Shown piece after piece: positions 1 to 64,000 of a stretch of 64,000 nt of DNA. The translations under genes and the position numbers were made by a program. Positions within the stretch are counted from its first letter, which is position 1. The number at the start of each line of letters is the position of its first letter. The notes below the pieces were generated by a model that ran no database searches, was not told the DNA's origin, and worked only from the letters and a program-made list of their open reading frames with translations. Source of the DNA: Minisyncoccota bacterium (lineage in GTDB: Bacteria > Patescibacteriota > Minisyncoccia > JAHIHE01 > JAGLIN01); the NCBI GenBank assembly GCA_041661265.1, contig JBAZUT010000005.1, positions 27,038-91,037 on the forward strand, read 5' to 3'.

Positions 1-177
1 GGAAATGTATTCGCGGGAGAGATTCTTCTGGTTGTTATCATGACACTTGCACCGTTCATCGCTCCGCTTCCTTTTTTCGCACTCGAACTTTTCGTAGGAT
101 TCATCCAGGCTCTGGTCTTTTCAATGCTTACTCTTGTATTCCTTAAAACGGCAGTGACGGCTCACGTGGAACACTAA
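1..177 (+). CDS. atpB: F0F1 ATP synthase subunit a, C-terminal fragment (5' end lies outside the window)
   Basis: Frame 1 reads ...GNVFAGEILLVVIMTLAPFIAPLPFFALELFVGFIQALVFSMLTLVFLKTAVTAHVEH*, which is the conserved C-terminal helices of subunit a; it sits directly upstream of atpE. Confidence 0.8.
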   Translation, partial: GNVFAGEILLVVIMTLAPFIAPLPFFALELFVGFIQALVFSMLTLVFLKTAVTAHVEH

Positions 178-193
178 ATAAATTTATATATAA

Positions 194-445
<252 letters not shown>

Positions 446-452
446 TGAGCTC

Positions 453-489
453 GAGGGGGAGGAATACTCCCCCTCTTAGCTTGTTTTGG
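453..489 (+). terminator. GC-rich hairpin (gaggggg/ccccctc stem, 9-nt loop) followed by a T-rich tract just after atpE; intrinsic terminator or attenuator
   Basis: A perfect 7-bp stem at 453-459/469-475 is followed by ttagcttgttttgg, in an otherwise AT-rich spacer. Confidence 0.45.
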
Positions 490-765
490 CCCTTTGTATA
501 ATTATATGGCGAAGAATTGTTGATGCACGCGGAATAGGATGAGTTTTAGAATGCCGATTATAATTTCCAATTGTCAATGATCAATTATCAATAAATTTCC
601 AATGTTCAATTGTTCCAATAGCAAACCTTATATAATTGAATATTGTAAATTGAGATTTGATTGAAAATTGTGAATTGAAAATTGATAATTTCGTGTTCTG
701 AATGTTTGTTTTGATTTTTTATTTTAAAATGAAATAGTGCTTAATAACAGTAATAATAAATATAT

Positions 766-1263
766 ATGTCCGAAATATTCGAAAAATTGGGAATAGACGC
801 AAAGCTCCTTATCTCGCAGATCGTAAATTTCATGCTACTTCTCATTATCCTGCAATATGTGGCCTATAAACCCATACTGAAAATGCTCAGGGAAAGAACC
901 GAAAAGATAGACAAGAGCCTGAAGCAGGCGCTGAAGATCGAAGAGGAACTGAAAAATACGGAAGAAACAAAGCTTTCCGAGATCAAGAAAGCAAAAGAAG
1001 ATGCCCAGAAGATCATCAAAGAAGCGCACGAAACAGCGGAGAAAAAATCCCTTGAGGCTATAGAAAAAACGAAAGAAAAAACGAAAGAAATAGTCGAAAA
1101 GGCAAAACTCGAGATCAAGGCGGAAAAAGACAATACCATAAGAGAAGCGAAAAAAGAGATCGTACAGCTTTCCATCGAGATCGCGAAAAAAGTCATCGGA
1201 GACAGTATTGACGAAGAGAACGAAAAAAAATCCATCAACGAAACATTGTCCAAGATAAAATAA
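766..1263 (+). CDS. atpF: F0F1 ATP synthase subunit b
   Basis: N-terminal transmembrane helix followed by a long charged K/E-rich coiled-coil; operon position. Confidence 0.8.
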   Translation: MSEIFEKLGIDAKLLISQIVNFMLLLIILQYVAYKPILKMLRERTEKIDKSLKQALKIEEELKNTEETKLSEIKKAKEDAQKIIKEAHETAEKKSLEAIEKTKEKTKEIVEKAKLEIKAEKDNTIREAKKEIVQLSIEIAKKVIGDSIDEENEKKSINETLSKIK

Positions 1264-1281
1264 CCGAAATAGCCCAATAAT

Positions 1282-1668
1282 ATGAAAATCACGCCAAAAC
1301 AATATGCACTGAGCCTTTATGAATCTACGCAGAATTGCGATAAGGATGAGATCTCGAAAAGGATCTTGAGCTTCATAGATGTCTTAAGAAAGAACAATGA
1401 TCTGTCGCAGACAAACAAGATCATACAATACTACTACCAGCACTATAGGCAGGTGAAAAATATAACCAAGATCGAGATAAAAAGCAGCGAAAAGCTCGGG
1501 CCCAATATCATAAGCAAGATCCTGGAGAAATTCAATAAGCAGGTGGAGATCGAGGAAAAGATAGACCCCGCGCTTATCGGAGGAGTTGTCATCAGGATTA
1601 ATGACAATATTCTCATAGACGGAAGCATAAAGAGAAAGCTTGAAGATATCAAAGAAAAATTGGCATAA
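1282..1668 (+). CDS. atpH: F0F1 ATP synthase subunit delta (OSCP), short form
   Basis: 128-aa protein between atpF and atpA; C-terminal IDPALIGGVVIRINDNILIDGSIKRKLEDI matches the delta/OSCP C-terminal motif. Confidence 0.75.
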   Translation: MKITPKQYALSLYESTQNCDKDEISKRILSFIDVLRKNNDLSQTNKIIQYYYQHYRQVKNITKIEIKSSEKLGPNIISKILEKFNKQVEIEEKIDPALIGGVVIRINDNILIDGSIKRKLEDIKEKLA

Positions 1669-1701
1669 ATAATGATAATTTTATTTTTTAAACGCAAATA
1701 A

Positions 1702-3198
1702 ATGAACAGCCATATAATTGAAACGCTGAAAAAGGAAATCGCAAAAACAAAGCTCGATACTCAGCTTGAGAAAGTCGGCCAGGTCATAAAGATCAGCGAC
1801 GGAGTAGCGACGCTCAGCGGGCTCACCGACGCCATGAGCGGAGAACTTCTCGAATTCCCGGGAAAGATCTTCGGAGTTGCATTGAATCTCGAAGAAGATT
1901 CTGTCGGCGCCATGATCCTCGGAGACTATCTCAAGATAAAAGAAGGAGACACAGTGAAAAGCACGGGAAGGATACTCGAGGTGCCGGTCGGGAAAAATAT
2001 GATCGGCAGGGTCGTCAACGCACTCGGCCAGGCCATCGACGGAAAAGGCGAAATAAAATCCGACAAGTTCTATCCGGTTGAAAAAACAGCTCCCGGAGTC
2101 ATCAAGAGAAAATCAGTCAACACTCCGCTTCAAACAGGCATAAAAGCCATCGATTCCATGATCCCGATCGGAAGAGGCCAGAGAGAACTGATCATCGGAG
2201 ACAGACAGACGGGAAAAACCGCCATTGCGATCGACACTATAATCAATCAGAAAGGCAAGGATGTTATCTGTATCTATGTTGCCATCGGACAGAAAGGATC
2301 CAAGATCGCCAAGATCGTAGCAAAACTGGAAGAAAGCGGCGCAATGGATCACACAGTTGTCGTTCTTGCGAGCGCTTCAGATCCGGCATCGATGTCATTC
2401 ATCGCTCCCTATGCGGGATGCGCGATCGGAGAATATTTCATGGACCAGGGAAAAGACGCGATGATCATTTATGACGACCTGAGCAAACACGCATGGGCGT
2501 ACAGGCAAGTGTCGCTGATCCTCCGCAGGCCCCCGGGAAGAGAAGCATATCCGGGAGATATATTCTATCTGCATTCAAGGCTCCTTGAGAGAGCTTCAAA
2601 ATTGGATGAAAAATATGGCGGCGGTTCGCTTACGGCACTTCCGATAATCGAAACACAGGCGGGAGACGTCAGCGCCTACATTCCGACCAACGTCATCTCC
2701 ATCACCGACGGACAGATATTCCTTGAGACCGATCTCTTTTATCAGGGAATAAGGCCCGCCATAAATCCGGGAATATCCGTTTCCAGGGTGGGATCCAGCG
2801 CGCAGACCAAAGCCATGAAGAAAGTTGCCGGAAAGCTCAGGCTGGAACTGGCTCAGTTCAGAGAACTGGCGGCATTCGCTCAATTCTCCAGCGATCTGGA
2901 CAAGGAAACAAAGGACAAGATCGAAAGAGGAAAAAGGCTTACTGAAGTTCTGAAACAGACGCAATACAGTCCCCTTTCCATGGAACAGCAGGTTGCGATC
3001 ATTTTTGCGACGATCAATGGCTATCTCGATGACGTCGAAGTTGAGAAAGTGAAAGAATTCGAAAGATCCCTGCTCGAATATCTGAATGAGAAGAACAGCG
3101 ATATCATCAAAAAGATCGCAGCCGATAAAGATCTCAGCGAAGAAACCGTGGGCAAGCTGAAAAGCGCCATTGAGGAATTCAAGAAGAAATTCATCTGA
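1702..3198 (+). CDS. atpA: F0F1 ATP synthase subunit alpha
   Basis: P-loop GDRQTGKT plus highly conserved alpha-subunit blocks ([26 protein letters not shown]). Confidence 0.95.
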
Positions 3199-3247
3199 AC
3201 CCCATTCTTTGTTAAAATGTCAGTATGCTAAAATGTTAAAATGATTT

Positions 3248-4156
3248 ATGCAGTCAACCCGACAGATCAGAAGACAAATACAATCGATAAAAAGCACTTC
3301 ACAGATCACGAAAGCGATGCAGATGGTGGCTGCGTCCAAGATGAGAAAAAGCCAGGAAACGGCGCTTATGGCAAGACCGTATGCGCAAGCTGCACTGAAA
3401 CTGCTTGAGAATGTCAGTGAATCGGTCGAGCCCAAACAGCATAGCCTCCTGGAGAATAGGGACGTCAAAAATGTGTGCATACTTGTCGTCTCTTCGGACA
3501 AAGGTCTTTGTGGCGGACTGAACAGCAATGTCATCAGAGAGACGCTAAAGATCATGGAGCAGCATAAGAGCAAAAACATCTCGCTGATCACTGTTGGAAA
3601 AAAAGCTGAGAACTATTTCAGAAAAACCAAGAAAATTTCCGCTTCTTTTTCCGGCTTCGGGGATACGATCGAACTCAAGGAGACTCTCCCGCTTTCAAGG
3701 GTATTATTGGATGATTTCACAAGCAATAAATATGACAAGATCGTTGCCGTATATACCAATTTCGTTTCCACATTGAAACAGGAAGCGAAAGTAAAGAAGC
3801 TTCTCCCGATAACAAAAAGAAGCATAGAGGAAACGATCGAAGAAATCGAAGACATGGCCATTAAAAATAATAATGGAGAGAAAAATGGCGGAAACGGCAT
3901 CGAATACAAATTCGAGCCTTCAGCCGATGAGGTGCTTTGCAGGCTCCTTCCTAATCTCGTTGAAACGCAAGTTTATCATATCGTGCTGGAATCGAATGCT
4001 TCGGAACACAGCGCAAGGATGGTGGCAATGAAAAGCGCGACCGATAACGCCCGGGAAATACTCGGCGACCTGAAACTTTCGTATAACTATATCAGGCAGC
4101 AGAAGATCACGCAGGAAATAAGCGAAATATCGGCAGGCGTGGCGGCGCAGGAATAA
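3248..4156 (+). CDS. atpG: F0F1 ATP synthase subunit gamma
   Basis: N-terminus IRRQIQSIKSTSQITKAMQMVAASKMRK and C-terminus ITQEISEISAGVAAQE are typical of gamma. Confidence 0.9.
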   Translation: MQSTRQIRRQIQSIKSTSQITKAMQMVAASKMRKSQETALMARPYAQAALKLLENVSESVEPKQHSLLENRDVKNVCILVVSSDKGLCGGLNSNVIRETLKIMEQHKSKNISLITVGKKAENYFRKTKKISASFSGFGDTIELKETLPLSRVLLDDFTSNKYDKIVAVYTNFVSTLKQEAKVKKLLPITKRSIEETIEEIEDMAIKNNNGEKNGGNGIEYKFEPSADEVLCRLLPNLVETQVYHIVLESNASEHSARMVAMKSATDNAREILGDLKLSYNYIRQQKITQEISEISAGVAAQE

Positions 4157-4405
4157 GCCACCGGATCTGCTTTGTGGCTCTAAGTCTGTTCTAATGAAAC
4201 AACTCGCATTCCGACAATCGTTCAGATATAATTCAAAAATTAAAAATCAAAATGCAAAATTGCAATGTAAAATTAAAAATTATTAAAGTTTTGATTTTTG
4301 GAATGTAATTTTGATTTTTGATCTTTGAACTTTGATCTACCCGCAATAAATATGGTCAAATCCCAAAACAACTAGTGATAATTCTTATAAATCTTAATAT
4401 GTTAA

Positions 4406-5791
<1,386 letters not shown>

Positions 5792-5807
5792 AAAAGAGTG
5801 ATGTTGA

Positions 5808-6227
5808 TCACTCAAGATAATATTTTTCATAGACATCCGCAGACCATCTGAAAGACTCCCCTATCGAATGCAAAGACAGCACCCTGCATATCTGTGTTTC
5901 ATTGCTTTTAATGAATTCCAGAAGCTTGCTTATCTCATCTTTACTGAAATTGTCCAGATCCGGAGTGCTGCGTTTTGCCAATCTTGACATACCCGGAATA
6001 AAATTGCACATGATACCTATGTTTTCACGAAGACAGATGCCGCAATCTTTCACTATTATGAGCCACTGATTAATATTACCCTTCTTATACAGCACAGCCT
6101 CCTTCAGCTCAAACATGGCTATGAAATTTGCGAGTTCAGATCTCTCGTCTGCGATTTTTCTCCTTTCTTCACCCTTCTGTATCTTGAATCCATTATATTC
6201 TTCCTTTCTCGACGTTAAATCTGCCAT
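5808..6227 (-). CDS. hypothetical protein on the opposite strand between atpD and atpC
   Basis: 139-aa ORF with no recognisable family motif; it fills most of the 526-bp atpD–atpC gap on the reverse strand. Confidence 0.45.
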   Translation of the reverse strand: MADLTSRKEEYNGFKIQKGEERRKIADERSELANFIAMFELKEAVLYKKGNINQWLIIVKDCGICLRENIGIMCNFIPGMSRLAKRSTPDLDNFSKDEISKLLEFIKSNETQICRVLSLHSIGESFRWSADVYEKYYLE

Positions 6228-6317
6228 ATTTTTCCTCCACTCAAATATTAGATACTTTTACAGCCTGTGTCAAGCATCAAGAGATGCGCCATCAAGTTTA
6301 AATGCTAATATGATATT

Positions 6318-6728
6318 ATGAAAATTAAATTGAAAATAATAACCCCGGAAAAGATCGCATATGAAGGAGAGGCTGATCAAGTTACGATACCGACGCATGA
6401 CGGAGAAATAACCGTGCTTGCAAACCACATACCTCTCGTCAGTTCCATGAAACACGGCGAACTAATCGTTAGGAACGACGGAAAAGACATCTTTCTGGCA
6501 GTATATAACGGTTTTATCGAGATAAAGAAAAACGAGATGGTCATAATGACGGATATTGCGGACAGGATCGCAGAAATAGACGAGCAGAAAGCGGAAGAGG
6601 CAAGAAGGAAGGCTGAAGAACTCCTAAAGACGAAAGATATGCTCTCGGACGTTGCCTTTGCCGATGCGACTGCAGCACTGGAAAAATCATTGGCAAGACT
6701 CAAGGTTGCCAGAAGGAAAAAGCATTGA
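6318..6728 (+). CDS. atpC: F0F1 ATP synthase subunit epsilon
   Basis: N-terminal beta-sandwich (KIKLKIITPEKIAYEGEADQVTIPTHDGEITVLANHIPL) followed by a helical C-terminus. Confidence 0.85.
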   Translation: MKIKLKIITPEKIAYEGEADQVTIPTHDGEITVLANHIPLVSSMKHGELIVRNDGKDIFLAVYNGFIEIKKNEMVIMTDIADRIAEIDEQKAEEARRKAEELLKTKDMLSDVAFADATAALEKSLARLKVARRKKH

Positions 6729-6747
6729 TCGGAAAATAACAACAGTA

Positions 6748-7686
6748 ATGACGATAAAAGAGGCGCTTAAGTCAGCGACAGATAGGCTGAGATCCAGTAA
6801 TTCCCCTTCCGCATATCTTGATGCGGAAGTTTTACTTTTGCATGCGCTTAGAAGAAAGAAAGATGTTCGCGATAAAAGCTGGGTCTATATCAACAGTAAT
6901 TACGATCTCTCAAGAAAAGAAGAGGCGTCGTTCTTCGGTTTTATAAGCAGAAGATGTCTTCATGAGCCGGTGGCTTATATCATCGAGAAAAAAGAATTCT
7001 ATGGATATGACTTTTATGTGAACGAAAATGCCCTTATTCCGCGTCCTGAAACGGAAATGATAGTAAGCGAGGTATTGGAAACGATCAGATCGAAAAAGGA
7101 ATGCGGTTGTAAATTCGACCTGTTGGATATCGGCACAGGATCCGGATGCATAATCATAAGCGTCTTGAATGAACTTGCCAAGACACATCGGCAAAAACTG
7201 GTCCATTCAGCGATCGCTAATGATATTTCAAAAAAAGCGATCGAGGTGGCGGAAAGAAACTCAAGAAAATACCGTTTAAATAAAAAAATAAGGTTCATTT
7301 GCGAAGACTTTTCCGATATGCTCAGGGATAAGGATCTTATCGACCGCTCAAGAAGATTAATAATCACAGCGAATCTCCCTTATATAAGAACCGACGGATA
7401 TGATAGACTTCTCAGCAGCGTCAAATATGAACCCAGATCTGCCCTGGTTGGAGGGAAGGATGGCCTAAAATTCATAACAAAGCTCATAAATAATGTCGCG
7501 AAGCTTAAAAAGAATGCCAATAGCGACATAATCATGTTTATTGAATCGGATCCCGAACAGATAAACATCATCAAAAAACTAGCGCGCGGATCATTACCGG
7601 ACAGTGAAAGTGTCATTCTGAAAGACCTGAGCAAGAAAAGAAGGTTTGTAAAGATCGAACTGAAAAATGATAGACAATGCAAATAA
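6748..7686 (+). CDS. prmC: release-factor glutamine N5-methyltransferase (PrmC/HemK-like, SAM-dependent)
   Basis: Carries the DIGTGSGCI SAM motif and an NLPY (NPPY-type) catalytic motif. The track ORF starts at 6652 and overlaps atpC; the ATG at 6748 (MTIKEALK...) is the more plausible start. Confidence 0.7.
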   Translation: MTIKEALKSATDRLRSSNSPSAYLDAEVLLLHALRRKKDVRDKSWVYINSNYDLSRKEEASFFGFISRRCLHEPVAYIIEKKEFYGYDFYVNENALIPRPETEMIVSEVLETIRSKKECGCKFDLLDIGTGSGCIIISVLNELAKTHRQKLVHSAIANDISKKAIEVAERNSRKYRLNKKIRFICEDFSDMLRDKDLIDRSRRLIITANLPYIRTDGYDRLLSSVKYEPRSALVGGKDGLKFITKLINNVAKLKKNANSDIIMFIESDPEQINIIKKLARGSLPDSESVILKDLSKKRRFVKIELKNDRQCK

Positions 7687-7690
7687 CATA

Positions 7691-7728
7691 AAACACGACC
7701 CAATTCAAATGATCGTGTTTTATTTTTA
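7691..7728 (+). terminator. intrinsic terminator after prmC
   Basis: Hairpin aaacacgacc...gatcgtgttt followed by tatttttat. Confidence 0.5.
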
Positions 7729-7747
7729 TATGCAACAAAAACTTAAA

Positions 7748-7837
7748 CTATCTTTTTTTCTTCTTTGATGCTTTTCTCTTTACAGTTCTTCTCTTGGTAG
7801 TTTTTTTCTTTGCAGCTTTTTTCTTCTTCGTTGCCAC
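7748..7837 (-). CDS. candidate small ORF (29 aa, extremely Lys/Arg-rich) with a strong SD; speculative
   Basis: On the minus strand, GGAAGGGGG is followed 9 nt later by GTG, opening VATKKKKAAKKKTTKRRTVKRKASKKKKR*. It is too short for the supplied ORF track. Confidence 0.25.
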   Translation of the reverse strand: MATKKKKAAKKKTTKRRTVKRKASKKKKR

Positions 7838-8153
7838 TTGAAACCACCCCCTTCCTTTTTTGTTTAATGATAACCAATCTCATATGACGAGATCGATAGA
7901 CATATTATTTTGTTTATATTTTTATTATACATGATATTATAATTAAATGCAATAATATGCAAGATCCATGCGCTGAATCGCAACATATCGATGCAGAAAA
8001 CACTGTTATAAGAAAAACTTTCTGGGATATTTTTCCAACTGCCTCAGACTCAAGGCGTTGATCTTCGCATCGGATCATAATTGGCGATAGACCTGGTCTG
8101 GCTTGAAAAATTATTCCGCTTTCCCCTTTTTTACTCTTATCTTAGCTAAATTC

Positions 8154-8182
8154 TTGCCTCATAGCCCGAATTGTGATAGTAT
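8154..8182 (+). promoter_or_regulatory. sigma70-like promoter (TTGCCT, 17-nt spacer, TAGTAT) upstream of the 8243 gene
   Basis: -35/-10-like hexamers with 17-nt spacing; the downstream RBS is aagaaaggggg. Confidence 0.4.
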
Positions 8183-8242
8183 TTCAATATAACGAAAGGT
8201 GATCTTTAATAATTAAATTCCTTAAGAAAGGGGGTGAAATAA

Positions 8243-8917
8243 ATGCAGGAAACAGAAATCGATATAATAAGCACTGATGAACCGGGAATGGTAGAAAAAA
8301 TAAAGAATTGGGCTTACGACAACTGGCAGACCATACTTGTCGTGCTGATAGTCCTGATAGTAGGCATGAGCGCATATAATTACAATCAGAATGGAACCGC
8401 CTTGGAAGAGAAAAACAGCTCTGCAGTCGCCGGTAAAGATGATAGTTCATCGAATGGCAATGAAAACACAGTCGTGGCAGAAAACACCGACACTGCCGAT
8501 AAAAACGAAGGCACGGAAGCTTCAGCGGAAACAAAGGACCAAAACAATGCATCCGCGGAAGATTCATCGGTTTTGACGAACAGCACGGAAAACGTAAATA
8601 CCGAAAGTAATACAGTTACATCGGCTATAGACGATAGCGGTAAAAAATATACAGTAACGGCCGTCAAGGGAAATGGAATAACACACCTGGCAAGAAAGGC
8701 TCTCGGTGAATACTTGAAGGAAACGGGACAGGGATCGGATCTTACTCCTGAACACAAAATATACATAGAGGACTATATTCAGAACAGAACCGGCAATCAG
8801 AAAGTTTCAGTGGGACAGCAGCAATCCTTCTCTGAAAGCCTTATCACGGATGCAATTTCAAGTGCTAAAACTCTTTCGCCAAAATCGTTGGAAAATCTGC
8901 AAAAATACATAAAATGA
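8243..8917 (+). CDS. hypothetical membrane-anchored protein with a low-complexity S/T/N/E-rich exodomain
   Basis: Acidic N-terminus, one transmembrane helix (ILVVLIVLIVGMSAY), a long low-complexity region, then a short globular C-terminus; good RBS. Confidence 0.6.
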   Translation: MQETEIDIISTDEPGMVEKIKNWAYDNWQTILVVLIVLIVGMSAYNYNQNGTALEEKNSSAVAGKDDSSSNGNENTVVAENTDTADKNEGTEASAETKDQNNASAEDSSVLTNSTENVNTESNTVTSAIDDSGKKYTVTAVKGNGITHLARKALGEYLKETGQGSDLTPEHKIYIEDYIQNRTGNQKVSVGQQQSFSESLITDAISSAKTLSPKSLENLQKYIK

Positions 8918-8978
8918 AACGCACTTTAATTTAGAAAACAACGCATTAACATAAATAAACATAAACGCGCGCTAAGAC

Positions 8979-9027
8979 AAAACAAAAAAGAAACCGGCAG
9001 TGATCAAAACTGCCGGTTTCTTCTTAT
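8979..9027. terminator. bidirectional intrinsic terminator between convergent genes
   Basis: aaaccggcag-tgatcaaaa-ctgccggttt hairpin with an A-run upstream and a T/C-run downstream. Confidence 0.55.
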
Positions 9028-9043
9028 ATAAAAGCCATAAAGG

Positions 9044-10483
9044 CTAATCCAGCTCCTTTGAATACAGATCGGCATATAACATAACCCTGTCCGGATAGAA
9101 GAACAGATTCTTGCGTCTCCAGCTTCCTCCGCCAAGATATTGTCCGGCGGCTTCATATTCCGCATCATAGCTCCCGGTCGTAACTCCCGATACTTTTGAA
9201 AGCTTGGTCGCCATTGCAGCCATTGCGTCCGTAAGGTCCCATGGATTCGGCGGATAATGTCCGGATATTTCGCTCACCTCTTCTTCATGCGCCAGCCATG
9301 TGGTCGGTATGAATTGAGCAGGACCCATGGCGCCTCCGCACCCGTAGTTAGGCTCCTTTGAAACATTAACGGAATCAGGTTCTATGCCGAGTTTGTTTAC
9401 GATCTCGAAATATGCATTCCTTTCGTCCTCCGCCCTTTTAATATAATATTTTTTTCGGGACGCGGTTTTCGCGATCTTCGAAATCCTCAAATAGCACTGA
9501 TACATATCGTCATTCCAGTTCCCCGTACCGACATTGACACCCATATCGGATTCAACCTTGAGTATTCCCAGCAGAAACGCCGGGCGGACACCGATCCTGG
9601 CTCCGATATATTTTGCAGCCGCAAATGCATCGGAAAACTTTATTTTACTTCCCATGATCTGAAGATCATGCAGCTTTGCTTTCAGAGAAGGCAATATATT
9701 TTTGTTCTCTTCCAGGATCTGCTGGAATTTCTTTTCCTGTCCTTTTGTGACCTCGAGAAGTTCCGCTTTCTGTTTTTTCAACTCTTCAAAATTATTATTC
9801 TGTTTCGTCTTTATGCCTATGAGTTCCTGATGCTGCAATTGCTCTTCTTCCAGCTCCCCTTCTTTGATCCCCAGATCGTCTTTTTCTTTCTTCAGGGCGG
9901 TTATTGTGTCGTATATCTTGCTTTCCATGGCCTCTGTCGAATTGAATTCATTGAAAAAATCAGATATGTTTTCTCTGGTAAGAAGCGTTTCAAAAATTGA
10001 ATCCTGGTCATAAACATATAAAAGCTTTATATACTCTTTCAGGATCTCCTTATTTCTGATTATCCTGCTCTCACTGTCCACTATTTTGTTTTTTGTATCT
10101 TCGATCCCAAGCTCTATCTCTTCTATCCTTAGTTTCGTTTCCTTCACCTCCAGCTCATTCTTTTTTATATTGTTCTCGTATATGGCCATATCCGTTTTGA
10201 GCGACCTTGCCTTTTTCTGTTGCGCTTTGATCTCGACGGTATAATTGCTGATCTTTGACTGAACATCCTTGATCTCCTGTCTAACCTTGTCCATAGATTC
10301 GTTTATTTCATCCAAATTCACCGATGCCGCATCCGAACCGCTTTCTTCCGCTTCCGCCTGCAAGACCGATGTTCTTCCGACAAGCAACGTTATAGACAGA
10401 ATAAACACAAGAAAACCGCACAACAAAATAGTTCTGCGGCTTCCTGACAATATCAATACTTTGATTTTTAAACCTATTTTCAT
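9044..10483 (-). CDS. membrane-anchored coiled-coil protein with a C-terminal lytic transglycosylase (MltB/SLT-like) domain
   Basis: C-terminal GCGGAMGPAQFIPTTW resembles the MltB-family catalytic motif; the N-terminal ~300 aa is heptad-rich coiled-coil after a transmembrane helix. The track start at 10642 overlaps rplY by 128 nt and encodes K/R junk; the internal ATG at 10483 (MKIGLKIKVLILSG...) is preferred. Confidence 0.6.
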   Translation of the reverse strand: MKIGLKIKVLILSGSRRTILLCGFLVFILSITLLVGRTSVLQAEAEESGSDAASVNLDEINESMDKVRQEIKDVQSKISNYTVEIKAQQKKARSLKTDMAIYENNIKKNELEVKETKLRIEEIELGIEDTKNKIVDSESRIIRNKEILKEYIKLLYVYDQDSIFETLLTRENISDFFNEFNSTEAMESKIYDTITALKKEKDDLGIKEGELEEEQLQHQELIGIKTKQNNNFEELKKQKAELLEVTKGQEKKFQQILEENKNILPSLKAKLHDLQIMGSKIKFSDAFAAAKYIGARIGVRPAFLLGILKVESDMGVNVGTGNWNDDMYQCYLRISKIAKTASRKKYYIKRAEDERNAYFEIVNKLGIEPDSVNVSKEPNYGCGGAMGPAQFIPTTWLAHEEEVSEISGHYPPNPWDLTDAMAAMATKLSKVSGVTTGSYDAEYEAAGQYLGGGSWRRKNLFFYPDRVMLYADLYSKELD

Positions 10484-10514
10484 GGATATTTGGGATATGG
10501 GTATATCTCTTGAA

Positions 10515-11219
10515 TTATCCTTTCTTCTCCTTTTTCTTTTCTTCAGGAGCAGGCGCTTCCGCTTCAGCTTCTTCGCCTTCCTTCTTCTCCTTAGCTTCCA
10601 CCTTCTCAACAGCTTCAACATTCTCTTCAACTTTTCCTTCAAGTTCTTCCATTTCCTTGTCGCTTCTTGGCGGCATCACAGTCACAACCACATTATCGAT
10701 ACCGGTCAGAACCTCGATCTTATCGGAAATTCCAAGATCCTTTACCCTGATCGCATCATTCAGCTTTTCAAGCTTTGAGAGATCAACTATGATCTCATGC
10801 ATAAGATCTCCGGGAAGACACTTTATTTCGATCTTGTCGTGCACCTTTGCGATTATTCCTCCCTCATTCTTCACCGCAAGAGATTCACCCACAAACTTGA
10901 TCGGTATTTTTGCCGTGATCTTCTGATCCATCCTGACCTGATACAGATCAAAGTGAATTATAGCGCCCGAAAGAGGGTCCACTTGGAAATCGCTGATGAC
11001 GATCTTTCCGACGTCCTTTCCTCCGACCTTAAGGTCGACAAGCGTGCTTTCTCCGGCTTTCCTAAAAGTACTTCTAAAATCTTTTTCTTTGATCTTAATA
11101 GCGACATTCTTTGACTTGGGTCCATAAACGATTCCGGGAATGTATCCGCTATTCCTGGTCTTGCTCGGTTTCTCATCCTTGAGATCCCTTACCTCCGCTG
11201 ACATTGTTAAATTTTCCAT
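10515..11219 (-). CDS. rplY: 50S ribosomal protein L25 / general stress protein Ctc, with an acidic E/K-rich C-terminal tail
   Basis: N-terminal block SGYIPGIVYGPKSKNVAIKIKEKDF and overall L25/Ctc beta-barrel pattern. Confidence 0.8.
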   Translation of the reverse strand: MENLTMSAEVRDLKDEKPSKTRNSGYIPGIVYGPKSKNVAIKIKEKDFRSTFRKAGESTLVDLKVGGKDVGKIVISDFQVDPLSGAIIHFDLYQVRMDQKITAKIPIKFVGESLAVKNEGGIIAKVHDKIEIKCLPGDLMHEIIVDLSKLEKLNDAIRVKDLGISDKIEVLTGIDNVVVTVMPPRSDKEMEELEGKVEENVEAVEKVEAKEKKEGEEAEAEAPAPEEKKKEKKG

Positions 11220-11251
11220 ACTATTATCCTTTTTAAATATTTAAATTAATT

Positions 11252-11554
11252 TTATTTGCATTCTTCCAAAAATCTATGCATCTCCAGAACATCGTCATAA
11301 TCAATACTGTTTCCGCTGATCCTCTCGATATCATCCTCAACGATATCAGTCATGGTGCTTACGGAAGTTATCCCGAGAGCCCCCGTCATTATGACCATCA
11401 TAAGCGAGCTTTTACATTGCGTGCAATTCATATATAAAGTTATCAGCCCCTCTTTCTTCTCTATGATCCTAATGTTGTCTTTCTCATACTTAAAATCGCA
11501 CATCGGGCACTTGCTCATAATCTGCAAATTCGGCATTTGATTTGATTTTGACAT
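11252..11554 (-). CDS. small zinc-ribbon protein (CxxC...CxxC), hypothetical
   Basis: KCPMCDF ... NCTQCKS pairs in a 100-aa protein. Confidence 0.45.
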   Translation of the reverse strand: MSKSNQMPNLQIMSKCPMCDFKYEKDNIRIIEKKEGLITLYMNCTQCKSSLMMVIMTGALGITSVSTMTDIVEDDIERISGNSIDYDDVLEMHRFLEECK

Positions 11555-11792
11555 TTGTTTGTATATGGTTTATTAGCTATCAATAGGGCTAATATATGCA
11601 ACGAACTACGCAAAAAACAGCTTTATTTGCCTTATATTGCAACATATCTATATTAATATAGGATTCCAATAATGTCAATATTATGCGCCATTATCGGTTA
11701 ATTTGATTTTAGCAAATATTACCGAAATATGCAATTCAATAACTATAGGTAAATTATACATTTATACGGCATAATTCTGAATTTAAGAGGCC

Positions 11793-11820
11793 TTGACAGA
11801 CACATTCTAATCATTATAAT
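11793..11820 (+). promoter_or_regulatory. consensus sigma70 promoter (TTGACA, 16 nt, TATAAT) with a consensus SD (aaagaggag) 16 nt downstream, but no ATG ORF
   Basis: Perfect hexamers at 11793-11798 and 11815-11820, then AAAGAGGAG at 11836-11844, then a weak hairpin plus T-run near 11893-11925. Confidence 0.4.
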
Positions 11821-11928
11821 TAATAATTATATCAGAAAGAGGAGAGAATCGGTATTAACAGAAAAAACAAAAATAAACACAGAAAGTACAAAAAACGGGT
11901 CAAGCCCGTGTTTTTGTTTATCCTGATC

Positions 11929-12714
11929 CTAATTCTTGTCATCTGCAAAAAATTCATAATACGACAGGATCCACACCGAGCCCAAAATGATCCAGAAAAT
12001 AAGCTCTTCTATGGGAAATCGCAATCTTGAAATGCCCACCAAGCCCACAAATTTCCCCTCATTGAATTCCCATTGATTCGCGTACAGGCCTGACAATTCA
12101 AAAAACAGAAAAAGCGGTGAGAAGTAAGCAACTGTCGCAAAACACTTTTTCCGAAGCGCAGGAAAAAATGATAAGACAAGAACAAGCGGAATTAATGCGA
12201 CTATGATGCCGCCTTTTAAATAGAAAAATTCAATATGAAGCATCTCCGGATCGATCTTTAGGATCAAAAAAAAGACAGCCAGCAAAGAATTGAACAGCAA
12301 AACCATATATACGATACTCTTTGGCAATCCATCCCCCTCTTTGCCATGATCCAAAAAATATTCGTAAAATATGACTATAAGATATACAAAAAAGAATGCC
12401 CAAATAAAATCCTCATAAGGCACCACTCCGAAAAGCCTTGAATCGAAAACCGTAACCGGTACGAACCAGGATTTGTCCAGTACGGCCATATAATCCAAGA
12501 ATGTTGTCAGTGGTACAGTGAACAGCAATGAAAAAAGCGCGCTTTTTTTCACTAATCCCATTCTCCTGCAAGACAGATAGCAGGATGGCAATCCGAAAAA
12601 CAACAATGTCGAAATCAAAAAATTAGTTCGCAGTAAAACAGTAGTGAAAGATGCAAGTACTGCAAAAAAGGCCAAGATTGTCAGGTCGAAACTATGCTTC
12701 CCGCTCCTTGCCAT
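11929..12714 (-). CDS. hypothetical polytopic membrane protein
   Basis: 261 aa with about seven hydrophobic helices. Confidence 0.55.
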   Translation of the reverse strand: MARSGKHSFDLTILAFFAVLASFTTVLLRTNFLISTLLFFGLPSCYLSCRRMGLVKKSALFSLLFTVPLTTFLDYMAVLDKSWFVPVTVFDSRLFGVVPYEDFIWAFFFVYLIVIFYEYFLDHGKEGDGLPKSIVYMVLLFNSLLAVFFLILKIDPEMLHIEFFYLKGGIIVALIPLVLVLSFFPALRKKCFATVAYFSPLFLFFELSGLYANQWEFNEGKFVGLVGISRLRFPIEELIFWIILGSVWILSYYEFFADDKN

Positions 12715-12734
12715 AATAGTATGGATGCTAATTT

Positions 12735-14033
12735 TTATATTTTATCCGCTTTCAATGCATTTCTGGCGATAACTCTGTCATCCCAGGGTATTTTCTTGTC
12801 CCCGACCACCATGAACTGCTCGGCTCCTTTGCCGGTAATAATAACCATATCTCCCATGGCCGCCATTTTTATCGCTCTTTCGATCGCTTCCGATCTATCA
12901 TATATCCTGAACAGATCTTTGCCCGCCTTCTTATTCCTTATGCCGGACAGGACCTGATCCATTATCTTCTCGGGATCTTCACTGTACGGATCTTCGTTGG
13001 TAACGATCACAACGTCCGCATATTCATCGGCAAGCTTCCCAGCTTTTGCTCTATACGATGCATCCCTGTCGCCGGTCCCGCCAAGAACTGCAATAAGCCT
13101 GTTTCTGACGTATGGCTTAACTGCGGAATAAACGCTTTTCAGCGAATCCGGAGAATGAGCATAATCCACGATCACATCGAAGTTCTGTCCTTCCGCGATC
13201 TTTTCAAGGCGTCCGGGAACCTCTTTTACGGACTCAAGTCCGGATTTTATGTTATCGGGAGAGATCCCTTCTGCGAGCCCGGCGCAAAATGCCGCAAGAG
13301 AATTATATATATTGAACTCTCCGATAAGCGGAATATTGACCGATCTTTTATCTTCTCGATTGAATATGATTGTGAAGCCGGATCCGGTCTTTGAAAAAAC
13401 TATCTCGCTCGCCCGGACCAGATTCGCATCCGGTATTTCACTGTAACCCTTAAGGCTGAAGACATATCTGTTGGCTTTCGTATCAGACAAAAAGCTTCGG
13501 AGGTCCTCGTCGTCATAGTTTATGATAAGATTCTTCAAATCTTTCGTTATCAGCGCATCATGAGAATTCTTATAATTCTCATAGGTCCTGTGATAATCGA
13601 GGTGGTCGCTCATCATATTCGTAAGAACGACCGTCTGATATTTTATCCCATAGTGCCTATATTGCACCAGGCCGTGCGAGGAAACCTCTATGATCGCATA
13701 ATCGCATTTTTCCTTTGAAGCTTTCTTCAGGAAATTATGAAGATAGAAAGGAGATGGGGTTGTGAGTTTGACATTGTTCAGCCATTTTGTCTTTCCGATC
13801 TGGAAATTTGCCGTGGAAAGCATCGCCACTTTATATCCGCCCGCTTCCATCACTTTGGCTATCATGTTCGTGGTTGTTGTTTTTCCTTTTGTACCGGCAA
13901 TTGCAATAACCTTCATTCTCCGAGCCGGAAAACCGTTAAGAACCATCGCCGCGACCGACCGGCATTTATGAAAATGCAGGATCATCCCATAGGGCACTAA
14001 TTTTCTTAACACTTTTTTAACTCTATATAACAT
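12735..14033 (-). CDS. Mur ligase family protein (MurE/MurF-like ATP-dependent amide ligase lacking the usual N-terminal domain)
   Basis: P-loop IAIAGTKGKTTTTNMI and the Mur ligase middle and C-terminal domain pattern (DYAHSPDSL, GGTGDRD). Confidence 0.65.
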   Translation of the reverse strand: MLYRVKKVLRKLVPYGMILHFHKCRSVAAMVLNGFPARRMKVIAIAGTKGKTTTTNMIAKVMEAGGYKVAMLSTANFQIGKTKWLNNVKLTTPSPFYLHNFLKKASKEKCDYAIIEVSSHGLVQYRHYGIKYQTVVLTNMMSDHLDYHRTYENYKNSHDALITKDLKNLIINYDDEDLRSFLSDTKANRYVFSLKGYSEIPDANLVRASEIVFSKTGSGFTIIFNREDKRSVNIPLIGEFNIYNSLAAFCAGLAEGISPDNIKSGLESVKEVPGRLEKIAEGQNFDVIVDYAHSPDSLKSVYSAVKPYVRNRLIAVLGGTGDRDASYRAKAGKLADEYADVVIVTNEDPYSEDPEKIMDQVLSGIRNKKAGKDLFRIYDRSEAIERAIKMAAMGDMVIITGKGAEQFMVVGDKKIPWDDRVIARNALKADKI

Positions 14034-16744
14034 TATTTTTTCTCCTTTATTATAAATAAATACTTGACACTCTCCACTACGAACATTACGGAAATTATGG
14101 CAAAGAATATCAGCGACCAGTCATTCATGTCCAGCGGAACCGTTTTGAGGATCCTCTGGAAATATTCATTATAGATCGCAACGAGCTGGAGAGAAAATCC
14201 TACGACCGTCGCCAGAACAAGATATATATTCGAAAAGATATCTTTCTGAAATATCGTACGCCTTAATGATCGGATCGAGAAAGCATAAAAAAGAGAACCG
14301 ACCGCAAGGATAGTAAAAGCGATCGTGCTTGCTTTCTGGAAATTACCCGTTGCTCCGATCACGTAGTAGAACAAGCCCAGAGCGATTAGGCCTTTTGTCA
14401 TGCTAACAATGACTATCAGTACCTTCATTTCAAAATTCAAAAGCGGTTCGTTCTTTTTTCTTGGCGGTTCGTTCATTATCTCTTTTTCCCCCGGTTCAAC
14501 AGAAAGAGCGGCATTGGAAAAACTGTCGGTAATAAGATTTATCCAAAGGATCTGTGCCGCCGCAAGAGGCAAGGTGTGGCTGTCCAACTTATAAGCAATG
14601 CTGATCAGCAGGCTTCCTCCGATAACGACAACCTCGCTGAAACTGTCAGAGACAAGATAAAGAGTCACTTTTCTCAGATTGTCGAAGATTAGCCTTCCCT
14701 GTTCGATCGCGGTTATGATCGTCTTGAAATTATTATCTAAAAGAACGATATCAGCCGTTTCCTTTGCAACTTCCGTTCCGCTTCCGAGGGCTATTCCGAT
14801 GTCAGCCGACTTCAGAGCCGGAGCGTCATTAACACCATCACCGGTCATCGCAACCACTTCTCCTTTATTCTGAAGCGCATCCACGATCCTCGATTTGTGA
14901 TGAGGAGAAACCCTCGCATAGACCTTGATCTTGCTCACAATATTATTGAAGTCTTTCGTGCTCATCTCATCAAGCTCATAGCCGTCCAGGATATTATTGT
15001 CTTCAACCTTCATTCCCAGCTCCAAGGCGATCGTCTTTGCCGTAGCGCGGTTGTCGCCGGTTATCATCACAACCTTCAATCCGGCCGCCCTGGCCATTTC
15101 TATCGTTTTTCTGGCTTCCGGCCTGATCGGATCCTTGATCGCAATAAGTCCGACAAACGTAAGATTATTTACGATCTCTTCCTCATTTTTTTCATCGAAT
15201 TTTTCCGCAATTTCCGCTTCTGCGCGCTTGAATGCGACCGCAATGACCCTAAGACCCTTCTTGCTCAATTCGTTCTGATTTCTCTTGAAAAATCTGAGAT
15301 CCTCCTCAGAGATCTTCCTGGTCTTGCCTTCCACTAAAACATGTTTTGATCTCGCTATTATCTCCTCGGGAGTTCCCTTTACATACACCTCATAATTATT
15401 TTCGCCGCTCCTGTTTAATGTTGCCATCAGCTTCCTTTCCGAGTTGAAAGGTATTTCATCTATTCTCCTGTATACATCTTTGATCTCCTGAAAGTCATAA
15501 CCGACGACCAATCCGGAAAAAAGAAGGGCTTTTTCGGTATAATCGCCATGTATCTTCCAGTTTTCCAGCTCTTCGTTCTGATTTTCGACAATGGCATTGT
15601 TGCATATCATTCCGATCTTGATCGCTATCATATGATCCAGATTGTGCTTTTCCTCTTCAACTATTCTCTCTGTGGTATTTTTCGCCTTCGCCATTAAGAA
15701 TACCGAACTCAATGTTATGACATGATCAACCTCCATCTCTCCCTTGGTTATCGTTCCGGTCTTGTCGGTGCAGATCACGGTCGTGCTCCCAAGCGTTTCG
15801 GCGGCGATCAGTTTTCGCACCAAAGATCCGTTTTTCAATATCCTCTGCATTCCTATCGCAAGAACTACGGTAAGCGCGACCAACAACCCTTCCGGAATGG
15901 CAGCTACGGCAACTGCAACCGAAACAGTGAATATCTCCACAAACTTAATGCCAGCCATAAGACCTATGACCAGAATAACGACTATGATGGCAAAGGTCAT
16001 TATTCCGAACGATTTGCTGAATTTGGCCAGCTGTACCTGAAGAGGAGTATCTTCCTCCTTGGTTTCCTTCAGAAGAACTGCTATTTGGCCAAATTTCGTA
16101 CCGATGCCGGTCAAACTCACAATCATTTGACCCCTCCCGCTTGCAACAGATGTTCCCATGTAGACCATATTGTCTTTATTTTCAAGATTTCCCTTCCGGT
16201 CTTTTATATCGACGACTTTTCCCACAGGAATGGATTCTCCCGTCAAACTGGATTCGTCCACCTCAAGCTCATGAACCTCTATCAACCTTCCATCCGCCGG
16301 GATCCTATCTCCCCCCCTTAGCACAACAACATCGCCCGGAACAATATCCATGGAATTGATATCCATCTCTATATCGTTTCTTATAACATGCGACCGATGT
16401 TCAACCATCTCTTTCAATCTCGCCAGTCCGTTCTCCGCCTTCGCTTCCTGGATGAATCCCACGATCGTATTGAGAAAAACGGCAAAAAGTATGACCACGG
16501 CGTCATTCAACTCATTCAGAAAAAATGAAATGATGGCGGCGATGAATAATATATAGACCAAAGGGCTCTTGAATTGATTTATGGCAATACTGAAATATGT
16601 GAACCTTTTTTTGTCGGGAAGCTTGTTGTTTCCATACTTTTTAAGCCTTTTTTGCACCTCTTCCCCGCTAAGTCCGGTTCGGGACGTTTTTAGGGCATCA
16701 AGAACTTCTTTTATGCTAAGATCGAAAAGATTTTCTGTTCTCAT
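14033..16744 (-). CDS. P-type cation-transporting ATPase (P2-type, Ca2+/Mg2+-like)
   Basis: Phosphorylation motif ICTDKTGTIT, hinge MTGDGVNDAPALK, TGES actuator motif, and ten predicted transmembrane helices. Confidence 0.9.
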   Translation of the reverse strand: MRTENLFDLSIKEVLDALKTSRTGLSGEEVQKRLKKYGNNKLPDKKRFTYFSIAINQFKSPLVYILFIAAIISFFLNELNDAVVILFAVFLNTIVGFIQEAKAENGLARLKEMVEHRSHVIRNDIEMDINSMDIVPGDVVVLRGGDRIPADGRLIEVHELEVDESSLTGESIPVGKVVDIKDRKGNLENKDNMVYMGTSVASGRGQMIVSLTGIGTKFGQIAVLLKETKEEDTPLQVQLAKFSKSFGIMTFAIIVVILVIGLMAGIKFVEIFTVSVAVAVAAIPEGLLVALTVVLAIGMQRILKNGSLVRKLIAAETLGSTTVICTDKTGTITKGEMEVDHVITLSSVFLMAKAKNTTERIVEEEKHNLDHMIAIKIGMICNNAIVENQNEELENWKIHGDYTEKALLFSGLVVGYDFQEIKDVYRRIDEIPFNSERKLMATLNRSGENNYEVYVKGTPEEIIARSKHVLVEGKTRKISEEDLRFFKRNQNELSKKGLRVIAVAFKRAEAEIAEKFDEKNEEEIVNNLTFVGLIAIKDPIRPEARKTIEMARAAGLKVVMITGDNRATAKTIALELGMKVEDNNILDGYELDEMSTKDFNNIVSKIKVYARVSPHHKSRIVDALQNKGEVVAMTGDGVNDAPALKSADIGIALGSGTEVAKETADIVLLDNNFKTIITAIEQGRLIFDNLRKVTLYLVSDSFSEVVVIGGSLLISIAYKLDSHTLPLAAAQILWINLITDSFSNAALSVEPGEKEIMNEPPRKKNEPLLNFEMKVLIVIVSMTKGLIALGLFYYVIGATGNFQKASTIAFTILAVGSLFYAFSIRSLRRTIFQKDIFSNIYLVLATVVGFSLQLVAIYNEYFQRILKTVPLDMNDWSLIFFAIISVMFVVESVKYLFIIKEKK

Positions 16745-16917
16745 TTTTATATTGAATATTTATGGCTTTATACTATTAAAATAGCATAATTCCGGCTTTC
16801 GGGCAAAAGCGAACGCCGCAAACAAAGCTCAGAGGTATAGTATTATTTGTATAATATCCGCGAGTATACTAAAATTAGTGTAACAGGATATTATGCCGAA
16901 TAATCAGACAACCAGCC

Positions 16918-17709
16918 ATGATAATAAACAATAAATACGCATACTTTTTCGATGACATAAAGAAATGCGCGAGAATTTCCATCGAACTTTCCGCAAATGA
17001 CCGAAGATATATTCCCGGGATAAAATATCTTGAAGATCATTTCCTGTTTGACCTTCCGATTTACCGGAATTTCCGGATATCAAGGTTCCTGGCGGATAAT
17101 ATCCCGGAAAACTCAAAAGTGCTTGACTGGGGATGCGGGTATGGGGATGCAAGTTTCATGCTGAGATCGCTCAGGCCGGATCTTGATATAATTTCCTACG
17201 ACGTGCTATCTTCGCCGCCATGGGAAACCTTGGCTGGAAAAGAAAACCTCAACAAGATCGTTGACAACAATGAAGACAGGTTACCCTTTGAAGCGGGATG
17301 TTTTGATGCAATCTTCGGGATCGGCGTACTTGAACATGTCAAAGACCAGGAGAACTCCCTGAAAGAAATATATCGCATCCTGAAGCCGGGAGGCCTGTTC
17401 TATATATTTCTCTACCCCAACAGGTTTTCATATACGGAAAGATTCCAAAAAACCATCGGACATCCATGCCACGACAAGCCCCTCAGCATGGAAGAGCTGG
17501 AAAAAAGAGTGACGGATCCGGGATTTACCGTAGAAGCAAAAGGATATCAATTAACCCTTCCGATCATACTCAGCAGATTTCCCTTTTTCGTCAGATATCT
17601 TTATAATTTATTCGGAAATGCAATAATGGCCATGAATGACATATTTGAAAAAATACCCGTGCTGAACAAACTGAGCAGCAATCTGATGGTCATTTGCCGA
17701 AAAAAATAA
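16918..17709 (+). CDS. class I SAM-dependent methyltransferase
   Basis: VLDWGCGYGDASF (motif I) and ILKPGGLFYI (motif post-II). Confidence 0.7.
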   Translation: MIINNKYAYFFDDIKKCARISIELSANDRRYIPGIKYLEDHFLFDLPIYRNFRISRFLADNIPENSKVLDWGCGYGDASFMLRSLRPDLDIISYDVLSSPPWETLAGKENLNKIVDNNEDRLPFEAGCFDAIFGIGVLEHVKDQENSLKEIYRILKPGGLFYIFLYPNRFSYTERFQKTIGHPCHDKPLSMEELEKRVTDPGFTVEAKGYQLTLPIILSRFPFFVRYLYNLFGNAIMAMNDIFEKIPVLNKLSSNLMVICRKK

Positions 17710-17722
17710 GCATTGATATCGG

Positions 17723-17754
17723 CAAAAAAAATAAAGAGGGTTTTCCTCTTTTTA
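17723..17754. terminator. bidirectional terminator hairpin (aaagagg / cctcttt) flanked by an A-run and a T-run
   Basis: Lies between convergent genes ending at 17709 and 17752. Confidence 0.5.
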
Positions 17755-18378
17755 TGTTGCTTTTTCCTGACTCAGGTCATATTTATATCTTGCTCTCGCT
17801 ATCACCAGGGTTATTGCCAGCATCGTGGCAAATATCACCAGCCACTCGGCAATCATCCCTGCAAATAATGCCAATATGAGCGATAACGTTGTCATTATGA
17901 CAAAGTCTATGGGCATCGGCGTATGCGGGATGTACCATGTTTTCCCGACTTGGGGATATTTTTTCTTGAAATCCTTGACACCGAACCTTGGATCGGGGTT
18001 TATGACATTCCATAAAAAATCTTCATGGAGCACGATGGCCAGCAGCAAGCTCAACGAGATCAGTATTGTTTTCGAAAACAAGCTGATCAAATTCATGCCG
18101 CCCAAGTTTTTCAGATAATTAACGATAGGTTCTATGCCTATTACCAGCGAAACGATCACGAGCGGAAACAACAGTACGAGCAATCCCAGTGCTCCAAGCG
18201 ATACATGGTAGCCGGTTATAGGCTTCGAAAACCAGCTCACGTCTTTTTTCCAGGAATAGGGCAATCCGCTTGCCCATGAATTGGGGCCCTCGATCTGGAT
18301 CTCGAAGTATGCCCACGCGATCGAAATTGCTTCAAGAAGCATTCCGATGAACATTAACCATATTTCCATCATAATCAA
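17752..18378 (-). CDS. hypothetical membrane protein
   Basis: 208 aa with several transmembrane helices. Confidence 0.5.
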   Translation of the reverse strand: MIMMEIWLMFIGMLLEAISIAWAYFEIQIEGPNSWASGLPYSWKKDVSWFSKPITGYHVSLGALGLLVLLFPLVIVSLVIGIEPIVNYLKNLGGMNLISLFSKTILISLSLLLAIVLHEDFLWNVINPDPRFGVKDFKKKYPQVGKTWYIPHTPMPIDFVIMTTLSLILALFAGMIAEWLVIFATMLAITLVIARARYKYDLSQEKAT

Positions 18379-18510
18379 ACACCTCCAAATGCCTGACGAT
18401 ACATATTACAGCGGAATGGCGCATTTGTCAATAGCATTTAGCTGAAATCAGGCTTATTTTAAACAAAAAAGGGCGGTTTAAAGACCGTCCTTTCCATGCA
18501 AACAGAGAAA

Positions 18511-19302
18511 TTAATTCTCAATTTTCTTCTCGGCTTTCTCGACTATATACGAGAAAAACTGAGCGGGATTCTTTTCATCCACTTCCTTGCCATCCTCTCT
18601 GAATTCCTTCTTATCAACTATCTTTAATCCTTTTTTTTCGAAAAGATCTCTCCATTCTTCGCCGCTATGCACATTATATTCCGAAACATTCACATTCCTC
18701 AGTATATTTTTTGCCCTGGCAAAAATTCCCTCTTCGGTCATGCCCTGTGGCGGTTCATCTACAATTATTATTTTGCCGTCATCTTTAATTATCCTGATCA
18801 TCTCATCCAGCATTTTCTCCTGATCCTCATGACTCAGCTCCTGAAAAGTGAAAAAAGATGTTGCAACATCAACTGACTTTTCTTTAATGGGCAATTCTTG
18901 TCCGCTTCCAAAAACTGTATTTATTTTTTTTCCTTCCCCTGATCCAGAAATTGCTCCCGAAGCATAGTCCTTAAGGTCTATTCCAACCGTACTTACGTTT
19001 TTGCCGGGATTATTTTTTATTATTTCTTTTTCAATATGTTGCGTCCCGCCTCCGATGTCCGCAATTCTGATCTTTTCTTCAGCGTCATATCCTTCGATCA
19101 CTTCATTTACTCCGGATTCTTTTACCATATTCTCCGCCCTTTTTTCGAGCCAATCCTGAACCGGCGCGGCCTCCTGGATACTGTGCTTAATTTTGTCCAT
19201 AAAAGACCTCGGATCCGGATGTTTTTTCTTCGCCAAATTGAACTTTTCCTCGCTTGTCAGTTCAGTCTCCCGGTCCTGCGCAATCTCAAACGAATTTTTC
19301 AT
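18511..19302 (-). CDS. class I SAM-dependent methyltransferase
   Basis: IADIGGGTQH glycine-rich motif I; KIIIVDEPPQ. Confidence 0.65.
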   Translation of the reverse strand: MKNSFEIAQDRETELTSEEKFNLAKKKHPDPRSFMDKIKHSIQEAAPVQDWLEKRAENMVKESGVNEVIEGYDAEEKIRIADIGGGTQHIEKEIIKNNPGKNVSTVGIDLKDYASGAISGSGEGKKINTVFGSGQELPIKEKSVDVATSFFTFQELSHEDQEKMLDEMIRIIKDDGKIIIVDEPPQGMTEEGIFARAKNILRNVNVSEYNVHSGEEWRDLFEKKGLKIVDKKEFREDGKEVDEKNPAQFFSYIVEKAEKKIEN

Positions 19303-19319
19303 GTTTTTGTCGCTAATGT

Positions 19320-20051
19320 TTACTTTTTTTCTTTATCGTAGATATCGAATTCATATTTGAACTTATTCTTTCTGTCCTTTCCAAGAAGCACCCAGTGCAA
19401 ACCTGTTCCGAGACTCTGGATCGCAACCTTCAAATGTCCTTCTTTTTCCAGACGGCGGGTTGAAACATCTATCTTAACGCTTTTTATCACCCTGAATTTA
19501 ACCTTGAAAAGTTTATATTGAACAGCCCTTTGCACATAATCAGAATCCTCTCCCAGAGTTATTCTCTCGTCAAATCCCTTGATCTTTCTATGAAGGTCTT
19601 TCTTTATGAATATACACCACCCCCCGCCAAAAGGCGTCAGGGAAAATTGGAAAAGATTTGTCAGTTTGTTCCAAAAATCAAAATATAGTTTATCAAGTTT
19701 GACTCCCTGAAGGGCCATAAGAGGAACCCCGATGTCTATTTTTCTTTTTTTAAATTCTTCCAAGGCCTTTTCCAAAAAATCAGCGCTCTTAAGCTCAGTA
19801 TCGGAATCCAAAAAAAGAAGCACTGTTCCGGTTGCGACTTTTGCGCCCATATTCCTTGCCCTTCCGGGAAGCCCCCCCTTGACCACCTTGCATCCAAAAC
19901 TGCCTGCTATTTCCTTGGTTCTGTCCTTTGAGCCATTATCCGAAACAATAATCTCATAATCCCTGAAAGTTTGTTTTTTTATGCTTTCGAGAAGCCTTGG
20001 AAGAAATTTCTCTTCATTCTTCGTAGGAATAACGATTGATAAAGTTGGCAT
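19320..20051 (-). CDS. family 2 glycosyltransferase
   Basis: LSIVIPTKNEEKFLPRLLESIKKQTFRDYEIIVSDNGSKD is the GT2 N-terminal signature, with a DxD motif. Confidence 0.8.
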   Translation of the reverse strand: MPTLSIVIPTKNEEKFLPRLLESIKKQTFRDYEIIVSDNGSKDRTKEIAGSFGCKVVKGGLPGRARNMGAKVATGTVLLFLDSDTELKSADFLEKALEEFKKRKIDIGVPLMALQGVKLDKLYFDFWNKLTNLFQFSLTPFGGGWCIFIKKDLHRKIKGFDERITLGEDSDYVQRAVQYKLFKVKFRVIKSVKIDVSTRRLEKEGHLKVAIQSLGTGLHWVLLGKDRKNKFKYEFDIYDKEKK

Positions 20052-20067
20052 ATTTCTATATTAATTA

Positions 20068-21219
20068 TTATTTCTTGATGAGACTATCATATAACTTTAC
20101 GATCTTTTCGGTCCACAATTCTATAGTAAACTTCTTGGAATTGATCTTGGCTTGATCCGATAGCCTCTTCCTCAGATCTCTGTCATTTATGACTTTTATC
20201 ACAGAAGATGAAAATTCATCGACATTATTATCGGTTAATATCCCGTCTTCTCCACTTATGATCATATCCTCGATCCCGCTTGCTCTGACCGCAACGGCAG
20301 GAATTCCGGCAGACATCGCCTCAACCGCGACAAGCCCTTGCGTCTCGGTCAGCGACGCAAAAACGAATATATCGCTTGCCTGATAAAGGCTGATGATCTC
20401 CTCCTTATTCACCAGTCCCGTAAAAACCACATCATTTTCTATTCCAAAATCCTTCACCATCGCCTCCAGATCCTTTTTCACCGCTCCGTCCCCGACTATG
20501 ATGAATTTCGCATTCACACAGGTCTTCTTTATCTTATTGAAAGCCTCGACAAGGAATTTCACATTCTTTTCCTCGGTGATCCTGCATGCGGTTATAAGGG
20601 CGACGTCATTCGGGCTGATCTTATATTTGGCGCGGAGCTCTTCCCTTCTGCCGGTTCCTTTTGCAAACTCGTCGATATTTATCCCGCTCGGAATGATCTC
20701 TATTCTGGAGGATACGCCACCGTCAAGCAGTAACTTTTTTATGGCGCCGGACGGAGCTATGACCGCATCGCTCTTATTGCTATAACCGGTCGTGATCTTT
20801 CTTATCAAGCCTTTTGCGATAGAACTTGGGAGAAGCGGAATATAATGGGAATAATCCTCATATTTGATATGATAAGTAAAAACAAGCGGTATCTTGAGCA
20901 TCCTTGCATATTTCATCGCCTCATCCCCGAGAGAATAAGGCTGATGGGAATGGATTATATCCAGATTCAGTTTTTTTACTGTTTCTTCCATGTGAGACAT
21001 GAAAGGCAGCGGAATAACATAATAATACCCGCCGTAATTGAAACGAAAACTTTCATATCTGAATATGTTCTTTTCCTTGTCGGTATAGCCGGGATATTTC
21101 GGAGCAAAGACAAACGGTTCGTGGCCGGCCCGAACAAGACCCTTGCAGAGATTTATTACGGACGTTTCCATACCGCCCTTGGAAGGTATGTAATAGTTGA
21201 TGAACATTCCTACTTTCAT
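20068..21219 (-). CDS. family 4 glycosyltransferase (GT-B)
   Basis: C-terminal E-x7-E region (GLVAVEAMSAGIPAVAVRASG) typical of GT4. Confidence 0.8.
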   Translation of the reverse strand: MKVGMFINYYIPSKGGMETSVINLCKGLVRAGHEPFVFAPKYPGYTDKEKNIFRYESFRFNYGGYYYVIPLPFMSHMEETVKKLNLDIIHSHQPYSLGDEAMKYARMLKIPLVFTYHIKYEDYSHYIPLLPSSIAKGLIRKITTGYSNKSDAVIAPSGAIKKLLLDGGVSSRIEIIPSGINIDEFAKGTGRREELRAKYKISPNDVALITACRITEEKNVKFLVEAFNKIKKTCVNAKFIIVGDGAVKKDLEAMVKDFGIENDVVFTGLVNKEEIISLYQASDIFVFASLTETQGLVAVEAMSAGIPAVAVRASGIEDMIISGEDGILTDNNVDEFSSSVIKVINDRDLRKRLSDQAKINSKKFTIELWTEKIVKLYDSLIKK

Positions 21220-21228
21220 GCGTTTTAA

Positions 21229-21705
21229 TTAGTGTTTAATTTTATTTTTTATTTTCACAAACCCATTAGCCCAACTTTGAATATGTTCGATTAGCTTGTA
21301 CCAAAAAGACGGCATATATACCATACTTGCGAAGACGATCGTGATGATGATCATTGCGTCATAGCTCAGCCTGGACCAATAATCGTCCTCCAGTTTCAGC
21401 CACATTCCGAATTCATCAAAGGTCAAAGCAAGACCGACTCCATACAAAGCGCCTATCCTCAGCCTGTTCTTCGTATTAAGAAAGAAAAGGGCGAGGAGAC
21501 CTGCGATCGCAAGAATAAATATCCCATAATTCAGATGATGGATGTGATATCCCCTGATATACAAATTCGGATCTTCAATAATTCCCATGCGCCCCAATCT
21601 TACATAAGTCCTAACGAAAATAAAAGTAAATAAAAAAGAAGTAAGAATAGCAAAGCTCATCCTCCTCTTGTGTTTAGATATAAGTCTATAATAGAAACCG
21701 CCCAC
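21229..21705 (-). CDS. hypothetical small membrane protein
   Basis: 158 aa with four transmembrane helices. Confidence 0.5.
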   Translation of the reverse strand: MGGFYYRLISKHKRRMSFAILTSFLFTFIFVRTYVRLGRMGIIEDPNLYIRGYHIHHLNYGIFILAIAGLLALFFLNTKNRLRIGALYGVGLALTFDEFGMWLKLEDDYWSRLSYDAMIIITIVFASMVYMPSFWYKLIEHIQSWANGFVKIKNKIKH

Positions 21706-21742
21706 CGTTTACATGATAATGATTAATATTGCCAGAGCCTGT

Positions 21743-22666
21743 TTAATAAAATCTTATCTCGATCTGCGATAGTTTCAGATTCAAATATATATCCACTTTC
21801 TTTTCGGATTCGCCATAATTCATGCTTGTGTATTCTTTAAATCCCTGAGTAAGCCCAAGCTCGGCAAAATTATCCACTATGAACATTTTCTCGAGTTTCA
21901 ATTTTACGCCGACTTTTTTCGGTATCTCAAGGGTTACGTACGAACTGTTCGCATTAATGCTCATCCTGCCCGACTTTGGCGCAACTATTATTCTGCTTGA
22001 ACTGAAATTGGATTCAAGATTAAAATCTGCAACCGATAGTTTTGAAAGATCTATCTCGTTTATAGTGGTATAGGTTTTCAGATTCAGCTTGATAGGGGCT
22101 TCCTTATTCAATCTGAAATCCCAATTATGATCGCCATCCCACGGACTATAAATATAATTGCTGACACTGCTGTCGGCTATCTGATAAAGATCTTCTTTTT
22201 CGAAGGTCTTGGATACCAAATTCGGCTCCTCTCCTTGCGGCATAGACATATCAACGCTGAACAATTCAGCTCCTCCATCGCTTATTTGAAGTTTTCCGGA
22301 ATAGAAATCAAGGCTCAGATCTGCTGTTTTTTCCGGCGATAAATTATCACGGCTGATCTTCTGTTTTTCAATTATTCTGGGCTGAAAGATGTTCCCATCC
22401 TGCGCAACATTTATCAGACCGAAAGTAACCCCCATCACGACAAGCGGCGCCAAGACTCGCAAAAAAGAAAGACGGGTTCTCCTTAAAATAAGGTCAATTC
22501 CGACAATAATAAAAAGCAGCGGCCAAAGCCTCAATAATTGAAAAACCATATTCCATTTTACAAAACCCAACGACATCCACAAGAAAATAAAACCCAAAAA
22601 CAGGATATATAATCCGTTGGATACCCTGTCTACATTAAACTTTATATCCATAGATATATCTGACAT
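21743..22666 (-). CDS. hypothetical membrane-anchored protein with a beta-rich exodomain
   Basis: N-terminal transmembrane helices followed by a ~200-aa soluble domain. Confidence 0.5.
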   Translation of the reverse strand: MSDISMDIKFNVDRVSNGLYILFLGFIFLWMSLGFVKWNMVFQLLRLWPLLFIIVGIDLILRRTRLSFLRVLAPLVVMGVTFGLINVAQDGNIFQPRIIEKQKISRDNLSPEKTADLSLDFYSGKLQISDGGAELFSVDMSMPQGEEPNLVSKTFEKEDLYQIADSSVSNYIYSPWDGDHNWDFRLNKEAPIKLNLKTYTTINEIDLSKLSVADFNLESNFSSSRIIVAPKSGRMSINANSSYVTLEIPKKVGVKLKLEKMFIVDNFAELGLTQGFKEYTSMNYGESEKKVDIYLNLKLSQIEIRFY

Positions 22667-22757
22667 TTAATATAACTATTATAGCACAGATTCGCCGATA
22701 CAACAAAACAAGAATGAGTGGTTACATTCTTGTTCCGGCCCGATTCCGATATTCGAT

Positions 22758-23402
22758 CTATTTACCGAGTTCTGCATCGATCTCTCTCTTGAAATCCTCC
22801 AATCTCGGCAAATATCTGTCGTTTTCGGAATTCACAAGAAGCCTTCCGTTAATATAGAAAGTCGGGGTTCCGACTATCCCGTCTTTATTTCCTTGCTCCG
22901 TATCTTTTTCTATCTTATCTTTGTGACTATCACTGTCAAGACAAGGATTAAAAATATCCACGTTAAGACCGATTTCCCCGGCATATTTTCTTAAGCTATC
23001 AACTCCCAGATTTCCCCGGCTTTCATAAAGAGCATTATGCATCTCTGTAAATTTTCCCTGGTCTCTTGCACATTCCGAGGCAACCGCAGCTTTCATGGCA
23101 TACTCATGGAATGGCAAGGGAAAATGCCTGTATTCCAGAAAAACCTTATCCCCGTACTCGCTTAATATCCGTTCAACAACAAAATGTTCATTGATACAGG
23201 CCGGACATTGATAGTCGCCATATTCGATTATTGCCACTTTTCCGTCCTTTTTTTCATAATCAATATTGGCATGGGAATTTGCGTCACCGCCTGTCGAGTT
23301 AAAAAAATAGAATAATGCCGCCAGGACGGATATGAACGCCAGAAGCAAGAAAATCGGATTGGAAAATAAGTTATTGAATGAATTTGCCTGTTTGTTATTC
23401 AT
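22758..23402 (-). CDS. DsbA-like thiol:disulfide oxidoreductase (thioredoxin fold), membrane-anchored
   Basis: Signal-anchor followed by CxxC (YQCPAC); overlaps lgt by 4 nt. Confidence 0.7.
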   Translation of the reverse strand: MNNKQANSFNNLFSNPIFLLLAFISVLAALFYFFNSTGGDANSHANIDYEKKDGKVAIIEYGDYQCPACINEHFVVERILSEYGDKVFLEYRHFPLPFHEYAMKAAVASECARDQGKFTEMHNALYESRGNLGVDSLRKYAGEIGLNVDIFNPCLDSDSHKDKIEKDTEQGNKDGIVGTPTFYINGRLLVNSENDRYLPRLEDFKREIDAELGK

Positions 23403-24160
23403 TTTTGTATTTTATTTGATAATAATCTATAAAGATAATATACGGAAACCGGAAATACTGCAAGCAATGACAGTTGCGTGTAAGTGAGATCGAAATAGCG
23501 GCTTTCACAGATCCCGAGATCCGCGCAACGCGTAAAATCAAATATGAATCTGAAAACTGAATACAGTACAAGGAAAACAAAAAAGATCGCTCCGGCCCTA
23601 AAATACGACTTTCTTTTTTCAAGATACCAGATAATGCAAAAAATAACAACATTTCCGAGAAGAAGATAAAGAGAAGCCGGATGCCTCCAGGATCCGTCCG
23701 AATATGCGATGCTCCATGGAAGATCCGTTATGCTCCCAACATGGTCATAGACAAGAAAACAGCCGGTCCTGATGAATATAAGCGCAACGGCAAGTCCCGG
23801 CGTCAGAATGTCCGCAACTTTCAGAACATCCAGCTTTTTATATTTGAGATACGAATAAATTGTGACTGCTGAAAATATCGCCCCTCCGAAAAAAGAAAAT
23901 CCTCCGCCATAAATCAAGCTGTCGATGGAAATATCACGTGCTGCTGAAAATATAATATAAAATATTTTTGCGCCGGCTATCATTACAATAAGTGCGATAA
24001 GAAATGAATTGTAAATCACTTCCTCATCGATCCCGGCTTTTTTCGCCCTAACCAAAGAAATAAACAGCGAAAACAATACTCCGAGAGATGCAAAAAATCC
24101 CCACATTTGCAATGTTATCGGTCCGACTTGTATCGAACTAAGCGGGAAATAAGGGATCAT
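23399..24160 (-). CDS. lgt: prolipoprotein diacylglyceryl transferase
   Basis: N-terminus IQVGPITLQMWGFFASLGVLFSL and overall Lgt topology, including the YGGxxSFxGG-like block. Confidence 0.8.
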   Translation of the reverse strand: MIPYFPLSSIQVGPITLQMWGFFASLGVLFSLFISLVRAKKAGIDEEVIYNSFLIALIVMIAGAKIFYIIFSAARDISIDSLIYGGGFSFFGGAIFSAVTIYSYLKYKKLDVLKVADILTPGLAVALIFIRTGCFLVYDHVGSITDLPWSIAYSDGSWRHPASLYLLLGNVVIFCIIWYLEKRKSYFRAGAIFFVFLVLYSVFRFIFDFTRCADLGICESRYFDLTYTQLSLLAVFPVSVYYLYRLLSNKIQK

Positions 24161-24302
24161 GGAATGGATTTAATTAATTATGATATCATTTTATTATCAC
24201 ATAGGTCCGTTTATCGTATTTTATGGGTCTTGATTTTTATGTTTTTTTATGCTATACTATAAGAGCAATTGGGTGAACTTTAATCAATTATAAGACAAAA
24301 AA

Positions 24303-24521
24303 ATGCCAAAATTCGAAGAAGCAGGAGTCGTATATGGACCAGATGTTAACAAACCTACAGTAGAAGATCTCGAGAAAGAAGGCGTGGATGTTAAGATTAA
24401 AAATAGACCTGACGGAAATATGGTTATTGCGACAGAAAAACCTTCCGATGATACTGAAAAGAAAGACAAAGAAAACATGGAAGAAACCCTGAAAAAGCAT
24501 GGCGTTGACTCGATACAGTAA
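24303..24521 (+). CDS. hypothetical small acidic protein
   Basis: 72-aa ORF with no clear RBS. Confidence 0.3.
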   Translation: MPKFEEAGVVYGPDVNKPTVEDLEKEGVDVKIKNRPDGNMVIATEKPSDDTEKKDKENMEETLKKHGVDSIQ

Positions 24522-24539
24522 TAATACCAACATCGGTTT

Positions 24540-25784
24540 TCAAAGGACGGCAGAAATGCCGTTCCTTTTTATTCTTTTCAGCTTTCGCAGGCTCCTGTGA
24601 TAATTTATCGCAAATCTGTGCGCCTCATCGCGTATTTTTTTTATAAAGCTGACGTCTGGGAACATGAAACCCCGGCTTGCCGAAAAAAACAGTTTCTCCC
24701 CTTTCCGGGAAGGACCCTTGGCGATAGAAACGATGGGAATCTTGTAACCATAGCTTTCAATAACGGCCTGTGCCATATTCTTTTGGCCCAGCCCGCCATC
24801 AATAACAACAAGATCAGGCATTGACCAATCAGAACGCCTGAATCTTCTTTCGAGCACCTCCTTCAGCATTGCAACGTCATTCGATCCAGAAACTTTCTTT
24901 ATTCTGAATTTCCTGTATTCGCCTTTATCCGGCTTTCCGTCAGTGAATACCGCCATACTGCCGACAGAAAGCTCGCCCGAGATATTTGATATATCATAGC
25001 ACTCCGCGCGATGAGGATATTTCCGGAAGGACTCCGCCAGAACATCTTCTCTTTTGATGAAAGCAATATCCCTGATGTGTTCCAGCGCAAAGATCGTATT
25101 TCTGATCTTTCCGGCATTTTCAAAATTCATTTTTTTCGACTCTTCTTTCATTTCTCTCTTCAATTTCTTCAATATCCTTTCTCTCCTGCCCTCCAGAAAA
25201 AGTCGTATATTACTTATTATTTTGGCATACTGTGAAAGCGAAACATCTTCTATTCTTCCCGAAGAATATCCTTTCATGTAATATCTTCGATAAAGACCGG
25301 AAGTCCCCCTCCCCTTTTCGGGCGGATCAAATGTCCTGATCAGAAAGTCAACGACCTGCAGAGCGCTATCCTTGCTGAGATACGGACCGAAAACATACTT
25401 GGCTTTGGGTTTTTTCCTGTCGGTTGGCCTTGCCACGATGATCCTCGGATATTTTTCATCAGTTATCAGGATATTCGCGAATGATTTGTCATCCTTGAGT
25501 TTAATATTGTATTTCGGCATATATCGCATGACAAGATTCGCCTCAAGGATCAACGCCTCGACCGCGCTTGCAGTATTTCTGTAACCGATATCCGCCACTT
25601 CACCTATGAGCTTTTCGGTCTTATTGTCCAGCGCTTTTGAAAAATAAGAATACACCCTTTTTTTCAAAGATGTCGCTTTCCCGATATAGATAATTTCCCC
25701 CGATGCACCCTTCATTATATATACACCCGGAGAATCCGGAAAATTTCTTATTTTTTTCTTTAATTTGTTTGAATTATCTGACAT
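24540..25784 (-). CDS. uvrC: UvrC-like excinuclease (GIY-YIG plus RNase H-like domain; lacks the C-terminal (HhH)2 domain)
   Basis: N-terminal GIY-YIG motif (PGVYIMKGASGEIIYIGKATSLKKRVYSYF) and a later LVVIDGGLGQ block; at 414 aa it is much shorter than canonical UvrC (~600 aa). Confidence 0.65.
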   Translation of the reverse strand: MSDNSNKLKKKIRNFPDSPGVYIMKGASGEIIYIGKATSLKKRVYSYFSKALDNKTEKLIGEVADIGYRNTASAVEALILEANLVMRYMPKYNIKLKDDKSFANILITDEKYPRIIVARPTDRKKPKAKYVFGPYLSKDSALQVVDFLIRTFDPPEKGRGTSGLYRRYYMKGYSSGRIEDVSLSQYAKIISNIRLFLEGRRERILKKLKREMKEESKKMNFENAGKIRNTIFALEHIRDIAFIKREDVLAESFRKYPHRAECYDISNISGELSVGSMAVFTDGKPDKGEYRKFRIKKVSGSNDVAMLKEVLERRFRRSDWSMPDLVVIDGGLGQKNMAQAVIESYGYKIPIVSIAKGPSRKGEKLFFSASRGFMFPDVSFIKKIRDEAHRFAINYHRSLRKLKRIKRNGISAVL

Positions 25785-25989
25785 GTATATTACATTTTAT
25801 ATAAATATGCGTGCTGACAGTTCTTAATTTACTAAACTAATGCAACCATGCTTTAAGCATTCTGTCATTAAAAATTTAATAGAAATTTAAAATTAGAAAT
25901 TAGAAATTATCTGCAAGCTAAAGACTGCCATAATAATACCATAGGTCTAACTATGGTATAAATCAATACGCTATGTTATGCAATAGCCA

Positions 25990-26295
25990 TTAGCACACAT
26001 TCTCCATCCGTATAGCCTTAACGGGGCATTCTACATCGCAGATCCCGCAGCCTTTGCAAAAATCCATATCGGTTTCCCCGACTTCCATCTTTTCTCTTCC
26101 ATCCTCAAGCTTGATCTTTTTTACTTTTATCGCCATGTCAGGACAGAAAACAGCACACCGCATGCAGTGGATGCACCTGTCTTTGTCGCGAATGGGCATT
26201 TTTGCTTTCCAGCTTCCCGTTTTGAACTGCTTCGAGTTTCCGGCCTCGATTATTTTTCCGCCTATTGGTATTTCTTTTGAAGTTTTTAGCGCCAT
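25990..26295 (-). CDS. porD: pyruvate/2-oxoacid:ferredoxin oxidoreductase delta subunit (2x[4Fe-4S] ferredoxin)
   Basis: CIHCMRCAVFCP and CKGCGICDVECP motifs. Confidence 0.75.
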   Translation of the reverse strand: MALKTSKEIPIGGKIIEAGNSKQFKTGSWKAKMPIRDKDRCIHCMRCAVFCPDMAIKVKKIKLEDGREKMEVGETDMDFCKGCGICDVECPVKAIRMENVC

Positions 26296-26359
26296 AGTGA
26301 AGTTATTTTAATATTTTAACAAACAGGCATTTAAACGCTTTTAATTTGATCTTAAATTT

Positions 26360-26938
26360 CTATTTGGCATTTGAAATTACTCTGTATCCCTCTTTCAGCG
26401 CCTCGACATTCTTGTTCACAATATCTTCCGAAACCTTCTTCCCGAACATCTCTTTCGTTTCTTCGATGGCGTGTTCATACGGGATCAGCGGAACAAGCTT
26501 GATCATCGCTCCCATTATCGCGGTATTCGGAAGATCTCTTCCGATTATCCGCATTGCTATCCCCTTGGCATCGATTATATAGATCTTGCAATTCTTTTTA
26601 CTCAGCTTGCTCCTGACATTTTCAGCCGTATCGCAAGTGTTTACTATGACAATGCCATCATCAATGAGTCCGCCTGCAACGTCAACGCTCGGAAGAAGCG
26701 ACGGATCAAGAACCACGACCATGTCCGGCGACTCGACATCGCTGTATATCCTTATGGGCTTCTCACTCACACGAAGAAATGTCTTCATCGGGGCCCCCGA
26801 CCTCTCCGGTCCGTATTCGGAAAAAGCCTGCGCAAAAATATCCTCTTCAATTGCCGCCTCGGCGATGACCTGAGCAGCCGTCTTTGCGCCTTGTCCTCCC
26901 CTTGAATGAATCCTTATTTGATATATTTCTCCAATCAT
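26360..26938 (-). CDS. porG: pyruvate/2-oxoacid:ferredoxin oxidoreductase gamma subunit
   Basis: RIHSRGGQGAKTAAQ N-terminal signature of the PorG/KorC family. Confidence 0.75.
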   Translation of the reverse strand: MIGEIYQIRIHSRGGQGAKTAAQVIAEAAIEEDIFAQAFSEYGPERSGAPMKTFLRVSEKPIRIYSDVESPDMVVVLDPSLLPSVDVAGGLIDDGIVIVNTCDTAENVRSKLSKKNCKIYIIDAKGIAMRIIGRDLPNTAIMGAMIKLVPLIPYEHAIEETKEMFGKKVSEDIVNKNVEALKEGYRVISNAK

Positions 26939-27005
26939 TTTTTTAGGTTACATTTTATCTTTATGAGTATATTATACGTTTTTTTCCGTAATTTGTAAAA
27001 GCCGG

Positions 27006-27377
27006 CTAATAAATGGGATCACCTATAACAACTACCGTCAACGAATACGTCAGCGTGGCAAAAAACAAAACGATCAAACCGAACTTCAGCATTTTCTTGA
27101 ACATTTGTTCTTTTTCTTTATTATCGGTAAGGCGATAAATAATATATCCAGCTCCTCCGCATATAACAGTTAAGACTGAAAATGTTGCGATAATTCCCAA
27201 CAGCCAGTCATTTACATTCATTAATAATATTTTTATGTCTTGAGGCAAAATACTCTTTTCGGAAACAATATACGATGGCGATATGAAAATATTGAATAAA
27301 TAAATATAAACAACCCACACGATCAACGCAATAATTACTTTTACTATTTTCATATTTTTCCTGTCATATTTTTCCAT
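27006..27377 (-). CDS. hypothetical small membrane protein
   Basis: 123 aa with three transmembrane helices. Confidence 0.45.
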   Translation of the reverse strand: MEKYDRKNMKIVKVIIALIVWVVYIYLFNIFISPSYIVSEKSILPQDIKILLMNVNDWLLGIIATFSVLTVICGGAGYIIYRLTDNKEKEQMFKKMLKFGLIVLFFATLTYSLTVVVIGDPIY

Positions 27378-28465
27378 TATTTTGACATTTTAATAATCTC
27401 CTTTGCGATCATCAGTTCCTCATCGGTTTTGATCACGAGTTTTTTTATGTCTTTTATATCTTTATATCCCACCAGAATCATCTTTTTTATCTGAGTACTT
27501 CTGAATCCCACAGTTCCGGAAAAAACAATGGCATCCACATCTCCCAATATCGCTTTATATGCTCCGATGTATTTCCTGATCCTGTACGCATAGATCTGAA
27601 GAGTGCTTATCATTTTTTCATTCCCCAGCTTTGCGTTGTGGGATATTTCATAAATGCTGTCATTTTCGGTCTCGGCAAGGCCTTTCAGTCCGCTTTCCCG
27701 GTTCAGAAGATAGTCCACATCGAATGCCCTTCCTTTCCCGGTATAATCCTTTATTTCTATATCGGTATTTTTGATCAGCTCGAGGATGACTCCAGGATCC
27801 AGATCGCCGCATCTTGAGGCCATCGGAAGCCCTTCCATAGGAGTGAAACCCATGGATGTATCGATCGCCCGTCCCTTCCTTATCGCGGTTATGCTGGCTC
27901 CTCCCCCGAGATGGCATGTGATAAGATTCAGCCTCTTTGCCGGCTTCCCGAGCTGCTTTGCCGCTTCAAGCATAATATAGTTATGCGAGATCCCATGAAA
28001 ACCATATCGCCTGATGCCATATTTTTCAAACATCCGGCGCGGTATGGCATAAAGATATGCGTATTCCGGAAGATCCCTATAGAATGCCGTGTCGAACACC
28101 GCAACATTTTGCGCACCCCCTATGATCTCCATTGATGCCCTTATCCCTTCCAGATTGGCGGGATTATGAAGCGGAGCGAGATGACTGACTTTTTCGATCT
28201 CTTTCAAAATTTCAGGATTAACCAAAATAGGCTCGGAATATTTTCCACCCCCATGAACCACTCTGTGTCCGACATATTTGATATTCTCGACATTCCCGAT
28301 CTTGCCTATGGCCTCTTTCAGCGCCTCAGTGTGATTCTTTATTTCTCCCTTGCCTATGTCTTCGATAAATCCCGAATTTAATTCTTTCAACTTGAAATCA
28401 AAAAGCTTGTACTTCAGAGAAGTGCTGCCGGAATTGAGAACCAGGATTTGATCATTGATATTCAT
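27377..28465 (-). CDS. ackA: acetate kinase
   Basis: ILVLNSGSTSLKYKLFD N-terminal ASKHA motif, ...VGHRVVHGG..., and ITCHLGGGASI. Confidence 0.85.
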   Translation of the reverse strand: MNINDQILVLNSGSTSLKYKLFDFKLKELNSGFIEDIGKGEIKNHTEALKEAIGKIGNVENIKYVGHRVVHGGGKYSEPILVNPEILKEIEKVSHLAPLHNPANLEGIRASMEIIGGAQNVAVFDTAFYRDLPEYAYLYAIPRRMFEKYGIRRYGFHGISHNYIMLEAAKQLGKPAKRLNLITCHLGGGASITAIRKGRAIDTSMGFTPMEGLPMASRCGDLDPGVILELIKNTDIEIKDYTGKGRAFDVDYLLNRESGLKGLAETENDSIYEISHNAKLGNEKMISTLQIYAYRIRKYIGAYKAILGDVDAIVFSGTVGFRSTQIKKMILVGYKDIKDIKKLVIKTDEELMIAKEIIKMSK

Positions 28466-28531
28466 AATTAAATAATTTATTTCTTAGCGCCAACAAGGAT
28501 ATTTCAGAAAATATATAACTAAACTGTAAGA

Positions 28532-29413
28532 TTATTGATATTTAGGAACAATTTTCGACCAAGTATCAGGGTTTCCATCATAACACTCATAAATATGCAC
28601 ATATATTAAATCGTATTCACAATTATCCTCATTATTCAAGGTGTATTCTTTTGTCTCTCCCGCCTTTATTCCATCATCGTTTCTCAAAAAATCCTTATAA
28701 TTCAACGCGGTCCCGCCCCAAACAACTCCTCCGCGCTTGCATCTTCCCGCGTAAAATTCAACATTATCAACATCCCGAGTTCCTGTATTCTTAATTTTTA
28801 AATAAATATTCTTGCTTAGGTCTGAGCTTTGCTTGATAATTTCAATTCTTTTCTCCATACACGATGTTGGCTCTTCTATTGTTATCGTGGCTGAATCTCT
28901 AATATTATAACCACCCCCAAGTCCGCCAGGTCCGCTTCTGACACTACAAAATATTAAAACCCTATAGTCATCGGGATAAATTGACCATTTAAAATATTTA
29001 TAGTTATTTGCTTTTATGTCCCATTCAAATTCACGAGACTGCTGATCCCAAATAAATGGATTTTTAGAAACGCTGTCCATTTTAAATTCTGTTCGCGTTT
29101 GTGAATATACTACATCGGGTCTTGTTCCAGCAATATCCATTCTACAAACTCCGCCAATACCATCAAGAACAGTTATTTCAACCGGTTCTCCATAGGCATA
29201 AGTACGTTTATTGGTTTTAATATATTGAGATATATTAGGCTTCTCCGGCTCTGATTTTAGAGAATCGGCCTCAGGCTTCTCCGGCTCTGATTTTAGAGAA
29301 TCGGCCTCAGACTTCTCCGGCTCTGATTTTAAGATACTGATAAATAACAGAGTTATTATCCCAAAAATGACAAACAACAATGCAATTGTTTTAATAACAT
29401 GTTTATATATCAT
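28532..29413 (-). CDS. secreted/anchored hypothetical protein with SEPEK(S/P)EADSLK tandem repeats
   Basis: Signal-anchor followed by ~2.5 copies of a 12-aa repeat (36-nt DNA repeat at ~29224-29330) and a Cys-containing globular domain. Confidence 0.55.
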   Translation of the reverse strand: MIYKHVIKTIALLFVIFGIITLLFISILKSEPEKSEADSLKSEPEKPEADSLKSEPEKPNISQYIKTNKRTYAYGEPVEITVLDGIGGVCRMDIAGTRPDVVYSQTRTEFKMDSVSKNPFIWDQQSREFEWDIKANNYKYFKWSIYPDDYRVLIFCSVRSGPGGLGGGYNIRDSATITIEEPTSCMEKRIEIIKQSSDLSKNIYLKIKNTGTRDVDNVEFYAGRCKRGGVVWGGTALNYKDFLRNDDGIKAGETKEYTLNNEDNCEYDLIYVHIYECYDGNPDTWSKIVPKYQ

Positions 29414-29551
29414 ATTATTTTATATTATTCAATTGGATAATCCCTGAACAATATCATCTTTTGTAAAAATATATTTATTCTGGGAATACATCGACTCATC
29501 GCAATTATCTTGATCTTTTTTCCGTCATTTTTCACTTTTCAATTTCAATTT

Positions 29552-30127
29552 TTAGCTTAATATCACTTCCCCATCCCCGCAGCCCGCCATCCCCGCAGCA
29601 TTTCCTTCGTCAGTGTCTATATGGCAAGCCCATGCATAAGTCTTGTCGACCCGCGCAATGACATTGTCAAAAATCAGCCCTCTCTCTCCCCCCACCTTAA
29701 CTTTCATCACATCACCGTCTTTGATGCTTATTCCGGCCGCATCCTTAGGAGTCATATGGACATGCCTCTTGGCGACGATCACGCCTTCTTTTATATCAAT
29801 GCTCCCTTTGGGTCCCGTGACAGTTATTCCCGGAGTATCTTTTATATTTCCCGAAAGGCGGAGGGGCGGATTTATCCTGAAATTCCTCGCTTCAGTCTCC
29901 GTTATTTCAACCTGTGTGTAATTCCTTATGGGTCCCACTATGCGCACCCTTTTCATCTCAAATTCATCGTCTTTGATATCTACGGTCTCATTTGCCGCAA
30001 ACATACCGGGCTGAGACAGCTCTTTCTTGACCGTCAGTTCGGCCCCGGCGCCAAACAGCTTCTCAAAATCATCTTTATTGAGATGTATGTGATGAGCAGA
30101 GATCTCAACTTTAACTATTTTGTTCAT
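29552..30127 (-). CDS. pduL: PduL-type phosphate acyltransferase (phosphotransacetylase/propanoyltransferase)
   Basis: Two PduL repeats; SAHHIHL, RVRIVGP and HVHMTP blocks. Confidence 0.8.
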   Translation of the reverse strand: MNKIVKVEISAHHIHLNKDDFEKLFGAGAELTVKKELSQPGMFAANETVDIKDDEFEMKRVRIVGPIRNYTQVEITETEARNFRINPPLRLSGNIKDTPGITVTGPKGSIDIKEGVIVAKRHVHMTPKDAAGISIKDGDVMKVKVGGERGLIFDNVIARVDKTYAWACHIDTDEGNAAGMAGCGDGEVILS

Positions 30128-30223
30128 ATTTTTGCTTTGTTAATCAATAAACCTAACTTATTATAACATAAAAATCTCTAATAAGAACAGCTCTTTTCCA
30201 TAGGGACTGTCCTTTGAATGCCG

Positions 30224-31303
30224 CTATTTTCCACATATGATCTTTCTATATACCTCTTCATATCCATCGACCATTTTCTCAATGTTAAAATTTTCCCGGA
30301 CACGCTTCCGGCAATCAGACCGCTTGATCTTGCCTATGTTTTTTATGGCCTCTATCATTCCCTCTTCGTTTTCGACGATAAAGCCGGTTTTTCCATGTTC
30401 CACGACCTCCGGAACCGAACCGTTCCCAAAGGCTATAACGGGCGTCCCGCAAGCCATCGCTTCGATCATCACGAGCCCGAAAGGTTCCTGCCAGCGGACG
30501 GGAAAAAGGAATGCCTTGGCTCCGCCCAAAAAATCGGACAGCCTGCTCCTGTCCAAAAAACCCAGATCTTCGATCTCTCCCTGCTTGATATATGGCTTCA
30601 CCTTCTCGGCATAAAAACCATTGCCCCACGCGCTCCCGGCAATTTTCAATTTTTCTTTGGACCTTGTCGCGACATTCACCGCCGCATCGACTCCTTTTTC
30701 ATAGGTATATCTCCCGAGATATGCAAGATATCCTTCGTGATCGCCCCTGAATTTGAATCTGCCAAGATCAAGGCCGTTATAGACCGTTCTAACGTAATTC
30801 AGGTCCGGCATGCCCTTTCTCTGATTGTCGCTTATGGAAACATAATATGCCCTGTTCCTCCACGCGCAATAGCCGATCGCATTGTTCCAGGCGGAATCCA
30901 TCGGATCATGAAGCGTAAAAACCGTCGGAGTCTTTGTCTGATTCACGAACGGAAGAAGCTTCGGCACAAGATGGAAAGCATGGATTATATCATATTTCCC
31001 GCTCCCCGCATCTTCATACATCTTCGAGGCAAGGAGCTGTTCATAGACCGAAAGCTGAAGCTGATCATGAAATCCTCCATTCATCGGCTTGTCTTTCAGT
31101 TTGTAGAATGAAACCATGTCATTGGATATTTTTTTTGCCTCGATCCCGGAATCCGAAGAACAATAAAAAGTGACGTCGTGTCCGCGTTTTGACAATTCCC
31201 TAACCAAAATTTCCGCGAGGTCCATCGGAGCATAGATTATCTCTTTCGGAAGCGGACAGGAAAATTCATTCGTACAATAGATCGCTATCCTAAGTTTTGA
31301 CAT
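30224..31303 (-). CDS. family 4 glycosyltransferase
   Basis: FGLVMIEAMACGTPVIAFGNGSVPEVVEHGKTGFIV is a GT4 signature. Confidence 0.8.
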   Translation of the reverse strand: MSKLRIAIYCTNEFSCPLPKEIIYAPMDLAEILVRELSKRGHDVTFYCSSDSGIEAKKISNDMVSFYKLKDKPMNGGFHDQLQLSVYEQLLASKMYEDAGSGKYDIIHAFHLVPKLLPFVNQTKTPTVFTLHDPMDSAWNNAIGYCAWRNRAYYVSISDNQRKGMPDLNYVRTVYNGLDLGRFKFRGDHEGYLAYLGRYTYEKGVDAAVNVATRSKEKLKIAGSAWGNGFYAEKVKPYIKQGEIEDLGFLDRSRLSDFLGGAKAFLFPVRWQEPFGLVMIEAMACGTPVIAFGNGSVPEVVEHGKTGFIVENEEGMIEAIKNIGKIKRSDCRKRVRENFNIEKMVDGYEEVYRKIICGK

Positions 31304-31305
31304 TT
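31213..31305. repeat. copy 1 of an imperfect ~93-nt direct repeat (the 5' end of the GT4 gene plus its upstream region)
   Basis: 82/93 identical to 32286-32378 by manual alignment. Confidence 0.7.
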
Positions 31306-31397
31306 ATTATTTATTTGACATATTAAACTTTCTCGACCATATCCTGAGGAAATCTTCAGCTCCCGACCATGGAAACCGAATTTATGCATTATTAATA

Positions 31398-32234
31398 TTA
31401 TTTTCCTTTTAACTTTTTTTGTTCTTGTATTTTTCTAAAACTTAGCCTGCTGATCACTGGTTTCCCCGTTTTCACTTCAATCTGTTTTCTGGCGTTTCCT
31501 GCTATACTTCCGCCTTCACGCGCCACCTTTCTATTTTCCGGAAAAGTTTTGGGCTCCCGCTTCTTGGAAATTTCAGTGGTCGCCGTTTCTGCCAGCATGT
31601 TCAAGACCAATTCTAAATTCGTCATATTATCCCGCAAATTTTCTTTTTTCAAATCTTTATGCTTTTTATAGTCTTTTGTTTTCAATCCTGCCCAGGCAAA
31701 AGAAATATCATCGGTTAAAACAGCGAATTCATCGCTTGTTTTTACGCCCCGCTCATTCCACTCATTAGTCAGATCTTTTCTGATTTCAATGCTTTTCAGA
31801 CGCAAGTCAACCCAGTTTTTAGAATAACCCATTTTAAGATAGGTTGCCAGTGCGCGGTGAATGGCTTTTTCAGGATCCTCAGTTTCTTCGATTCTTTCAT
31901 AGCCCACCCGCGCCAGCCAAAGCTTGAACGGCTCCGCCTTCGGCGAAGGAATAGACTGAATTATCCTGAACATTGTTTCTGTATCCGCCGCATCAGTTAG
32001 ATAAAACTTGCCATCTGCAGCTTGCATTTTCAGTTGGTTACATTTTGTAACCACCTCGCTTCCTTCTTGTTTTAAGCGGTTTTTTAGCACTTTCCAATAA
32101 TTCCTCGGATCAACGCTCGCATTTAACGCATCGACTATATCCACTACCGAAAAATACCATAGTTCTTTTTCATCATCCCAAATCCGACGGATTTTCTTAC
32201 CTTCAAAAATCGCTAATTGCTTATCTTTTTTCAT
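31398..32234 (-). CDS. Bro-N domain / DNA-damage-inducible protein D (DinD)-like protein
   Basis: N-terminal LAIFEGKKIRRIWDDEKELWYFSVVDIVDAL fits the Bro-N pattern; the rest resembles DinD. The track ORF (to 32306) runs into the repeat copy; the ATG at 32234 (MKKDKQL...) is preferred. Confidence 0.5.
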   Translation of the reverse strand: MKKDKQLAIFEGKKIRRIWDDEKELWYFSVVDIVDALNASVDPRNYWKVLKNRLKQEGSEVVTKCNQLKMQAADGKFYLTDAADTETMFRIIQSIPSPKAEPFKLWLARVGYERIEETEDPEKAIHRALATYLKMGYSKNWVDLRLKSIEIRKDLTNEWNERGVKTSDEFAVLTDDISFAWAGLKTKDYKKHKDLKKENLRDNMTNLELVLNMLAETATTEISKKREPKTFPENRKVAREGGSIAGNARKQIEVKTGKPVISRLSFRKIQEQKKLKGK

Positions 32235-32285
32235 TAAATATTTTAATGATTGAATAATTTGTAACTTGTTTTTCCGTATACGCTT

Positions 32286-32378
32286 CCGCCAAATCCATTG
32301 GAGCATAGATTATCTATTTCGGAAGCGGACAAGAAAATTCATTCGTGCAATATATGGCTATTTTAAGTTTTGACATTT
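32286..32378. repeat. copy 2 of the ~93-nt direct repeat
   Basis: See copy 1. Confidence 0.7.
32314..32376 (-). pseudogene. duplicated, truncated 5' fragment of the GT4 gene (MSKLKIAIYCTNEFSCPLPK*)
   Basis: Matches MSKLRIAIYCTNEFSCPLPKEIIY... of the 30224-31303 gene and ends with an in-frame TAG. Confidence 0.6.
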
Positions 32379-32462
32379 GATTTTTAATTTATCCGATCAT
32401 AAGAATCGGATCTCTATTGAAATACTATATACTGCAGTAATTTTATGCCATCATTAGAAAAA

Positions 32463-33128
32463 TCAGATGACAAATTTCTTCTTGAATTTACATTTAGGAT
32501 AATTAGAACAACCAAAGAATTTACCAAACCTGCCATTTATCTCTCTTAGTTTGCCGCCGCATGTCGGGCAAATATCGTTTGTCTTATTTTCTACGACTTC
32601 ATCGTCTTTATTTACCAGTTTTATCAACCTGAGCAATTCATCACCATCGACCAATTCAATCTGTTTATCTTCTGCGTATTTCTCAGCCTCTGTTGTAAAG
32701 ATGTTTGTTGTTATAAAGATTCCCTTTCCTTGCGAAAGCTTATCCATCAATGTACCAACAAATTCTCTAACATTACTAACCGATACTTTCGAAGTTATAT
32801 ATTTCTTGCACTGAATGTAATGTTTTATTCCGTTTTTCGTTACGACTACATCCACTCCTCCGTCATGAGAACCACCAACTTTTTCCGTTTGATATCCAAG
32901 TCGAAAATACATGTCTGCAATATAATTTTCAAAGTCATTAGGTCGCAATTTTCTTAATTTTCCAATTAAATCCTTATCTATGGTCCACTCGTTGACTTGA
33001 TTGATTTTTTTCTCAATCTTCTTGTTTTTTAAATAACGTGGTATCCATACTTCGACAGCTATTTTCATCAATGCAATAATAATTAGCAAAACCCATACTT
33101 GCCACAGAGAAAGAAACATTGTCAACAA
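32463..33128 (-). CDS. Mrr-like restriction endonuclease domain protein with an N-terminal transmembrane helix and a C-terminal topoisomerase-type C4 zinc ribbon
   Basis: Catalytic block DVVVTKNGIKHYIQCKKY fits the Mrr/PD-(D/E)xK pattern; CPTCGGKL...CSNYPKC zinc ribbon. Confidence 0.65.
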   Translation of the reverse strand: MLTMFLSLWQVWVLLIIIALMKIAVEVWIPRYLKNKKIEKKINQVNEWTIDKDLIGKLRKLRPNDFENYIADMYFRLGYQTEKVGGSHDGGVDVVVTKNGIKHYIQCKKYITSKVSVSNVREFVGTLMDKLSQGKGIFITTNIFTTEAEKYAEDKQIELVDGDELLRLIKLVNKDDEVVENKTNDICPTCGGKLREINGRFGKFFGCSNYPKCKFKKKFVI

Positions 33129-33271
33129 ACTTTTAAAAAATTCCCATTGATCGAAAGCAAAATGATTTATATTGTTTTTAATTAATAATTATTAATTCCC
33201 TATTCGCCTATTCGCGCGAATTAGAGAACCGATAAGATAGCGCAAATCAAGATAATTGATATTAGAGGTAT

Positions 33272-34285
33272 TTACAAATAACTCACCTTCACGCTATTCA
33301 ATCTCTTTTCAATTTCGCTTCGATCCAAAATCCCATTCTGCGCGCCATATTCGCTGACCACGTTCCCGCTGTTCAAAATTCCGAATTTCAATGCATCTTC
33401 CAGTTTACCAGTGATCAGATATCCCCCAAGCATGGCCGCACCAAACGCATCTCCGGCGCCTGTCGCATCCACTCCCCGATTGTCCGTTCCCGGCGCAAAA
33501 ATAACCTGATCCCCTCCGCCATAAACATATGCGCCATTTTTTCCATCAGTTACGACCACAATTTTCGGACCCCATTTTTTCATGAATTTTGCCAGGACCG
33601 AAGGATCGTTCATCTGATTATAATCCAATTTAATGTTCTTATCTCCCTGGACCAGCTCTATTGCTTCATCCTTGTTCACGATTAGCATTTCGGTTATCCT
33701 GAAATATTCTTTCAGATTATCAGTTCCGCCGGCCAGCTGAGCTCCGCCCGGATTCCAGGCAAGCTTTATCTTGCCCTCAACCACGGCTTCCTTTATCTCA
33801 TCCAGGCTATTCTTCCACTGGTTCGCAAGAGAAGTGAGATATATCCATTTGCTTTTTCCGATCAGATTTTCTTTCTTCAGCTCAAGAAAGTCGCTTGCGC
33901 CCTTATAAACAAAGATAACCCGGTCGCCGCCTTTTTTATCCAACACGATCAAAGAGAATCCCGTTCTCCTTGCCTCATCGTTCTGGATCAATCCAGTGTC
34001 TATCCCAAGTTTTTTCAAATTATTGACTATCGCTTTTCCGTCATCATCGTTTCCCACTTTGCAGTTCACGGCGACTTTGAGCCCGAGCTTTTGGAAAGTG
34101 GCCGCTGTGTTGCAGGCTCCTCCTCCGAAATTGAATATCACCTCTTCGCTTTTTATCTTTGCGCCATATTCAAATCCCAGGATCACCTGCTCCGTCAGAT
34201 TCTCAGGAGTTTCAATGATCTTTCCCTTGTCGGTAATGAACGTTATGTCGCGAGTCGCCCCGCCGATCGTAATTATGTCGAACAT
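33272..34285 (-). CDS. PfkB-family carbohydrate kinase (ribokinase-like)
   Basis: GG motif near the N-terminus and C-terminal DATGAGDAFGAAMLGGYL. Confidence 0.8.
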   Translation of the reverse strand: MFDIITIGGATRDITFITDKGKIIETPENLTEQVILGFEYGAKIKSEEVIFNFGGGACNTAATFQKLGLKVAVNCKVGNDDDGKAIVNNLKKLGIDTGLIQNDEARRTGFSLIVLDKKGGDRVIFVYKGASDFLELKKENLIGKSKWIYLTSLANQWKNSLDEIKEAVVEGKIKLAWNPGGAQLAGGTDNLKEYFRITEMLIVNKDEAIELVQGDKNIKLDYNQMNDPSVLAKFMKKWGPKIVVVTDGKNGAYVYGGGDQVIFAPGTDNRGVDATGAGDAFGAAMLGGYLITGKLEDALKFGILNSGNVVSEYGAQNGILDRSEIEKRLNSVKVSYL

Positions 34286-34433
34286 AATTTTAGTATTTAG
34301 TATTTAGTATTTAGTATTTAGCTGGATGCCAAATACCACATACCACATGCCATATACCTCATGCCAGTTCATTTCGATCATTGATACATTAAAACACTTG
34401 GCATACCATAAACAGTTTACTGTATAACAACAC

Positions 34434-36005
34434 TTAGGCTTTGCATCTTATCTTTTTTTCTATCAAGCTTCCAAGAACCATATCCTTGGGCTTTTCCGTG
34501 CCCAAAACATCAAGAAGCGTCGGCGCAACATTTCCAAGAACCCCGTTGTCATGCAATTTCAGGCTTTCCCTCTTCAGTCCCTTTTTTGCGATAATGAACG
34601 GAACGGGATTTTTGCTGTGCATGGTCATTATCTCTCCCGTTTTCAGATCAACCATTTCATCGGCATTGCCGTGATCCGCAGTCACTATCACCATTCCTCC
34701 GCCCTCCACGGCTTTTTCGATCACCATTGCCATGCACTTATCCAGAAATTCAACCGCGGAAATGGTCGCCTTCATGTTTCCCGTATGCCCTACCATATCG
34801 GCATTGGCATAATTAACAGCAATAAAATCATATACGCTGTATTCGATATTCGAGACAAGAACTTTCGTGATGTCCATTGCGGACATTTCCGGCTTCTGGT
34901 CATAGGAAAAAACGTTCGGAGACATGATCTGCTCCCTATCCTCTCCGCCAACCGGATCCTTATGTCCGCCATTTATAAAATATGTTATATGAGGATATTT
35001 CTCGGCTTCAGCTATATAGAGCTGTTTTTTCTCTCTCAAAACATGGGGTATGGTATTCTCCACCGATTGGGAATAATAAGCGACCTGCACAGGAAGGTCC
35101 GGACCGAAATCCGTCAGTGTACACGCAAATATATCTTTTAACTTATGAGATCTGTTCTCATAACCGATAACTTTATTCGTCACAAATAATTTCGTGAATT
35201 GCCTCGCCCTGTCCCCCCGGATATTGAAATGAATGATCGCATCATTGCTTTTTATTTTCGCAATAGGTTTGTTCTTGCTGTCTACTATTACCGTCGGAAT
35301 GATAAATTCATCCGTAAGGCCCTGTGAATAGGAATATTTTATGGCCTCTTCGGGAGATTTGCTTTTCCATCCCTCCCCCATGACCATGGCATCATAAGCT
35401 TTCTGAAGCCGCTCCCAATGTTTGACGCGGTCCATGCCATAATATCTTCCGCCTATCGTGGCGATCTTTCCTATTCCTATCTCTTCTATTTTTTCGTTCA
35501 GATCCTGCAGAAAGATCAGCGCTCTTTTCATAAAAGTATCCCTTCCGTCAGTGAAAAGATGCAGATAAACCTGCTTCACCTTCTTCGTTTTCGCCAGCCT
35601 CAAAAGAGCGTAAAGATGGTCCGGATCGCTATGAGGACTGTCTATTTCGGAAAGAAGTCCGATGAAATGAAGATTTGTTTTCTCGACTATTGCATGATTC
35701 ATAGTTCGAAGTATTCTCGGATTTTTGAAGAATTTACCCGACTCGATGTCTTCCCTGATTATCTGCGAATCCTGTTTGACGATCCTTCCCGCGCCGATGT
35801 TTATATGTCCCGCTTCGCTCCCACTCCTTTCATTCTCGGAGAGTCCCACTGCAAGACCGGTGGCATTCAGGGTCGTATAGGGATACTTTCGGACCAAGCT
35901 GTCAAAAAAAGGTTTTTTGGCAAGTTCAATCGCATTAGCCCTGCTTTTTGGCGCAACACCCCATCCATCAAGGATTATAAGAATATTTGTCGGTTTTTTT
36001 GGCAT
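34434..36005 (-). CDS. gpmI: 2,3-bisphosphoglycerate-independent phosphoglycerate mutase
   Basis: ILIILDGWGV N-terminus, ...VTADHGNAD... and overall iPGM blocks. Confidence 0.9.
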   Translation of the reverse strand: MPKKPTNILIILDGWGVAPKSRANAIELAKKPFFDSLVRKYPYTTLNATGLAVGLSENERSGSEAGHINIGAGRIVKQDSQIIREDIESGKFFKNPRILRTMNHAIVEKTNLHFIGLLSEIDSPHSDPDHLYALLRLAKTKKVKQVYLHLFTDGRDTFMKRALIFLQDLNEKIEEIGIGKIATIGGRYYGMDRVKHWERLQKAYDAMVMGEGWKSKSPEEAIKYSYSQGLTDEFIIPTVIVDSKNKPIAKIKSNDAIIHFNIRGDRARQFTKLFVTNKVIGYENRSHKLKDIFACTLTDFGPDLPVQVAYYSQSVENTIPHVLREKKQLYIAEAEKYPHITYFINGGHKDPVGGEDREQIMSPNVFSYDQKPEMSAMDITKVLVSNIEYSVYDFIAVNYANADMVGHTGNMKATISAVEFLDKCMAMVIEKAVEGGGMVIVTADHGNADEMVDLKTGEIMTMHSKNPVPFIIAKKGLKRESLKLHDNGVLGNVAPTLLDVLGTEKPKDMVLGSLIEKKIRCKA

Positions 36006-36194
36006 AAATAGTTTGTGAATTTCTAATTTTTAATTTCTAATTTATATTGAATTTCTAATTTTACAATTTCTCAATGTTTAAAACTTTTAGTCATCTTCCT
36101 ATAGTCCATGCACTTATTATTTTCAATATTTTATTCAGAATTGATAATTCAGTCATTGAAAATTCAATGAAAATTGTAAATTGATAATTGAAAA

Positions 36195-37469
36195 TTATGC
36201 TCCGATCTCTTCTTCTATCTTCATCAGCCTGTTGTATTTTGCAAGCCTCTCTCCCCGGGAAAGCGATCCGGCCTTCAGGAAATCCGCGCCCGTCGCAACT
36301 GCCAGGTCGGCGATGAAATGATCGCATGTTTCTCCCGATCTGTGCGAAACGATGACCTTCCAGCCTTCTTTTTTTGCAAACTTGATGCAATCGATCGTTT
36401 CCGTGAGAGTTCCTATCTGATTGAATTTTATTATTATCGCGTTTGCGCACTTGTTCTTATCCGCCTTTTTTCCCCTTTTTATATTCGTTACCGTGAGATC
36501 ATCCCCGACGATCATAATCTTTTTGTTGAATTGGTCTATCCTCTCCTTCATCCGCGCCCAGCCCTCCCAGTCATTCTCATTCAGACCATCTTCGATCGAA
36601 ATAAGCGGATATTTTTTCAGCCACTCAAGATACAGAGCGGTAAGCCTGTCGCGGTCCAAGGAAATATTCTCAGGCCTGAGCCTGTATTGGTTGTTCCCTG
36701 CTTCATAGAAGGAGCTGGATGCCGCGTCTATTCCGATAAAAATCTCTTCGCCCGGCTTGTATTTGGCGTCTTCGATCGCCTTTATGATCAACTCGAATGA
36801 TTTTGTCGTACTGTCCAACTTTGGAGAAAAACCGCCTTCGTCTCCGACTCCGGTTGATTGTCCAAGTCCTGACAGTATTTTCTTCAGCGCCTGAAAGATC
36901 TCGCTTCCGGCCCGGATCCTTTCCGGAGAACCTTTTATCCCCACGGGAAGTATCATGAATTCCTGGATCGAAAGTCCGCTATCGGCATGCTTTCCGCCAT
37001 TTATTATATTGAACATAGGGACCGGTATCCTGAAATCTTCTTCTTCAAGACCATAGGCGGATGCTATATATCTATACAGACGCTTATTTCTTGCCCTTGC
37101 TCCCGCTCTCGCACAAGCAAGAGACACTCCCAAAATGGCATTCGCACCCAGATTCGATTTATTCTCTGTTCCATCCAGATCGATCATCATCTTATCTATC
37201 TTCTTCTGGTTGGTTACGACTTGTCCCTTCAGCTTTGCCGCGATCCTGACATTAACATTCTCACAAGCTTTCAAAACACCCTTCCCGCCATATCTGGCGT
37301 TGTCCTGGTCCCGCAATTCCAATGCCTCAAATTCGCCCGTAGAAGCGCCGGATGGAACCGCCGCTATTCCCCTGACCTTGCTTTCAAGAACAACCTCAAC
37401 CTCCACTGTCGGATTTCCCCTCGAATCCAAAATTTCTCTCGCCTGGATCTTTTTGATCTTATTCGACAT
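36195..37469 (-). CDS. eno: enolase
   Basis: IQAREILDSRGNPTVEVEV N-terminus and SHRSGETCD catalytic-loop region. Confidence 0.95.
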   Translation of the reverse strand: MSNKIKKIQAREILDSRGNPTVEVEVVLESKVRGIAAVPSGASTGEFEALELRDQDNARYGGKGVLKACENVNVRIAAKLKGQVVTNQKKIDKMMIDLDGTENKSNLGANAILGVSLACARAGARARNKRLYRYIASAYGLEEEDFRIPVPMFNIINGGKHADSGLSIQEFMILPVGIKGSPERIRAGSEIFQALKKILSGLGQSTGVGDEGGFSPKLDSTTKSFELIIKAIEDAKYKPGEEIFIGIDAASSSFYEAGNNQYRLRPENISLDRDRLTALYLEWLKKYPLISIEDGLNENDWEGWARMKERIDQFNKKIMIVGDDLTVTNIKRGKKADKNKCANAIIIKFNQIGTLTETIDCIKFAKKEGWKVIVSHRSGETCDHFIADLAVATGADFLKAGSLSRGERLAKYNRLMKIEEEIGA

Positions 37470-37490
37470 ATTAGTATGCGTTTAATTTGA

Positions 37491-38051
37491 TTAATTGCTT
37501 GATACTTTCTGAAAAGCAGATCCCTCCACCTTGAATTCATTTGAATAAAAATCAATGGCGCCGATGCAATTTTCAGGTTCCTGGCATCCATGATACACCT
37601 TCACCACGAATCTATAAACACCTTCTCCCTCCTTCTCGGGAAGAGACAAGGCGCATTTTGTAGTTTTCTTGCTGAGATTAAAACCGGATCTGTCATATCC
37701 GACATTCTCATGCCTGATCCCAAGATTGACCCACTTGCCATTGATATATTTTTCAAAATTATCGAGGTATTCGCAAGGCTGTGAATATATCGACCGGTCG
37801 GTATAGTTTTCTATGGCAAGAATTATCCTGTCTCCCATCTGATAGACGCTCTTGTCGGTCTTCACGAATATCCTGTCAACATTCTCGACAAGATAGGCAT
37901 TGTCCGTCATTCTATCTATTCTTTCATATTGTACGTAAAAAGCGGCGATAAAAACGGGAAGTATGGCCATGATAAAGAAATAGAACAGTATCTCGGCATC
38001 AAACCTTAGCCCTTTCTTGCTGTTTTTTGTTTGTTTTTTTACTTTTCTCAT
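37491..38051 (-). CDS. hypothetical membrane-anchored protein
   Basis: Transmembrane helix near the N-terminus, then a ~140-aa Cys-containing exodomain. Confidence 0.5.
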   Translation of the reverse strand: MRKVKKQTKNSKKGLRFDAEILFYFFIMAILPVFIAAFYVQYERIDRMTDNAYLVENVDRIFVKTDKSVYQMGDRIILAIENYTDRSIYSQPCEYLDNFEKYINGKWVNLGIRHENVGYDRSGFNLSKKTTKCALSLPEKEGEGVYRFVVKVYHGCQEPENCIGAIDFYSNEFKVEGSAFQKVSSN

Positions 38052-38081
38052 ATTTTTTGGCTAATAATTAAATTTTATCGA

Positions 38082-39668
38082 TCAATCCAAAATACTGATA
38101 TCTATTGCACCGATGCTTTCTTCGATCGGAAATTCTTTGGAATTCCTCATCCTTTTATACCCATAAACCTCGACATTTTTTCCGTCATATTCAACAAGGC
38201 TCTGCGGCATTGCTCCGTCTTTTATAAACCCGGAAACAACGGCATAGGCGCCCCCGTCCTGCAGATCAAGCACGACATGATAGAACTCATCCGTCTTTTC
38301 AGCTTTTAAAACGCCCTTTATCCTGGTAACCGCCTCCATTGAATATCCCGTTTCGAAAACTATTACGATCTTTTCATTGTTCCATGGATTCTTTGAATAC
38401 TTGAAAGTTCCCGTTATGTCATTTTTTTCAATATCCACCAGATCCGCAATATCAACGACCGGAATCTTTCTGTTCAATTCGGCAATGATGCTGTTCGTGT
38501 CCGGACTTCCGCTCAATACCAAATTATTCTGCGACAGATCTTCGGATGTGACTTCTCCGGCTTTTTTCACCTTTACATTTTCCGGAGGTTGAACCTGCGA
38601 GATAATGGCACGCTCTTCGCCTCCAACCATATCGCTCGTGATCATGATAATGTTCTTGTCACTATCAAGAACTTTCAATTTTTCAAAAAATACATCTACC
38701 GTTTCTCCGGGCGTGACAACTCTCTGTTTTTCATATTTTCTTTGGCTGATATTCCCGAGAGAATCTATTTTATATATACATATCGATCCTCCGATCATTT
38801 CACAGCTTCCATCCTCAATGTTTTCAAGCCTCGCAGAAAGTTCGAAACCGAACCCGCTTGAACCGTAGCCGTAATAATATTCGGGCTGATTCGGATCCGA
38901 TAAAAATTCTTCTTTCGTATATTTCAGCAAATCCAAATAAACATCTGAATTTTTGTCATTCAGTCTGATCAAACCATTGCTTTCGGGAAATTTCCGGCCA
39001 TTTTCCGGGGAATATGCCCCTAGCGCCTTCTTGATCTCAGACAGATCATCCTTTCTCTCTCTGTCATTTTCTTTTTGGACTTCGCTACGTATGAAATCAT
39101 CATAAAAATCATCAGCGATCTCAAATTCAACGGAATATGAGTTTTTCATGCCGGGATCCGTTTCGCTCCTGATATCATTCTTATTTATGATCTCATCGGA
39201 ATAATAGAACACGATCCTATACTTTCCCGGTCCGGCATAACGGCCCTCGGCACCTTCCGAATACAATTTCTGATCCCACACGCCATTAACACTTTCATTG
39301 AAACCCAAGTTCTTTATTTCAATAAAATCATAATCTTCTTTCACGATCTCGCATTTGGGATGTTTATAAACGGCACTCCAAGACCCTTCTTCTTCAAAAA
39401 AAAGATCCCACTGAAGATCATTTTTACATTTTCCCGGAGGAACAATATACCAGACAGGCCTCGTTCCCTTGTTCGTTACGATAAATTTCACCTGTTCGCC
39501 CCGAACATATACACCTTTCTCAGCTGTAATTTCCACCGCATATGCCGGCTTTTCGTCTTTCGAAAAATAATACTTTTGAAAATAAAAAACTCCCGCTGAC
39601 GCGAAGACCATGAGGATCAAAAAAATGACAAGTTTTATTTTATTTCCGCCTGCAGAAGGGATTATCAT
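38082..39668 (-). CDS. large membrane-anchored protein with an internal type IV pilin-like/pseudopilin-like domain
   Basis: N-terminal transmembrane helix; internal RERKDDLSEIKKALGAYSPENGRKFP ... ARLENIEDGSCEMIGGSICIYKID, paralogous to the 39709-40275 protein. Confidence 0.55.
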   Translation of the reverse strand: MIIPSAGGNKIKLVIFLILMVFASAGVFYFQKYYFSKDEKPAYAVEITAEKGVYVRGEQVKFIVTNKGTRPVWYIVPPGKCKNDLQWDLFFEEEGSWSAVYKHPKCEIVKEDYDFIEIKNLGFNESVNGVWDQKLYSEGAEGRYAGPGKYRIVFYYSDEIINKNDIRSETDPGMKNSYSVEFEIADDFYDDFIRSEVQKENDRERKDDLSEIKKALGAYSPENGRKFPESNGLIRLNDKNSDVYLDLLKYTKEEFLSDPNQPEYYYGYGSSGFGFELSARLENIEDGSCEMIGGSICIYKIDSLGNISQRKYEKQRVVTPGETVDVFFEKLKVLDSDKNIIMITSDMVGGEERAIISQVQPPENVKVKKAGEVTSEDLSQNNLVLSGSPDTNSIIAELNRKIPVVDIADLVDIEKNDITGTFKYSKNPWNNEKIVIVFETGYSMEAVTRIKGVLKAEKTDEFYHVVLDLQDGGAYAVVSGFIKDGAMPQSLVEYDGKNVEVYGYKRMRNSKEFPIEESIGAIDISILD

Positions 39669-39708
39669 GCTTCGTGAAAATTATTAATGGATCAAAGCAA
39701 AAAAGTCG

Positions 39709-40275
39709 CTAATTAGCGGAAGATTTGCTTATTTTATATATACAGAATCCGTCGTCAGAGATCTTGCATTCAGGGTCCTTGATATTCTCAAGCCTCGCCG
39801 TAATTTCATAACTTTTTCCGTCCGATCTGTAGAGATAAAAGAACTCCGGATCTTTCGAATCTTTCAAATTGCTCGAGTTGACATATTTTATAAGGTCCTG
39901 ATATGCAGCGGAATTTTCATCATTCAGTTTTGTTCCGCCAAGACTGACCGGATAACTGCCATTTTGCAAAAAAAACATTTCGAGCGCATTCCCTATTTGC
40001 GCGATATTTGATTTTCTCATCACGTCATCCGCCCTATAGGGCTGATTTAAATATGTGTCCTTTATGAAATTATTCTCTTCCTTTATGGGCGTTTCCGTCT
40101 TTCTAGCCGAAAACAGCTTGCTATATTCGGAATAGATTATATCCTTGCCGGCGAACAGTATCACCGCCAAAATTATCAATATTATTGTCATTACCGGCGC
40201 TTTTTTGCTTCCACCTACCGGCATATTTCCCCCTACCCCTCCATCCATATCATTTGTAGATTTTATCTCTTCCAT
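39709..40275 (-). CDS. small pilin-like protein (a transmembrane helix plus a pilin-type alpha/beta domain with a C-terminal Cys pair)
   Basis: RKSNIAQIGNALEMFFLQNGSYP follows the pilin pattern (R/K..D..I..AL..Y...NG.YP); ARLENIKDPECKISDDGFCIYKI. Confidence 0.55.
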   Translation of the reverse strand: MEEIKSTNDMDGGVGGNMPVGGSKKAPVMTIILIILAVILFAGKDIIYSEYSKLFSARKTETPIKEENNFIKDTYLNQPYRADDVMRKSNIAQIGNALEMFFLQNGSYPVSLGGTKLNDENSAAYQDLIKYVNSSNLKDSKDPEFFYLYRSDGKSYEITARLENIKDPECKISDDGFCIYKISKSSAN

Positions 40276-40293
40276 GATCCATATCGTTAATAT

Positions 40294-41454
40294 TTAATTA
40301 AGAGCTTCAATCCCCGGAAGTTTTTCCCCGGACATGAATTCCAGCATCGCACCTCCTCCGGTTGAAACATAACTTGCCTTTTCGAGATATCCGAATTTAT
40401 CCAGCGCTGTTATCGTATCCCCTCCTCCTATGATCGAATATCCTTTTGAACTTGTGATGGCCTTTGCGATCTCTTTCGTGCCTTGCGAAAAAGCATCTTT
40501 CTCGAAAAGCCCCATCGGGCCGTTCCAGATTATCATTTTGGATTCTGATATTATTTTTGCATAGAGCTCCGCCGTGTCGGGACCGATATCCAATATCCTC
40601 TCGTCACCGATCTTTCCGATGGCGGAAAGCGCCGCTGTCTTCACTTCGGAGTTGCAGATAATGACGTCTACCGGAATATGGAGCTTGGTGTTATCGAGAT
40701 CTATTTTTTTGGCCTCTTCGGGATCCATGTCTCCGAGCAGGGATTTCCCGGTATCGATGCCTTTCGCCTTCAGGATGACATTGGCCACAACCCCTCCGAC
40801 AAGGATATTATCGAATTTATCCATCAAAAATTTAATTACGGGAAGTTTCGTTTCCGCCTTTGCTCCTCCGATCACGATCGTCGCGGGTTTTTTGGGATTG
40901 TTTATCGCATCGGTCAAAATATCCACCTCTTTTTCCATCAGAAGTCCCGCATAAGAAGGCAAATATTTCGTGATCCCGTGAACAGAAGCATGCGCACGAT
41001 GCGAAGCGGAAAATGCGTCGTTCACATAGACATCTCCAAGGCTCGCCAATTCCTTCGCAAAAGCTTCGCCATTTTCCTCCTCTTCCTTATGGAATCTAAG
41101 ATTTTCAAGGAGTACGATCTCTCCCATTTTCATTTCAGCTATGGTCTCTTTCACAACATCCCCGATACAATCCGGAGTCTTTGTGATGGAAAGCCCCAAA
41201 AGCTCCGAAAGACGGTCCTGAACCGGACCAAGCCTGAACTCCTCGACAACTTTCCCGTCCGGCCTCCCAAGATGCGAAAGAAGGATTATTTTTGCGCCCT
41301 TTTTGACAAGATATTCGATCGTGGGAAGGGTCGCCCTAATCCTCCAGTCCTCGCCCTTGTCTACGACCCCGTCTTTTCCGATCGGCACATTGAAATCTAC
41401 CCGGAGAATCACTTTTTTATCTTTCAGTTTTTTGATTTCTTTTAGGGACTTCAT
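40294..41454 (-). CDS. pgk: phosphoglycerate kinase
   Basis: KVILRVDFNVP N-terminus, LLENLRFH, and C-terminal GGGA/STGGGA blocks. Confidence 0.95.
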   Translation of the reverse strand: MKSLKEIKKLKDKKVILRVDFNVPIGKDGVVDKGEDWRIRATLPTIEYLVKKGAKIILLSHLGRPDGKVVEEFRLGPVQDRLSELLGLSITKTPDCIGDVVKETIAEMKMGEIVLLENLRFHKEEEENGEAFAKELASLGDVYVNDAFSASHRAHASVHGITKYLPSYAGLLMEKEVDILTDAINNPKKPATIVIGGAKAETKLPVIKFLMDKFDNILVGGVVANVILKAKGIDTGKSLLGDMDPEEAKKIDLDNTKLHIPVDVIICNSEVKTAALSAIGKIGDERILDIGPDTAELYAKIISESKMIIWNGPMGLFEKDAFSQGTKEIAKAITSSKGYSIIGGGDTITALDKFGYLEKASYVSTGGGAMLEFMSGEKLPGIEALN

Positions 41455-41520
41455 TGTTTTATATTAGGATTTGACAATACATATTTTGTAACTATAATAT
41501 CTGCATGGGAGGAAAACACT

Positions 41521-41736
41521 TTGAGTAACACAACCTACGCACTGAAAATAATTGAATATAAGCTGGTTCCGATGATCATCACATGGGCCGCCGCATTGGC
41601 ACTGCTCGTTTACACGAATTCGATCATCATCCGAGAAAACTTTTGGGATGCGACAACTACAGTAGGAGGATTAATAATAATCATAGTTGCGGCATATATA
41701 ACAATGAAAATATTGGATCATGTGGTCAAAGAATAA
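41521..41736 (+). CDS. hypothetical small membrane protein (doubtful)
   Basis: 71 aa with two hydrophobic segments; lies in the pgk–gap spacer on the opposite strand. Confidence 0.3.
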   Translation: MSNTTYALKIIEYKLVPMIITWAAALALLVYTNSIIIRENFWDATTTVGGLIIIIVAAYITMKILDHVVKE

Positions 41737-41779
41737 TCAACTTTAAGCGATAAAATCGCTTTTTTTTATTTGAAGAAAA

Positions 41780-42811
<1,032 letters not shown>

Positions 42812-42832
42812 TTAACTTAGTTCTTGATTTTT

Positions 42833-42850
42833 CTCCCCTGACAAGGGGAG
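42833..42850. repeat. GC-rich palindrome ctcccctgacaaggggag on the 3' side of the DUF559 gene
   Basis: Perfect 7-bp stem with a 4-nt loop; inverted copy (1 mismatch) of the element at 43277-43292. Confidence 0.6.
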
Positions 42851-42851
42851 A

Positions 42852-43250
42852 TCAAGAGGGGTTTGCATTTCGAACTGCATCCCTTTTATATACTTTATTT
42901 TTTAAATCCATATAAACGCCATCGATATTTTCAATTATTTCTTTATTCGTAAATCTGATTACTGCAATTCCATATTCGGATAATTTTTGTGTTCTGGTTT
43001 TATCATAATCCTCTTGTTCGGCATGAGAATCGCCATCTATCTCAATCGCAAGCAATAGTTTCGCGCAATAAAAATCAACTATGTAGTTCAGTAAAGGTTT
43101 TTGCCGTAAAAATTTATATTTTTCAAATTGCTTGTTGCAAAGCACCTTGTACCATAGTTTCTTTTCTGCAAATGTCGGATTTTTTCTGTTTTGACGGGCT
43201 TTTTCTGTAAGCTTTTTGTCATATGAGATATGTTTTTTTGATTTGAACAT
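42852..43250 (-). CDS. DUF559 (Vsr-like endonuclease fold) protein
   Basis: FRRQ-type block (KFLRQKPLLNYIVDFYCAKLLLAIEIDGDSH) and C-terminal ...VIRFTNKEI, the DUF559 pattern. Confidence 0.7.
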   Translation of the reverse strand: MFKSKKHISYDKKLTEKARQNRKNPTFAEKKLWYKVLCNKQFEKYKFLRQKPLLNYIVDFYCAKLLLAIEIDGDSHAEQEDYDKTRTQKLSEYGIAVIRFTNKEIIENIDGVYMDLKNKVYKRDAVRNANPS

Positions 43251-43276
43251 ACTTGCATTAATACAACCCCCTTAAT

Positions 43277-43292
43277 CCCCCTTATCAGGGGG
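43277..43292. repeat. GC-rich hairpin cccccttatcaggggg on the 5' side of the DUF559 gene
   Basis: 6-bp stem with a 4-nt loop, preceded by a second cccccttaa half-site. Confidence 0.55.
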
Positions 43293-43305
43293 AAATAATC
43301 TTTTT

Positions 43306-44514
43306 CTACTCCGGTTCTGTGAATTTAAAAGTGGAGAGAATTTTATCGAAATAATCCAAAGCTAAGTCATCTCTCTTTGAGTCACGCGCTATATTATAAG
43401 AATAGTCATTATATAATCTTATATTGTATATTTTTTCACCCTCTAGGAATATATTGGGCTCCCCGTAAAATAACCCGTTTAATTCCGTAACTCTTATTCC
43501 TTGCAGTCCTTCATATTGATAACTTTCATATTTCTCCACTACAGAAAAATTACTTTTAAGCCAGCTGCTCCAATTAAAATTAATCGGCTTAGAATAGACA
43601 TCAATCTGTACCCCTATCCAGTCGTTTGTATATTTTGGATTCATCTCTCTGCCATCAGATGAAAAAAAGTCATCCGGCGCTGCTCCGCCAATCACAATCT
43701 CTCTATCACTGTTTAATAGTAAAATACCGGCGTTATTATCCGGACTATCTTTTTTACTCCAGTCTTTCGGATATTTTGCCTCAAAACCATATTCTTCATT
43801 TCTGTAAGTTTGCCAATCCAATACATCATTCTTTGCAGGCCTTATATCTAAAATCTCCCCCGTCGCAGAATCTATCATTCGGGTTTCCGTCATTCCGGAT
43901 AATCCCAGGTCTGCTTCATAGGTGATGGTTTTGTCGTCTTGCGACCATACGAAATTTCTGCCGCTGCCGCCAATGAGAAAATAGAAACTCGGCTGACTAA
44001 TGCAAGCGCGCACGGACGATATTAAACCAAAATTACTCGATTTATCGTTATTTTTACAAAATGTGTCAGAGGGTCCTTTCGACTCAAGTTTATATATTCC
44101 GATCCACGCTTGCGGGAGATCCCCCGCCAGGCATCCGCTGGAAAAAACGATTCTGTCTCCACTACTCGATAGATTAGCGCTCAGAAAACAATCTCCTGCA
44201 TATTTGGCATTCGTATCCTGGAAAGTTTCGGAATCATATGCATAACCCGAATCTTTCATATATTTATTCGAATCGTCTATTGTAAATATTGCCTGTTTTG
44301 TATCAGCACTTAAAATCGATCTCGCATCGGAAGAAATTTCGATCCCCCTTATCTCCGCAACGTCAGATGACATATTATCCGTACCGAAACTTCGGGTGAA
44401 AACATATAAAGCAACGCTTGAAACAACAATAAAGCCCGCCACCGCAGACAGTCCGAGCACAGTCTTCGCAAACATGACGAACATAGGTTCTTTCTTTGTT
44501 TTATTCTTAGCCAT
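43306..44514 (-). CDS. hypothetical membrane-anchored exported protein
   Basis: N-terminal signal-anchor followed by a 360-aa beta-rich domain. Confidence 0.5.
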   Translation of the reverse strand: MAKNKTKKEPMFVMFAKTVLGLSAVAGFIVVSSVALYVFTRSFGTDNMSSDVAEIRGIEISSDARSILSADTKQAIFTIDDSNKYMKDSGYAYDSETFQDTNAKYAGDCFLSANLSSSGDRIVFSSGCLAGDLPQAWIGIYKLESKGPSDTFCKNNDKSSNFGLISSVRACISQPSFYFLIGGSGRNFVWSQDDKTITYEADLGLSGMTETRMIDSATGEILDIRPAKNDVLDWQTYRNEEYGFEAKYPKDWSKKDSPDNNAGILLLNSDREIVIGGAAPDDFFSSDGREMNPKYTNDWIGVQIDVYSKPINFNWSSWLKSNFSVVEKYESYQYEGLQGIRVTELNGLFYGEPNIFLEGEKIYNIRLYNDYSYNIARDSKRDDLALDYFDKILSTFKFTEPE

Positions 44515-44657
44515 AGTTTTGTATTATTTTTTTCATAAACCAAACAAACAAGTCTTTGACTTATATGGCTATATTCTATCATTTTTTTCAATAATTATCA
44601 AAAAAAGAAATACCTGATGCGCAATGCACGGGTATTTCAAAGAATATTCCGCAGGAT

Positions 44658-46229
44658 CTATCTGTCGTATCCGGAATATGACAAATTGAAGCTTTTATTT
44701 ATAAGCGGAAAATCAGGAACAACATTCCCCTTTACCGCATATGGGAATGCCGCCCAGTTCAAGAATGAAGCGTCTCTTGCCTGGACACGACTGATCTCGC
44801 CATTCCTGTCCGTTGAGACAAAATATACTATATTACCCCGCCATCCTTCGGTCACAGAAACGGAATATGAGCTATTTTTGAACTTTATTGCATCTTTTGA
44901 CCTTATTTCACCTGGAGGAAGAACATACAAAGCCTTTTTCAGGATATTCATCGAAACGTATACCTCTCTCACCTTTACCATGAATCTCGCATAAACATCC
45001 CTGGTGCTTTCCGTCGGAACGTCCACTTCGAATTTATCATATGCGGCATATGGATAATCAACTCTCACGTCAAGATCAAGCCCCATTGCTCGCGCCGCAA
45101 CGCCGCATAGATCGTGATCGATAGCGGCTTGAGCGTCCATGAATCCGGTTCCTTTCAACCGATTCATAAGAGAGTTGCTATCGAAACATATTTCCATAAC
45201 TTGCCTGAAATCCGATTCAATTGCCTCAAGGTTCGTCCGCAGCTTATTTGCGGCTTCCTCTGAAACATCTTTTTCAACTCCGCCTATTGAATTTACGCCC
45301 CTGAGGAATCTGCTTCCCGTGAGCTTTTCATTCCATTGCATGATCATCTCGCGAAGCCTTGATCCGTTTGCGCCTCCGAAGTTGAAACCCGTATCCAGCA
45401 TGATGAATCCTATGTCATTGAAATGATTTGCGAGACGCTCAAGTTCCGCATAAACCACTCTCAGATACTTTGCGCGCTCGGGAACATTGACCCCGCCTAA
45501 ATTTTCCAATGCCTGACAGAATGCAAGCGAATGGCTGAACGAGCTGTCGCCGGATACCCCCTCTGAAAGCGCAACTTTTTTCGCAAGCGGCAGCACCTCA
45601 AACAGCTTTTCGACGCCCTTATGTTTATATCCCAAAAGAGGTTCGAGGGAAATGATCTCTTCTCCCGCGACCGAAAATCTGAAATGCCCGGGCTCTATGA
45701 TCCCGGCATGGACCGGTCCGACCGGGATCTCATATATTCCCTCTCCTTCAACCTTTCTGAACTGGTGCGGCTCACCTTTGGCGTTCTCGGGCCTGGTATC
45801 CCACTTGAAATCTTTTCTGAGCGGATAAACTCCCAAGGGCCAGTTTTCATGCAAAATAACACGCTTTTGATAGTAATGATCCGTCGGAATCAGTCCGAAG
45901 AAGGTCATAATCTCCCTTTCGTACCAGCTTGATCCGTGTATTTTCACAACCAATGACGGAAATTCCTCGGTATTCTTCAAAGTTATATAAGGAACCAGGA
46001 ACATCTTTTCTTTCGGTATCCCAAAAACATAGAATATTTTGAATGCGCCGTTTTCGCTCCGTTCATCCGTCGCTGTTATGGTCATAAGCTGCAACTTCTG
46101 TTCATTGTGAAAGCCGACACAGACATTTTCAATGTCCCGAGCCGGGACTTCGAACATCAGAAGGTTATTCTGTTCTTCTGTCCTATAATTTGAAGGTATA
46201 TATTTTTTTATTATCTCTTCTTTGTTCAT
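44658..46229 (-). CDS. NuoC–NuoD fusion / [NiFe]-hydrogenase large-subunit-like protein lacking the NiFe-binding cysteines (Ehr-type)
   Basis: NuoC-like HPLRKDF motif (NWPLGVYPLRKDF), then the NuoD/HycE-like core (EIPVGPVHAGIIEPGHFRF). There are no RxCGxC (L1) or DPCxxC (L2) cysteine pairs; the protein ends ...YSGYDR. Confidence 0.7.
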   Translation of the reverse strand: MNKEEIIKKYIPSNYRTEEQNNLLMFEVPARDIENVCVGFHNEQKLQLMTITATDERSENGAFKIFYVFGIPKEKMFLVPYITLKNTEEFPSLVVKIHGSSWYEREIMTFFGLIPTDHYYQKRVILHENWPLGVYPLRKDFKWDTRPENAKGEPHQFRKVEGEGIYEIPVGPVHAGIIEPGHFRFSVAGEEIISLEPLLGYKHKGVEKLFEVLPLAKKVALSEGVSGDSSFSHSLAFCQALENLGGVNVPERAKYLRVVYAELERLANHFNDIGFIMLDTGFNFGGANGSRLREMIMQWNEKLTGSRFLRGVNSIGGVEKDVSEEAANKLRTNLEAIESDFRQVMEICFDSNSLMNRLKGTGFMDAQAAIDHDLCGVAARAMGLDLDVRVDYPYAAYDKFEVDVPTESTRDVYARFMVKVREVYVSMNILKKALYVLPPGEIRSKDAIKFKNSSYSVSVTEGWRGNIVYFVSTDRNGEISRVQARDASFLNWAAFPYAVKGNVVPDFPLINKSFNLSYSGYDR

Positions 46230-46241
46230 GTCTTTATCTCG

Positions 46242-47696
46242 TTATAAAAATAATTTAGATGCGCTCTCGATCAATCTCACGATAAAAGGCGGAAAGAATA
46301 ATCCGAAGCCCACAAGAATGACAGCGACAACCGCAAGCGGAGCTGTCGTTAGAAATCCGAATTCGCCTTTCTTTATCCCGGCAGGAACTTCCCCGAATAC
46401 CATTGATGTCGCATGCCTCAGGAAACCCACAAATACGATGATTATGCCGGCCATTGCAAGCGCGACTATTCCGGGATAACTTGATATTCCCGCGGATAAT
46501 ATATAGAATTCCGTGAAAAAGAGGCCGAATGGAGGGACTCCGGTTATCGCAAAAACCCCAAAAAGGAACAAAATACCTGTAAATGGAAGTGCGGACAAAA
46601 CCCCTCTGACATTCGATATTTTGGTTGAGCTGTATTTCAGAAAGATGTTTCCGCTGCAAAGAAAGAGCAGTGATTTTGCAAGTGAATGGAAGACCATATG
46701 AAGAAGTCCCGCCAAGACTCCCATCCCTCCGAATCCGAAACCCAAAGCTATTATGCCCATATGTTCGATCGATGAATAAGCAAGCAGGCGCTTATAGTTT
46801 ACCTGGACCAAAATGATAAAAGCTGCGATGATGATCGATACGATTCCGAAAAGAACCAGAAGTCCGCTTGAAAAATCCGAACCTATCATATTGTCAACTA
46901 CGATCTTGTTCCTCAAAATTGCAAAAAATGAAACGTTCAGTAGCACTCCGGAAAGAAGCGCGGAAAGAGGTACTGGCGCTTTGGAATGAGCATCGGGAAG
47001 CCAGGTATGCATCGGAACAAGTCCGGTCTTGGTGCCGAATCCCACCATAATGAAAATGAAAGCTACCTTTATGGCCAGCGGATCCTGGATCGCACCGATA
47101 CTTATCAGGTCTTTCCAGCTCACTATCAGCTCAGTTCCCTCAAGATGCGACGAAGACACTGCAAGCAATATTAGCGTTCCAAGAAAACCCAGAAGCAATC
47201 CGACCGAATTTATGATCAGATATTTCCATGCCGCCTCCATTGCTGATGGTTTGTTGTAAAAACTGATCAGGAACGCCGTGGACAGCGTCGTAGCTTCAAT
47301 TGCGATCCACATCAGTGCCGGATTAGAAACCATCACGGCAAAAAACATTGTAAAAATAAAAAGATTCAGAAGGATGAAGAACTGCTTGATCCTGCTGAAA
47401 CCTACTATATCCTTCTTGTTCTCTTCGTGAAGATATCCCATAGAATAGATGCCTGCCGAAAAACTGCCCACCGTGATGATAAAGATCAGCAGCGCGCTGA
47501 GCGAATCTACATAATAATATGTCGAGGAATATATTCCGCTGGCGATCGTTTGCGATATAACGCTTGCCGAAAAGAATATTTCCAGGGCCGAAGCCGCGAA
47601 CATTATATGTTTTATATATATTTTTTGCTCCCTTTTGACGAACGATACGGATATTGCCGCAAGGATGGGAACCAGAAGAAGAAATGTTAATAGCAT
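46242..47696 (-). CDS. NuoN/NuoM/HyfF-like antiporter-type membrane subunit
   Basis: 484 aa with ~14 transmembrane helices and proton-pumping antiporter-like blocks (WLPDAHSKAP). Confidence 0.7.
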   Translation of the reverse strand: MLLTFLLLVPILAAISVSFVKREQKIYIKHIMFAASALEIFFSASVISQTIASGIYSSTYYYVDSLSALLIFIITVGSFSAGIYSMGYLHEENKKDIVGFSRIKQFFILLNLFIFTMFFAVMVSNPALMWIAIEATTLSTAFLISFYNKPSAMEAAWKYLIINSVGLLLGFLGTLILLAVSSSHLEGTELIVSWKDLISIGAIQDPLAIKVAFIFIMVGFGTKTGLVPMHTWLPDAHSKAPVPLSALLSGVLLNVSFFAILRNKIVVDNMIGSDFSSGLLVLFGIVSIIIAAFIILVQVNYKRLLAYSSIEHMGIIALGFGFGGMGVLAGLLHMVFHSLAKSLLFLCSGNIFLKYSSTKISNVRGVLSALPFTGILFLFGVFAITGVPPFGLFFTEFYILSAGISSYPGIVALAMAGIIIVFVGFLRHATSMVFGEVPAGIKKGEFGFLTTAPLAVVAVILVGFGLFFPPFIVRLIESASKLFL

Positions 47697-47708
47697 AGAA
47701 GTGTATTA

Positions 47709-48365
47709 TTAATCTTTCAAATGTGTTATTTGCGTGATATTAAGAGAACCGAAATGCTTATACATCATAGAAATGAAAACCGTTGCTATTACGCTCCAAA
47801 CAAAGATATCGAAAATTATCCCCAGTTCCAGGACCAGAGTCTGTTTCAAGCCTATGATCGAAGCGAAAGAAACAATGCAATTTTCCAGCGTAAGAATGCC
47901 TATGATCTGTGATAGCGCTCCTCTTTTGTTTATTGTGAGAAAAAGCGAGGCCAATATGCCGCTGAGCGCGATCGGGATCGCACTTGAATATTCCGTAGGC
48001 ATGGATGTCAGCGATCGGAACACGGAAGAATTCGCAAGAACGACGATGAGCATGATGACTATGAGCGTCATCGGAACACTGAGATATGACGTAGTTGCAA
48101 ATTTCAACTTTTGCCTGTCGATCAATTTGAAAAAGAAGATTGGCATGATGACAACTTTGACGGCAAGCATCGCCAGGGCGCTGATGAAAAGTCCCGATGA
48201 GTTTTCCTGAAAAGAAAAGATGATCAGCATCAGGCTCACGATAAAAGATTGCGCCGCATAAATCATAACACTTGTCCTGCTTTCATTCATCAGCTGCAAA
48301 ACTATCACCGTGATAAACAGCAGAGTCTCCAGAAAATATAGCGAATTTACGATCATTTCCTGCAT
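47709..48365 (-). CDS. HyfE-like / NuoK-related small membrane subunit
   Basis: 218-aa polytopic membrane protein at the HyfE position of the module. Confidence 0.5.
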   Translation of the reverse strand: MQEMIVNSLYFLETLLFITVIVLQLMNESRTSVMIYAAQSFIVSLMLIIFSFQENSSGLFISALAMLAVKVVIMPIFFFKLIDRQKLKFATTSYLSVPMTLIVIMLIVVLANSSVFRSLTSMPTEYSSAIPIALSGILASLFLTINKRGALSQIIGILTLENCIVSFASIIGLKQTLVLELGIIFDIFVWSVIATVFISMMYKHFGSLNITQITHLKD

Positions 48366-48369
48366 AATT

Positions 48370-49302
48370 TTATATTATCGTTAAAACGATTGATATCATT
48401 CCAAGCACAAGAGAGGTCATCAGAAGATCCGGCAGTCTGAAAAATCGCAGTTTTGCGATAGTTGATTCCAGAACCGCCACGCTCGCGGACAAAACAAAGA
48501 CCTTCACGGCAAACAGCAGCAGCGAAACGATCACGGGAACAACCTCGGAAGTATTCGCGACCTGCCAGGGAAAGAATATATTCGCTGCAAGTGATATGAA
48601 GATGAGAAGCTTATTTGCCGCCGCCCATTCGATCAGAGCCAGCCTTTTTCCGGAATATTCGAGTATCATGGCCTCATGGATCATGGTCAGCTCAAGATGC
48701 GTTGCCGGATTGTCAAAAGGATATCTTGCGCATTCAGCGAGAAGCACTATATAGAAAGCGATGAATGCGATGAGGACCGGAGCAATGATATCGGAAACGG
48801 GCATCGACGAAAGCGCGCCTATCATATTCGGGAAATCGGACTTGCCGGTCAATAACGAAACTGAAAACAGCGAAAAAATAAATCCGCCTTCTGTAAGCGC
48901 CGCCACGGTCATTTCCCTGCTCGATCCCATTCCGCCAAAAGCACTGGAAGTGTCAAGTCCCGAAAGTGCCAGAAAAAAAGCTCCAAAAGCGATCAAATAG
49001 ACAAATACCAGAAAATCTCCAAGATACGAAAGCGACGCATCGGTGCTTATGGTCGGCACCCCAAACGAGATCGCTACCGTCAATGCAAAAAGAAAATAGG
49101 GCGTGTATCTGAATATCCAGGATGCATTTTCCGAGATAACTTCGTCCTTATTGAAAAGCTTCATGAGGTCGCGATATGGCTGGAATACGCTCGCCCCTTG
49201 CCTGTTCTGAAACTTCGCCTTGATCTTCCTAATCACACCGACGATCAATGGAGAAAATGCCGGAATGAGAAGCGACTGTATGATTAATAAAGCTATATTC
49301 AT
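48370..49302 (-). CDS. NuoH/HycD-like membrane subunit
   Basis: 310 aa with 8 transmembrane helices and NuoH-like blocks (RLALIEWAAANK). Confidence 0.6.
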   Translation of the reverse strand: MNIALLIIQSLLIPAFSPLIVGVIRKIKAKFQNRQGASVFQPYRDLMKLFNKDEVISENASWIFRYTPYFLFALTVAISFGVPTISTDASLSYLGDFLVFVYLIAFGAFFLALSGLDTSSAFGGMGSSREMTVAALTEGGFIFSLFSVSLLTGKSDFPNMIGALSSMPVSDIIAPVLIAFIAFYIVLLAECARYPFDNPATHLELTMIHEAMILEYSGKRLALIEWAAANKLLIFISLAANIFFPWQVANTSEVVPVIVSLLLFAVKVFVLSASVAVLESTIAKLRFFRLPDLLMTSLVLGMISIVLTII

Positions 49303-49306
49303 AATT

Positions 49307-51361
49307 TTATTTCGTTACCCAAATAAGAAGGATTATGATCGTCATAAAAATATACAAAAGATACAGATTGATATTTCCGCATTGGATCCTCTTTGCTATG
49401 TCCGAGATCCCTATGATCATGCGGGATACGGGTCCATAGATATAGCTTTTATATATATTTCCGATCCCAAGCGTGACAGTGCTGGATTTGGTGAAATATC
49501 TTATATTCGCATCATGATATTCGATATCGATCTGTTTTGTCGGCTTTAATATTCCGCTGAACATGGAAATTATCGAACGGGAAAAACTGGTAGCCGTAAT
49601 TTCCATCCGCGGATTTAGATTTGCTCCGCAATCCCATGTTCCATAGATCCTTTCCTTGCAAGATCCGGAGATCTTTTTTACCGCAAAATAGGCAATGGCC
49701 GCAAAAAGAACTATTAAAATAAATATCTGCATCATTGCAAGAGAAGCATGGTCGCTCCTGACACTGATGACTCCATTGCCGGCAGGCATAAACGGAATCT
49801 CATTTGAGAAAATCAGAAGACTATTCGTAATATTTCCGAGATAAATAACTACCCGATCGGAAAACACACCGAGAGCCAGGCACAGAAATGCAAGAACGGA
49901 CATTCCGAAAAGCAGAGTCCTGTCGGATTCCTTGGCGTTTTCGCTTTCATGGCTCCGGGATTTTGCAAGAAAAGTCACGCCGAACGCCTTCACAAAACAT
50001 GCGGCTGCAAGCCCTCCCGTAAATGCGAGAGAAACTATGGCAAAGATGAATACGCTTTTCTCAAATATTCCGAAAGTTCCGACTCCAGCAAAAAGCGCCT
50101 GATAGGTCAGCCATTCGCTCGCAAATCCGTTGAAGGGAGGCAGCGCTGATATTGCCACTGATCCTACAAGAAAGAAAAGCGCAGTATATGGCATTTTCTT
50201 GATCAATCCTCCATATTCTTCGATGTTGCGCGTGTGAGTTGCAGAAACGACTGATCCGGCTCCCAAAAAGAGAAGGGCTTTGAAAATAGCATGATTCATG
50301 GTATGGAAAAGAGCCGCAGCAAATGCGAGCGCAGCCAGCGTCATATTTTGCGCAGATATGAAAATCAGAGAGCTTCCAAGGCCCATCAGGATTATACCGA
50401 TATTTTCAACGCTATGGTATGCGAGCAATCGCTTGATATCGTGCTCGGTTATGGCATATAAAACGCCCAGGAGCGATGACACTGCACCAAGCACCAAGAC
50501 CAGCATCCCGAACCACATCGCATTGGAAGGGATAACATCGAAGAATAGCCGTATGATCATGAATATTCCAGTTTTTATCATTACTCCGGACATCAGCGCG
50601 GAAACCTGGCTTGGGGCCGCAGGATGCGCCTCCGGAAGCCAGATATGCAACGGTATAATTCCCGCTTTTGTTCCGAATCCCACCAGCATCAGAAGCGATA
50701 TTATTGCAAAATAGAACGGGGAAATATTCGCCGAAGCAAGTCGGATCGCATCGAAATCAAAAGAACCGGTCGCTGAATATATGAGCATGAACGCCAGGAT
50801 TATTCCCCCGGTCGCAATATGCGTCATTATGAAATATAAAAACCCTGCCTTAATATTCTCCTTATGGTCATGCTCAAAGATTACGAGAAAATACGAGACC
50901 AGAGACATCAGCTCCCAGACAACCAAAAAATATAAAGCGTCATTCGAGGTCACCACCAGCATCATGCTCGCGATGAATATATTATAGAAAAATCCGAACA
51001 GCCCTATATTGTACTTTCCATAGAATTGGCGCATATATCCGATCGAATAGACGGAGCTGAGAAGCGCGACCAATGAGATTATAAAAACGAAAAAAGCTGA
51101 CAGAAGGTCAACTTTCATATTTATCGGAAAAAGGAAAAATGTTTCGGTAGCTTTGAATGAAAAATTTGAATTGGATAGGATGACAGATACAGCATATAAA
51201 AGTCCCATGAAGGACCCGAAGATCGCGAAGCTATTGCCCCAAATATTCTCCAAATTATCATCTTTTTTTAGTACGGATATGAGGAGCGCTCCGATTGCGC
51301 CAAGAGCGAATATACCGAGTGAAATAAATAAACCTTCCTGAATAAAAAAAGCTGGAAACAT
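49307..51361 (-). CDS. NuoL/HyfB/MrpA-like antiporter-type membrane subunit
   Basis: 684 aa; HIWLPEAHPAAPSQVSALMSGVMIKTG conserved antiporter block. Confidence 0.75.
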   Translation of the reverse strand: MFPAFFIQEGLFISLGIFALGAIGALLISVLKKDDNLENIWGNSFAIFGSFMGLLYAVSVILSNSNFSFKATETFFLFPINMKVDLLSAFFVFIISLVALLSSVYSIGYMRQFYGKYNIGLFGFFYNIFIASMMLVVTSNDALYFLVVWELMSLVSYFLVIFEHDHKENIKAGFLYFIMTHIATGGIILAFMLIYSATGSFDFDAIRLASANISPFYFAIISLLMLVGFGTKAGIIPLHIWLPEAHPAAPSQVSALMSGVMIKTGIFMIIRLFFDVIPSNAMWFGMLVLVLGAVSSLLGVLYAITEHDIKRLLAYHSVENIGIILMGLGSSLIFISAQNMTLAALAFAAALFHTMNHAIFKALLFLGAGSVVSATHTRNIEEYGGLIKKMPYTALFFLVGSVAISALPPFNGFASEWLTYQALFAGVGTFGIFEKSVFIFAIVSLAFTGGLAAACFVKAFGVTFLAKSRSHESENAKESDRTLLFGMSVLAFLCLALGVFSDRVVIYLGNITNSLLIFSNEIPFMPAGNGVISVRSDHASLAMMQIFILIVLFAAIAYFAVKKISGSCKERIYGTWDCGANLNPRMEITATSFSRSIISMFSGILKPTKQIDIEYHDANIRYFTKSSTVTLGIGNIYKSYIYGPVSRMIIGISDIAKRIQCGNINLYLLYIFMTIIILLIWVTK

Positions 51362-51363
51362 AG

Positions 51364-51900
51364 TTATGATTTACTGTTATTTTTATCAATTATCTTCAAA
51401 ATTTGAAGCAAAGCGCAAAGGATCCTCTTTGGTGAAGGTGGATCTCCGGGAATCTTGAAATCGACCGGTATCACTTTTTCCACGCCATCCATTACGGCAT
51501 ATGAACCCTTGAAAATTCCGCCGTCGATCGCATCATCCCCCACCGCAACGACTATCTTCGGTTCAGGAGTCGCTTCATAGGTCTTTTTCAGGGCTGCGGC
51601 CATATTCCTGGAAACAGGGCCTGTGACCATCAGCATATCGGCATGCCTCGGAGATGCGACAAAATGCACGCCGAACCGCTCCACGTCATAAAAGGAATTG
51701 CCCAAAGCAGTCAGTTCCTGCTCGCAGGCATTGGTGGACCCGGCATCAACTTCTCTTATGGCAAGCGAACCTTTGAATATTTTCCTGATCTCTTCACTCA
51801 ACTTGGTGCCGATAAATTCAACGTCCTTTTCAGAATAGAGTTTTTCGGGCTCTATAATTGTTTTCGGAGTTGAAAATATTTTGGAATACATCCTCAGCAT
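51364..51900 (-). CDS. NuoB/HycG-like small subunit with the [4Fe-4S]-binding cysteines replaced (Ehr-type)
   Basis: Matches the NuoB core (VASPRHADMLMVTGPVSRNMAAALKKTYEATPEPKIVVAVG) but carries GDDAIDGG where GSCAxxGG is expected, GDPPSP where GCPP is expected, and a single Cys in the CCxxE region. Confidence 0.7.
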   Translation of the reverse strand: MLRMYSKIFSTPKTIIEPEKLYSEKDVEFIGTKLSEEIRKIFKGSLAIREVDAGSTNACEQELTALGNSFYDVERFGVHFVASPRHADMLMVTGPVSRNMAAALKKTYEATPEPKIVVAVGDDAIDGGIFKGSYAVMDGVEKVIPVDFKIPGDPPSPKRILCALLQILKIIDKNNSKS

Positions 51901-52037
51901 AATTTAATATAACCGAATAAAACACCGCAAATAGGCGGTATTCAGCATTTTCTTTCCTAAAATGTTGATATCTTGGATAAATGTATCAAAAAACTGCTCT
52001 CACTGGAAATCTCAACACCTATTTACAATAGCCTTTT

Positions 52038-52496
52038 TTAATATTTTGTCAACCTCCTCTTTAATTTTTTGATAAGATCCTCATCGCTTTCAAATTCAAC
52101 GATCTCGCATTTGCTTATCGAATTCAGACCATGGGCAAGCAGCGTGATCTTCTCTTCGGGCCTTTTTATTATGATCACCGGAATGCCGCTCCTGATGGCA
52201 TAACCGATCTCGATGCAGACTCCTCCGCTTTGAGGATCTCCGATGTATGCAAGAAGAAGGTCCGTTTCGTCCGTTATTTTTTTGTATTGCGCCATGAACA
52301 GTTCCCGAAGCGGAGGAAATGTTTTGCCCCAGCCATGATAGTCTCTGTGAGGTATCGTGATCTCATGCCCCATCTCTTCGATCCTATCCGTCGTATTTTC
52401 GAGCCATTTATTAAAATCGTCGGGAGTCCAGCCGTATTCCGCTCCTTCTTTTTTGATCGCAAGATTTGTGTATGGCGCCGCAAAATATATGCGCAT
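52038..52496 (-). CDS. nucleoside 2-deoxyribosyltransferase-like (Rossmann-fold) protein
   Basis: 152 aa; YFAAPY...D/E pattern and PVIIIK resemble the NDT/PF05014 family (weak). Confidence 0.4.
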   Translation of the reverse strand: MRIYFAAPYTNLAIKKEGAEYGWTPDDFNKWLENTTDRIEEMGHEITIPHRDYHGWGKTFPPLRELFMAQYKKITDETDLLLAYIGDPQSGGVCIEIGYAIRSGIPVIIIKRPEEKITLLAHGLNSISKCEIVEFESDEDLIKKLKRRLTKY

Positions 52497-52612
52497 AAAG
52501 GTCAGTTAGTTCATATGATTGCATTTTATCACTTTCAAGGAAGCATATCAATTTTGGCGAATCCCGATTTTTGTGTTATAATTGCTTTATATTAACCAAA
52601 TCGTTACCGACC

Positions 52613-53590
52613 ATGAATGATAAACAACTGCAGGATTTCGTTTCATATCTTATCGAGAAAAATTACAAGGTTTACAGCCACAAAAATGTCGACAATAATG
52701 TCTTCATAGATGAAGTCAAAACCGGTAAAAATTTCAAGCTTTGCCCGCAAAAACCTTTGCATTCTTTCAAAAGTTTCTTTTTGGCTCCGTGCAAAAAAAT
52801 GATGCAATTCAAGGGAAAGGAAATCCTCTTGCTCAGGGACCCTGACGTAAAGTCCGTTCTTTTGGGACTTCATTTTTATGATATGAAAGCCCTGACGCTT
52901 CATGCCCAAGTTTTCAAGAAAGATCCCTATTTCCAGAAAAAACTCCGAAACATGATCATCATCGGCCAAAGCCCTATTCCCGAAGAGGACAGAAGCTATG
53001 AAAAATTCGAAAAGGAGATTTTGGAACATCTGAAATTCGATATTTTTCTCGAAGCAAAATCCACAAACGACCAGAAAGAATTCAGGATCTTCACCGGCTC
53101 CGAAGACGGGCAGAGGCTTCTTGACGGCTTCGGATATAAGGATTATGAGAACGTGGAATATGAAGGGCCGGTTCCGAAAAAAGGGCTCGATCAATTACAC
53201 CAGGCCCTTATTGAAAAAGTGAGAAAATCAAGAGGAAGCGCGATCTGGAAGGAACTTGGCAAAAAATGCATCGCCTGCGGCAAATGCACCATCGTCTGCC
53301 CTACATGCTTCTGTTTCAAATTCAAGGACGAGATCGAAAAGGACAAGATCACAAGAAGCAGAGAATGGGACAGTTGTTTCTATGAAGATTTTTCCGAGAT
53401 CGCCGGCGGACATAAATTTTTGGATTCGACCGAAGACCGGATATACAACTATTATGACCACAAATTCGTGAGGATACCGAACGAGTATCGCATGGTGGGT
53501 TGCGTCAGCTGCGGAAGATGCACGGAAGTCTGCCCCGCAGGGATAAGCTTGCCCGAAAATATAAAAAGGATCATGGAAGAGATTAAATAA
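52613..53590 (+). CDS. group 3b [NiFe] hydrogenase beta subunit (HydB/ShyB-like, 2x[4Fe-4S])
   Basis: CIACGKCTIVCPTC and CVSCGRCTEVCPAG; first gene of a four-gene operon. The track ORF begins with TTG at 52571; ATG at 52613. Confidence 0.75.
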   Translation: MNDKQLQDFVSYLIEKNYKVYSHKNVDNNVFIDEVKTGKNFKLCPQKPLHSFKSFFLAPCKKMMQFKGKEILLLRDPDVKSVLLGLHFYDMKALTLHAQVFKKDPYFQKKLRNMIIIGQSPIPEEDRSYEKFEKEILEHLKFDIFLEAKSTNDQKEFRIFTGSEDGQRLLDGFGYKDYENVEYEGPVPKKGLDQLHQALIEKVRKSRGSAIWKELGKKCIACGKCTIVCPTCFCFKFKDEIEKDKITRSREWDSCFYEDFSEIAGGHKFLDSTEDRIYNYYDHKFVRIPNEYRMVGCVSCGRCTEVCPAGISLPENIKRIMEEIK

Positions 53591-53608
53591 TAAGAAAATC
53601 AAAATAGC

Positions 53609-54430
53609 ATGAAAAATCCATACTATCCGTACGATGCTGAAATAATCAAGGTTGAAGAATTGACTCCCATCAATCGCCTTTTCACTTTCCAGATAAAAGA
53701 CAAAGCTTTCAAAAGCAAATTCAAATTCCGCCACGGACAGTTTTTCATCCTTTCGGTTCCGGGCTTCGGAGAAGCGCCTTTCGGCTTTTGCTCAAGCCCG
53801 ACGATCAAAGACAGCTTCCAGGCTTCAATAGACAAGCGCGGAGGCCTGACAAACAAGCTTTTCGAGCTTAAAAAGGGCATGGCAGTGGGGATCCGCGGAC
53901 CTTATGGGAACGGCTTCGATGACGTGAAAATAAAGACCAGGAATCTTGTGCTTGTCGCGGGAGGGTGCGGACTGTCCCCGCTTCGTACCGTCATCCAGGA
54001 TGCGAGCATGAATCCCGGCAATTTCAAAAAAATACAGATCTTTTATGGCTGCAGAAATCCCGAACTCCTGTCGTTCCAGAAGGACTACAAAGCGTGGAGC
54101 AAAAATATCGAAGTCAATCTGACCGTCGACGCGCCTGACAACAAGTGGAAAGATAATGTCGGAGTTGTGACGAACCTCCTGACACAGGAAAAGATCAAAA
54201 GTGATTCCGTTGCGATCCTTGTGGGGCCTCCTATCATGTATAAATTCGTCGTGAAAAAACTCCTGGAGCTCGGATTGAAAGAAGAAGATATATATGTTTC
54301 TCTGGAAAGAAGAATGCATTGCGGAATCGGCGTTTGCCAGCACTGCGCGCTAATCAATGGCGGCTATGTCTGCACCGACGGCCCGCTCTTCTCCTATGCA
54401 GAGATCAAGAATGTGCCGGAAGGAATCTGA
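53609..54430 (+). CDS. group 3b [NiFe] hydrogenase gamma subunit (FAD/NAD(P)-binding, C-terminal [2Fe-2S])
   Basis: Ferredoxin-NADP reductase-like fold (RHGQFFILSVPGFGEAPF; LVAGGCGLSPL) plus C-terminal CGIGVCQHCA..C. Confidence 0.75.
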   Translation: MKNPYYPYDAEIIKVEELTPINRLFTFQIKDKAFKSKFKFRHGQFFILSVPGFGEAPFGFCSSPTIKDSFQASIDKRGGLTNKLFELKKGMAVGIRGPYGNGFDDVKIKTRNLVLVAGGCGLSPLRTVIQDASMNPGNFKKIQIFYGCRNPELLSFQKDYKAWSKNIEVNLTVDAPDNKWKDNVGVVTNLLTQEKIKSDSVAILVGPPIMYKFVVKKLLELGLKEEDIYVSLERRMHCGIGVCQHCALINGGYVCTDGPLFSYAEIKNVPEGI

Positions 54431-54576
54431 AAAATTTAAAATTGAAAGATCAAAATGGAAAATGACAGCTTAAAGTTTAAAAATGAATCCAAGAAACAAC
54501 CTCGCAAAAATAAAAGATAATTTTAACATTTTTAATTGTCAATTTAATTTTTAATATTTACATTTTACATTTATTT

Positions 54577-55347
54577 ATGCCAAAGCCCAAAACAGCCATA
54601 ATCAGCCTTACATGTTGCGAAGGGTGCCAGCTTTCCATTCTTGATCTTGGCGAAAAACTTCTTGATATTGCGGAAAAGCTGGATCTCCGGTCGTTCCGCC
54701 TCGCTTCGGGAACAAAGAATTTTCCCGGACCATATGACATCGCCATCGTTGAGGGATGCCCCGTCACAAAAGACAATTTTGAGAAACTTCTGGAGATCAG
54801 AAAACAGTCCAAAGTCCTGATCGCCCTTGGAGCCTGCGCGCACCTCGGAGGAGTCGCTGAGATCAAAAACTACAGAGGCAACAAAGATGAGCAGATAAAA
54901 TATGTCTATAAGAATTTTGAAAGGATAGATAATCCGGACATTAAAGCCATAAGCGAAGTTGTTCCGATCGACGCCTTCATCCCCGGATGCCCCATCAACA
55001 AAGAAGAATTCTATAGGATAGTGATGGAATTTGCAGAAGGAAAAAAACCGACCATCGCCCAAAGACCGGTCTGCTATGAATGCCAGCTCAGAAGAAACAA
55101 ATGCCTGCTCCAGGAAGGAAAACCCTGCTTCGGCCCCGTAACGCTCGGAGGATGCGAAGCGATCTGCCCCTCGAATGGGTTTATCTGCGAAGCCTGCCGG
55201 GGCCCGCTCAAGGGCGCAAGCATTGAAAAATTGACGGAGATCCTAAAAGACAGGATGACAAATGAAGAACTTATGAAAATTTCAGAGATATACGGCGCAA
55301 AGAATGAATTTGAAGATGCGATGTCAAAAACAGAAAATGGAAAGTAG
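54577..55347 (+). CDS. group 3b [NiFe] hydrogenase delta subunit (hydrogenase small subunit)
   Basis: N-terminal CCEGCQLS cluster motif and further Cys ligands (GCPINK...CYECQ). Confidence 0.8.
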   Translation: MPKPKTAIISLTCCEGCQLSILDLGEKLLDIAEKLDLRSFRLASGTKNFPGPYDIAIVEGCPVTKDNFEKLLEIRKQSKVLIALGACAHLGGVAEIKNYRGNKDEQIKYVYKNFERIDNPDIKAISEVVPIDAFIPGCPINKEEFYRIVMEFAEGKKPTIAQRPVCYECQLRRNKCLLQEGKPCFGPVTLGGCEAICPSNGFICEACRGPLKGASIEKLTEILKDRMTNEELMKISEIYGAKNEFEDAMSKTENGK

Positions 55348-55551
55348 ACAATGGAGAGTTGAAGAATGAAGTTGAAAGTTTAATTCACGTATCATTGGAA
55401 TTAAAATACATAGACAACGAATGCTTTATGAGTGTAAAAAATAAGATCAGCAAAATCGGAAACCTATTGGGTGGTTTTAAAAAATATTTAAACAGCAAAA
55501 AGTAGAAAGGCATTCTCCACCCGCCACTTTCTACTATCTACTTTCTAATTT

Positions 55552-56814
55552 ATGAAAATAAAAATCGATCATATCGCGAAAATCGAAGGGCACGCCGGAT
55601 TTGTAGGGCACATCGTAAAAGGCAATGTGAAAAAGGCTCAAATCGAGGTGCAGGAAGGTGCAAGGCTTATCGAGAGCCTCCTTATTGGAAGAAACTATGA
55701 GGACGCGCCCGTAATCACATCCCGAATCTGCGGACTTTGCCCCGTCATTCACAATATCACAAGCATAAAGGCTCTTGAAGAATGCTTTGGCATAAAACCG
55801 ACGAAGGAAACCGTGATGCTTCGCGAACTCATGCTCGCGGGCCAGATCATCCAGAGCCATGTCCTGCATATATTCTTCCTGAGCTCCACGGACTATTTCA
55901 AGAACAGGGACGGACTTGATATTGCGGGAGAAAGACCCGAATTCGTCGTAAAAGTTCTGAGGCTCCGGGATTTCGGCAACAATGTCATAAAGTTCATCGG
56001 AGGAAGAGCCATTCATCCCCTGACCCCGAAAGTTGGCGGATGGCACAAGGTCCCGAATAAAAGCATTCTCCAGGAGATCGAAAAAGAAGGAAAAAAAGTT
56101 CTCCCCTACAGCAAGCTTCTCGTGGATTTCGTTATGTCGCTCAAGATCCCCGATTTCAAAAGAAAGACTGAATATCTGGCGCATAAGCCCAATGAAGAAA
56201 ACAAGTATTCTTCATATTACGGAAAAGTGCATTCAAACGAAGGCTGGGTTGCGAATGAGGAAAAATTCAGAGCGGAAATTAAGGAACAGCAGATGGACGG
56301 AACTGTGGCAAAACTCGCAAAGCGCGACGGGAAAAGCTATGCGACCGATGCCCTTGCACGGCTTCATATCAACAAAGAGAACCTGAATCCGAATGCAAAG
56401 AGAGCCCTGGAAAAGTCGAAGCTCAAGTTCCCGAATTACAATCCTTTCTATAACACCCTTGCGCAGACGATCGAAGTTATGCACTATGTCGAAGAATGCA
56501 GGAAGATCGCAGCGGAACTTGAAAAATGCGACCTTGCAAATATAAATACCAATTTTCAGGTGACTGCCGGCCATGGCGCCGCGATACTTGAGGCCCCGCG
56601 AGGCATGCTCTATCACGCCTATGAAGTAGACGGGCAAGGAATGATCACGAAAGCGGATGTGATGACGCCTACAGCGCAATTGCTCGTTAATCTGAATGAC
56701 GACCTCAAGCGATATCTTCCGCACGTGAACAAGTTCAAGAAGGAAAAAAGGGAACATGAGATCCTGAAGCTCGTCCATTCATATGATCCATGCATTTCAT
56801 GCTCGACGCATTGA
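55552..56814 (+). CDS. group 3b [NiFe] hydrogenase alpha (large, catalytic) subunit
   Basis: L1 motif RICGLCPVIH near the N-terminus and L2 motif DPCISCSTH at the extreme C-terminus. Confidence 0.9.
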   Translation: MKIKIDHIAKIEGHAGFVGHIVKGNVKKAQIEVQEGARLIESLLIGRNYEDAPVITSRICGLCPVIHNITSIKALEECFGIKPTKETVMLRELMLAGQIIQSHVLHIFFLSSTDYFKNRDGLDIAGERPEFVVKVLRLRDFGNNVIKFIGGRAIHPLTPKVGGWHKVPNKSILQEIEKEGKKVLPYSKLLVDFVMSLKIPDFKRKTEYLAHKPNEENKYSSYYGKVHSNEGWVANEEKFRAEIKEQQMDGTVAKLAKRDGKSYATDALARLHINKENLNPNAKRALEKSKLKFPNYNPFYNTLAQTIEVMHYVEECRKIAAELEKCDLANINTNFQVTAGHGAAILEAPRGMLYHAYEVDGQGMITKADVMTPTAQLLVNLNDDLKRYLPHVNKFKKEKREHEILKLVHSYDPCISCSTH

Positions 56815-56931
56815 AAATGAAAAAAGCAAATATCCCATGCCTGCGGCAGGCAGGAAAAATAAAAATGACAATGTAAAATTAAAAATTAAATTTCATTTTT
56901 CATTTTGATTTTTTAATTTTAAACTTGAAAC

Positions 56932-57186
56932 ATGCACGATATCCATGCAGCCAACCAGATCCTGAAAACTGCGCTTGAATACGCAAATAAGAACAAGTTC
57001 AAGAGAATAAGCTCAATGACGATCGAGCTTGGAAAGATTGTGGAACATAATGAACTCATAACTCCGGATAACTTAAAGTATAATATCGGACTTATCTCCA
57101 AGAACACCCCTGCCGAAAATTGCGAAATCATAGTGAATCAATCTGACAGCAACGAATTGAAGCTGGTTGAGATCGACGGAGAATAG
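56932..57186 (+). CDS. hypA: HypA-like hydrogenase nickel-insertion factor, truncated form lacking the Zn-binding CxxC pairs
   Basis: MHD N-terminus (MHE Ni-binding motif in canonical HypA) and similar length and architecture to the HypA N-domain; only one Cys in 84 aa. Confidence 0.5.
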   Translation: MHDIHAANQILKTALEYANKNKFKRISSMTIELGKIVEHNELITPDNLKYNIGLISKNTPAENCEIIVNQSDSNELKLVEIDGE

Positions 57187-57224
57187 ATTATTATTTTTAT
57201 CATATTTTGGCTTTGCTTAATGTC

Positions 57225-57274
57225 ATCCTGAACTTGCCTGCCCGCCTTTGGAGGGGTTCAGGATCTTCGTTTTA
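57225..57274 (+). terminator. intrinsic terminator after hypA
   Basis: 9-bp stem atcctgaac/gttcaggat with a GC-rich interior, followed by cttcgtttt. Confidence 0.55.
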
Positions 57275-57338
57275 ATATCTCCATATAAAGAAACACGCTA
57301 TGCGTGTTTTATTGTATCGCTTTCATCCTATTAATTTG

Positions 57339-57869
57339 TCACATAAACAGATTCTCCGGATTATTCCTGTCCAGTTCCCATTTTATGGGATTATTTTGAA
57401 TATATCCACGGATCTCAAGCAATGATCTTTCATTGCGAATAACGTGGTCATAGAAAGAACGTTGCCACTGAAAATTTGTATCCGGATTTATTTCGCTAAT
57501 ACAGCGCGATGAAAATGTCTTGAAGCCGCGTATTATTTCAGATAATGAATATTTTTTGAATTGCTTGTCCGTAGTGACAGGTTTCAAACCTGTCACTACC
57601 ATCGCAATCGCGGTATTATCAATAGCAATGATTCCATGCATATGATTCGGCATAATAATCCATTCAACCAAAATACAATTTTTATAATGACTTGGCAAAT
57701 CCAACCAGCATTTTTTAGCGATTTCTCCGCACTTATTCAAAATCATTTTCCCGTCCTCAACTTTGCCAAAATATTCCTTCTTGTTTTTTATACAAATGGT
57801 CACAAAATAATACCCATCTTGTGAATAATCATAATCAGGTAATCTGTTCGATTTTCGGGATTTTAACAT
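57339..57869 (-). CDS. IS200/IS605-family HUH tyrosine transposase (RAYT-like TnpA)
   Basis: HUH motif MPNHMHGII and catalytic-Tyr block RSFYDHVIRNE. The track ORF starts with TTG at 57884; the ATG at 57869 is preferred. Confidence 0.75.
   Translation of the reverse strand: MLKSRKSNRLPDYDYSQDGYYFVTICIKNKKEYFGKVEDGKMILNKCGEIAKKCWLDLPSHYKNCILVEWIIMPNHMHGIIAIDNTAIAMVVTGLKPVTTDKQFKKYSLSEIIRGFKTFSSRCISEINPDTNFQWQRSFYDHVIRNERSLLEIRGYIQNNPIKWELDRNNPENLFM
57571..57599. repeat. 29-nt REP-like palindrome (gtagtgacagg-tttcaaa-cctgtcactac) lying in-frame inside the transposase ORF
   Basis: Perfect 11-bp stem; translated as VVTGLKPVTT within the protein. Confidence 0.7.
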
Positions 57870-57886
57870 GTTATCACGAAACAATA

Positions 57887-57915
57887 GTAGTGACAGGTTT
57901 GAAACCTGTCACTAC
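57887..57915. repeat. second copy of the 29-nt palindrome, inverted, immediately upstream of the transposase start
   Basis: Exact reverse complement of the copy at 57571-57599. Confidence 0.7.
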
Positions 57916-57934
57916 AAAATAAATTAATGTATGT

Positions 57935-58789
57935 TTATCTATTCCTGAAAAGCTCTATCTTTTCTTCCACCGCTTTCTGTACATTGTCCCTTGCAATGGA
58001 CATGAATTTTCTCGGATCGGTCGTCTGTTCGCCGCTGGCAAAAAAATTCTTGAGGGCTTCAATGAACGCGACCCTGATCTGTGTGTCGATGTTCACGTTC
58101 ACTATCCCAAATTCAGATATGGCCCTTTTCACATCTTCGACAGGGACTCCCGAACCGCCATGCAGAACGAATGGCGTGGAAACCTTTTCCCGGATCTTTT
58201 TCAGAAGATCGAAATCAAGCCTTGGATTTTCCTTCCCCTTGTATCCTCCGTGGATATTCCCGATTATGACAGCCAGCGTGTCAACTTTGGTCTTTTTGAC
58301 GAATTCTTCCGCCTCATCCGGTTCGGTTTTTTCCATCTGACTCAGAGCCACACCGACTTCAACGCTGGAATCGAGCTTCGGAATCTTTCCAAGTTCCGCC
58401 TGAATGAATACGCCCTTTTTGTGGCCATATTTCACGATCTCTTTTGTGATCTCGACGTTCTTTTCAAAATCATATGCGGAAGCGTCTATCATGACGGATT
58501 CGAATCCCGCATCGATGCACTTGATCACATTATCAGAATGCTTTCCATGATCAAGATGCAAAACCAGTTTCGCTTTCGATTCAGAAATAACACCCCTAAT
58601 CAAAGCTACAAGTGCATCAAATCCGGCATATTCAAGGGCATTTTCCGTGACACCGATCAGCGCTGGAAAATCTTTTGCGACAGCCGCACGCGCGATCCCC
58701 TGCGTTATCTCAAGATTATTGGTATCGAACGTCCCGACTGCATATCCCCCCTTTTTCGCATCGTTTATGATTTGTTTGATTAGTGACAT
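57935..58789 (-). CDS. fba: class II fructose-bisphosphate aldolase
   Basis: LHLDHG metal-binding block and IHGGYKGKENP...LHGGSG. Confidence 0.9.
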   Translation of the reverse strand: MSLIKQIINDAKKGGYAVGTFDTNNLEITQGIARAAVAKDFPALIGVTENALEYAGFDALVALIRGVISESKAKLVLHLDHGKHSDNVIKCIDAGFESVMIDASAYDFEKNVEITKEIVKYGHKKGVFIQAELGKIPKLDSSVEVGVALSQMEKTEPDEAEEFVKKTKVDTLAVIIGNIHGGYKGKENPRLDFDLLKKIREKVSTPFVLHGGSGVPVEDVKRAISEFGIVNVNIDTQIRVAFIEALKNFFASGEQTTDPRKFMSIARDNVQKAVEEKIELFRNR

Positions 58790-58874
58790 GTTTCAAATTA
58801 AAAGTGAAAAGTTAAAAATAAAAAATAAAATTTATATACTAGATAAAACACTTGCATTACAATATGATAACTAC

Positions 58875-59465
58875 TTACTCAACACACATTCCACGCTCAC
58901 AATAAGGCACTAAATGTTTTTCTTCTAGATCATCCCAATTATACAATGAGTCGTTGTAGCATAAAAAGGCATAATAATCAAAATGGGGATGAGTAACTTT
59001 TAAACCAAGTGATTTGCAATAAGCTTCTGCTGCCGGAATCTCTTTATTGTTGTTTATCATATAACATGTATAAATACCATCCTCTCTCTTTGAACAATAT
59101 TTTTCAAATATCTTTTTTGAATTATATGCATCTATGATATTTCCAAATGGCATATAAATATCAAATAATACTACAAACGTGACGACTAAAATGAAAAATA
59201 AGCGTTCTTTCTTTTTTTTAATTATTTTTGTGAGAAATAAATAAAGTAAAATTAAAAATAACACACTAATCAAAACTGTTGACGTAGAAGAAAGACTGGG
59301 CTCTAAGGTTGTGTAATATGCAACTTCGTTTGAAACATATGTTGATATAACAATTGATGGAATATATATAATATGGCCTAATATAATAGCACATATCAAT
59401 TCACCGACAATCTTTGCTATTTTTATTATTTTGCTGTCTTGTTTTTGTTTTAGACCCTCTTCCAT
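58875..59465 (-). CDS. hypothetical membrane protein with a Cys-rich C-terminal domain
   Basis: 196 aa with four transmembrane helices, then C...C...C..C. Confidence 0.45.
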   Translation of the reverse strand: MEEGLKQKQDSKIIKIAKIVGELICAIILGHIIYIPSIVISTYVSNEVAYYTTLEPSLSSTSTVLISVLFLILLYLFLTKIIKKKKERLFFILVVTFVVLFDIYMPFGNIIDAYNSKKIFEKYCSKREDGIYTCYMINNNKEIPAAEAYCKSLGLKVTHPHFDYYAFLCYNDSLYNWDDLEEKHLVPYCERGMCVE

Positions 59466-59478
59466 ATTTATTATTATT

Positions 59479-60246
59479 TTAACTGAACAAATTCACAATC
59501 CTCACAAATTCGCTGGCGTTCAGGGATGCTCCTCCGACAAGAAGCCCTTCCATTCCGGCCTTTTCGACAAAATCAGTTGCATTTTTATCATTCACGCTTC
59601 CGCCATAGAGGATCGGGAGATGATCTGCAGTCTTGCGATCATATAGCTTCGTTATGACCTTTCTGATGAGAAGCGCCATGCTCATGATGTCATCCGAAGT
59701 CGGAGTGTTTCCCGTGCCAATGGCCCAGATCGGCTCATAGGCTATGATAAGATCTTTCACCAAGTATCCGCTCGGAACGCCTGCCAGTCCTTTTTCTATC
59801 TCATTTGAAATGATATCCCCTGCCTTGTCCTCATCTCTTTCCTTTTGTGATTCCCCCACACAGAAGATAGGTTTGACGTTATTTTTCAATGCTGAATTTA
59901 TTTTCAGATTGATATTTTTATCAGTCTCTCCGAGATATATCCTTCTTTCCGAATGCCCTATTATCGCATAACCGACCCCCATGTCTTTTGCCATTTTTGC
60001 AGATATTTCTCCCGTATAAGCTCCGCTATCTTCCCAAAATATATTTTGGACCCCGATATCGAAACTTTTTCCACCTTTTATATTCGGAATATAAAAATAG
60101 GGTGGACAAATCACAACTTTGACGTTCTCCGAAATCTTTATCCCGTTCTTAACGGTTCTGATAATATTATCGGCCTCCTTGAAACTGACCGGATTCATTT
60201 TCCAGTTGGCGACAATTATTTTGGGTTTGATCCCGTTTTCAAACAT
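59479..60246 (-). CDS. tpiA: triosephosphate isomerase
   Basis: IVANWKMN, IIGHSERR and AYEPIWAIGTG motifs. Confidence 0.95.
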   Translation of the reverse strand: MFENGIKPKIIVANWKMNPVSFKEADNIIRTVKNGIKISENVKVVICPPYFYIPNIKGGKSFDIGVQNIFWEDSGAYTGEISAKMAKDMGVGYAIIGHSERRIYLGETDKNINLKINSALKNNVKPIFCVGESQKERDEDKAGDIISNEIEKGLAGVPSGYLVKDLIIAYEPIWAIGTGNTPTSDDIMSMALLIRKVITKLYDRKTADHLPILYGGSVNDKNATDFVEKAGMEGLLVGGASLNASEFVRIVNLFS

Positions 60247-60434
60247 CTTTGTAATAAATTAAAGATATGAGTTCCAAAATTAAAATATTGAAATGTAAAA
60301 TTAAAAAATCAAATTGTAAAATGACAGTTAAAAATTTAAAATGGATCAGATAAACGGCTTTTTGATATAATAATGATCATCATTTTGACATTTTAATTTG
60401 TCATTTTTATTTTTGATATTTACATTTTAAACTT

Positions 60435-61727
60435 TTAGAGGTTTCTTCTCAATTTCTCCGCCCTAGCGACCCTTTCTACGGCAACGGCATATGCCGCAAG
60501 GCGGGTGCTGATCCCGAGATCTTCTTTCTTGCTCCAGACCGCATCGAACGAGCTTTCCATTATTTTCTTCAATTTGCCGATATTTTCAGCCTCATCCCAA
60601 TAATAGTTCTGAAGATTCTGAACCCATTCAAAATAACTCACGATGACTCCGCCGGCGTTAGCCAGAATATCCGGAATGACCACGATCCCCCTTTTCTCCA
60701 ATTTTGTATCCGCTTCGGGAGTGACAGGGCCGTTCGCAAGCTCGATTATGAGCTTCGCTTTTATCTGCGAGGCATTCTGTTCAGTTATCACATTCTCGAG
60801 CGCAGATGGCATAAGGACATCCACATCCAGTTTCAAAAGCTGTTCGTTCGTTATAGTCCTCGTCCCGGGGAATCCGACGACGGACCTGGTGTCTTTTTTG
60901 AATTTCATGATCTTTTTGATGTCGAGAGCGTCATGCCCGCCAATCCCGTCTTTTCCTTTTTCATTTTTAGTTTTAACTTTTTCATTTGAAACTATTCCGC
61001 CTCTTGAGTCTGACACAGCGACGACTTTATAGCCCAGCGCGTTCAGGATCTCCGCGGCAAACGAACCCACATTTCCAAATCCCTGGATGGCGATCGTCAG
61101 CTTCTTGGGATCGAGTTTCATTTTTTTGATCGCTTTCTCAAAAACATAAACACCTCCCTGAGAAGTCGAGTATTTTCTTCCTCTCGCTCCGCCAACCTCG
61201 AGAGGTTTTCCCGTGACAACGCCGGGAACATTGTATCCCTTGATCCTACTGAATTCATCCATCATCCATGCCATGATCTGCGGGGTCGTATAGACATCGG
61301 GAGCAGGTATATCCTTCTCGGGACCGATAAAATCTTTCAGCTCCTGGATATATCCCCTTGAGAGCCTTTCAAGCTCCCCATTCGAAAGCTTCGACGAATC
61401 GACAATGATCCCGCCCTTGCCTCCTCCATAAGGAAGTCCGGCAACGGAACATTTCCACGTCATCCATGCGGAAAGCGCTTTAACCTCGGAAAGATTGACC
61501 TTTGGATGGAACCTGATGCCTCCCTTGAACGGCCCGAGAGCATCATTATATTGAACGCGATACCCCCTGAAAACCTTCATCTCCCCCGAATCCATCTTGA
61601 TCGGGATTGAGACTTCAAGGATCCTCTTGGGATTTTTCAGTATCTCCAGAACATTCTTGTCCAATTTCAAAAGCGAAGCTGCATTCTCCAGCTGCTTGGT
61701 GGCATTCGCGAAAGGATTCATTGCCAT
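60435..61727 (-). CDS. Glu/Leu/Phe/Val-family amino-acid dehydrogenase (glutamate dehydrogenase-like)
   Basis: [10 protein letters not shown] and GGGKGG catalytic region; C-terminal Rossmann [10 protein letters not shown]. Confidence 0.9.
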
Positions 61728-61750
61728 ATGTTTCGTTTAGTTTGTTACAA

Positions 61751-62686
61751 TTATCCCTCCTTCAAATATTTATATGCGCTTGTGGCCGAGATCGCTCCTT
61801 CCGAAACGGCAGTTACGACTTGTCTCAAGCTGTTTGATGCGTTCGTGATGTCTCCTGCGGCAAAAACCCCCTTCACATTCGTCGAGCCGTCTGCACTGAT
61901 CCTTATGCAGCTGCTCTCGTCTATTTCGACATTCAGCTCTTTCAGAAGGCTCGTGGAAGGAACCGCTCCGATCTCGATGAATACTCCATCCAGTTTGATG
62001 ATGTTGCTTCCTTCGTGCACACTGTCTATTTCGATCGACTCAACCTTCGTACTTCCCTCCACTTTAATGACGTTGGTATTGTAAATTATTTCAACGCTGG
62101 GGTTTTCTTCAAGCCTTTCTTCCACGATAGGCTCGCATCTGAGGGGCTTTCCCCTATATATCAAAAAAACTTTCTTGGCGTGTTCGGAAAGCATGGTCGC
62201 CGACATAGCCGCCGCATTGCTCCCGCCCACGACAGCCACGGTTTTGCCCTTAAAAAAAGCACCGTCGCACACAGCGCAATAGCTGACGCCCTTTCCCAAA
62301 AGCTTTTCCTCTCCCGGAATATTCAATTTCTTGTGTTTCGTCCCAAGCGCTATGATAAGAGACTTGGATTCCAGGATCTTATTTGAACTTGTTCTCACAA
62401 AAAAAATATCTCTTCCGGTATCAGTTTTTTTGGGACTTTTATTTATCTCGACAGCCTCTTCGGAAATGAATTCGTTGCCCAATTCCTTTGCATGATTATA
62501 GAATTTCATGATCAATTCCGAACCGGTTATCGATCTTTCTCCGGGCCAATTCTCGATCATATGCGCTTTTGGGACCGATCCGTCAAAAACATTTCCGACT
62601 ACAGCATGGTTTATTTTATACCTTGATGCATATATGGACGCCGCAAGCCCCGCAGGACCTGCTCCTAAAATAATTAGATCGTACAT
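61751..62686 (-). CDS. trxB: thioredoxin-disulfide reductase
   Basis: FAD motif IILGAGPAGLAASIYA and redox-active CAVCDG. Confidence 0.9.
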   Translation of the reverse strand: MYDLIILGAGPAGLAASIYASRYKINHAVVGNVFDGSVPKAHMIENWPGERSITGSELIMKFYNHAKELGNEFISEEAVEINKSPKKTDTGRDIFFVRTSSNKILESKSLIIALGTKHKKLNIPGEEKLLGKGVSYCAVCDGAFFKGKTVAVVGGSNAAAMSATMLSEHAKKVFLIYRGKPLRCEPIVEERLEENPSVEIIYNTNVIKVEGSTKVESIEIDSVHEGSNIIKLDGVFIEIGAVPSTSLLKELNVEIDESSCIRISADGSTNVKGVFAAGDITNASNSLRQVVTAVSEGAISATSAYKYLKEG

Positions 62687-62739
62687 GTTAAGTTCTTATT
62701 TCCAATTATGTTGAATTTACTCAGCCGATATGATCGTGA

Positions 62740-62934
62740 TTACTTTTCTACAAATTTTATAGCCCCCACCGGACAGCCGTGCATCGCTATCTCACAATCG
62801 CATTTGCTGCATCCGTCTTCATTAATAACCGCCGCTTTTCCCTCAGCCTGAAGCTGGAAAACTTCCGGACAGAGATTCTCGCACGCACCGCACCCAATGC
62901 ACAATTCCTGATCAACTGTTATTTTTTTTGCCAT
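62740..62934 (-). CDS. small [4Fe-4S] ferredoxin
   Basis: CIGCGACENLCP plus a second C...C..C...C set in 64 aa. Confidence 0.75.
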   Translation of the reverse strand: MAKKITVDQELCIGCGACENLCPEVFQLQAEGKAAVINEDGCSKCDCEIAMHGCPVGAIKFVEK

Positions 62935-62963
62935 ATTATATTTTTATTTATTGATTATTTTTC

Positions 62964-63293
62964 CTATTGAGCGATTCCCAGCAAATTATTTATCTTTTCA
63001 ACCAGCATGTCTTTCGGCTTCAGGCCCGTCATTTCATCAACGATCTTGCCTTCCTTGAAGAATTTCAGGGTCGGAATGCTCAATATTTCATAGTCGCTTG
63101 CCGTTTTCGGATTCTCGTCGACATTAAGCTTATAAACCTTTATCCTTCCCTCAAACTCCTTGGCCACCTCTTCGATGATAGGTCCCATCATTTGACAAGG
63201 ACCGCACCATGGCGCCCAAAAATCAACCAGCATTATACCTGCTGACCTTAGCACTTCTTGTTCAAAGTTCTTGTCGGTAATATTTATATCCAT
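62964..63293 (-). CDS. trxA: thioredoxin
   Basis: WAPWCGPC active site. The track start at 63320 adds MVKMRKEKI; MDINITDKNF at 63293 is the likelier start. Confidence 0.85.
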   Translation of the reverse strand: MDINITDKNFEQEVLRSAGIMLVDFWAPWCGPCQMMGPIIEEVAKEFEGRIKVYKLNVDENPKTASDYEILSIPTLKFFKEGKIVDEMTGLKPKDMLVEKINNLLGIAQ

Positions 63294-63487
63294 AATTTTT
63301 TCCTTTCGCATTTTCACCAAACCCTTCCGCTATGAAGATCTATCGCCTTTGAATCTTTGAGCCAATCAAAGCAGATAAACCTTCCGGGGTTTGATCTTTT
63401 AATTTGTTATTGATAAAGTTTATTGTTATAATATGAGAAAGTAAGCCTTGAATTGATATATTTAATAATATAACAAAAACATAATAA

Positions 63488-64000
63488 ATGCAAACAAAAA
63501 TAATCATCATCGGAGCAGGTCCTGCGGGCCTATCCGCTGCAATAGAACTCAAAAACAAAGGAGATTTTGATGTAACGATCCTGGAAAGAAAACCGGGCAT
63601 CGATTACAAAATATGCGCCGGAGGCATAGAATACGACTTCCTGAAACGATATCTTTCTGAAAGCATCATTGAGAAAAATTTCTACACCCTAAGATTCACA
63701 ACTCCCGGTGATTCCATTTGCATAAAGAAAGACTTCGTCATGATCTCAACGGTAAATAGAAGAACCTTGCATGAATACTTGGCCCAAAAAGCCATAAATT
63801 CCGGCGTAAAGATCATTTTCGATCAAAATCTCAAGGATATAAGCAACAACACCGCAATAACTCATTCAGGAAACGCGTATAAGTTCGATTATTTGATCGG
63901 AGCCGATGGCAGCAACTCCGCCGTAAGAAAAAAGCTGAAATTGGATTCAAAAAGAATAATAGCGGCATTCCAATATATCGTAAAATGCGACTATCCGGAC
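63488..64000 (+). CDS. FAD-dependent oxidoreductase (geranylgeranyl-reductase-like), 5' part; runs off the window end
   Basis: IIIIGAGPAGLSAAIEL dinucleotide-binding motif and ...LIGADGSNSAVRKKL block; no stop before position 64000. Confidence 0.65.
   Translation, partial: MQTKIIIIGAGPAGLSAAIELKNKGDFDVTILERKPGIDYKICAGGIEYDFLKRYLSESIIEKNFYTLRFTTPGDSICIKKDFVMISTVNRRTLHEYLAQKAINSGVKIIFDQNLKDISNNTAITHSGNAYKFDYLIGADGSNSAVRKKLKLDSKRIIAAFQYIVKCDYPD

What the first reader, a model, noticed from the sequence alone, without database searches (positions are those of the whole stretch)
31213..33128. Bro-N/DinD-like gene plus Mrr-like endonuclease inserted between a GT4 gene and a sugar kinase, bounded by a ~93-nt direct repeat carrying a duplicated GT4 5' end
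The sequence 31213-31305 (the GT4 start codon region plus its upstream sequence) reappears at 32286-32378 with ~88% identity. The second copy still encodes MSKLKIAIYCTNEFSCPLPK and then hits a stop. The DinD/Bro-N-like gene lies exactly between the two copies. An Mrr-catalytic-domain protein with a transmembrane helix and a topoisomerase-type zinc ribbon follows immediately. This looks like a small acquired stress/defense islet inserted by recombination at the 5' end of the GT4 gene.
Basis: seen in the sequence. Interest (0 to 1): 0.6.

Follow-up and report, generated by a model that had tools for sequence, protein, structure and literature searches.

The report
Recombination scar in accessory-gene hot spot
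In an uncultured Paceibacterota (CPR) bacterium, a Bro-N family gene sits between two diverged copies of the first 92 bases of a glycosyltransferase gene, next to a membrane-anchored Mrr-type nuclease gene. The site carries different small genes in every relative examined, so this is an ordinary accessory-gene hot spot that has kept an unusually readable recombination scar.

Summary
A direct repeat, 31211-31316 versus 32284-32389 (106 nt, 86%), is the strongest repeat in the 64-kb window. Its core is the first 92 nt of the GT4 coding sequence.

The upstream copy still reads MSKLKIAIYCTNEFSCPLPK and then a stop. Only the Bro-N gene (31398-32234, minus strand) lies between the copies. The Mrr_cat plus zinc-ribbon gene (32463-33128) lies outside them.

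All profile hits hold. The Bro-N protein is a full-length member of the PADLOC candidate family PDC-S13. It fails the DinD cut-off.

None of five related genomes has this arrangement. The position upstream of GT4 carries a different gene in each:
- an unknown 279-aa gene
- a NERD nuclease
- DUF559 (in two genomes)
- a distant Bro-N paralogue

The cargo genes compared in four of the genomes all have lower GC3 than the flanking core genes.

The two GT4 copies differ in 9 codons: 7 synonymous, one R/K, one nonsense (P <= 1e-4 for random decay). They therefore diverged as working genes in separate lineages. The structure is a scar of recombination between lineages, not a local duplication.

Verdict: two separately acquired accessory genes in a hot spot flanked by core genes. 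This is a known kind of feature, and a defence role is not proven. One oddity is unexplained: two relatives carry gene-end remnants of similar length, about 90-95 nt.

The parts
33272..34285 (-). PfkB-family sugar kinase. It is a core gene and forms the upstream border of the variable slot.
   Evidence: Pfam PfkB E = 1.4e-40. Orthologues are 88% (L084) and 64-65% (L085, L174) identical and occupy the same position.
32463..33128 (-). Accessory gene 1: a membrane-anchored PD-(D/E)XK nuclease. It has an N-terminal hydrophobic helix, an Mrr_cat domain and a C-terminal four-cysteine topoisomerase-type zinc ribbon.
   Evidence: Pfam Mrr_cat E = 1.4e-29 and Zn_ribbon_Top1 E = 2.9e-12. PADLOC matches cover the nuclease domain only. 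D89, D93, Q106, K108 and four Cys are invariant across 25 homologues. GC3 is 34 against 49-54 in the core. The nearest homologue (77%) lies in a different genomic context.
32379..32462 (-). Spacer between the Mrr stop codon and copy B. It is probably the native upstream region of the displaced GT4 allele.
   Evidence: The last ~10 nt before the ATG (AAAAATCAA) match the region upstream of GT4 in L084 and L083 better than the sequence upstream of copy A does. This is an inference.
32284..32376 (-). Copy B: a displaced remnant of the GT4 5' end (codons 1-31), with a nonsense change at codon 21 (TAG at 32316-32314).
   Evidence: 81/92 nt identical to copy A. It differs from copy A in 9 codons: 7 synonymous, 1 R/K, 1 nonsense. 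tblastn finds GT4 residues 1-31 at 93.5% identity.
31398..32234 (-). Accessory gene 2: a 278-aa Bro-N family protein, a member of PADLOC candidate family PDC-S13 and of phrog_15286.
   Evidence: Pfam Bro-N E = 2.1e-9. PADLOC PDLC04920 E = 1.3e-130, full length. phrog_15286 E = 2.4e-117. More than 8000 homologues, the best 120 of them 78-92% identical. The AF2 model is confident only for the N-terminal domain.
31304..31397 (-). Spacer between the Bro-N stop codon and the GT4 start codon. It is part of the inserted segment.
   Evidence: It shows no similarity to the GT4 upstream regions of relatives. Nucleotide homology between Bro-N genes of different genomes ends within about 11 nt of the stop codon.
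31211..31303 (-). Copy A: the 5' end (codons 1-31) of the intact GT4 gene.
   Evidence: It carries four derived bases (positions 14, 15, 84, 87) where copy B agrees with all three relatives.
30224..31303 (-). GT4-family glycosyltransferase. It is a core gene and forms the downstream border of the slot.
   Evidence: Pfam Glycos_transf_1 E = 9.2e-26 and Glyco_transf_4 E = 2.9e-10. Orthologues are 86, 83 and 70-72% identical. Its first 90 nt are the most conserved stretch of the gene at nucleotide level.

Best explanation
The interval between the core genes PfkB and GT4 is a hot spot for accessory genes in this Paceibacterota lineage. In this genome it holds two separately acquired single genes.

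The first encodes a membrane-anchored Mrr-type PD-(D/E)XK nuclease with a zinc ribbon. It is most likely a DNA-targeting defence nuclease or a selfish nuclease.

The second encodes a Bro-N/PDC-S13 protein. It has a confidently modelled N-terminal Bro-N domain, a family generally regarded as DNA-binding, and a very strongly constrained helical C-terminal part. It is a candidate phage-defence or DNA-transaction factor.

The direct repeat is a recombination scar. DNA from a related but diverged lineage recombined at this locus. One crossover was homologous, inside a flanking core gene. The other junction was illegitimate, at position +92 of GT4. As a result one lineage's GT4 5' end was left behind as a 92-nt remnant (copy B, since inactivated by a stop codon), and the other lineage's 5' end (copy A) now heads the working gene.

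Shown: the repeat, the synonymous pattern of its differences, the variability of the slot, the compositional difference of the cargo, and the domain content. Inferred: the recombination route (illegitimate recombination facilitated by homology, or replacement of a gene end by an integrating element), which copy is resident, and the functions of both proteins.
For: Repeat: it is real and is the strongest in the window.

Divergence pattern: the copies differ in 9 codons, 7 synonymous, 1 R/K and 1 nonsense. With 11 random substitutions, two or fewer non-synonymous codons occurred in 0 of 50,000 trials (kappa 1) and in 1e-4 of trials (kappa 3). Copy A versus copy B (81/92) is as diverged as orthologues from different species (75-83/92). 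Each copy has its own derived sites.

Variable slot, gene order in transcription direction:
- window: PfkB | Mrr | GT4' | Bro-N | GT4
- L084: PfkB | 279-aa unknown | GT4
- L083: 437-aa | PfkB' | NERD | GT4
- L085: PfkB | DUF559 | 85-aa | GT4
- L174: PfkB | DUF559 | GT4
- L176: Bro-N paralogue (54%) | 237-aa | GT4

Composition: cargo GC3 is lower than core GC3 in all four genomes compared.

Independence of the two genes: the nearest Mrr homologue and three close Bro-N homologues lie in unrelated contexts.

No element structure: nucleotide homology between Bro-N genes is confined to the coding sequence plus 11-17 nt at most on either side, so there are no element ends. No recombinase is among the genes called on 16 kb around the site.

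Similar scars elsewhere in the neighbourhood: iPGM 3'-end copies flank a Fic gene in L085 (91%, 88 nt). A PfkB 3'-end remnant lies in L083.

Nuclease: the active-site residues and four Cys of the Mrr-like protein are invariant.
Against: - No allele was found with Mrr directly abutting GT4, and no donor-like Bro-N-GT4 arrangement. The direction and the exact route of the event are therefore not demonstrated.
- Sliding-window identity of GT4 to L083 and L084 shows no clear donor/recipient breakpoint.
- The three gene-end remnants have similar lengths (about 90-95 nt). Random illegitimate junctions would not predict this. It hints at a more specific mechanism.
- Neither protein has a demonstrated function. 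Structure prediction and a fold search of the Bro-N protein gave nothing for its C-terminal half.
Confidence: 0.6

Rival explanations
1. Site-specific integration of a small element. The Bro-N gene plus its own copy of the GT4 5' end would form a mini integrative cassette, or the last remnant of a larger integrated element. It would have inserted inside GT4 and supplied a replacement gene end. Phage 21 and e14 do this at the 3' end of icd in E. coli. The two repeat copies would then be attL and attR.
For: - The geometry is what gene-end replacement by an integrating element produces: an intact hybrid gene plus a displaced fragment with mainly synonymous differences.
- A second single-gene case has the same shape. 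In L085 a Fic gene lies between two iPGM 3' ends of about 88-95 nt.
- Remnant lengths are similar in three cases.
- Integration of phage 21, e14 and NC-SV within icd is documented in PMC12803456. That those elements carry a replacement 3' end is from my own knowledge.
Against: - No integrase or other recombinase lies in the 1-kb insert or among the genes called on 16 kb around it.
- Bro-N genes in other genomes share no flanking sequence beyond 11-17 nt.
- Two of the three other contexts examined have no flanking repeat.
- No identical core is visible at the repeat boundary. The only common string is a GCGGAA hexamer shared by two junctions, read by eye from the and alignments.
Confidence: 0.15
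2. Nuclease-driven homing without an intron. A free-standing nuclease gene in the slot (the Mrr-like gene or, less likely, Bro-N) cuts the homologous locus of a related genome. Repair then copies the gene together with flanking sequence, leaving a diverged, cut-resistant gene end and the displaced original. The mobile endonuclease ORF at the 3' end of atp6 in Allomyces mitochondria left this kind of structure (own knowledge).
For: - Three different PD-(D/E)XK-type nuclease families (Mrr_cat, NERD, DUF559) occupy the same slot just upstream of GT4 in different relatives. A GIY-YIG gene fills the neighbouring PTAC|AckA slot in L083.
- The first 90 nt of GT4 are unusually conserved at nucleotide level between species (84-91% for the two closest relatives and 81% for L085, against 70-87% and 58-74% elsewhere in the gene). 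Repeated co-conversion of flanks would produce this.
Against: - The gene actually bracketed by the repeat is Bro-N, which has no recognisable nuclease domain.
- The analogous scar in L085 brackets a Fic gene, which is not a nuclease.
- Membrane anchoring is unusual for a homing enzyme.
- No cleavage site can be tested here.
Confidence: 0.12
3. Local tandem duplication of the GT4 5' end, followed by insertion of Bro-N and neutral decay of the spare copy.
For: This is the simplest way to obtain a direct repeat. Copy B does carry a stop codon.
Against: Seven of the nine differing codons are synonymous, which random decay essentially never produces (P <= 1e-4). Six of the seven changes specific to copy B are synonymous. 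Divergence between the copies equals that between species.
Confidence: 0.04
4. An assembly chimera that joins two co-occurring strains.
For: The source is a metagenome-assembled genome, and related strains do co-occur in such samples.
Against: A 16.3-kb stretch from a separate ENA assembly is 100% identical across the whole structure. A Logan contig from another sample is identical across Bro-N/GT4. The copies share no exact run longer than about 16 nt, so no k-mer bridge exists. The junction at +92 leads into unique sequence.
Confidence: 0.02

Closest known systems
Core defence / accessory hot spots flanked by conserved core genes (Pseudomonas aeruginosa, PMC10250203; E. coli, PMC10121019)
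   Same: A fixed interval between two conserved housekeeping genes holds different small accessory genes in each related genome. Many of these are nuclease-like. They differ in base composition from the core, and no mobility genes of their own are present.
   Different: The host is a Paceibacterota (CPR) bacterium. The cargo is single genes rather than multi-gene systems. None of the cargo is a validated defence system. The slot keeps readable gene-end remnants from past exchanges.
Replacement of a gene end by integrating elements (phage 21, e14 and NC-SV in the E. coli icd gene; integration site documented in PMC12803456, replacement 3' end from own knowledge)
   Same: There is an intact hybrid gene plus a displaced terminal fragment. 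The two form a direct repeat whose differences are mostly synonymous.
   Different: Here it is the 5' end, the insert is about 1 kb with one gene, there is no integrase nearby, and no identical crossover core is visible.
PADLOC phage-defence candidate PDC-S13 / PHROG 15286 (Bro-N domain proteins of about 280 aa)
   Same: Full-length profile matches: PDLC04920 E = 1.3e-130 over residues 1-274, and phrog_15286 E = 2.4e-117.
   Different: The family is only a candidate. No paper in the searched library mentions it. Its function is unknown.
E. coli DinD (DNA-damage-inducible protein D, NCBIfam NF008573)
   Same: Both have an N-terminal Bro-N domain, and there is weak similarity in a central helical region (residues 140-226, E = 1.6e-6).
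   Different: The score is 27.7 bits against a curated cut-off of 242, so it is not an orthologue. Neither SOS regulation nor RecA inhibition can be inferred.
Mrr-type Type IV restriction endonucleases
   Same: It has an Mrr_cat nuclease domain with invariant D...D...QxK residues. PADLOC mREase_IV models match the nuclease domain.
   Different: There is no N-terminal winged-helix DNA-binding domain. Instead it has a transmembrane helix and a C-terminal topoisomerase-type zinc ribbon. The protein is 221 aa, against about 300 for Mrr. The matched PADLOC mREase_IV models are 317 and 544 positions long.

Membership tests
Bro-N domain family (Pfam PF02498) | Profile match above the curated gathering score | tested here: met
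   38.3 bits against a cut-off of 25.6, E = 2.1e-9, profile positions 1-91 of 96. The AF2 model gives this N-terminal domain high confidence, with 10-residue block mean pLDDT of 83-92 over about residues 11-100.
PADLOC PDC-S13 (phage-defence candidate) | Full-length match to the family HMM | tested here: met
   PDLC04920: E = 1.3e-130, protein residues 1-274 on profile positions 1-274 of 286.
PADLOC PDC-S13 (phage-defence candidate) | Protection against phage | not testable with these tools
   This is a candidate family only. No paper in the searched library mentions it.
DinD (NCBIfam NF008573, equivalog) | Score above the curated cut-off over the full length | tested here: not met
   27.7 bits against a cut-off of 242, and only residues 140-226 align.
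Mrr_cat nuclease domain (Pfam PF04471) | Profile match plus conserved PD-(D/E)XK-type catalytic residues | tested here: met
   103 bits, profile positions 1-115 of 115. D89, D93, Q106 and K108 are invariant in 25 homologues.
Type IV restriction enzyme Mrr | N-terminal DNA-binding (winged-helix) domain joined to Mrr_cat | tested here: not met
   No Pfam domain lies N-terminal of residue 58. The N terminus is a hydrophobic helix (FLSLWQVWVLLIIIALMKIAV). PADLOC mREase_IV models align only over their C-terminal nuclease part.
Topoisomerase-type C4 zinc ribbon (Pfam PF01396) | Profile match and four conserved cysteines | tested here: met
   46.6 bits against a cut-off of 32. C187, C190, C207 and C213 are invariant.
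Integrative element with attL/attR | Direct repeats flanking the insert | tested here: met
Integrative element with attL/attR | A recombinase in or next to the element, and an identical crossover core | tested here: not met
   No recombinase family appears among the genes called on 16 kb around the site. No identical core lies at the inner repeat boundary.
Accessory/defence hot spot flanked by core genes | Conserved flanking genes with different cargo in related genomes | tested here: met
   Four different cargo sets lie directly upstream of GT4 orthologues in five relatives, all different from the window. The slot is bounded by an intact PfkB in L084, L085 and L174. Only a PfkB 3' remnant is visible in L083, and PfkB is not adjacent in L176.
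Accessory/defence hot spot flanked by core genes | Cargo consists of defence systems | tested here: inconclusive
   There are only candidate or partial PADLOC matches (PDC-S13; the nuclease domain of mREase_IV). The 279-aa, 437-aa and 85-aa cargo proteins match nothing.

The most novel reading that the evidence does not exclude
Paceibacteria may have a cargo-independent way of inserting single genes at the very ends of core genes, one that always replaces about 92 nt of the gene end. Three scars of nearly the same length were seen in this one neighbourhood. The GT4 5' end (92 nt) lies beside Bro-N here. The iPGM 3' end (about 95 nt including the stop codon) flanks a Fic gene in L085. A PfkB 3' end (about 90-92 nt) lies in L083. 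If the length is a signature rather than coincidence, these would be a new kind of mini integrative cassette with a fixed-length homology arm. It would be moved either by a recombinase acting in trans or by the host's minimal homology requirement during natural transformation.
Probability: 0.1. Interest if true: 0.7.

Novelty: new member of a known kind. Interest (0 to 1): 0.3.

Why it matters
The finding shows that the small, streamlined genomes of CPR bacteria also have fixed accessory-gene hot spots between housekeeping genes, here between glycolysis and sugar-metabolism genes. It also shows that cargo at such a spot is exchanged between diverged lineages. The mostly synonymous differences between the two GT4 5' ends are direct sequence evidence for that exchange.

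It flags two abundant, uncharacterised protein families as targets for functional work. One is the membrane-anchored Mrr_cat/zinc-ribbon nuclease family. The other is the strongly conserved Bro-N/PDC-S13 family.

It changes no established picture unless the recurrent remnant length of about 92 nt turns out to reflect a specific mechanism.

Tried and rejected
- GT4 scans of GTDB species genomes and JGI metagenome contigs returned only distant GT4 relatives (43% identity or less).
- No true empty site (PfkB directly abutting GT4) was found. No allele with Mrr directly abutting GT4 was found either.
- The 279-aa cargo protein of L084 has the same length as Bro-N but is unrelated.
- AF2 model of the Bro-N protein from 42 close homologues: mean pLDDT 60. 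The C-terminal 160 residues are helical but of low confidence. Foldseek against the PDB gave nothing below E = 0.04; the best hit was DdrC at TM 0.23, which is not meaningful. A sequence search of the PDB gave no hit.
- The promoter/terminator scan of 30000-34500 did not exceed shuffled expectation.
- Rfam found nothing in the window.
- Sliding-window identity of GT4 to L083 and L084 showed no donor/recipient breakpoint.
- I first read the Bro-N gene as a recently spreading single-gene mobile element, because of 80-92% protein identity across CPR classes. I rejected this. Third-codon-position identity is only 52-57%, and GC3 has drifted to each host's value (22-40). The similarity therefore reflects strong purifying selection, not recent transfer.
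- A literature search for PDC-S13 found nothing.
- A DGR-like template/variable repeat pair was considered for the gene-end repeats and dropped. There is no reverse transcriptase nearby, and the differences are not specific to adenines.
Full report
**Layout.** All genes in this part of the window are on the minus strand. In the direction of transcription the order is as follows:
- iPGM, 34434-36005
- PfkB kinase, 33272-34285
- Mrr_cat/zinc-ribbon gene, 32463-33128
- a 92-nt fragment of the GT4 5' end (copy B), ATG at 32376 and running down to 32284
- the Bro-N gene, 31398-32234
- a 94-nt spacer
- the intact GT4 gene, 30224-31303, whose first 92 nt are copy A
- a PduL-type phosphotransacylase (Pfam PTAC), 29552-30127

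The organism is an uncultured Paceibacterota (Patescibacteria/CPR) bacterium. That is the name NCBI gives to the identical GT4 and Mrr proteins.

**Checking the observation.** The repeat finder reports 31211-31316 versus 32284-32389, 106 nt at 86%. A blastn of the window against itself gives E = 1.7e-29, and no other repeat in the 64 kb comes close.

In register, 81 of 92 bases match from the A of the ATG to +92, and similarity then ends abruptly. The 16 nt upstream match 10/16, which is no better than between orthologues of different species. Copy B reads MSKLKIAIYCTNEFSCPLPK and then TAG.

The structure is not an assembly artefact. A 16.3-kb ENA contig is 100% identical across all of it. A Logan contig from another sample is identical across the Bro-N/GT4 junction. 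The two copies share no exact run long enough to mislead an assembler.

The Bro-N protein is the 278-aa form starting MKKDKQ. Homologues are 276-282 aa, and the longer 302-aa ORF starts inside the repeat. It matches PADLOC's candidate family PDC-S13 over its full length (E = 1.3e-130). It also matches PHROG 15286, a family of unknown function (E = 2.4e-117). It fails the DinD equivalog model by a wide margin, 27.7 bits against 242.

The family is very large. More than 8000 clusters at 90% identity were hit, and 959 clusters at 50% identity score E <= 1e-30. It also occurs on Bacteroidales, Arcobacter and Haliscomenobacter plasmids at 50-59% identity.

The AF2 model is confident only for the N-terminal Bro-N domain. 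The fold search and the PDB sequence search gave nothing usable for the rest.

The Mrr-like protein has a hydrophobic N-terminal helix, a complete Mrr_cat domain and a four-cysteine ribbon. D89, D93, Q106 and K108 are invariant, and so are the four cysteines. It lacks the DNA-binding N-domain of true Mrr enzymes. It belongs to a common architecture in Patescibacteria that sources annotate as 'restriction endonuclease'.

**Is it acquired?** GT4 orthologues were found at 86, 83, 72, 72 and 70% identity, and their contigs were fetched. None has Bro-N or Mrr at this site:
- L084: PfkB | unknown 279-aa membrane protein | GT4
- L083: 437-aa unknown | PfkB 3' remnant | NERD nuclease | GT4
- L085 and L174: PfkB | DUF559 nuclease (plus an 85-aa ORF in L085) | GT4
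- L176: a 54%-identical Bro-N paralogue and a 237-aa ORF upstream of GT4

In each of the four genomes compared, the cargo has lower GC3 than the flanking core genes. The slot is therefore a hot spot.

The two genes are not one unit. The nearest Mrr homologue (77%) sits beside a UvrD helicase. Close Bro-N homologues stand alone between unrelated genes: NifU and a collagen-like gene, after rpoC, and inside a pilus cluster.

**What the repeat is.** The 11 base differences between copies A and B fall in 9 codons. Seven are synonymous, one is R/K and one is the stop. Placing 11 random substitutions on copy A gave two or fewer non-synonymous codons in 0 of 50,000 trials (kappa 1) and in 1e-4 of trials (kappa 3).

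Polarising the differences with three relatives shows that each copy has its own derived changes. Six of the seven changes specific to copy B are synonymous. A versus B (81/92) is as diverged as GT4 5' ends from different species (75-83/92).

Copy B therefore spent most of its divergence inside a working GT4 gene of another lineage. It is not a local duplicate that then decayed. The structure must have arisen when DNA from two diverged lineages was joined. One GT4 5' end was displaced and the other was kept.

I cannot say which copy is resident. Copy B's immediate upstream sequence resembles that of L083 and L084 more than copy A's does, which mildly favours Bro-N plus copy A as the incoming piece.

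**Route.** The most economical route is recombination of imported DNA with one homologous crossover in a flanking core gene and one illegitimate junction at GT4 +92. This is homology-facilitated illegitimate recombination, known from naturally transformable bacteria (own knowledge).

Two rivals are not excluded:
- Gene-end replacement by a small site-specific element, as phage 21 and e14 do at icd (integration site in PMC12803456; details from own knowledge).
- Nuclease-driven homing.

Against the first, there is no recombinase within the 16 kb of called genes. Bro-N genes in other genomes share no flanks beyond 11-17 nt. Against the second, the bracketed gene has no nuclease domain.

**An unexplained regularity.** A tblastn of the window's core proteins against the related loci found two more gene-end remnants in this neighbourhood.

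In L085 the last ~92 coding nt plus the stop codon of iPGM recur downstream of a Fic gene that follows the intact iPGM (1616-1703 versus 3246-3333, 91%). In L083 the last ~90 nt of PfkB lie between a 437-aa gene and the NERD gene.

All three remnants are 90-95 nt long and end exactly at the start or stop codon. Three cases are too few to call this a signature. Random junctions would not predict it, though, and it is the basis of the novel reading given separately.

The first 90 nt of GT4 are also the most conserved nucleotide stretch of the gene between species (84-91% for the two closest relatives and 81% for L085, against 70-87% and 58-74% elsewhere). This would fit repeated exchange of this flank together with cargo.

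**A correction to my own first reading.** The 80-92% protein identity of Bro-N homologues across CPR classes looked like recent spread of a one-gene mobile element. However, third-codon-position identity is only 52-57%, the same as for GT4 between sister species. GC3 has also drifted to each host's value, 22-40. The family is therefore old in each lineage and under very strong purifying selection. That is notable, but it is not evidence of recent mobility.

**Verdict.** The region holds two independently acquired accessory genes in a hot spot flanked by core genes. The direct repeat is a scar of recombination between lineages at the GT4 5' end. A defence role is plausible but unproven: there are PD-(D/E)XK nucleases in the same slot in several relatives and a PADLOC candidate family. 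This is a new example of a known kind of feature and of modest interest. The recurrent gene-end remnant of about 92 nt is the one thing worth a wider census.

Noticed in passing
L085 1616-1703 and 3246-3333 (NCBI GCA_023142595.1, JAGLJF010000002.1): A Fic gene (1794-2876) is flanked by two copies of the iPGM 3' end, 88 nt at 91% identity and about 95 nt including the stop codon. The downstream copy is a remnant. The geometry matches the Bro-N case but lies at a gene's 3' end.
   Followed up: partly
L083 1476-1576 (Logan SRR22388171_86576): A remnant of about 92 nt from the PfkB 3' end (C-terminal 32 aa, 84% identical) lies between a 437-aa unknown gene and the NERD gene. The contig ends before any intact PfkB could be seen.
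   Followed up: partly
L170 4363-4563 and 6857-7069 (JGI Ga0247841_10000370): A ~210-nt direct repeat (85%) brackets an AAA_14/DUF4143 ATPase gene plus an 88%-identical Bro-N gene. The repeat contains a hairpin motif, CTCCCGATATTTGGCATAATATTGGGAG, which also occurs at the start of the ATPase gene.
   Followed up: partly
window 30224-31303 (first 90 nt, 31214-31303): The first 90 nt of GT4 are the most conserved nucleotide stretch of the gene between species: 84-91% for the two closest relatives and 81% for L085, against 70-87% and 58-74% elsewhere in the gene. This suggests either selection on the 5' mRNA or repeated exchange of this flank.
   Followed up: partly
window 31398-32234 and loci L168, L170, L171: Bro-N/PDC-S13 proteins are 80-91% identical between CPR lineages. 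Their third codon positions are near saturation (52-57% identical), and GC3 has adapted to each host (22-40). Purifying selection is therefore unusually strong on a protein of unknown function.
   Followed up: partly
window 32463-33128 versus L083 1588-2295: The Mrr-like protein and the NERD protein occupy the same slot in two relatives. They share a similar N-terminal membrane segment (38% over 50 aa, pairwise E = 1e-5) but have different nuclease domains. A nuclease domain may have been swapped behind a retained anchor.
   Followed up: partly
window 28532-29413; L083 4255-4497; L084 11748-11764: The neighbouring slot between the phosphotransacylase (PTAC) and acetate kinase genes is also variable. 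The window has a 293-aa repeat-containing protein with no Pfam match, L083 has an 80-aa GIY-YIG gene, and L084 has nothing.
   Followed up: no
window 29237-29344: Three tandem 36-nt units, two identical and one at 67%, lie inside the 293-aa ORF. They encode repeats of the type SEPEKPEADSLK.
   Followed up: no
window 54430-54572 and 60291-60436: Two copies of an AT-rich, imperfectly palindromic intergenic element of about 140 nt (76% direct; it also matches in reverse). It has AAAATGACAG / CTGTCATTTT arms. Its predicted fold is no more stable than shuffled sequence.
   Followed up: partly
window 46945-47047 and 50583-50685: A 103-nt similarity at 73% lies between two long minus-strand ORFs (46242-47696 and 49307-51361). 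It probably reflects paralogous domains.
   Followed up: no

Follow-up and report, generated by a model that had tools for sequence, protein, structure and literature searches.

What should a protein be called that carries the head of a pilin but lacks the N-terminus by which pilins are defined? This question is raised by a trio of minus-strand open reading frames (ORFs) in an uncultured Paceibacterota (CPR) bacterium. The trio is located between pgk and eno in the stretch of 64,000 nucleotides that was analysed (hereafter the window). A preliminary description of this DNA had reported two adjacent pilin-like paralogues accompanied by a third membrane-protein gene, and all three ORFs were found where it had placed them. 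The genes and their flanks are as follows.

40294-41454, minus strand: pgk, the upstream flank, whose stop lies 18 nt ahead of the start of the 188-aa protein gene (Pfam PGK on orthologous genes).
39709-40275, minus strand: gene of the 188-aa protein (ORF; eight homologues with conserved start and motifs).
38082-39668, minus strand: gene of the 528-aa protein (ORF; fourteen homologues).
37491-38051, minus strand: gene of the 186-aa protein (ORF; homologues and alignment).
36195-37469, minus strand: eno, the downstream flank, whose start lies 21 nt past the stop of the 186-aa protein gene (Pfam Enolase on orthologous genes).

The trio is set inside a gap-pgk-...-eno-gpmI glycolytic string. That the genes split such a string had been suggested before, and this was confirmed by the pgk and eno flanks and by the same placement elsewhere. 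The order pgk-[small]-[big]-[third]-eno was found again in five other Patescibacteria assemblies (loci L001, L002/L007, L003/L004, L005 and L008). In these syntenic assemblies the trio is 35-70% identical versus 65-95% for gap, pgk, eno and gpmI; pgk and eno in related loci reach 65-83% and 70-73%, respectively. Exposed surface proteins are expected to change faster than flanking enzymes. The intergenic gaps from pgk through the 188-aa, 528-aa and 186-aa protein genes to eno are 18, 40, 30 and 21 nt, and no terminator-like sites were found in the gaps of the trio. Because the gaps are short (18-40 nt) and free of such sites, the trio is probably co-transcribed with the glycolysis genes. As glycolysis genes are assumed to be constitutively expressed, expression of the trio would likewise be constitutive.

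Are the two pilin-like proteins truly paralogous? BLASTP found 39% identity (E 2e-23) between residues 68-182 of the 188-aa protein and residues 186-301 of the 528-aa protein. The profiles of the small (188-aa) and big (528-aa) families matched over 116 columns (profile-profile probability 99.9%, E 1.7e-34). The paralogy proposed in the preliminary description is thus upheld, with a shared 116-residue domain far beyond chance. The pilin hallmark D..RK..L..I..ALE.Y...NG.YP and the C-terminal disulfide-loop segment SARLEN..D..C.......C.Y, both of which had been noted, are present in the two proteins. The motif core, both Cys included, is invariant in 8 homologues of the 188-aa protein and 14 of the 528-aa protein. 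In each protein the domain, referred to here as the head, closes with an invariant Cys-x7-Cys loop.

39724-40050, minus strand: pilin head of the 188-aa protein, residues 76-184 (alignments, T2SSG, AlphaFold2).
38760-39098, minus strand: pilin head of the 528-aa protein, residues 191-303 (alignments, profiles, AlphaFold2).

The Pfam family T2SSG (PF08334), which describes the GspG/pilin head, matched the 188-aa protein with 25.0 bits (E 2e-5), above the curated cut-off of 21. The 528-aa protein scored 17.6 bits, under this cut-off, and T2SSG matches were obtained for 13 of the 14 members of its family (best E 1.2e-7). At the level of sequence, the pilin resemblance is a true homology to the GspG/pilin head. 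The name given by NCBI to the 188-aa protein, 'GspG', is an over-annotation. Against the GspG equivalog (NCBIfam TIGR01710), the 188-aa protein scored 19.1 bits versus a cut-off of 88.85, and the 528-aa protein gave no match.

The secondary structure of the head was predicted by AlphaFold2 (AF2) as one long helix and a four-stranded sheet (pLDDT 74-93 over residues 81-188 of the 188-aa protein). In the 188-aa protein, the alpha1C-like helix spans residues 79-105, the strands lie at 111-116, 148-151, 155-162 and 178-185, and the invariant pair is Cys170/Cys178. The head of the 528-aa protein, which holds most of the invariant columns of its family, has a helix at 191-222, strands at 266-270, 275-281, 290-292 and 296-302, and the invariant pair Cys289/Cys297. 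The pilin fold expected from the preliminary description was thus matched in predicted topology but not by structural comparison. The best Foldseek match of the 188-aa model in the PDB was the gonococcal pilin 1ay2 (E 0.23, not significant), followed by 5vxx and a model of the XcpG pseudopilus (E about 1). Since none of these matches is significant, the fold assignment rests on sequence homology together with secondary-structure topology. Heads of the small type and of the big type fall into clades of their own, with identities of 62% and 56% within the types and 44% between them. An ancient duplication lies behind the two types.

Do these heads belong to pilins? A type IV pilin has a single alpha1 helix of ~50 residues, of which the N-terminal half is hydrophobic and the C-terminal half is packed on the head (the 'lollipop'). 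Glu at mature position 5 is frequent in pilins, though not universal. The class III signal is a hydrophilic leader ending in Gly/Ala right before the hydrophobic stretch (IPR012902, Pfam N_methyl), and some type 4 pilins are without Glu5 and have varying leader peptides (PMC10191384). No prepilin motif of the type G-[FMLIV]-[TS]-L-[IL]-E was found in the six frames of the window. The search expression used recognises the N-termini of PilA, GspG and ComGC. N_methyl gave no match to the 188-aa or 528-aa protein at E<=1, and the lack of a canonical leader, reported earlier, is therefore substantiated. Neither family alignment has a conserved Gly/Ala at position -1 of the helix boundary or a conserved acidic residue near the start of the hydrophobic helix. 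In the 528-aa family, basic residues come after the only semi-conserved Gly. Each protein has instead, as had also been observed, a transmembrane (TM) helix:

40138-40194, minus strand: anchor helix of the 188-aa protein, about residues 28-46 (hydropathy scan; AF2 helix 26-53).
39576-39641, minus strand: anchor helix of the 528-aa protein, about residues 10-31 (alignment, AF2, hydropathy).

The 188-aa protein consists of a 27-aa cytoplasmic tail, this one anchor helix, a spacer of ~32 aa and the C-terminal T2SSG-like head. The motif (G/N)KD.I.S.Y.KLF is conserved just past the anchor helix. AF2 predicted a helix at residues 26-53, low confidence at residues 47-67 and a separate helix at 79-105. 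In the 528-aa protein (mean pLDDT 79.8), the anchor helix is preceded by basic residues and followed by a YFSK/FKDYF motif. Behind it come an Ig-like sandwich, the pilin head and a C-terminal module with an alpha/beta and a beta part. The head thus has the mid-protein position ascribed to it previously, between the Ig-like domain and the 220-aa C-terminal module. A continuous alpha1 is not predicted in either protein, as a spacer of ~32-45 residues (188-aa) or an Ig-like domain of ~145-150 residues (528-aa) intervenes.

39105-39536, minus strand: Ig-like beta-sandwich of the 528-aa protein, residues 45-188 (AF2 strands, Foldseek).

Residues 41-190 of the model are predicted with pLDDT of 75-93 in ten-residue blocks, with one exception at 65. 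The whole 528-aa model was matched by Foldseek to GH3 beta-glucosidases, BsuPI (3isy) and AlkC (E 5e-5 to 2e-4). Foldseek gives no matched query range, and residues 45-188 were assigned because the alignments are about 150 columns long; the matched part of these entries is presumably their beta-sandwich domains. With a confident model and significant matches, residues 45-188 are predicted to adopt an Ig-like beta-sandwich fold, directly behind which AF2 starts the head helix. The domain is missing in the orthologues P0012, P0013, P0014 and P0033-P0036, and half of the loci with orthologues can dispense with it. P0012 is a natural fusion in which the anchor and spacer of the small protein are joined to the C-terminal part of the big protein, which indicates that the anchor units are interchangeable.

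The surroundings of the trio were surveyed for pilus machinery. The ORFs of the window include no recognisable PilB/GspE, PilC/GspF or PilD gene; twenty of these ORFs, unidentified by eye, were scanned with Pfam, and the others were identified from their N-terminal sequences. Pilus machinery genes were likewise not found in the ~9 kb past the end of the window or in the five syntenic loci. The window does encode a membrane-anchored enzyme of disulfide formation:

22758-23402, minus strand: membrane-anchored DsbA-like thiol-disulfide oxidoreductase (Pfam Thioredoxin_4 3e-21, DSBA 9e-18).

A role for such DsbA-like enzymes in the folding of CPR pilins has been proposed (PMC6744442). The enzyme is a candidate catalyst of disulfides in the ectodomains of the trio, as an accessory outside the cassette.

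How widespread are heads of this kind? A profile search returned 1339 cluster representatives at E<=1e-3. Among the 137 best domain-bearing matches outside the two families, none had a prepilin motif at the N-terminus. These matches comprise 58 proteins with one or two TM segments and a spacer of at most 70 aa, 54 with one or two TM segments and another ectodomain, 14 polytopic proteins, 7 with tandem copies and 3 with a lipobox. The head is at the C-terminal end in 104 of the 137, it also ends proteins of 500-890 aa, and the gap from TM segment to domain is 22-49 residues in small-type relatives. T2SSG matched 48 of 102 wider relatives at E<=1e-3, and N_methyl matched none of them. By these searches, pilin heads without a leader make up a very large family and are no local oddity.

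Could the heads of the trio nonetheless belong to true type IV (minor) pilins or pseudopilins that have diverged strongly, are still processed by a prepilin peptidase and are built into the pilus encoded by most CPR bacteria? Their homology to GspG/pilin heads and the 'GspG' name of the 188-aa protein would fit, and CPR bacteria commonly have type IV pili and numerous pilins (PMC6744442). Glu5 is not obligatory and leaders vary (PMC10191384), which leaves room for a very divergent signal. However, the orthologues lack a conserved Gly/Ala at -1 as well as Glu5, N_methyl does not match them, the GspG equivalog score is far under its cut-off, and pilus genes are not found nearby. In the predicted models, a spacer or Ig-like domain before alpha1C would be incompatible with a continuous alpha1 stick. 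Furthermore, related heads occur behind polytopic domains, in tandem or at the end of 500-890-aa proteins. We regard this explanation as very unlikely.

The third protein shares the general layout of its neighbours. The 186-aa protein has a Lys-rich tail, a nearly invariant anchor helix (DAEILFYFxIMAILPVF, at about residues 21-39 by hydropathy) and a beta-rich ectodomain with four invariant Cys (C93, C133, C156 and C162). Its profile matched the start of the Ig-like domain of the 528-aa family over 37 columns (probability 72.6%, E 3e-5). A colinear alignment over 122 columns of that domain had an E of 6e-4 but a probability of only 28%. The 186-aa protein may share the Ig-like module with the 528-aa protein.

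Topology and signals were called from a crude hydropathy scan and AF2. A basic flank precedes the anchor helix in most homologues of the three proteins, which supports a predicted N-in/C-out topology. Are the N-terminal hydrophobic segments retained, or are they cleavable Sec (type I) signals from which the proteins are released in soluble or wall-associated form? Cleavage would be suggested by A-S-A-G within the hydrophobic segment of the 528-aa protein and by the short hydrophobic core of the 188-aa protein (about 15 residues), which ends in F-A-G. Three wider relatives carry lipoprotein-type signals, so members of the family differ in how they are exported. The AxA-like positions, however, are not conserved in orthologues, the hydrophobic stretches measure 17-25 residues and the AF2 helices about 28. 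In the 188-aa family the helix is preceded by a tail of 25-40 residues, and of up to about 100 in relatives, which is atypical of type I signals. Moreover, the near invariance of the 186-aa family helix suggests a retained, functional TM segment. Release by Sec cleavage is considered unlikely.

The remaining part of the 528-aa protein bears on the possible role of the trio.

38085-38741, minus strand: C-terminal module of the 528-aa protein, residues 310-528 (AF2, profile search).

The module comprises an alpha/beta subdomain (residues 324-412) with the motif NNLVL.G.P.(S/T)N and then a beta subdomain (417-526). In P0040, P0042, P0044 and P0045 it occurs alone, preceded by a TM helix and acidic repeats rich in Asp. 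The one family to match the module, Pfam S_layer_C (PF05124), scored 16-17 bits, under the cut-off of 23.9, and matched 5 of 14 family members at E<=0.1 (best E 1e-3). The module profile had no match among PDB sequences at E<=10. Does the trio then form a structural envelope, an S-layer-type scaffold in which the proteins build a surface lattice or its anchor and are not adhesins? The S_layer_C similarity is recurrent, high constitutive expression would agree with the location of the genes in a housekeeping operon, and a 528-aa protein with one module in common with each neighbour would favour homotypic contacts. The near-invariant TM helix of the 186-aa protein would also fit. The S_layer_C scores, though, all lie under the curated cut-off, the PDB profile search was empty and half of the orthologous loci do without the Ig-like module. 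We judge a scaffold to be quite unlikely. It is compatible with the explanation preferred below, which it refines and does not replace.

The preferred explanation is that a pilin head has been recruited as a surface module held on a membrane tether, and that the trio are membrane-anchored ectodomains and not pilus subunits. This we consider probable. As no prepilin peptidase site, Glu5 or continuous alpha1 is present, processing and stacking into a type IV filament would not take place, which leaves membrane-tethered ectodomains. The three proteins would be lineage-conserved, bitopic cell-surface proteins (N inside, C outside) of a Paceibacterota/Patescibacteria clade. In two of them the head, in which an alpha1C helix packs against a small antiparallel sheet and the Cys-x7-Cys loop closes the structure, would have been uncoupled from the class III signal and the hydrophobic alpha1N stick. 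It would hang instead from an ordinary signal-anchor helix via a flexible spacer of ~32 residues (188-aa) or an Ig-like domain (528-aa). The proteins would be inserted by Sec as type II membrane proteins, and a DsbA-like enzyme would form their disulfides, toward which the invariant Cys pairs and the DsbA-like gene in the window count. They would be displayed on or through a thin envelope and may bind a host-surface or envelope ligand, or one another. Because the 528-aa protein has one module in common with the 188-aa protein and may have another in common with the 186-aa protein, a hetero-complex of the trio is plausible.

Several consequences would follow if this explanation is true. Many automatic annotations of 'GspG' or 'pilin' in Patescibacteria would refer to non-filament proteins, and counts of CPR pilins would be inflated. 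The pilin head would be able to fold and work outside a filament, a point of relevance to the evolution and recombination of pilin modules. The trio would provide conserved, probably highly expressed surface candidates for host attachment or envelope structure in Paceibacteria, on which, to our knowledge, almost nothing experimental is known. The link to glycolysis genes offers a handle for transcript or proteome studies. A broader proposal can be advanced only tentatively, and we lean against it: the Patescibacteria pilin head would be a general-purpose, non-polymerising extracytoplasmic module defining a class of surface receptors or adhesins apart from the pilus machinery, with about a thousand clusters at 50% identity. 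The trio would then be a hetero-oligomeric complex whose expression is wired to central carbon metabolism in one Paceibacterota clade, for example to couple host or substrate attachment with sugar fermentation.

How do these proteins compare with known systems? Type IV pilins are defined by the class III signal and alpha1N stick, and their heads are normally too divergent to recognise. The reverse is the case here, with a head that is conserved and recognisable and a defining N-terminus that is missing. The homology to GspG pseudopilin and type IV pilin heads (PF08334) extends from the alpha1C motif through the strands of DP..P.YYY.Y.SDG..(F/Y)EL, and the predicted long helix on a roughly four-stranded antiparallel sheet is also alike. 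We would further compare the predicted C-terminal disulfide-bonded loop to the D-region of type IV pilins. Unlike GspG and type IV pilins, the heads of the trio have no class III signal, N_methyl match, Glu5, alpha1N joined to alpha1C or machinery neighbours. Since the signal and the contiguous stick were tested for and are absent, the two proteins should be classed neither as pilins or pseudopilins nor as GspG; 'pilin-like' is valid for the head only.

Two other parts of the 528-aa protein also have likenesses to known families. The model resembles BsuPI (3isy) and the C-terminal beta-sandwich of GH3 enzymes in general fold, with no match to their sequence families, and no inhibitor or glycosidase function is inferred. 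The match to the outer domain of the archaeal S-layer-like family (PF05124) is weak and recurrent over the NNLVL.G.P..N segment, with all scores sub-threshold.

A precedent for a head encoded without a hydrophobic stick is found in PilA-N/PilA-C of Geobacter, in the account of this split pilin cited in PMC10191384. Could the heads of the trio be similar 'head-only' partners that dock non-covalently on separate short 'stick-only' pilins and so enter the filament with no class III signal of their own? A 'Geopilin domain 1 protein' (7tgg) is among the weak PDB profile matches, but its E of 0.56 is not significant. The Geobacter head protein is without alpha1C and pairs with the product of an adjacent gene, a stick-only pilin. 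The heads described here, in contrast, keep their own alpha1C helix, so that nothing is left for a stick to supply. They are still tethered by a TM helix, and the cassette and window hold no short stick-only pilin gene. Docking of this kind is highly improbable, and the tethered surface module remains the preferred explanation. A parallel in design is provided by the modular type 4 pilins, such as PilB and PilC of Streptococcus sanguinis, in which a pilin module is combined with unrelated domains by 'cut and paste' of surface modules (PMC8179133, PMC10191384). In those proteins the pilin module is N-terminal, the class III signal is kept and the grafted domain is carried into the filament. Here the signal is missing, and what has been grafted is the pilin head, which in most cases forms the C-terminal end of a non-pilin protein (104 of 137 relatives).

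As the preliminary description proposed, the glycolytic gene string is split by a trio of genes, with pgk upstream, eno downstream and all genes on the minus strand. In transcription order, the genes are as follows:

41780-42784, minus strand, gap
40294-41454, minus strand, pgk, upstream flank of the trio
39709-40275, minus strand, ORF of 188 aa (small protein)
38082-39668, minus strand, ORF of 528 aa (large protein)
37491-38051, minus strand, ORF of 186 aa (third protein)
36195-37469, minus strand, eno, downstream flank of the trio
34434-36005, minus strand, gpmI
33272-34285, minus strand, PfkB-type kinase

The four gaps from pgk through the trio to eno are 18, 40, 30 and 21 nt, and a promoter and terminator scan, otherwise uninformative there, placed no terminator-like site in any of them. 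Such tight packing within the glycolytic string suggests that the trio would be co-transcribed with the glycolysis genes, and therefore expressed constitutively if those genes are. G+C content and skew across the trio are continuous with the flanks. Pseudogenes or an artefact were ruled out, the genes having orthologues that are 35-90% identical and keep invariant motifs. The NCBI name of the 188-aa protein is ‘type II secretion system protein GspG’; its 528-aa neighbour is listed as ‘hypothetical’. Small nuclease- or mobile-type genes (DUF559 endonuclease-like, Mrr_cat with a Zn ribbon, Bro-N, IS200-type Y1 transposase) are scattered among the glycolysis genes (42852-43250, 32463-33128, 31398-32306 and 57339-57884, all minus strand). 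A Complex-I/Mrp-like membrane module lies at 44658-51900 (minus strand); its counterparts at the syntenic locus L001 match Pfam Proton_antipo_M, NADHdh and Complex1_30kDa/49kDa. Adjoining it in divergent orientation (52571-57186, plus strand) are putative NiFe-hydrogenase small and large subunits and HypA, recognised by eye.

The small and large proteins had been described as paralogues with a common pilin-like domain, here called the head, and this held. The small protein aligns over residues 68-182 with the large one over residues 186-301 (39% identity, E 2e-23), and profile-profile comparison of the two families gave 99.9% probability (E 1.7e-34). Both heads open with the hallmark D..RK..L..I..ALE.Y...NG.YP and close with SARLEN..D..C.......C.Y. 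Both Cys residues and most motif positions are invariant across 8 small-protein and 14 large-protein homologues. Pfam T2SSG (PF08334) matched the small protein at 25.0 bits (curated cut-off 21) and the large one at 17.6 bits, just under that cut-off; 13 of the 14 large-family members were matched, with a best E of 1.2e-7. The AlphaFold2 models of both proteins show, with good local confidence, the secondary structure expected of a pilin head: helix 79-105 and strands 111-116, 148-151, 155-162 and 178-185 in the small protein, helix 191-222 and strands 266-302 in the large one. Foldseek with the small model found nothing significant in the PDB (pilins ranked top, E 0.23-1.5), so the fold assignment rests on sequence homology and topology. 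The small-family profile matched only GspG/EpsG among PDB sequences (E 0.5-1), and an NCBIfam scan gave no usable match.

Type 4 prepilins are said to bear ‘invariably’ a class III signal, a hydrophilic leader ending in Gly/Ala, followed by a hydrophobic stretch of 20-25 residues, alpha1N, in which Glu5 is frequent; alpha1N and alpha1C run on as one helix of about 50 residues (review, PMC10191384). Neither the small nor the large protein shows these defining features of type 4 pilins. A GFTLIE-type motif occurs in no frame of the window, as searched with a regular expression that recognises the N-termini of PilA, GspG and ComGC, and Pfam N_methyl matched neither protein. In the family alignments neither a Gly/Ala at the helix boundary nor an acidic residue at +5 is conserved; the sole semi-conserved Gly of the large family is followed by Lys/Arg. 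The claim of a transmembrane helix in place of a prepilin leader was also upheld. In the small protein a 27-residue tail precedes a hydrophobic helix at about 28-46, and a low-confidence stretch (47-67) separates this anchor from the head helix in the AlphaFold2 model; in the large protein the separation is a beta-sandwich (45-188). Mis-called starts masking a leader were ruled out, since each trio ORF is already the longest possible, the 188-aa ORF starting 18 nt past the pgk stop. As judged from sequence, the ‘GspG’ label on the 188-aa protein is an over-annotation, because the GspG equivalog model, with its cut-off of 88.85 bits, scores it at no more than 19.1.

The gene content of the region bears on whether these could be pilins after all. 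Among the ORFs in the 64-kb window, none was recognisable as a pilus or type II secretion gene (20 hard-to-identify ORFs were scanned with Pfam and the others identified from N-terminal sequences), and no pilus genes were found in about 9 kb beyond one window end, where a DUF87/TraG-like ATPase is present. Truly divergent pilins are very unlikely. In Geobacter, the head of a split pilin pairs with a stick-only pilin, and a comparable role for the heads here, as head-only partners, is given even less credence. The heads are probably tethered, non-polymerising surface modules. They would be unable to enter a type IV filament, because there is no prepilin peptidase site, Glu5 or continuous alpha1, and would act as fixed modules. 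Beyond the window end, the ATPase and a DUF8128 protein are encoded at L006:1480-4820, a 30.7-kb ENA contig with the same trxB. A small membrane protein of 123 aa at 27006-27377 (minus strand) scores 22.4 bits with Pfam T4SS_pilin (cut-off 26.6). These three may be parts of a Patescibacteria-type conjugation/T4SS system.

The leaderless head is widespread. The large-family profile was run with HMMER against 1.84 billion cluster representatives, of which 1339 matched at E<=1e-3 and 307 at E<=1e-10. The larger count takes in matches to the protein's other domains and, among its weakest members, possibly some genuine pilins. Among the 150 best matches, past about 20 full-length relatives, nearly all match in the head only. 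The head is carried by 137 of the 144 representatives outside both families. In 58 of these 137, one or two TM helices and a spacer of <=70 residues precede the head; in 54, one or two TM helices are followed by a longer unrelated ectodomain; in 14, at least three TM helices come first; and in 11, many of them probably truncated ORFs, there is none. Overlapping these classes, the head lies at the extreme C-terminus in 104, the Cys pair is kept in 70, tandem heads occur in 7 and lipoprotein-type signals in 3. None of the 137 has an N-terminal prepilin motif, and Pfam on 102 relatives matched T2SSG (E<=1e-3) in 48 and N_methyl in 0. In a small sample, all source-named relatives are from Patescibacteria and are labelled ‘hypothetical’ or ‘GspG’.

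Several relatives are polytopic, with 6-7 TM helices, and end in one or two leaderless heads (P0015, of 600 aa at L010, P0065, P0068 and P0069); P0015 is in the same genome as the trio-bearing locus L008. Pfam GPDPase_memb is matched by 3 of the 102 scanned relatives (identities not reported). A 402-aa membrane protein of the window (43306-44514, minus strand; weak Pfam PsbP_2 match) has a C-terminal domain that starts with W.TYRNE.YG.E.KYP and ends with DKILSTF.F.E. These motifs recur in another relative, P0063 (BLASTP on two short segments, E 1e-6 and 0.02), where the module sits after a leaderless head, a further sign of module shuffling among surface proteins.

The large protein consists of five parts in its AlphaFold2 model: anchor helix, Ig-like sandwich, head, alpha/beta subdomain (324-412, with an NNLVL.G.P..N motif) and beta subdomain (417-526). 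Foldseek with the whole model matched GH3 glycosidase entries, BsuPI (3isy) and AlkC in the PDB (E 5e-5 to 2e-4), matches of unreported range that we take to be to the Ig-like beta-sandwich. Neither in the PDB nor in BFVD, whose list told little, did the pilin-like or C-terminal parts come up. In Pfam nothing matches the C-terminal module significantly; only the archaeal S_layer_C family recurs, below threshold. A profile search of PDB sequences with the module found nothing at E<=10. Four other proteins (P0040, P0042, P0044 and P0045) have the module by itself, preceded by a TM helix and by acidic repeats rich in Asp. An envelope or S-layer-type scaffold is rather improbable, and would refine the reading of the heads as tethered surface modules, not compete with it.

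The 186-aa protein starts with a Lys-rich tail, followed by a nearly invariant TM helix; its beta-rich ectodomain contains four Cys residues, all invariant. Its TM helix (37935-37991, minus strand) and the preceding ‘DAE’ are almost invariant in 11 homologues (F23, M28, P32, F34). This conservation, far beyond the needs of a passive anchor, suggests a specific intramembrane contact. Its first strands matched the start of the large-protein sandwich in hhalign (72.6% probability, E 3e-5, 37 columns); an extended colinear alignment of the two is only suggestive (E 6e-4, 28% probability), and BLASTP of the ectodomain against the Ig-like domain gave E 0.9. Homology of the two domains is possible and is not claimed here; if the match is real, the large protein would share one module with each neighbour.

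The order pgk, small, large, third, eno was found in five further assemblies. Where records at these loci name an organism, it is Patescibacteria group bacterium or Minisyncoccia bacterium. A pattern search of genome contigs returned four loci only, its back-translated patterns being narrow. Identity to the window is 65-95% for the flanking enzymes (gap, pgk, eno, gpmI) and 35-70% for the trio, which is thus fixed in place yet faster-evolving than its flanks. Faster change is expected of exposed surface proteins. Small-type and large-type heads form separate clades (62% and 56% identity within types, 44% between), which dates the duplication to before these genomes diverged. The large protein is without the Ig-like domain at 3 of 6 loci, and an Ig-plus-head protein occurs outside the clade in an unrelated neighbourhood (L009). 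At L005 (4702-5931) the small gene is missing, and the anchor and spacer that open the large protein (P0012, 409 aa) are of the small type; the head of P0012 resembles the small type at first and, from ‘SARLEN’ on, the large type. P0012 has the look of a natural recombinant of the two paralogous heads, with the intervening sequence deleted, and such a fusion suggests interchangeable anchor units. A juxtamembrane motif right after the anchor (FKD.IF, NKD.I.S.Y.KLF or KDYFSK; 40100-40140 and 39560-39580, minus strand; also in P0034, P0037, P0043 and P0048) is common to both families and remoter relatives. What is ancestral may therefore be the entire unit of anchor and head, and not the head alone.

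Most orthologues have basic N-flanks, from which an N-in/C-out orientation of the trio is predicted. It is unlikely that the N-terminal helices are cleavable Sec signals and the proteins released. As tethered modules, the three would be bitopic proteins of the cell surface whose signal anchors are inserted by Sec; their ectodomains would undergo oxidation outside the cell, and short tethers would display them. A membrane-anchored DsbA-like thioredoxin is encoded at 22758-23402 (minus strand; Pfam Thioredoxin_4 3e-21, DSBA 9e-18), and this enzyme could plausibly form the disulfides of the Cys-bearing ectodomains. DsbA-like oxidoreductases are CPR-enriched and have been linked to pilin folding (PMC6744442). 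The start of the gene overlaps the end of an upstream ORF (23399-24160, minus strand) with an Lgt-looking N-terminus. Most probably the three proteins would bind a host surface, an envelope polymer or each other, and would form a small hetero-complex. The window also encodes a membrane-anchored 293-aa protein (28532-29413, minus strand) in which ‘SLKSEPEKPEAD’ is repeated in tandem and which Pfam does not match. A 532-aa protein (9044-10642, minus strand) has an N-terminus extremely rich in Lys and Arg and a region that resembles a coiled coil, and it carries an SLT_2 lytic transglycosylase domain (E 1.6e-8).

The head pattern is clear and broad; it corrects an annotation habit and provides candidates for work on the surface of CPR cells. 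Full-text searches, incomplete in coverage, turned up no account of pilin heads in CPR that are leaderless and membrane-tethered, which does not prove novelty. The heads are homologous to those of GspG and pilins, and the proteins that carry them here fail the tests that define type 4 pilins. The Geobacter split pilin shows that stick and head can be separately encoded (PMC10191384). In modular pilins, foreign domains are grafted onto a signal-bearing pilin (PMC8179133, PMC10191384), whereas here the pilin head itself is the grafted part.

Follow-up and report, generated by a model that had tools for sequence, protein, structure and literature searches.

A six-subunit membrane complex of Patescibacteria, very probably of the Ehr type, with remodelled metal sites

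Described Ehr complexes and their solved relatives

Ehr stands for energy-converting-hydrogenase-related. Such complexes of bacteria other than the CPR were reportedly treated by Coppi in 2005 and by Marreiros et al. in 2013. They occur in Margulisbacteria/Saganbacteria (PMC6349859), Sulfobacillus (PMC4378227) and Nitrospira (PMC10284858), and loci from Burkholderiales/Accumulibacter (L008-L031) were compared here. These other Ehr have the same subunits as the module described below (a small subunit, HyfB, NuoH/HycD, HyfE, HyfF and a fused NuoCD), and their large subunit likewise lacks the [NiFe] cysteines. Their gene order is B-D-E-F-CD-S (S-last), whereas in the CPR type the small-subunit gene comes first (S-first). 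The Margulisbacteria have a NuoB-NuoI fusion and keep the Fe-S sites (PMC6349859); the small subunit of the nearest proteobacterial Ehr also keeps four Cys, three or all four of which are missing from the CPR type.

Within Ehr, the sequences from CPR group as one monophyletic clade and lack the [NiFe] cysteines (Jaffe et al. 2020, BMC Biol 18:69, PMC7304191). The main text of that paper deals with the large subunit alone and goes no further than the conclusion that it 'likely cannot interact with H2'; these large subunits belong to the same protein family as EhrCD, the large subunit of the present module. A cluster-less small subunit, the absence of NuoI, a fixed S-first six-gene order, conservation of the remodelled pocket and ATP synthase linkage do not appear in that main text.

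The closest solved relative for four subunits is E. coli formate hydrogenlyase (FHL)/hydrogenase-4 (Hyc/Hyf, group 4a; PDB 7z0s). The module shares with it an EPGHFR loop of hydrogenase type, an Arg of PRG type and the point at which the mature C-terminus ends, but lacks its [NiFe] site, the [4Fe-4S] cluster of HycG, the ferredoxin subunits HycF and HycB, and the formate dehydrogenase. Pyrococcus MBH and MBS (PDB 6cfw, 6u8y) and complex I have a homologous B/C/D module on a NuoH-like subunit with antiporter-like subunits; they differ in having at least three [4Fe-4S] clusters and a site of catalysis ([NiFe], polysulfide or quinone). Mrp antiporters (PDB 7qru, 6z16, 7d3u) share with the module two MrpA/MrpD-type subunits with the Glu/Lys set, a NuoK/MrpC-like small subunit and the lack of redox cofactors. 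Membership of the Mrp family was rejected, because the module has a NuoH-like subunit and a cytoplasmic NuoB/C/D cap that Mrp does not, and lacks MrpB, E, F and G; Mrp serves as a working analogy only.

Gene content of the locus

The host is a CPR/Patescibacteria bacterium with a tiny genome, and the locus lies in a 64-kb stretch of its DNA, analysed as a whole (the window). Six minus-strand genes (44658-51900), separated by gaps of 2, 4, 4, 12 and 12 nt, make up the module (Table 1). Every open reading frame was recovered at the coordinates assigned by the sequence-only reading, whose list of NuoB/HycG, NuoL/HyfB, NuoH/HycD, HyfE, NuoN/HyfF and NuoCD/HycE homologues is borne out by profile and alignment matches. 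In residue alignments EhrS matches HycG of 7z0s (4.9e-29), and the best solved relative of EhrCD is E. coli HycE (7.8e-75); an AF2 model of EhrS matches NuoB/MbhJ/HycG with probability 1.0. EhrB belongs to NCBIfam 'hydrogenase 4 subunit B' (NF005086; 683 bits, cutoff 667), aligns to HycC at 7.6e-76 and has an HycC-like C-terminal extension. EhrF reaches up to 447 bits against HyfF models, under their cutoffs, and EhrE is probably a fusion of a NuoJ/MbhD-like and a NuoK-like part. PF00361 is found in EhrB and EhrF only, which reduces the three antiporter-type subunits of the sequence-only reading to two. As that reading had noted, NuoI/HycF and NuoEFG genes are absent from the operon; none occurs in the rest of the 64 kb either. 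A Candidatus Paceibacterota MAG encodes a protein 100% identical to EhrCD, and more than 100 Patescibacteria proteins share 57-86% identity with EhrCD.

Table 1. Position of the module, its motifs and its upstream flank in the window
Feature	Position	Strand	Details
EhrCD, fused NuoC-NuoD/HycE-like large subunit, 523 aa	44658..46229	-	PF00329 + PF00346
EhrCD C-terminus PDFPLINKSFNLSYSGYDR, in place of ...DPCxxCxxR	44661..44717	-	conserved among Ehr of 37% overall identity
EhrCD L1 segment GVSGDSSFSH, in place of RxCGxCxxxH	45531..45560	-	S226, D228 invariant
EhrCD beta1-beta2 loop EIPVGPVHAGIIEPGHFRF	45675..45731	-	near-invariant in CPR and proteobacterial Ehr
EhrF, HyfF/NuoN-like antiporter-type subunit, 484 aa	46242..47696	-	PF00361 at 2.8e-54
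EhrE, HyfE-like membrane subunit, 218 aa	47709..48365	-	NF008556 65 bits, under cutoff
EhrD, HycD/NuoH-like, 310 aa	48370..49302	-	PF00146 at 1.4e-42; HycD of 7z0s 3e-44
EhrB, HyfB/HycC/NuoL-like antiporter-type subunit, 684 aa	49307..51361	-	PF00361 at 2.7e-60
EhrS, NuoB/HycG-like small subunit, 178 aa	51364..51900	-	PF01058 at 7.7e-26
EhrS PGDPP, in place of PGCPP	51436..51450	-	fourth ligand Cys replaced by Asp153
EhrS VGDDAIDGG, in place of GxCxxxGG	51517..51543	-	third ligand Cys replaced by Asp123
EhrS DAGSTNACEQE, in place of xxCxxC ligand pair	51715..51747	-	GSTNAC: Cys replaced by Thr56, Cys59 kept
Upstream intergenic region, 137 nt	51901..52037	-	promoter-like TTGACA-16-TATTGT at 52052-52025, consensus match only
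Nucleoside-deoxyribosyltransferase-like gene, 152 aa	52038-52496	-	between module and 3b hydrogenase

Metal sites of the cytoplasmic cap

Aligned with HycE and MbhL, EhrCD lacks both [NiFe] cysteine pairs, four of four Cys, as had been claimed: CGxC is replaced by SGDS (RVCGICGFAH by GVSGDSSFSH) and DPCxxC by NLSYSG (DPCYSCTDR by NLSYSGYDR). Its end point coincides exactly with that of mature HycE. The quinone-binding residues of complex I are also absent, Nqo4 Tyr87 being aligned with Gly227 and His38 with Ile177; the loss of both sets of ligands upholds the earlier statement that the module is neither a hydrogenase nor a canonical complex I. The derived SGDS / DFPLINKSFNLSYSG signature is common to EhrCD and other Cys-less (Ehr) large subunits, the proteobacterial ones having the SGDS motif and an identical C-terminus. 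This signature and the position of the CPR clade within Ehr (PMC7304191) agree with the proposed Ehr type. The module is very probably the CPR/Patescibacteria Ehr, a six-subunit membrane complex derived from Hyc/Hyf-type group 4 [NiFe] hydrogenases, without NiFe or Fe-S ligands.

In the small subunit, the [4Fe-4S] ligand columns of HycG and MbhJ are occupied by T56, C59, D123 and D153. The replacement of the cluster cysteines, as previously read, holds for three of four positions; Cys59 is kept. Among 119 homologous small subunits, the four columns contain T (109), C (115), D (119) and D (119), and cluster ligands are lacking in 40 of 40 operons of S-first gene order; a [4Fe-4S]-less small subunit across such operons appears to be new here. 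A non-standard cluster is implausible because the wider Cys-less family includes small subunits without Cys at any ligand position (SEGD, DAAD, DADN). Over its ∼2,400 residues the module contains 14 Cys, with CxxC nowhere present, compared with 14 Cys in the 256 residues of the adjoining 3b delta subunit. Since identical substitutions recur in 119 small and 119 large homologous subunits, a frameshift or misread region was ruled out as the cause of the lost Cys.

The complex could in principle still be a redox-coupled pump that receives or donates electrons, either via a partner docked to the cap, be it the neighbouring 3b hydrogenase, PFOR-derived ferredoxin or a further module, or via an unconventional cofactor, non-Cys-ligated or organic. 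Asp is an occasional ligand of Fe-S clusters, and other Ehr keep Fe-S, with four Cys in proteobacteria and the NuoB-NuoI fusion in Margulisbacteria. A complete group 3b [NiFe] hydrogenase (RICGLCPVIH and DPCISCSTH) adjoins the operon in the window and in an 84%-identical relative (L047), and the window also carries genes for POR-gamma and a PorD-like ferredoxin. The hydrogenase is real, as had been noted, but the gene facing it head-to-head is the nucleoside-deoxyribosyltransferase-like gene, not that of the small subunit, and the adjacency is confined to this single lineage among ∼40 S-first operons. The link with the module that had been implied is not supported, and such a restricted adjacency counts against electron transfer. 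An electron path from surface to pocket is absent because EhrS has no cluster and NuoI/HycF is missing; the absent Tyr and His of the quinone site and the relatives devoid of ligand-position Cys also count against electron transfer, as does the lack of a conserved partner, no conserved redox neighbour gene (NuoI, NuoEFG or other) being found in the 10-kb flanks of ∼40 loci. A redox-coupled pump is quite improbable.

All six genes are under purifying selection, with dN/dS of 0.03-0.08, the level of GAPDH and PGK, and a minimum of 0.031 in EhrS; between CPR classes, small subunits share 70-75% identity. In the large subunit, 94 columns are invariant in CPR and proteobacterial Ehr alike and cluster in the beta1-beta2 loop, S226/D228, EGWRG and the last 18 residues, while nearly all positions of the EhrD TM5-6 loop, PFDNPATHLELTMIHEAMILEYSG, are invariant. 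The near-invariance of the replaced motifs and coupling loops and the low dN/dS likewise appear to be new here. The ligands had been called erased: the Cys are indeed gone (save Cys59), but 'remodelled' is the better word for the sites, because the replacing residues are strongly conserved, and the cap is, judged by its sequence, remodelled and not decaying. The loss of all catalytic ligands, in CPR genomes that are under reductive evolution, might also suggest a non-functional relic or structural remnant, be it a dead hydrogenase operon without selection or an artefact of annotation or assembly. This reading, whose probability is close to nil, is effectively refuted by the data on selection and conservation: dN/dS is low in every gene, frames and gene order are intact in 40 of 40 S-first loci, which come from many samples and assemblers, near-invariance extends to the replaced motifs, and a 7.2-kb operon would be a costly passenger in a ∼1 Mb genome.

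Membrane arm, ATP synthase genes and possible function

The statement that the module may still translocate ions is consistent with the conserved Glu and Lys residues of its membrane arm. E150 (TM5), K232 (TM7), K263 (TM8) and the TM12 Lys (HAIFKALLF) of EhrB are invariant in CPR and proteobacterial relatives. The membrane Glu161 of EhrE is also invariant; EhrF keeps the TM5 Glu (IEATT), TM7 Lys (GTKTG) and TM12 Lys (LAKSLLF) and has Asn, not Lys, at the TM8 position.

The recurrent neighbour of the module is the F1Fo ATP synthase. Its genes occur in the 10-kb flanks of 10 of 40 S-first operons and of 0 of 46 S-last operons (Fisher p = 2.4e-4), a linkage that involves only about one quarter to one third of operons and whose statistics are inflated by common ancestry. 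In 7 of 28 evaluable loci from divergent subclades (61-65% identity), an atp operon of the same strand is located within 0.44-1.6 kb upstream. This linkage of S-first operons is new here. The window itself includes an atp operon with an H+-type c subunit and a glycolysis/acetate-fermentation cluster that surrounds the module, and no respiratory genes were found in its 64 kb. Nothing points to a Na+ cycle, as the c subunits look H+-coupled.

Ion movement without electrons is probable, because the metal sites are lost, the module is strongly conserved and atp genes are often adjacent. A plain antiporter would have no obvious need for a 700-residue cytoplasmic cap, the most constrained part of the complex, and a role in catalysis or ligand binding would account for the conservation of this cap no less well. 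The complex could be a gradient-coupled non-redox enzyme or a ligand-driven machine, whose remodelled pocket would bind a small molecule or ion, chemical conversion or binding being driven by ion flow in the membrane arm or driving that flow. Possible analogues are DabAB, or CupA on NDH-1, in which antiporter-type subunits power CO2 hydration. The pocket would comprise S226, D228, S229, E179, H182, R184, R464, N515, S517, Y518 and D522 of EhrCD and D123 and D153 of EhrS. No part of the large subunit is more conserved than the former active site, common to Ehr of only 37% identity; EhrS has the lowest dN/dS, the coupling loops are kept, and DabA, a precedent for non-redox complex-I-type modules, adjoins an Ehr operon (L013). 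That adjacency is seen in 1 of 49 loci, however, no conserved neighbour points to a substrate and no catalytic motif was recognised. Across the wider Cys-less family, the replacing residues of the small subunit vary at the third (D/G/E/A) and fourth (D/N/S) positions, which is unlike a fixed catalytic site. Such an enzyme or ligand-driven machine is rather unlikely.

A redox-independent, Mrp-like ion translocator working with the ATPase is the best, though tentative, reading; the absence of MrpB, E, F and G, the Asn in TM8 of EhrF and the partial atp linkage count against it, as would any partner encoded outside the 10-kb flanks that were covered. Gene content, lost ligands, conservation, purifying selection and atp synteny are observed; that ions are transported, in which direction and which ones, and what the cap does are inferred, and no ion-specificity motif is readable in the module. 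The complex would have given up electron transfer to become an Mrp-type secondary proton or cation device. EhrB and EhrF would conduct protons or cations, EhrD (NuoH-like) and EhrE (NuoJ/K-like) would provide the rest of the ion path, and the route would follow the conserved chain of membrane Glu and Lys. In complex I, it is through the beta1-beta2 and TM5-6 loops that the membrane arm is coupled to the active-site state. Both coupling loops are kept, in EhrCD and EhrD respectively, and the EhrS-EhrCD cap, once a catalytic module, may now cover the EhrD cavity as a lid or gate devoid of metal, or as a titratable site for an ion or ligand. Where a cell ferments and lacks a respiratory chain, the H+-type F1Fo ATPase would generate the proton-motive force at the expense of ATP from glycolysis, and the Ehr complex may use or shape this gradient to extrude cations, maintain pH homeostasis or interconvert gradients.

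A six-gene Ehr operon and its missing metal ligands

The module, an operon of the energy-converting hydrogenase-related (Ehr) type, consists of six closely spaced minus-strand genes. Homologs of the large and small subunits and of the HycD/HycC-type membrane subunits of group 4 hydrogenases are all present, with E-values of 1e-29 to 1e-76 against the Escherichia coli formate hydrogenlyase (PDB 7z0s: HycE 7.8e-75, HycG 4.9e-29, HycC 7.6e-76, HycD 3e-44). As this enzyme is the best solved relative, the ancestry of the module lies among the group 4 hydrogenases, in their Hyc/Hyf branch, and not in complex I proper. Scans of both strands of the 64-kb window found no Rfam family at gathering score and no tRNA, rRNA or riboswitch, and promoter and terminator scans did not rise above shuffled expectation.

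Features of the window around and beyond the Ehr operon
Feature	Position	Strand	Description
atp operon	218-5791	+	c (218-445), b, delta, alpha, gamma, beta; a-subunit tail at window start
P-type (E1-E2) cation ATPase	14033-16744	-	903 aa; Cation_ATPase_N + Cation_ATPase_C
Fermentation 'supercluster'	25990-62686	-	broken by Ehr and 3b hydrogenase genes
PorD-like 2x[4Fe-4S] ORF	25990-26295		within the supercluster
Mobile/defence-type genes	57339-57884, 42852-43250, 32463-33128, 31398-32306	-	IS200/Y1-transposase-like; DUF559 endonuclease-like; Mrr-type restriction endonuclease with Zn ribbon; Bro-N domain protein
Ehr operon	44658-51900	-	six ORFs; intergenic spacings 2, 4, 4, 12, 12 nt
EhrCD	44658-46229	-	523 aa; PF00329 + PF00346, NuoC-NuoD/HycE-type fusion
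EhrF	46242-47696	-	484 aa; PF00361; HyfF models match best
EhrE	47709-48365	-	218 aa; sole match HyfE model NF008556, 65 bits, under cutoff
EhrD	48370-49302	-	310 aa; PF00146, NuoH/HycD
EhrB	49307-51361	-	684 aa; PF00361; NCBIfam 'hydrogenase 4 subunit B', 683 bits (cutoff 667)
EhrS	51364-51900	-	178 aa; PF01058, NuoB/HycG family
Nucleoside 2-deoxyribosyltransferase-like ORF	52038-52496	-	152 aa; weak sub-threshold matches; between ehrS and divergent 3b hydrogenase
HypA-like ORF	56932-57186	+	84 aa; covers 1-67 of 112-position Pfam profile; after 3b hydrogenase

When the ligand columns are aligned to NuoB/HycG and NuoD/HycE, as the sequence-only reading had proposed, all but one of the ligand cysteines prove to be replaced. 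In EhrS, aligned to HycG and to MbhJ (the small subunit of Pyrococcus MBH), the first ligand pair changes from GSCNGC (the MbhJ sequence) to GSTNAC, the third ligand from GAC to GDD and the fourth from PGCPP to PGDPP. The four-cysteine site of the proximal [4Fe-4S] cluster thus reads T56, C59, D123 and D153, and the ligation of cluster N2 in complex I NuoB is equally lacking. The claim that the cluster cysteines are replaced is correct for three of the four, but Cys59 survives. In EhrCD, the RVCGICGFAH of HycE has become GVSGDSSFSH, with Ser at both cysteines of RxCGxCxxxH (likewise in 119 homologs), and DPCYSCTDR has become NLSYSGYDR, with Ser and Gly for the cysteine pair of DPCxxCxx(H/R); both motifs are absent, as had been claimed. 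EhrCD ends at the C-terminal residue of mature, protease-processed HycE. The quinone ligands are also missing: in a phmmer alignment to Nqo4 of Thermus thermophilus (2fug), Tyr87 corresponds to Gly227 and His38 to Ile177.

The six proteins together contain 14 cysteines in ∼2,400 residues and not one CxxC, to be compared with 14 cysteines in the 256 residues of the delta subunit of the nearby group 3b [NiFe] hydrogenase. The cysteine-rich delta subunit and a PorD-like 2x[4Fe-4S] ORF show that the organism makes Fe-S proteins, so that the loss is specific to the module. No NuoI/HycF or NuoEFG gene is found in the operon, in the window or beside ∼40 related operons, in agreement with the earlier claim for this DNA. 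Exactly six genes form the operon in every related locus; neither a seventh gene nor a redox partner is conserved with them. It is rather improbable that a cryptic redox function persists with the help of a docked partner or an unusual cofactor. With [NiFe] cysteines, three of the four N2 cysteines, quinone ligands and NuoI/NuoEFG all missing, the view that the module is neither a hydrogenase nor a canonical complex I holds.

Ehr complexes are defined by a large subunit that is homologous to those of group 4 but lacks both [NiFe] cysteine pairs, and their function is given as unknown (PMC6349859, PMC4378227, PMC10284858). EhrCD has this combination of homology and loss, and the remainder of the Ehr gene set is present: a small subunit, NuoH/HycD-like and HyfE-like subunits, antiporter-like HyfB/HyfF subunits and the fused NuoCD. 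The composition matches that of Sulfobacillus Ehr (PMC4378227) and of Margulisbacteria/Saganbacteria Ehr, in which NuoB is fused to NuoI (PMC6349859, Supplementary Note 4), and Nitrospira Ehr (PMC10284858) has the same subunit set. Jaffe et al. 2020 (PMC7304191) describe the sequences from the Patescibacteria (CPR) as a monophyletic clade in the Ehr subclade of group 4, without metal-binding cysteines, that 'likely cannot interact with H2'. A place of EhrCD within the Ehr clade finds support in the published tree of Jaffe et al. 2020 and in a derived signature, made up of SGDS and the C-terminus, that EhrCD has in common with other large subunits of the Cys-less kind. The assignment to the Ehr type is right.

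Conservation of the remodelled pocket and the membrane arm

Counted over 119 CPR small subunits, the four ligand positions are occupied by T (109), C (115), D (119) and D (119), and 119 CPR large subunits follow the patterns ER[VI]SGD[ST]SF.H and FNLSYSG.D. The nearest relatives outside the CPR in GTDB genomes belong to Burkholderiales, Accumulibacter, Sulfuricella and similar bacteria (∼37% identity), and in their large subunits the SGDS motif recurs and the C-terminus, DFPLINKSFNLSYSG, is identical to that of the CPR proteins. Across 119 CPR and 26 proteobacterial large subunits, 94 columns are invariant in both groups, clustering in (i) the beta1-beta2 loop EIPVGPVHAGIIEPGHFRF (residues 167-185), (ii) S226/D228, (iii) EGWRG (461-465), with the Arg that overlies the active site in [NiFe] hydrogenases, and (iv) the last 18 residues. 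Conservation is far lower in the NuoC-like N-terminal domain. An AlphaFold2 model of EhrS of moderate confidence (pLDDT 68) matches NuoB, PSST, MbhJ and HycG at probability 1.0; its only low-confidence part, residues 56-83, is the segment that usually wraps the cluster.

Between the window and L047, an 84%-identical relative, dN/dS is 0.031 for EhrS, 0.073 for EhrB, 0.043 for EhrD, 0.045 for EhrE, 0.077 for EhrF and 0.050 for EhrCD, against 0.028 for GAPDH and 0.074 for PGK, all of these values being rough because dS exceeds 1. Judged from the sequences, the metal sites are remodelled and conserved, under purifying selection as strong as that on core glycolysis genes. A decaying relic or pseudogene is ruled out by dN/dS and the intact synteny, and it is scarcely conceivable that the module is a relic without function.

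A substitute metal site formed by Asp, Asp, Cys and Thr was also considered and rejected: D123 and D153 are invariant in close CPR relatives, yet no ligand set is conserved more widely. In the wider Cys-less family, the third ligand position is G, E or A, the fourth is N or S, and E, A, V or T stands in place of the remaining cysteine. Since the replacement residues vary across this set and some members have no ligand cysteine at all, a substitute Fe-S cluster or fixed metal site is unlikely.

The membrane arm, to go by its sequence, looks functional. EhrB carries the TM5 Glu (E150, WELMS), TM7 Lys (K232, GTKAG), TM8 Lys (K263, MIKTG) and TM12 Lys (HAIFKALLF), all invariant among CPR and proteobacterial relatives; in EhrF the Glu of TM5 and the Lys of TM7 and TM12 are retained, and the TM8 position is Asn. 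Nearly all positions of the EhrD TM5-6 loop (PFDNPATHLELTMIHEAMILEYSG) are invariant. In EhrE, Glu161 in the membrane is invariant within a LENxIV motif; the evidence here is supportive only, since generic helical bundles reach similar scores. Homologs also match PF00420 weakly. Three antiporter-type subunits had been claimed, but only two of the proteins belong to PF00361, in contrast with the three of complex I (NuoL, M and N). The Mrp antiporter shares MrpA/MrpD-type subunits with TM5 Glu and TM7/TM12 Lys; it differs from the module in comprising MrpB, MrpE, MrpF and MrpG and in having no peripheral arm.

Gene order and loss of the small-subunit cluster

A protein annotated in a Candidatus Paceibacterota MAG matches EhrCD at 100% identity, and identities of 57-86% are reached by more than 100 proteins of Patescibacteria (Parcubacteria, Uhrbacteria, Kerfeldbacteria, Magasanikbacteria, Levybacteria and Howlettbacteria). 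The small subunits of proteobacterial Ehr retain the full set of four ligand cysteines. An exhaustive search with EhrS gave 6,324 matches at E <= 1e-3; of the 150 representative clusters nearest to it, about 25 lack three or four ligand cysteines, with replacement patterns such as SEGD, DAAD, DADN, NEGD, SAES, ECED and DVDD; the named members of these clusters are Chloroflexota and Dehalococcoidia. Many four-Cys small-subunit relatives (representatives P0247, P0253, P0255, P0260 and others) run to 250-330 aa; their NuoB-like part is C-terminal and is preceded by an extension of ∼100-180 aa that may be a NuoI-like fusion as in Margulisbacteria.

A metagenome scan added 80 loci, which, pooled with the genome loci, show two architectures. 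The order of the window, with ehrS first (S-B-D-E-F-CD), occurs in 40 loci, and the small subunit is Cys-less in all 40. Among the 46 loci with ehrS last (B-D-E-F-CD-S), 35 have four cysteines and 11 are Cys-less (DADN, DTDN, DPDN). The [NiFe] cysteines are absent from every large subunit, S-first and S-last alike. At the level of sequence, total loss of the cofactor ligands is a trait that defines a sub-type and is tied to the S-first gene order. The Ehr complexes described from Margulisbacteria and Proteobacteria have Fe-S clusters, either in the small subunit or in a portion resembling NuoI; their absence sets the CPR type apart, although such clusters are not known to be defining for Ehr. 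A plausible order of events would be loss of the [NiFe] site (Ehr), loss of the cluster in some lineages and then the S-first order in the CPR-type clade.

The Cys-less S-last loci (L083, L085, L091, L092, L094, L098, L104, L112, L118, L123 and L133) have large subunits that read SGDE/SYAG, and several give no match to the HyfE-like EhrE by tblastn; named cluster members with related ligand patterns are Chloroflexota and Dehalococcoidia. In L050 (4857-16673), from a MAG labelled Candidatus Firestonebacteria, a CPR-type S-first operon (D-C-D-D in the ligand columns) immediately follows a gene of the cytochrome c552 family (NrfA-like), with CODH/ACS (CdhC) and a ferredoxin gene alongside, an arrangement that suggests transfer beyond the CPR or mis-binning; if the binning is right, the S-first Cys-less type is not strictly confined to the CPR. 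L052 and L044 are near-identical CPR-type loci (91% identity) with the same sigma70/Dtd/SmpB neighbours, on contigs of 2,787,247 bp and 866,016 bp respectively. As 2.79 Mb exceeds a typical CPR genome, L052 could be a chimeric long-read assembly or come from a non-CPR host. In both loci an intact NuoH-like gene had been overlooked by the gene caller and was recovered by tblastn.

The ATP synthase neighbourhood and a proposed working

The recurrent neighbours of the operon are the genes of the F1Fo ATP synthase. In 7 of the 28 S-first loci with enough upstream DNA (L001, L049, L051, L055, L056, L070 and L071), an atp operon on the same strand ends 0.44-1.6 kb upstream of ehrS. The order is atpD-atpC-ehrS in L001, with an atpC-ehrS spacing of ∼60 nt, and L051 has a complete atpI-a-c-b-delta-alpha-gamma-beta-epsilon set ahead of the six Ehr genes; in L003, L065 and L078, atp genes lie 2-4 kb downstream. 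Flanking atp genes thus occur in 10 of 40 S-first loci against 0 of 46 S-last loci (Fisher one-sided p = 2.4e-4, a statistic weakened by shared ancestry). The linked loci are mutually 61-65% identical, as divergent as any other pair. This recurrent operon fusion suggests that the two complexes work as one unit.

The window's own atp operon lies 39 kb from the module. Its c subunit has the H+-type motif AFAEAIAIY and no Na+ Q/S/T signature; Na+ coupling, as it might be deduced from the ATPase, finds no support, the c subunits of both the window and L051 carrying the H+-type AEA motif. The P-type cation ATPase is a second primary ion pump of the window and is relevant to ion homeostasis.

The 3b hydrogenase is genuine: RICGLCPVIH and DPCISCSTH are present in its alpha subunit, which is accompanied by a beta (Fer4_22), a gamma (FAD/NAD) and a delta subunit. 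A head-to-head arrangement with a real [NiFe] hydrogenase had been claimed; the hydrogenase is real, but the 152-aa deoxyribosyltransferase-like gene separates it from the module. This ORF is conserved in L047 (83% identity) and absent from other Ehr loci. The HypA-like ORF may be without its C-terminal zinc-binding part. Coupling to the 3b hydrogenase was rejected as a general explanation: the two are adjacent only in the window and L047, in none of the 80 metagenome loci and in no other genome locus. A link to inorganic-carbon uptake was likewise dropped, DabA being found at L013 only (1 of 49 loci). At L013 (12218-17049, Candidatus Accumulibacter phosphatis), DabB-DabA directly follow the Ehr operon (DabA: PF10070, 792 bits; DabAB is a cation-coupled inorganic-carbon pump), with two more antiporter-like genes behind them.

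The module sits within a cluster of glycolysis and fermentation genes, with PfkB, iPGM, enolase, PGK and GAPDH on one side, aldolase and TIM on the other, and POR-gamma, acetate kinase and a phosphotransacylase nearby; in another locus, L007, the module lies between GAPDH and PGK. The supercluster as a whole also holds the PorD-like ORF, glutamate dehydrogenase and a thioredoxin-reductase-like gene; its aldolase is of class II, its phosphotransacylase is of the PTAC type, and of pyruvate:ferredoxin oxidoreductase only the gamma and delta parts were found. Mobile and defence-type genes are dispersed in the metabolic cluster, the DUF559 endonuclease-like ORF being directly downstream of GAPDH.

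Catalogues of Ehr complexes go back to 2005, and in most speculation on their function a redox partner (formate dehydrogenase, ferredoxin or quinone, for example) is taken for granted. From the present analysis there is close to an even chance that the CPR complex, like Mrp antiporters, transports protons and/or cations with no redox chemistry involved, to shape or use the ATPase gradient. The ATPase would build this gradient from glycolytic ATP, and the EhrS-EhrCD cap would close or gate the EhrD cavity or else provide a titratable or ligand-binding site above it. The proposal is based on the absence of Ni-Fe, Fe-S and quinone ligands and of any electron-input or ferredoxin-type subunit, the intact membrane charge chain, the conserved cap and coupling loops, purifying selection, the recurrent atp linkage and fermenting hosts without respiratory chains. 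The extreme conservation of the cap fits at least as well with its main rival, a conserved pocket where ion flow would be coupled to the performing or sensing of some non-redox reaction, on the pattern of DabAB or CupA; nothing points to any substrate, however, and this alternative is considered unlikely.

Ion translocation without redox chemistry would be part of a broader and more tentative scenario, in which the CPR and some Chloroflexota, possibly with a few other anaerobes, stripped Ehr of its last Fe-S cluster, moved ehrS to the first position and repeatedly fused the operon to the F1Fo operon. The result would be a complex-I-type machine without a redox cofactor that, together with the ATPase, is the sole membrane-energetics system of these ultra-small fermenters. 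The series from hydrogenase to Ehr with the cluster, to S-last Ehr without it and to S-first, atp-linked Ehr would, in this inferred order, represent the stepwise exaptation of a redox enzyme.

The CPR Ehr clade and its missing [NiFe] cysteines are already known. In the Ehr literature that was covered, no mention was found of the loss of the small-subunit cluster, the gene order or the ATP synthase link; relative to this literature, the tie between cofactor-ligand loss and S-first order, the conserved remodelled pocket, the glycolysis-level selection and the ATP synthase linkage are new. CPR Ehr is a natural experiment, in which the ion-translocating arm and coupling loops are selected like glycolytic enzymes and yet no electron site exists; hypotheses for this clade are therefore narrowed to non-redox ones. 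It offers a minimal, metal-free, six-subunit target for cryo-EM and transport assays, and the new points make the question of Ehr function experimentally tractable. If the scenario is true, the metal-free pocket and coupling loops would show how electron transfer can be replaced by another means of gating or driving the membrane engine of complex I, and the general function of Ehr would be independent of redox chemistry. The finding also bears on how membrane potential is managed in Patescibacteria, which are without respiratory chains.

Follow-up and report, generated by a model that had tools for sequence, protein, structure and literature searches.

The gene under study lies on the minus strand at positions 57339 to 57869 of the window, by which we mean the whole stretch of DNA analyzed (64 kb; GC, 0.418). 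It belongs to the domesticated-transposase type known as RAYT and is a TnpA_REP-type HUH-Y1 gene as judged from its open reading frame, a Pfam Y1_Tnp match, a fold match to the solved structure 4ER8, and identity to a database protein (P0001) that carries the label "transposase [Candidatus Paceibacterota bacterium]." The ATG at 57869, which gives a product of 176 amino acids, is backed as the start by homologues and by P0001. The neighbors are the housekeeping genes fba and tpiA and a convergent hypA-like gene beside a NiFe-hydrogenase-like gene. Directly upstream, fba (57935 to 58789, minus strand) encodes a class II fructose-bisphosphate aldolase (Pfam F_bP_aldolase, E = 2.2e-86). On the other side, the region 55552 to 57186 contains the NiFe-hydrogenase large-subunit-like gene (420 amino acids), followed by the short HypA-like open reading frame (ORF), whose 84 residues match only positions 1 to 67 of the 112 in the profile. 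Between the convergent hypA-like and RAYT genes, 30 nt past the RAYT stop, lies a terminator-like hairpin with an 8-bp stem (57291 to 57309), which is not a REP (repetitive extragenic palindrome).

The RAYT/IS200-type assignment proposed in the initial annotation was borne out. The Pfam Y1_Tnp model (PF01797) matches the protein with 44.1 bits (cut-off, 23; E = 2.7e-11), and the top-scoring NCBIfam model is REP_Tyr_transpos (NF047646), at 66.5 bits (E = 2.2e-18) and thus below its equivalog cut-off of 80. With the AlphaFold (AF2) model of the protein (mean pLDDT, 83.7), the best match among solved structures was 4ER8, TnpA_REP bound to a REP hairpin (Foldseek E = 4e-7; TM, 0.57 to 0.61), followed by the IS608, ISDra2, and IS200 transposases; the top 30 PDB matches are all Y1 transposases, in line with the ferredoxin-like fold of this superfamily, whose single catalytic Tyr sits on a C-terminal helix. 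Residues H76, H78, W135, Q136, Y156, and N160 are invariant in an alignment with 40 homologues (A1). The codons for H76-M77-H78, the HUH motif within PNHMHG, lie at 57636 to 57644 (minus strand) and align with the HMH of 4ER8, while the YIQNNP motif is encoded at 57387 to 57404 (minus strand), its Y156 and N160 corresponding to Y115 and N119 of E. coli TnpA_REP. In a profile search of solved structures, the stretch WQRSFYDH...YIQNNP aligned with E. coli TnpA_REP, albeit marginally (E = 0.0011). Since Y156 is thereby aligned to the catalytic Y115, we presume it to be the catalytic tyrosine. The other candidate, Y140 (the tyrosine of SFYDH), was dropped because the 4ER8 alignment points to Y156. 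Taken together, sequence and model support a RAYT/IS200-superfamily Y1 enzyme of the HUH/Y1 single-strand-DNA endonuclease type.

Two copies of a palindrome, GTAGTGACAGGTTT[C/G]AAACCTGTCACTAC, are present at 57571 to 57599 and 57887 to 57915 and nowhere else in the window. The first is the 29-mer GTAGTGACAGGTTTCAAACCTGTCACTAC, the second its reverse complement, as the initial annotation had reported. The internal copy has a 13-bp perfect stem, a 3-nt loop, and GTAG...CTAC ends, which makes it a "double-foot" REP, and it encodes V91 to T100 of the RAYT in frame (VVTGLKPVTT). It was said to lie between the HUH motif and the catalytic tyrosine, which holds for H76 and H78 on one side and Y156 on the other, but not with the tyrosine of SFYDH in that role. 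The upstream copy is the same save for the central base and lies 19 nt past the fba stop and 17 nt ahead of the RAYT ATG. A third copy was not found in the 64 kb, either with up to three mismatches or with the 19-nt core (0.00 expected from shuffles). The only perfect stems of at least 10 bp in the window are those of the two REPs and of one other hairpin, at 8988 to 9022. The latter, 35 nt with a 14-bp perfect stem and a 7-nt loop (AAGAAACCGGCAGT-GATCAAA-ACTGCCGGTTTCTT), is unrelated to the REP. As single-stranded DNA, each REP copy folds at -13.0 to -13.4 kcal/mol (z, -6.5 to -7.7), and since the GTAG foot stands 5' on both strands, either strand can fold into the same hairpin.

The geometry of the locus is somewhat different from what had been described. 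The gene was said to be bracketed by inverted palindromes. There are indeed two copies, but the span between them covers only the N-terminal part of the RAYT gene, and a 3' flanking REP, such as relatives like L088 have, is absent from the window. Moreover, because the stems are self-complementary, the inversion comes down to the central base (C versus G). Likewise, the second copy is upstream of the start, but "directly" (2 nt) only with respect to the listed TTG and not to the supported ATG. Its position just past a gene end (fba) is typical of REPs. On the minus strand it has a terminator-like score and a T-rich tail, and it contains a -35-like GTGACA; these are consensus matches only.

A search with the core of the palindrome and any central base retrieved 57 metagenome contig stretches, or 56 unique contexts after duplicate removal. 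The contigs have a GC content of 0.37 to 0.45, similar to that of the window. The GTAG foot is found in 52 of the 56 dispersed copies and the CTAC foot in 48, and about 42 of the 55 copies outside RAYT genes occupy short gaps between open frames, often right after gene ends. Given these approximately 55 further, mostly intergenic, contexts, the 29-mer is a true dispersed REP, and the REP/RAYT association suggested by the initial annotation is supported. With two copies in 64 kb, and with the source contig absent from the metagenome matches, this dispersal pertains to related populations and not to the genome from which the window derives.

Several features of the dispersed copies deserve mention in their own right. 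The base 5' of the foot in the 56 copies (L081 to L137) is T in 33, C in 15, A in 8, and never G, and the base 3' of the REP is A in 28, G in 15, T in 11, and C in 2; this bias may be the mark of a cleavage or target preference. The context ...ctattGTAG...CTACgttaccataaacc is common to contigs of different samples (L084, L096, L097, L101, L124, and L130, and also L081 and L119) and apparently represents one orthologous REP site retained in related populations. In contig L129 (Ga0256833_1022624; GC, 0.30), the 29-mer at approximately 3122 to 3150 is read in frame as VVTGLKPVTT within an ORF with the flank ...VGAMREVLARRLNHLEDWGKPDLIILDGGQGH..., which, by eye, we take to be UvrC-like. In L086 (Ga0256833_1019174; GC, 0.30), an open frame of more than 900 amino acids on the minus strand (1 to 2784) also contains an in-frame REP (VVTGFKPVTT), with the look-alike fragments PVTT and TGTRPVAT nearby, which suggests repeated REP-derived segments in a low-complexity protein.

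Several observations connect this REP to the enzyme. Two of the metagenome contigs carry RAYT genes whose products are 64 to 68% identical to that of the window. One of them, L088, has the full set: the same REP precedes the gene by approximately 33 nt, recurs at the corresponding internal site, and follows the gene after 12 nt. The other, L137, a contig of 1,275 nt that ends inside the gene, has the internal copy and two upstream copies. In relatives, the upstream copy lies 13 to 62 nt from the gene. Among 66 homologous loci with an internal hairpin (see below), 27 have a matching copy within 300 nt of the gene, versus at most 2 of 66 in permuted controls, and protein identity computed with the linker masked correlates with stem identity (Mantel r = 0.34; 0 of 999 permutations as high). 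In L139, the upstream and internal copies differ by T/A versus G/C, respectively, and similar compensatory cases occur in L043 and L061. A generic palindrome scan also showed that some loci left blank by strict matching (such as L138 and L139) do have double-foot REPs in their flanks, of another or a compensated type. In L138, which at 74% identity is the nearest homologue represented by DNA, the two REPs (approximately 9940 to 9970 versus 10277 to 10305) differ in both loop and stem type, with GTAGGGAACAAAAATTTTTGTTCCCTAC as the upstream double-foot REP and GTAGGGACAGGTTTTAAACCTGTCCCTAC as the internal one. On the basis of these sequence comparisons, the 29-mer is the presumed cognate REP of the window RAYT.

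The internal palindrome is not peculiar to the window. A scan of species-representative genomes yielded 80 loci out of more than 547 relatives, and these loci together with the window make up the 81 considered here. The 80 span the candidate phyla radiation (CPR), Chloroflexota, Cyanobacteria, Bacteroidota, Planctomycetota, Nitrospirota, and other phyla. In 66 of the 81 listed loci, the strongest hairpin of the whole gene is found at the same protein position (query residues approximately 83 to 109), with a perfect stem in 48 of the 66. One of the two patterns used in the locus scan was the GLKP peptide itself; the GLKP type accounts for only 15 of the 66 positive loci. Stems and loops vary by lineage, with loops such as TNA, CATG, AATT, CGCG, and TATA. 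In the closest relatives (64 to 74% identity), the same or a compensated palindrome is present at the same site. At some of the loci, a second, divergent RAYT paralogue (29 to 45% identity to the query) lies within a few kilobases (L004, 11230 to 11748; L008, 6948 to 7628; L032, 2292 to 2771).

What is conserved at this site appears from the manner in which it varies. The 40 closest homologues (53 to 74% identity) show almost no departure from the peptide V-G-[TN]-G-[LF]-K-P-[VF]-P-T, and where residues do change, they change in pairs that preserve the DNA stem (V2/T9 versus G2/P9; T3/V8 versus N3/F8). Within the GLKP class, 95% of cells are paired, and five pairs show double changes, in 25 cells, a result that none of 500 shuffles matched. 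One and the same DNA, GTAGGGGCACGGCATGCCGTGCCCCTAC, is read as VGARHAVPLQ in L022 and L031 and as CRGTACRAPT in L046 and L058. Forty loci read the foot as GTA|G, 12 read it as xGT|AG, and none reads it as xxG|TAG; only two frames are usable because the third is closed by the TAG stop. The internal copy of the window uses one of the two stop-free frames. In view of the differing stems, the compensatory changes, and the use of two frames, we conclude that the conserved object is the DNA palindrome and that the peptide is a by-product. In the initial annotation, homologues with the same residues but no palindrome had been considered a sign of ancestral coding sequence. The outcome of this check was mixed: similar residues are present in homologues, but because their DNA also contains the palindrome, not instead of it.

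At the protein level, the segment V91 to T100 behaves as a tolerated insert in a disordered surface loop, as judged from the model and the homologues. Residues 91 to 102 are the only internal stretch with a pLDDT below 50 in the AF2 model, within a disordered linker (84 to 108) between the HUH strand (76 to 83) and a helix (109 to 127). Across the homologues in A1, the region between the HUH strand and the next helix contains 0 to 40 extra residues. Short linkers free of a REP (L059 and L028), decayed REP remnants (L006, L008, and L056), and tandem duplications at the internal site (P0007, P0016, P0023, P0025, and L030) fit a tolerated and dynamic insertion site, so that the 10-residue tolerated insert contemplated in the initial annotation stands. 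In the duplicated linkers (A1 columns 113 to 164; L030), REP-encoded units are repeated (VGTGFKPGKWNKINM, and GPCAVPK four times) as the site expands and contracts.

This architecture has been described before. Quentin et al. (2018, BMC Genomics 19:475; PMC6006769) defined subclass 2.4 of TnpA_Y1 (TnpA_REP), to which all 100 RAYT group 4 sequences of Bertels et al. 2017 (PMC5581495) were assigned (PMC6006769). It is characterized by NH[IFV]H, WQ, and YIxNNP motifs, by an insertion between beta3 and alphaC that is highly variable, and by double-foot REPs with 5' GT[AG]G...C[TC]AC 3' (PMC6006769). [quoted passage not shown] The in-gene REP that the initial annotation had deemed unusual is therefore a published hallmark, and the phenomenon was already known. 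The window gene shares WQ, YIxNNP (here YIQNNP), and NHxH, the variable insertion between HUH and the helix, a double-foot REP, a flanking REP, and an in-frame REP between HuH and Tyr. Like subclass 2.4 genes, it lacks a C-terminal extension and is present as a single copy in a housekeeping-gene context (within the window). It differs in its NHMH, a minor deviation from NH[IFV]H (its homologues have NHIH, NHVH, and NHFH), in the lack of a 3' flanking REP in the window, and in its CPR/Paceibacterota host. The reported hosts are Cyanobacteria, Bacteroidetes, and "various phyla" (PMC6006769); relatives of the window protein at 40 to 44% identity come from Nostoc, Microcystis, Microcoleus, and Marivirga, taxa in which subclass 2.4 was reported to be abundant. 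Matched in motifs and architecture to the published description, the window unit is very probably a REP-RAYT "REPtron" of TnpA_REP subclass 2.4, that is, of RAYT group 4.

Other known systems are more distant. The E. coli TnpA_REP/RAYT (YafM, PDB 4ER8; subclass 2.2, RAYT group 2) has the same fold, with aligned HUH, WQ-type Trp, Tyr, and Asn residues, and GTAG-tagged REP hairpins. However, it is only 19% identical to the window protein, its gene lacks an internal REP, and its REPs have a single foot and bulged stems and occur in hundreds of copies and in BIMEs (clustered REP arrays). The IS200/IS605 TnpA transposases (IS608 and ISDra2) share the HUH/Y1 fold and the recognition of subterminal DNA hairpins with a 5' guide tetranucleotide. 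In contrast, the window gene is a single copy (tblastn found no second RAYT in the 64 kb), its hairpins are identical and dispersed alone, and neither tnpB nor distinct left and right element ends were found in the window. An IS200/IS605 TnpA identity was rejected on these grounds and because the NCBIfam transpos_IS200 model scores 23.9 bits against a cut-off of 55. In-frame REPs in other kinds of genes also bear comparison, such as the window 29-mer in the presumably uvrC-like ORF of another organism (L129). Genes, notably those for repair, can harbor REPs in frame (Di Nocera et al. 2013, PMC3733652), but they do so sporadically and at varied sites, whereas the REP of the RAYT gene has a fixed site in most of the subclass.

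How such a unit might operate can be sketched from E. coli TnpA_REP. That enzyme binds single-stranded DNA at the REP hairpin and, guided by the 5' GTAG foot, cleaves the DNA and joins it again (PMC3479197; PMC3733652). By analogy, at 19% identity, the window enzyme would do the same with its own REP, and owing to the double foot both strands would offer the same substrate. Its activity would spread the REPs and homogenize the whole family, the copy inside the RAYT gene included, and that internal copy would be tolerated because the loop is presumably not needed for catalysis. Conceivably, the upstream copy also terminates or stabilizes the fba transcript and damps read-through into the RAYT gene, although the terminator and promoter features are consensus matches only.

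A merely tolerated passenger fits poorly with two observations. First, internal copies are commoner than flanking ones: in the listed loci, stems of at least 10 bp occur inside the gene in 57 of 81, within 150 nt upstream in 26 of 81, and downstream in 19 of 81, against a background of 0.19 per kb, and many loci hold a perfect internal copy without a flanking one. Second, identical REPs of 28 to 29 nt occur in proteins that are only about 50% identical (e.g., L046/L058 and L010/L020). Enzyme-driven homogenization could explain both. The alternative is that the internal palindrome is a selected cis-acting element, either a protected "master copy," carried along with the gene and impossible to delete without a frameshift, or an autoregulatory binding or cleavage site of the enzyme on its own gene. 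The two observations speak for this alternative, and so do the mismatches. Among single mismatches of the in-gene hairpins (L001 to L080), the sense strand has A.C or C.A 11 times and G.T once, which means that wobble-compatible pairs remain on the template strand. The template strand also often holds an intact GTAG foot where the sense strand reads GTAA. On the other hand, the site can be free of a REP, hold decayed remnants, or vary in copy number, as in the loci listed above; homogenization by the enzyme would give equal conservation without function; and the locus set was partly chosen by the GLKP peptide pattern. We therefore regard a selected cis element as possible but doubtful, and its strongest version, in which the in-gene REP is the most conserved component of the subclass 2.4 system, can be advanced only tentatively. 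If true, the in-gene REP would be a frameshift-protected master copy that is cotransferred with the gene and seeds the REP family, or else a site by which the enzyme senses or limits its own gene.

It is unlikely that the hairpins function mainly as RNA structures, the upstream copy as a terminator or mRNA stabilizer for fba and a read-through attenuator and the internal copy as an mRNA roadblock or RNase site that limits RAYT expression. Both copies would fold in RNA too, the upstream one is terminator-like and followed by a T-rich tail, and effects of REPs on mRNA stability and translation are known (PMC3733652). However, we found no G-U pairs at the covarying stem positions of the GLKP class, and the mismatches on the sense strand are of the RNA-disruptive A.C type, 11 to 1; for these two reasons we rank an RNA role low. 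In addition, the double GTAG foot and a palindromy that is perfect on both strands indicate recognition of DNA, and the covariation of REP and protein would be left unexplained.

Less probable still, and largely refuted, is a recent self-targeted insertion of the REP into the gene in the lineage of the window, as entertained in the initial annotation. The internal and upstream copies differ in the central base alone, which hints at copying or conversion in the recent past, and the same 29-mer occurs in frame in unrelated ORFs elsewhere (the presumably uvrC-like one of L129, and L086). Yet the palindrome is found at the same position in 66 of 81 listed loci from many phyla, the segment hardly varies among the 40 closest proteins, and the closest relatives have the same or a compensated palindrome, with L088 and L137 carrying the same REP in the same place. 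Finally, we give next to no credence to an ordinary ancestral coding segment with incidental or peptide-driven palindromy, which the near invariance of the peptide among close homologues would favor but which was discarded in view of the hairpin-compensating residue pairs, the reading of one DNA in two frames as unrelated peptides, and the approximately 55 noncoding contexts of the 29-mer.

In summary, a REP-RAYT unit of the subclass 2.4 type, with a tolerated internal REP that the enzyme may help to homogenize, is the reading that we favor. What is new here is the host, a member of the Paceibacterota, a CPR lineage with a reduced genome; in the literature that we searched, there was no paper linking RAYTs with Patescibacteria and no report of REP-RAYT systems in the CPR. 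Thus, a known oddity, a RAYT gene whose reading frame contains the DNA on which its product presumably acts, is extended to reduced CPR genomes. In thousands of proteins annotated as "transposase," variable segments that are otherwise puzzling are explained as peptides encoded by REPs (VGAGLKPAPT, VGARHAVPLQ, CRGTACRAPT, and others). To the published description, our survey adds the fixed site, the two reading frames, the compensatory evolution, the covariation with the protein, and the excess of internal over flanking copies, and it thereby sharpens the question of whether the internal REP is neutral or functional.
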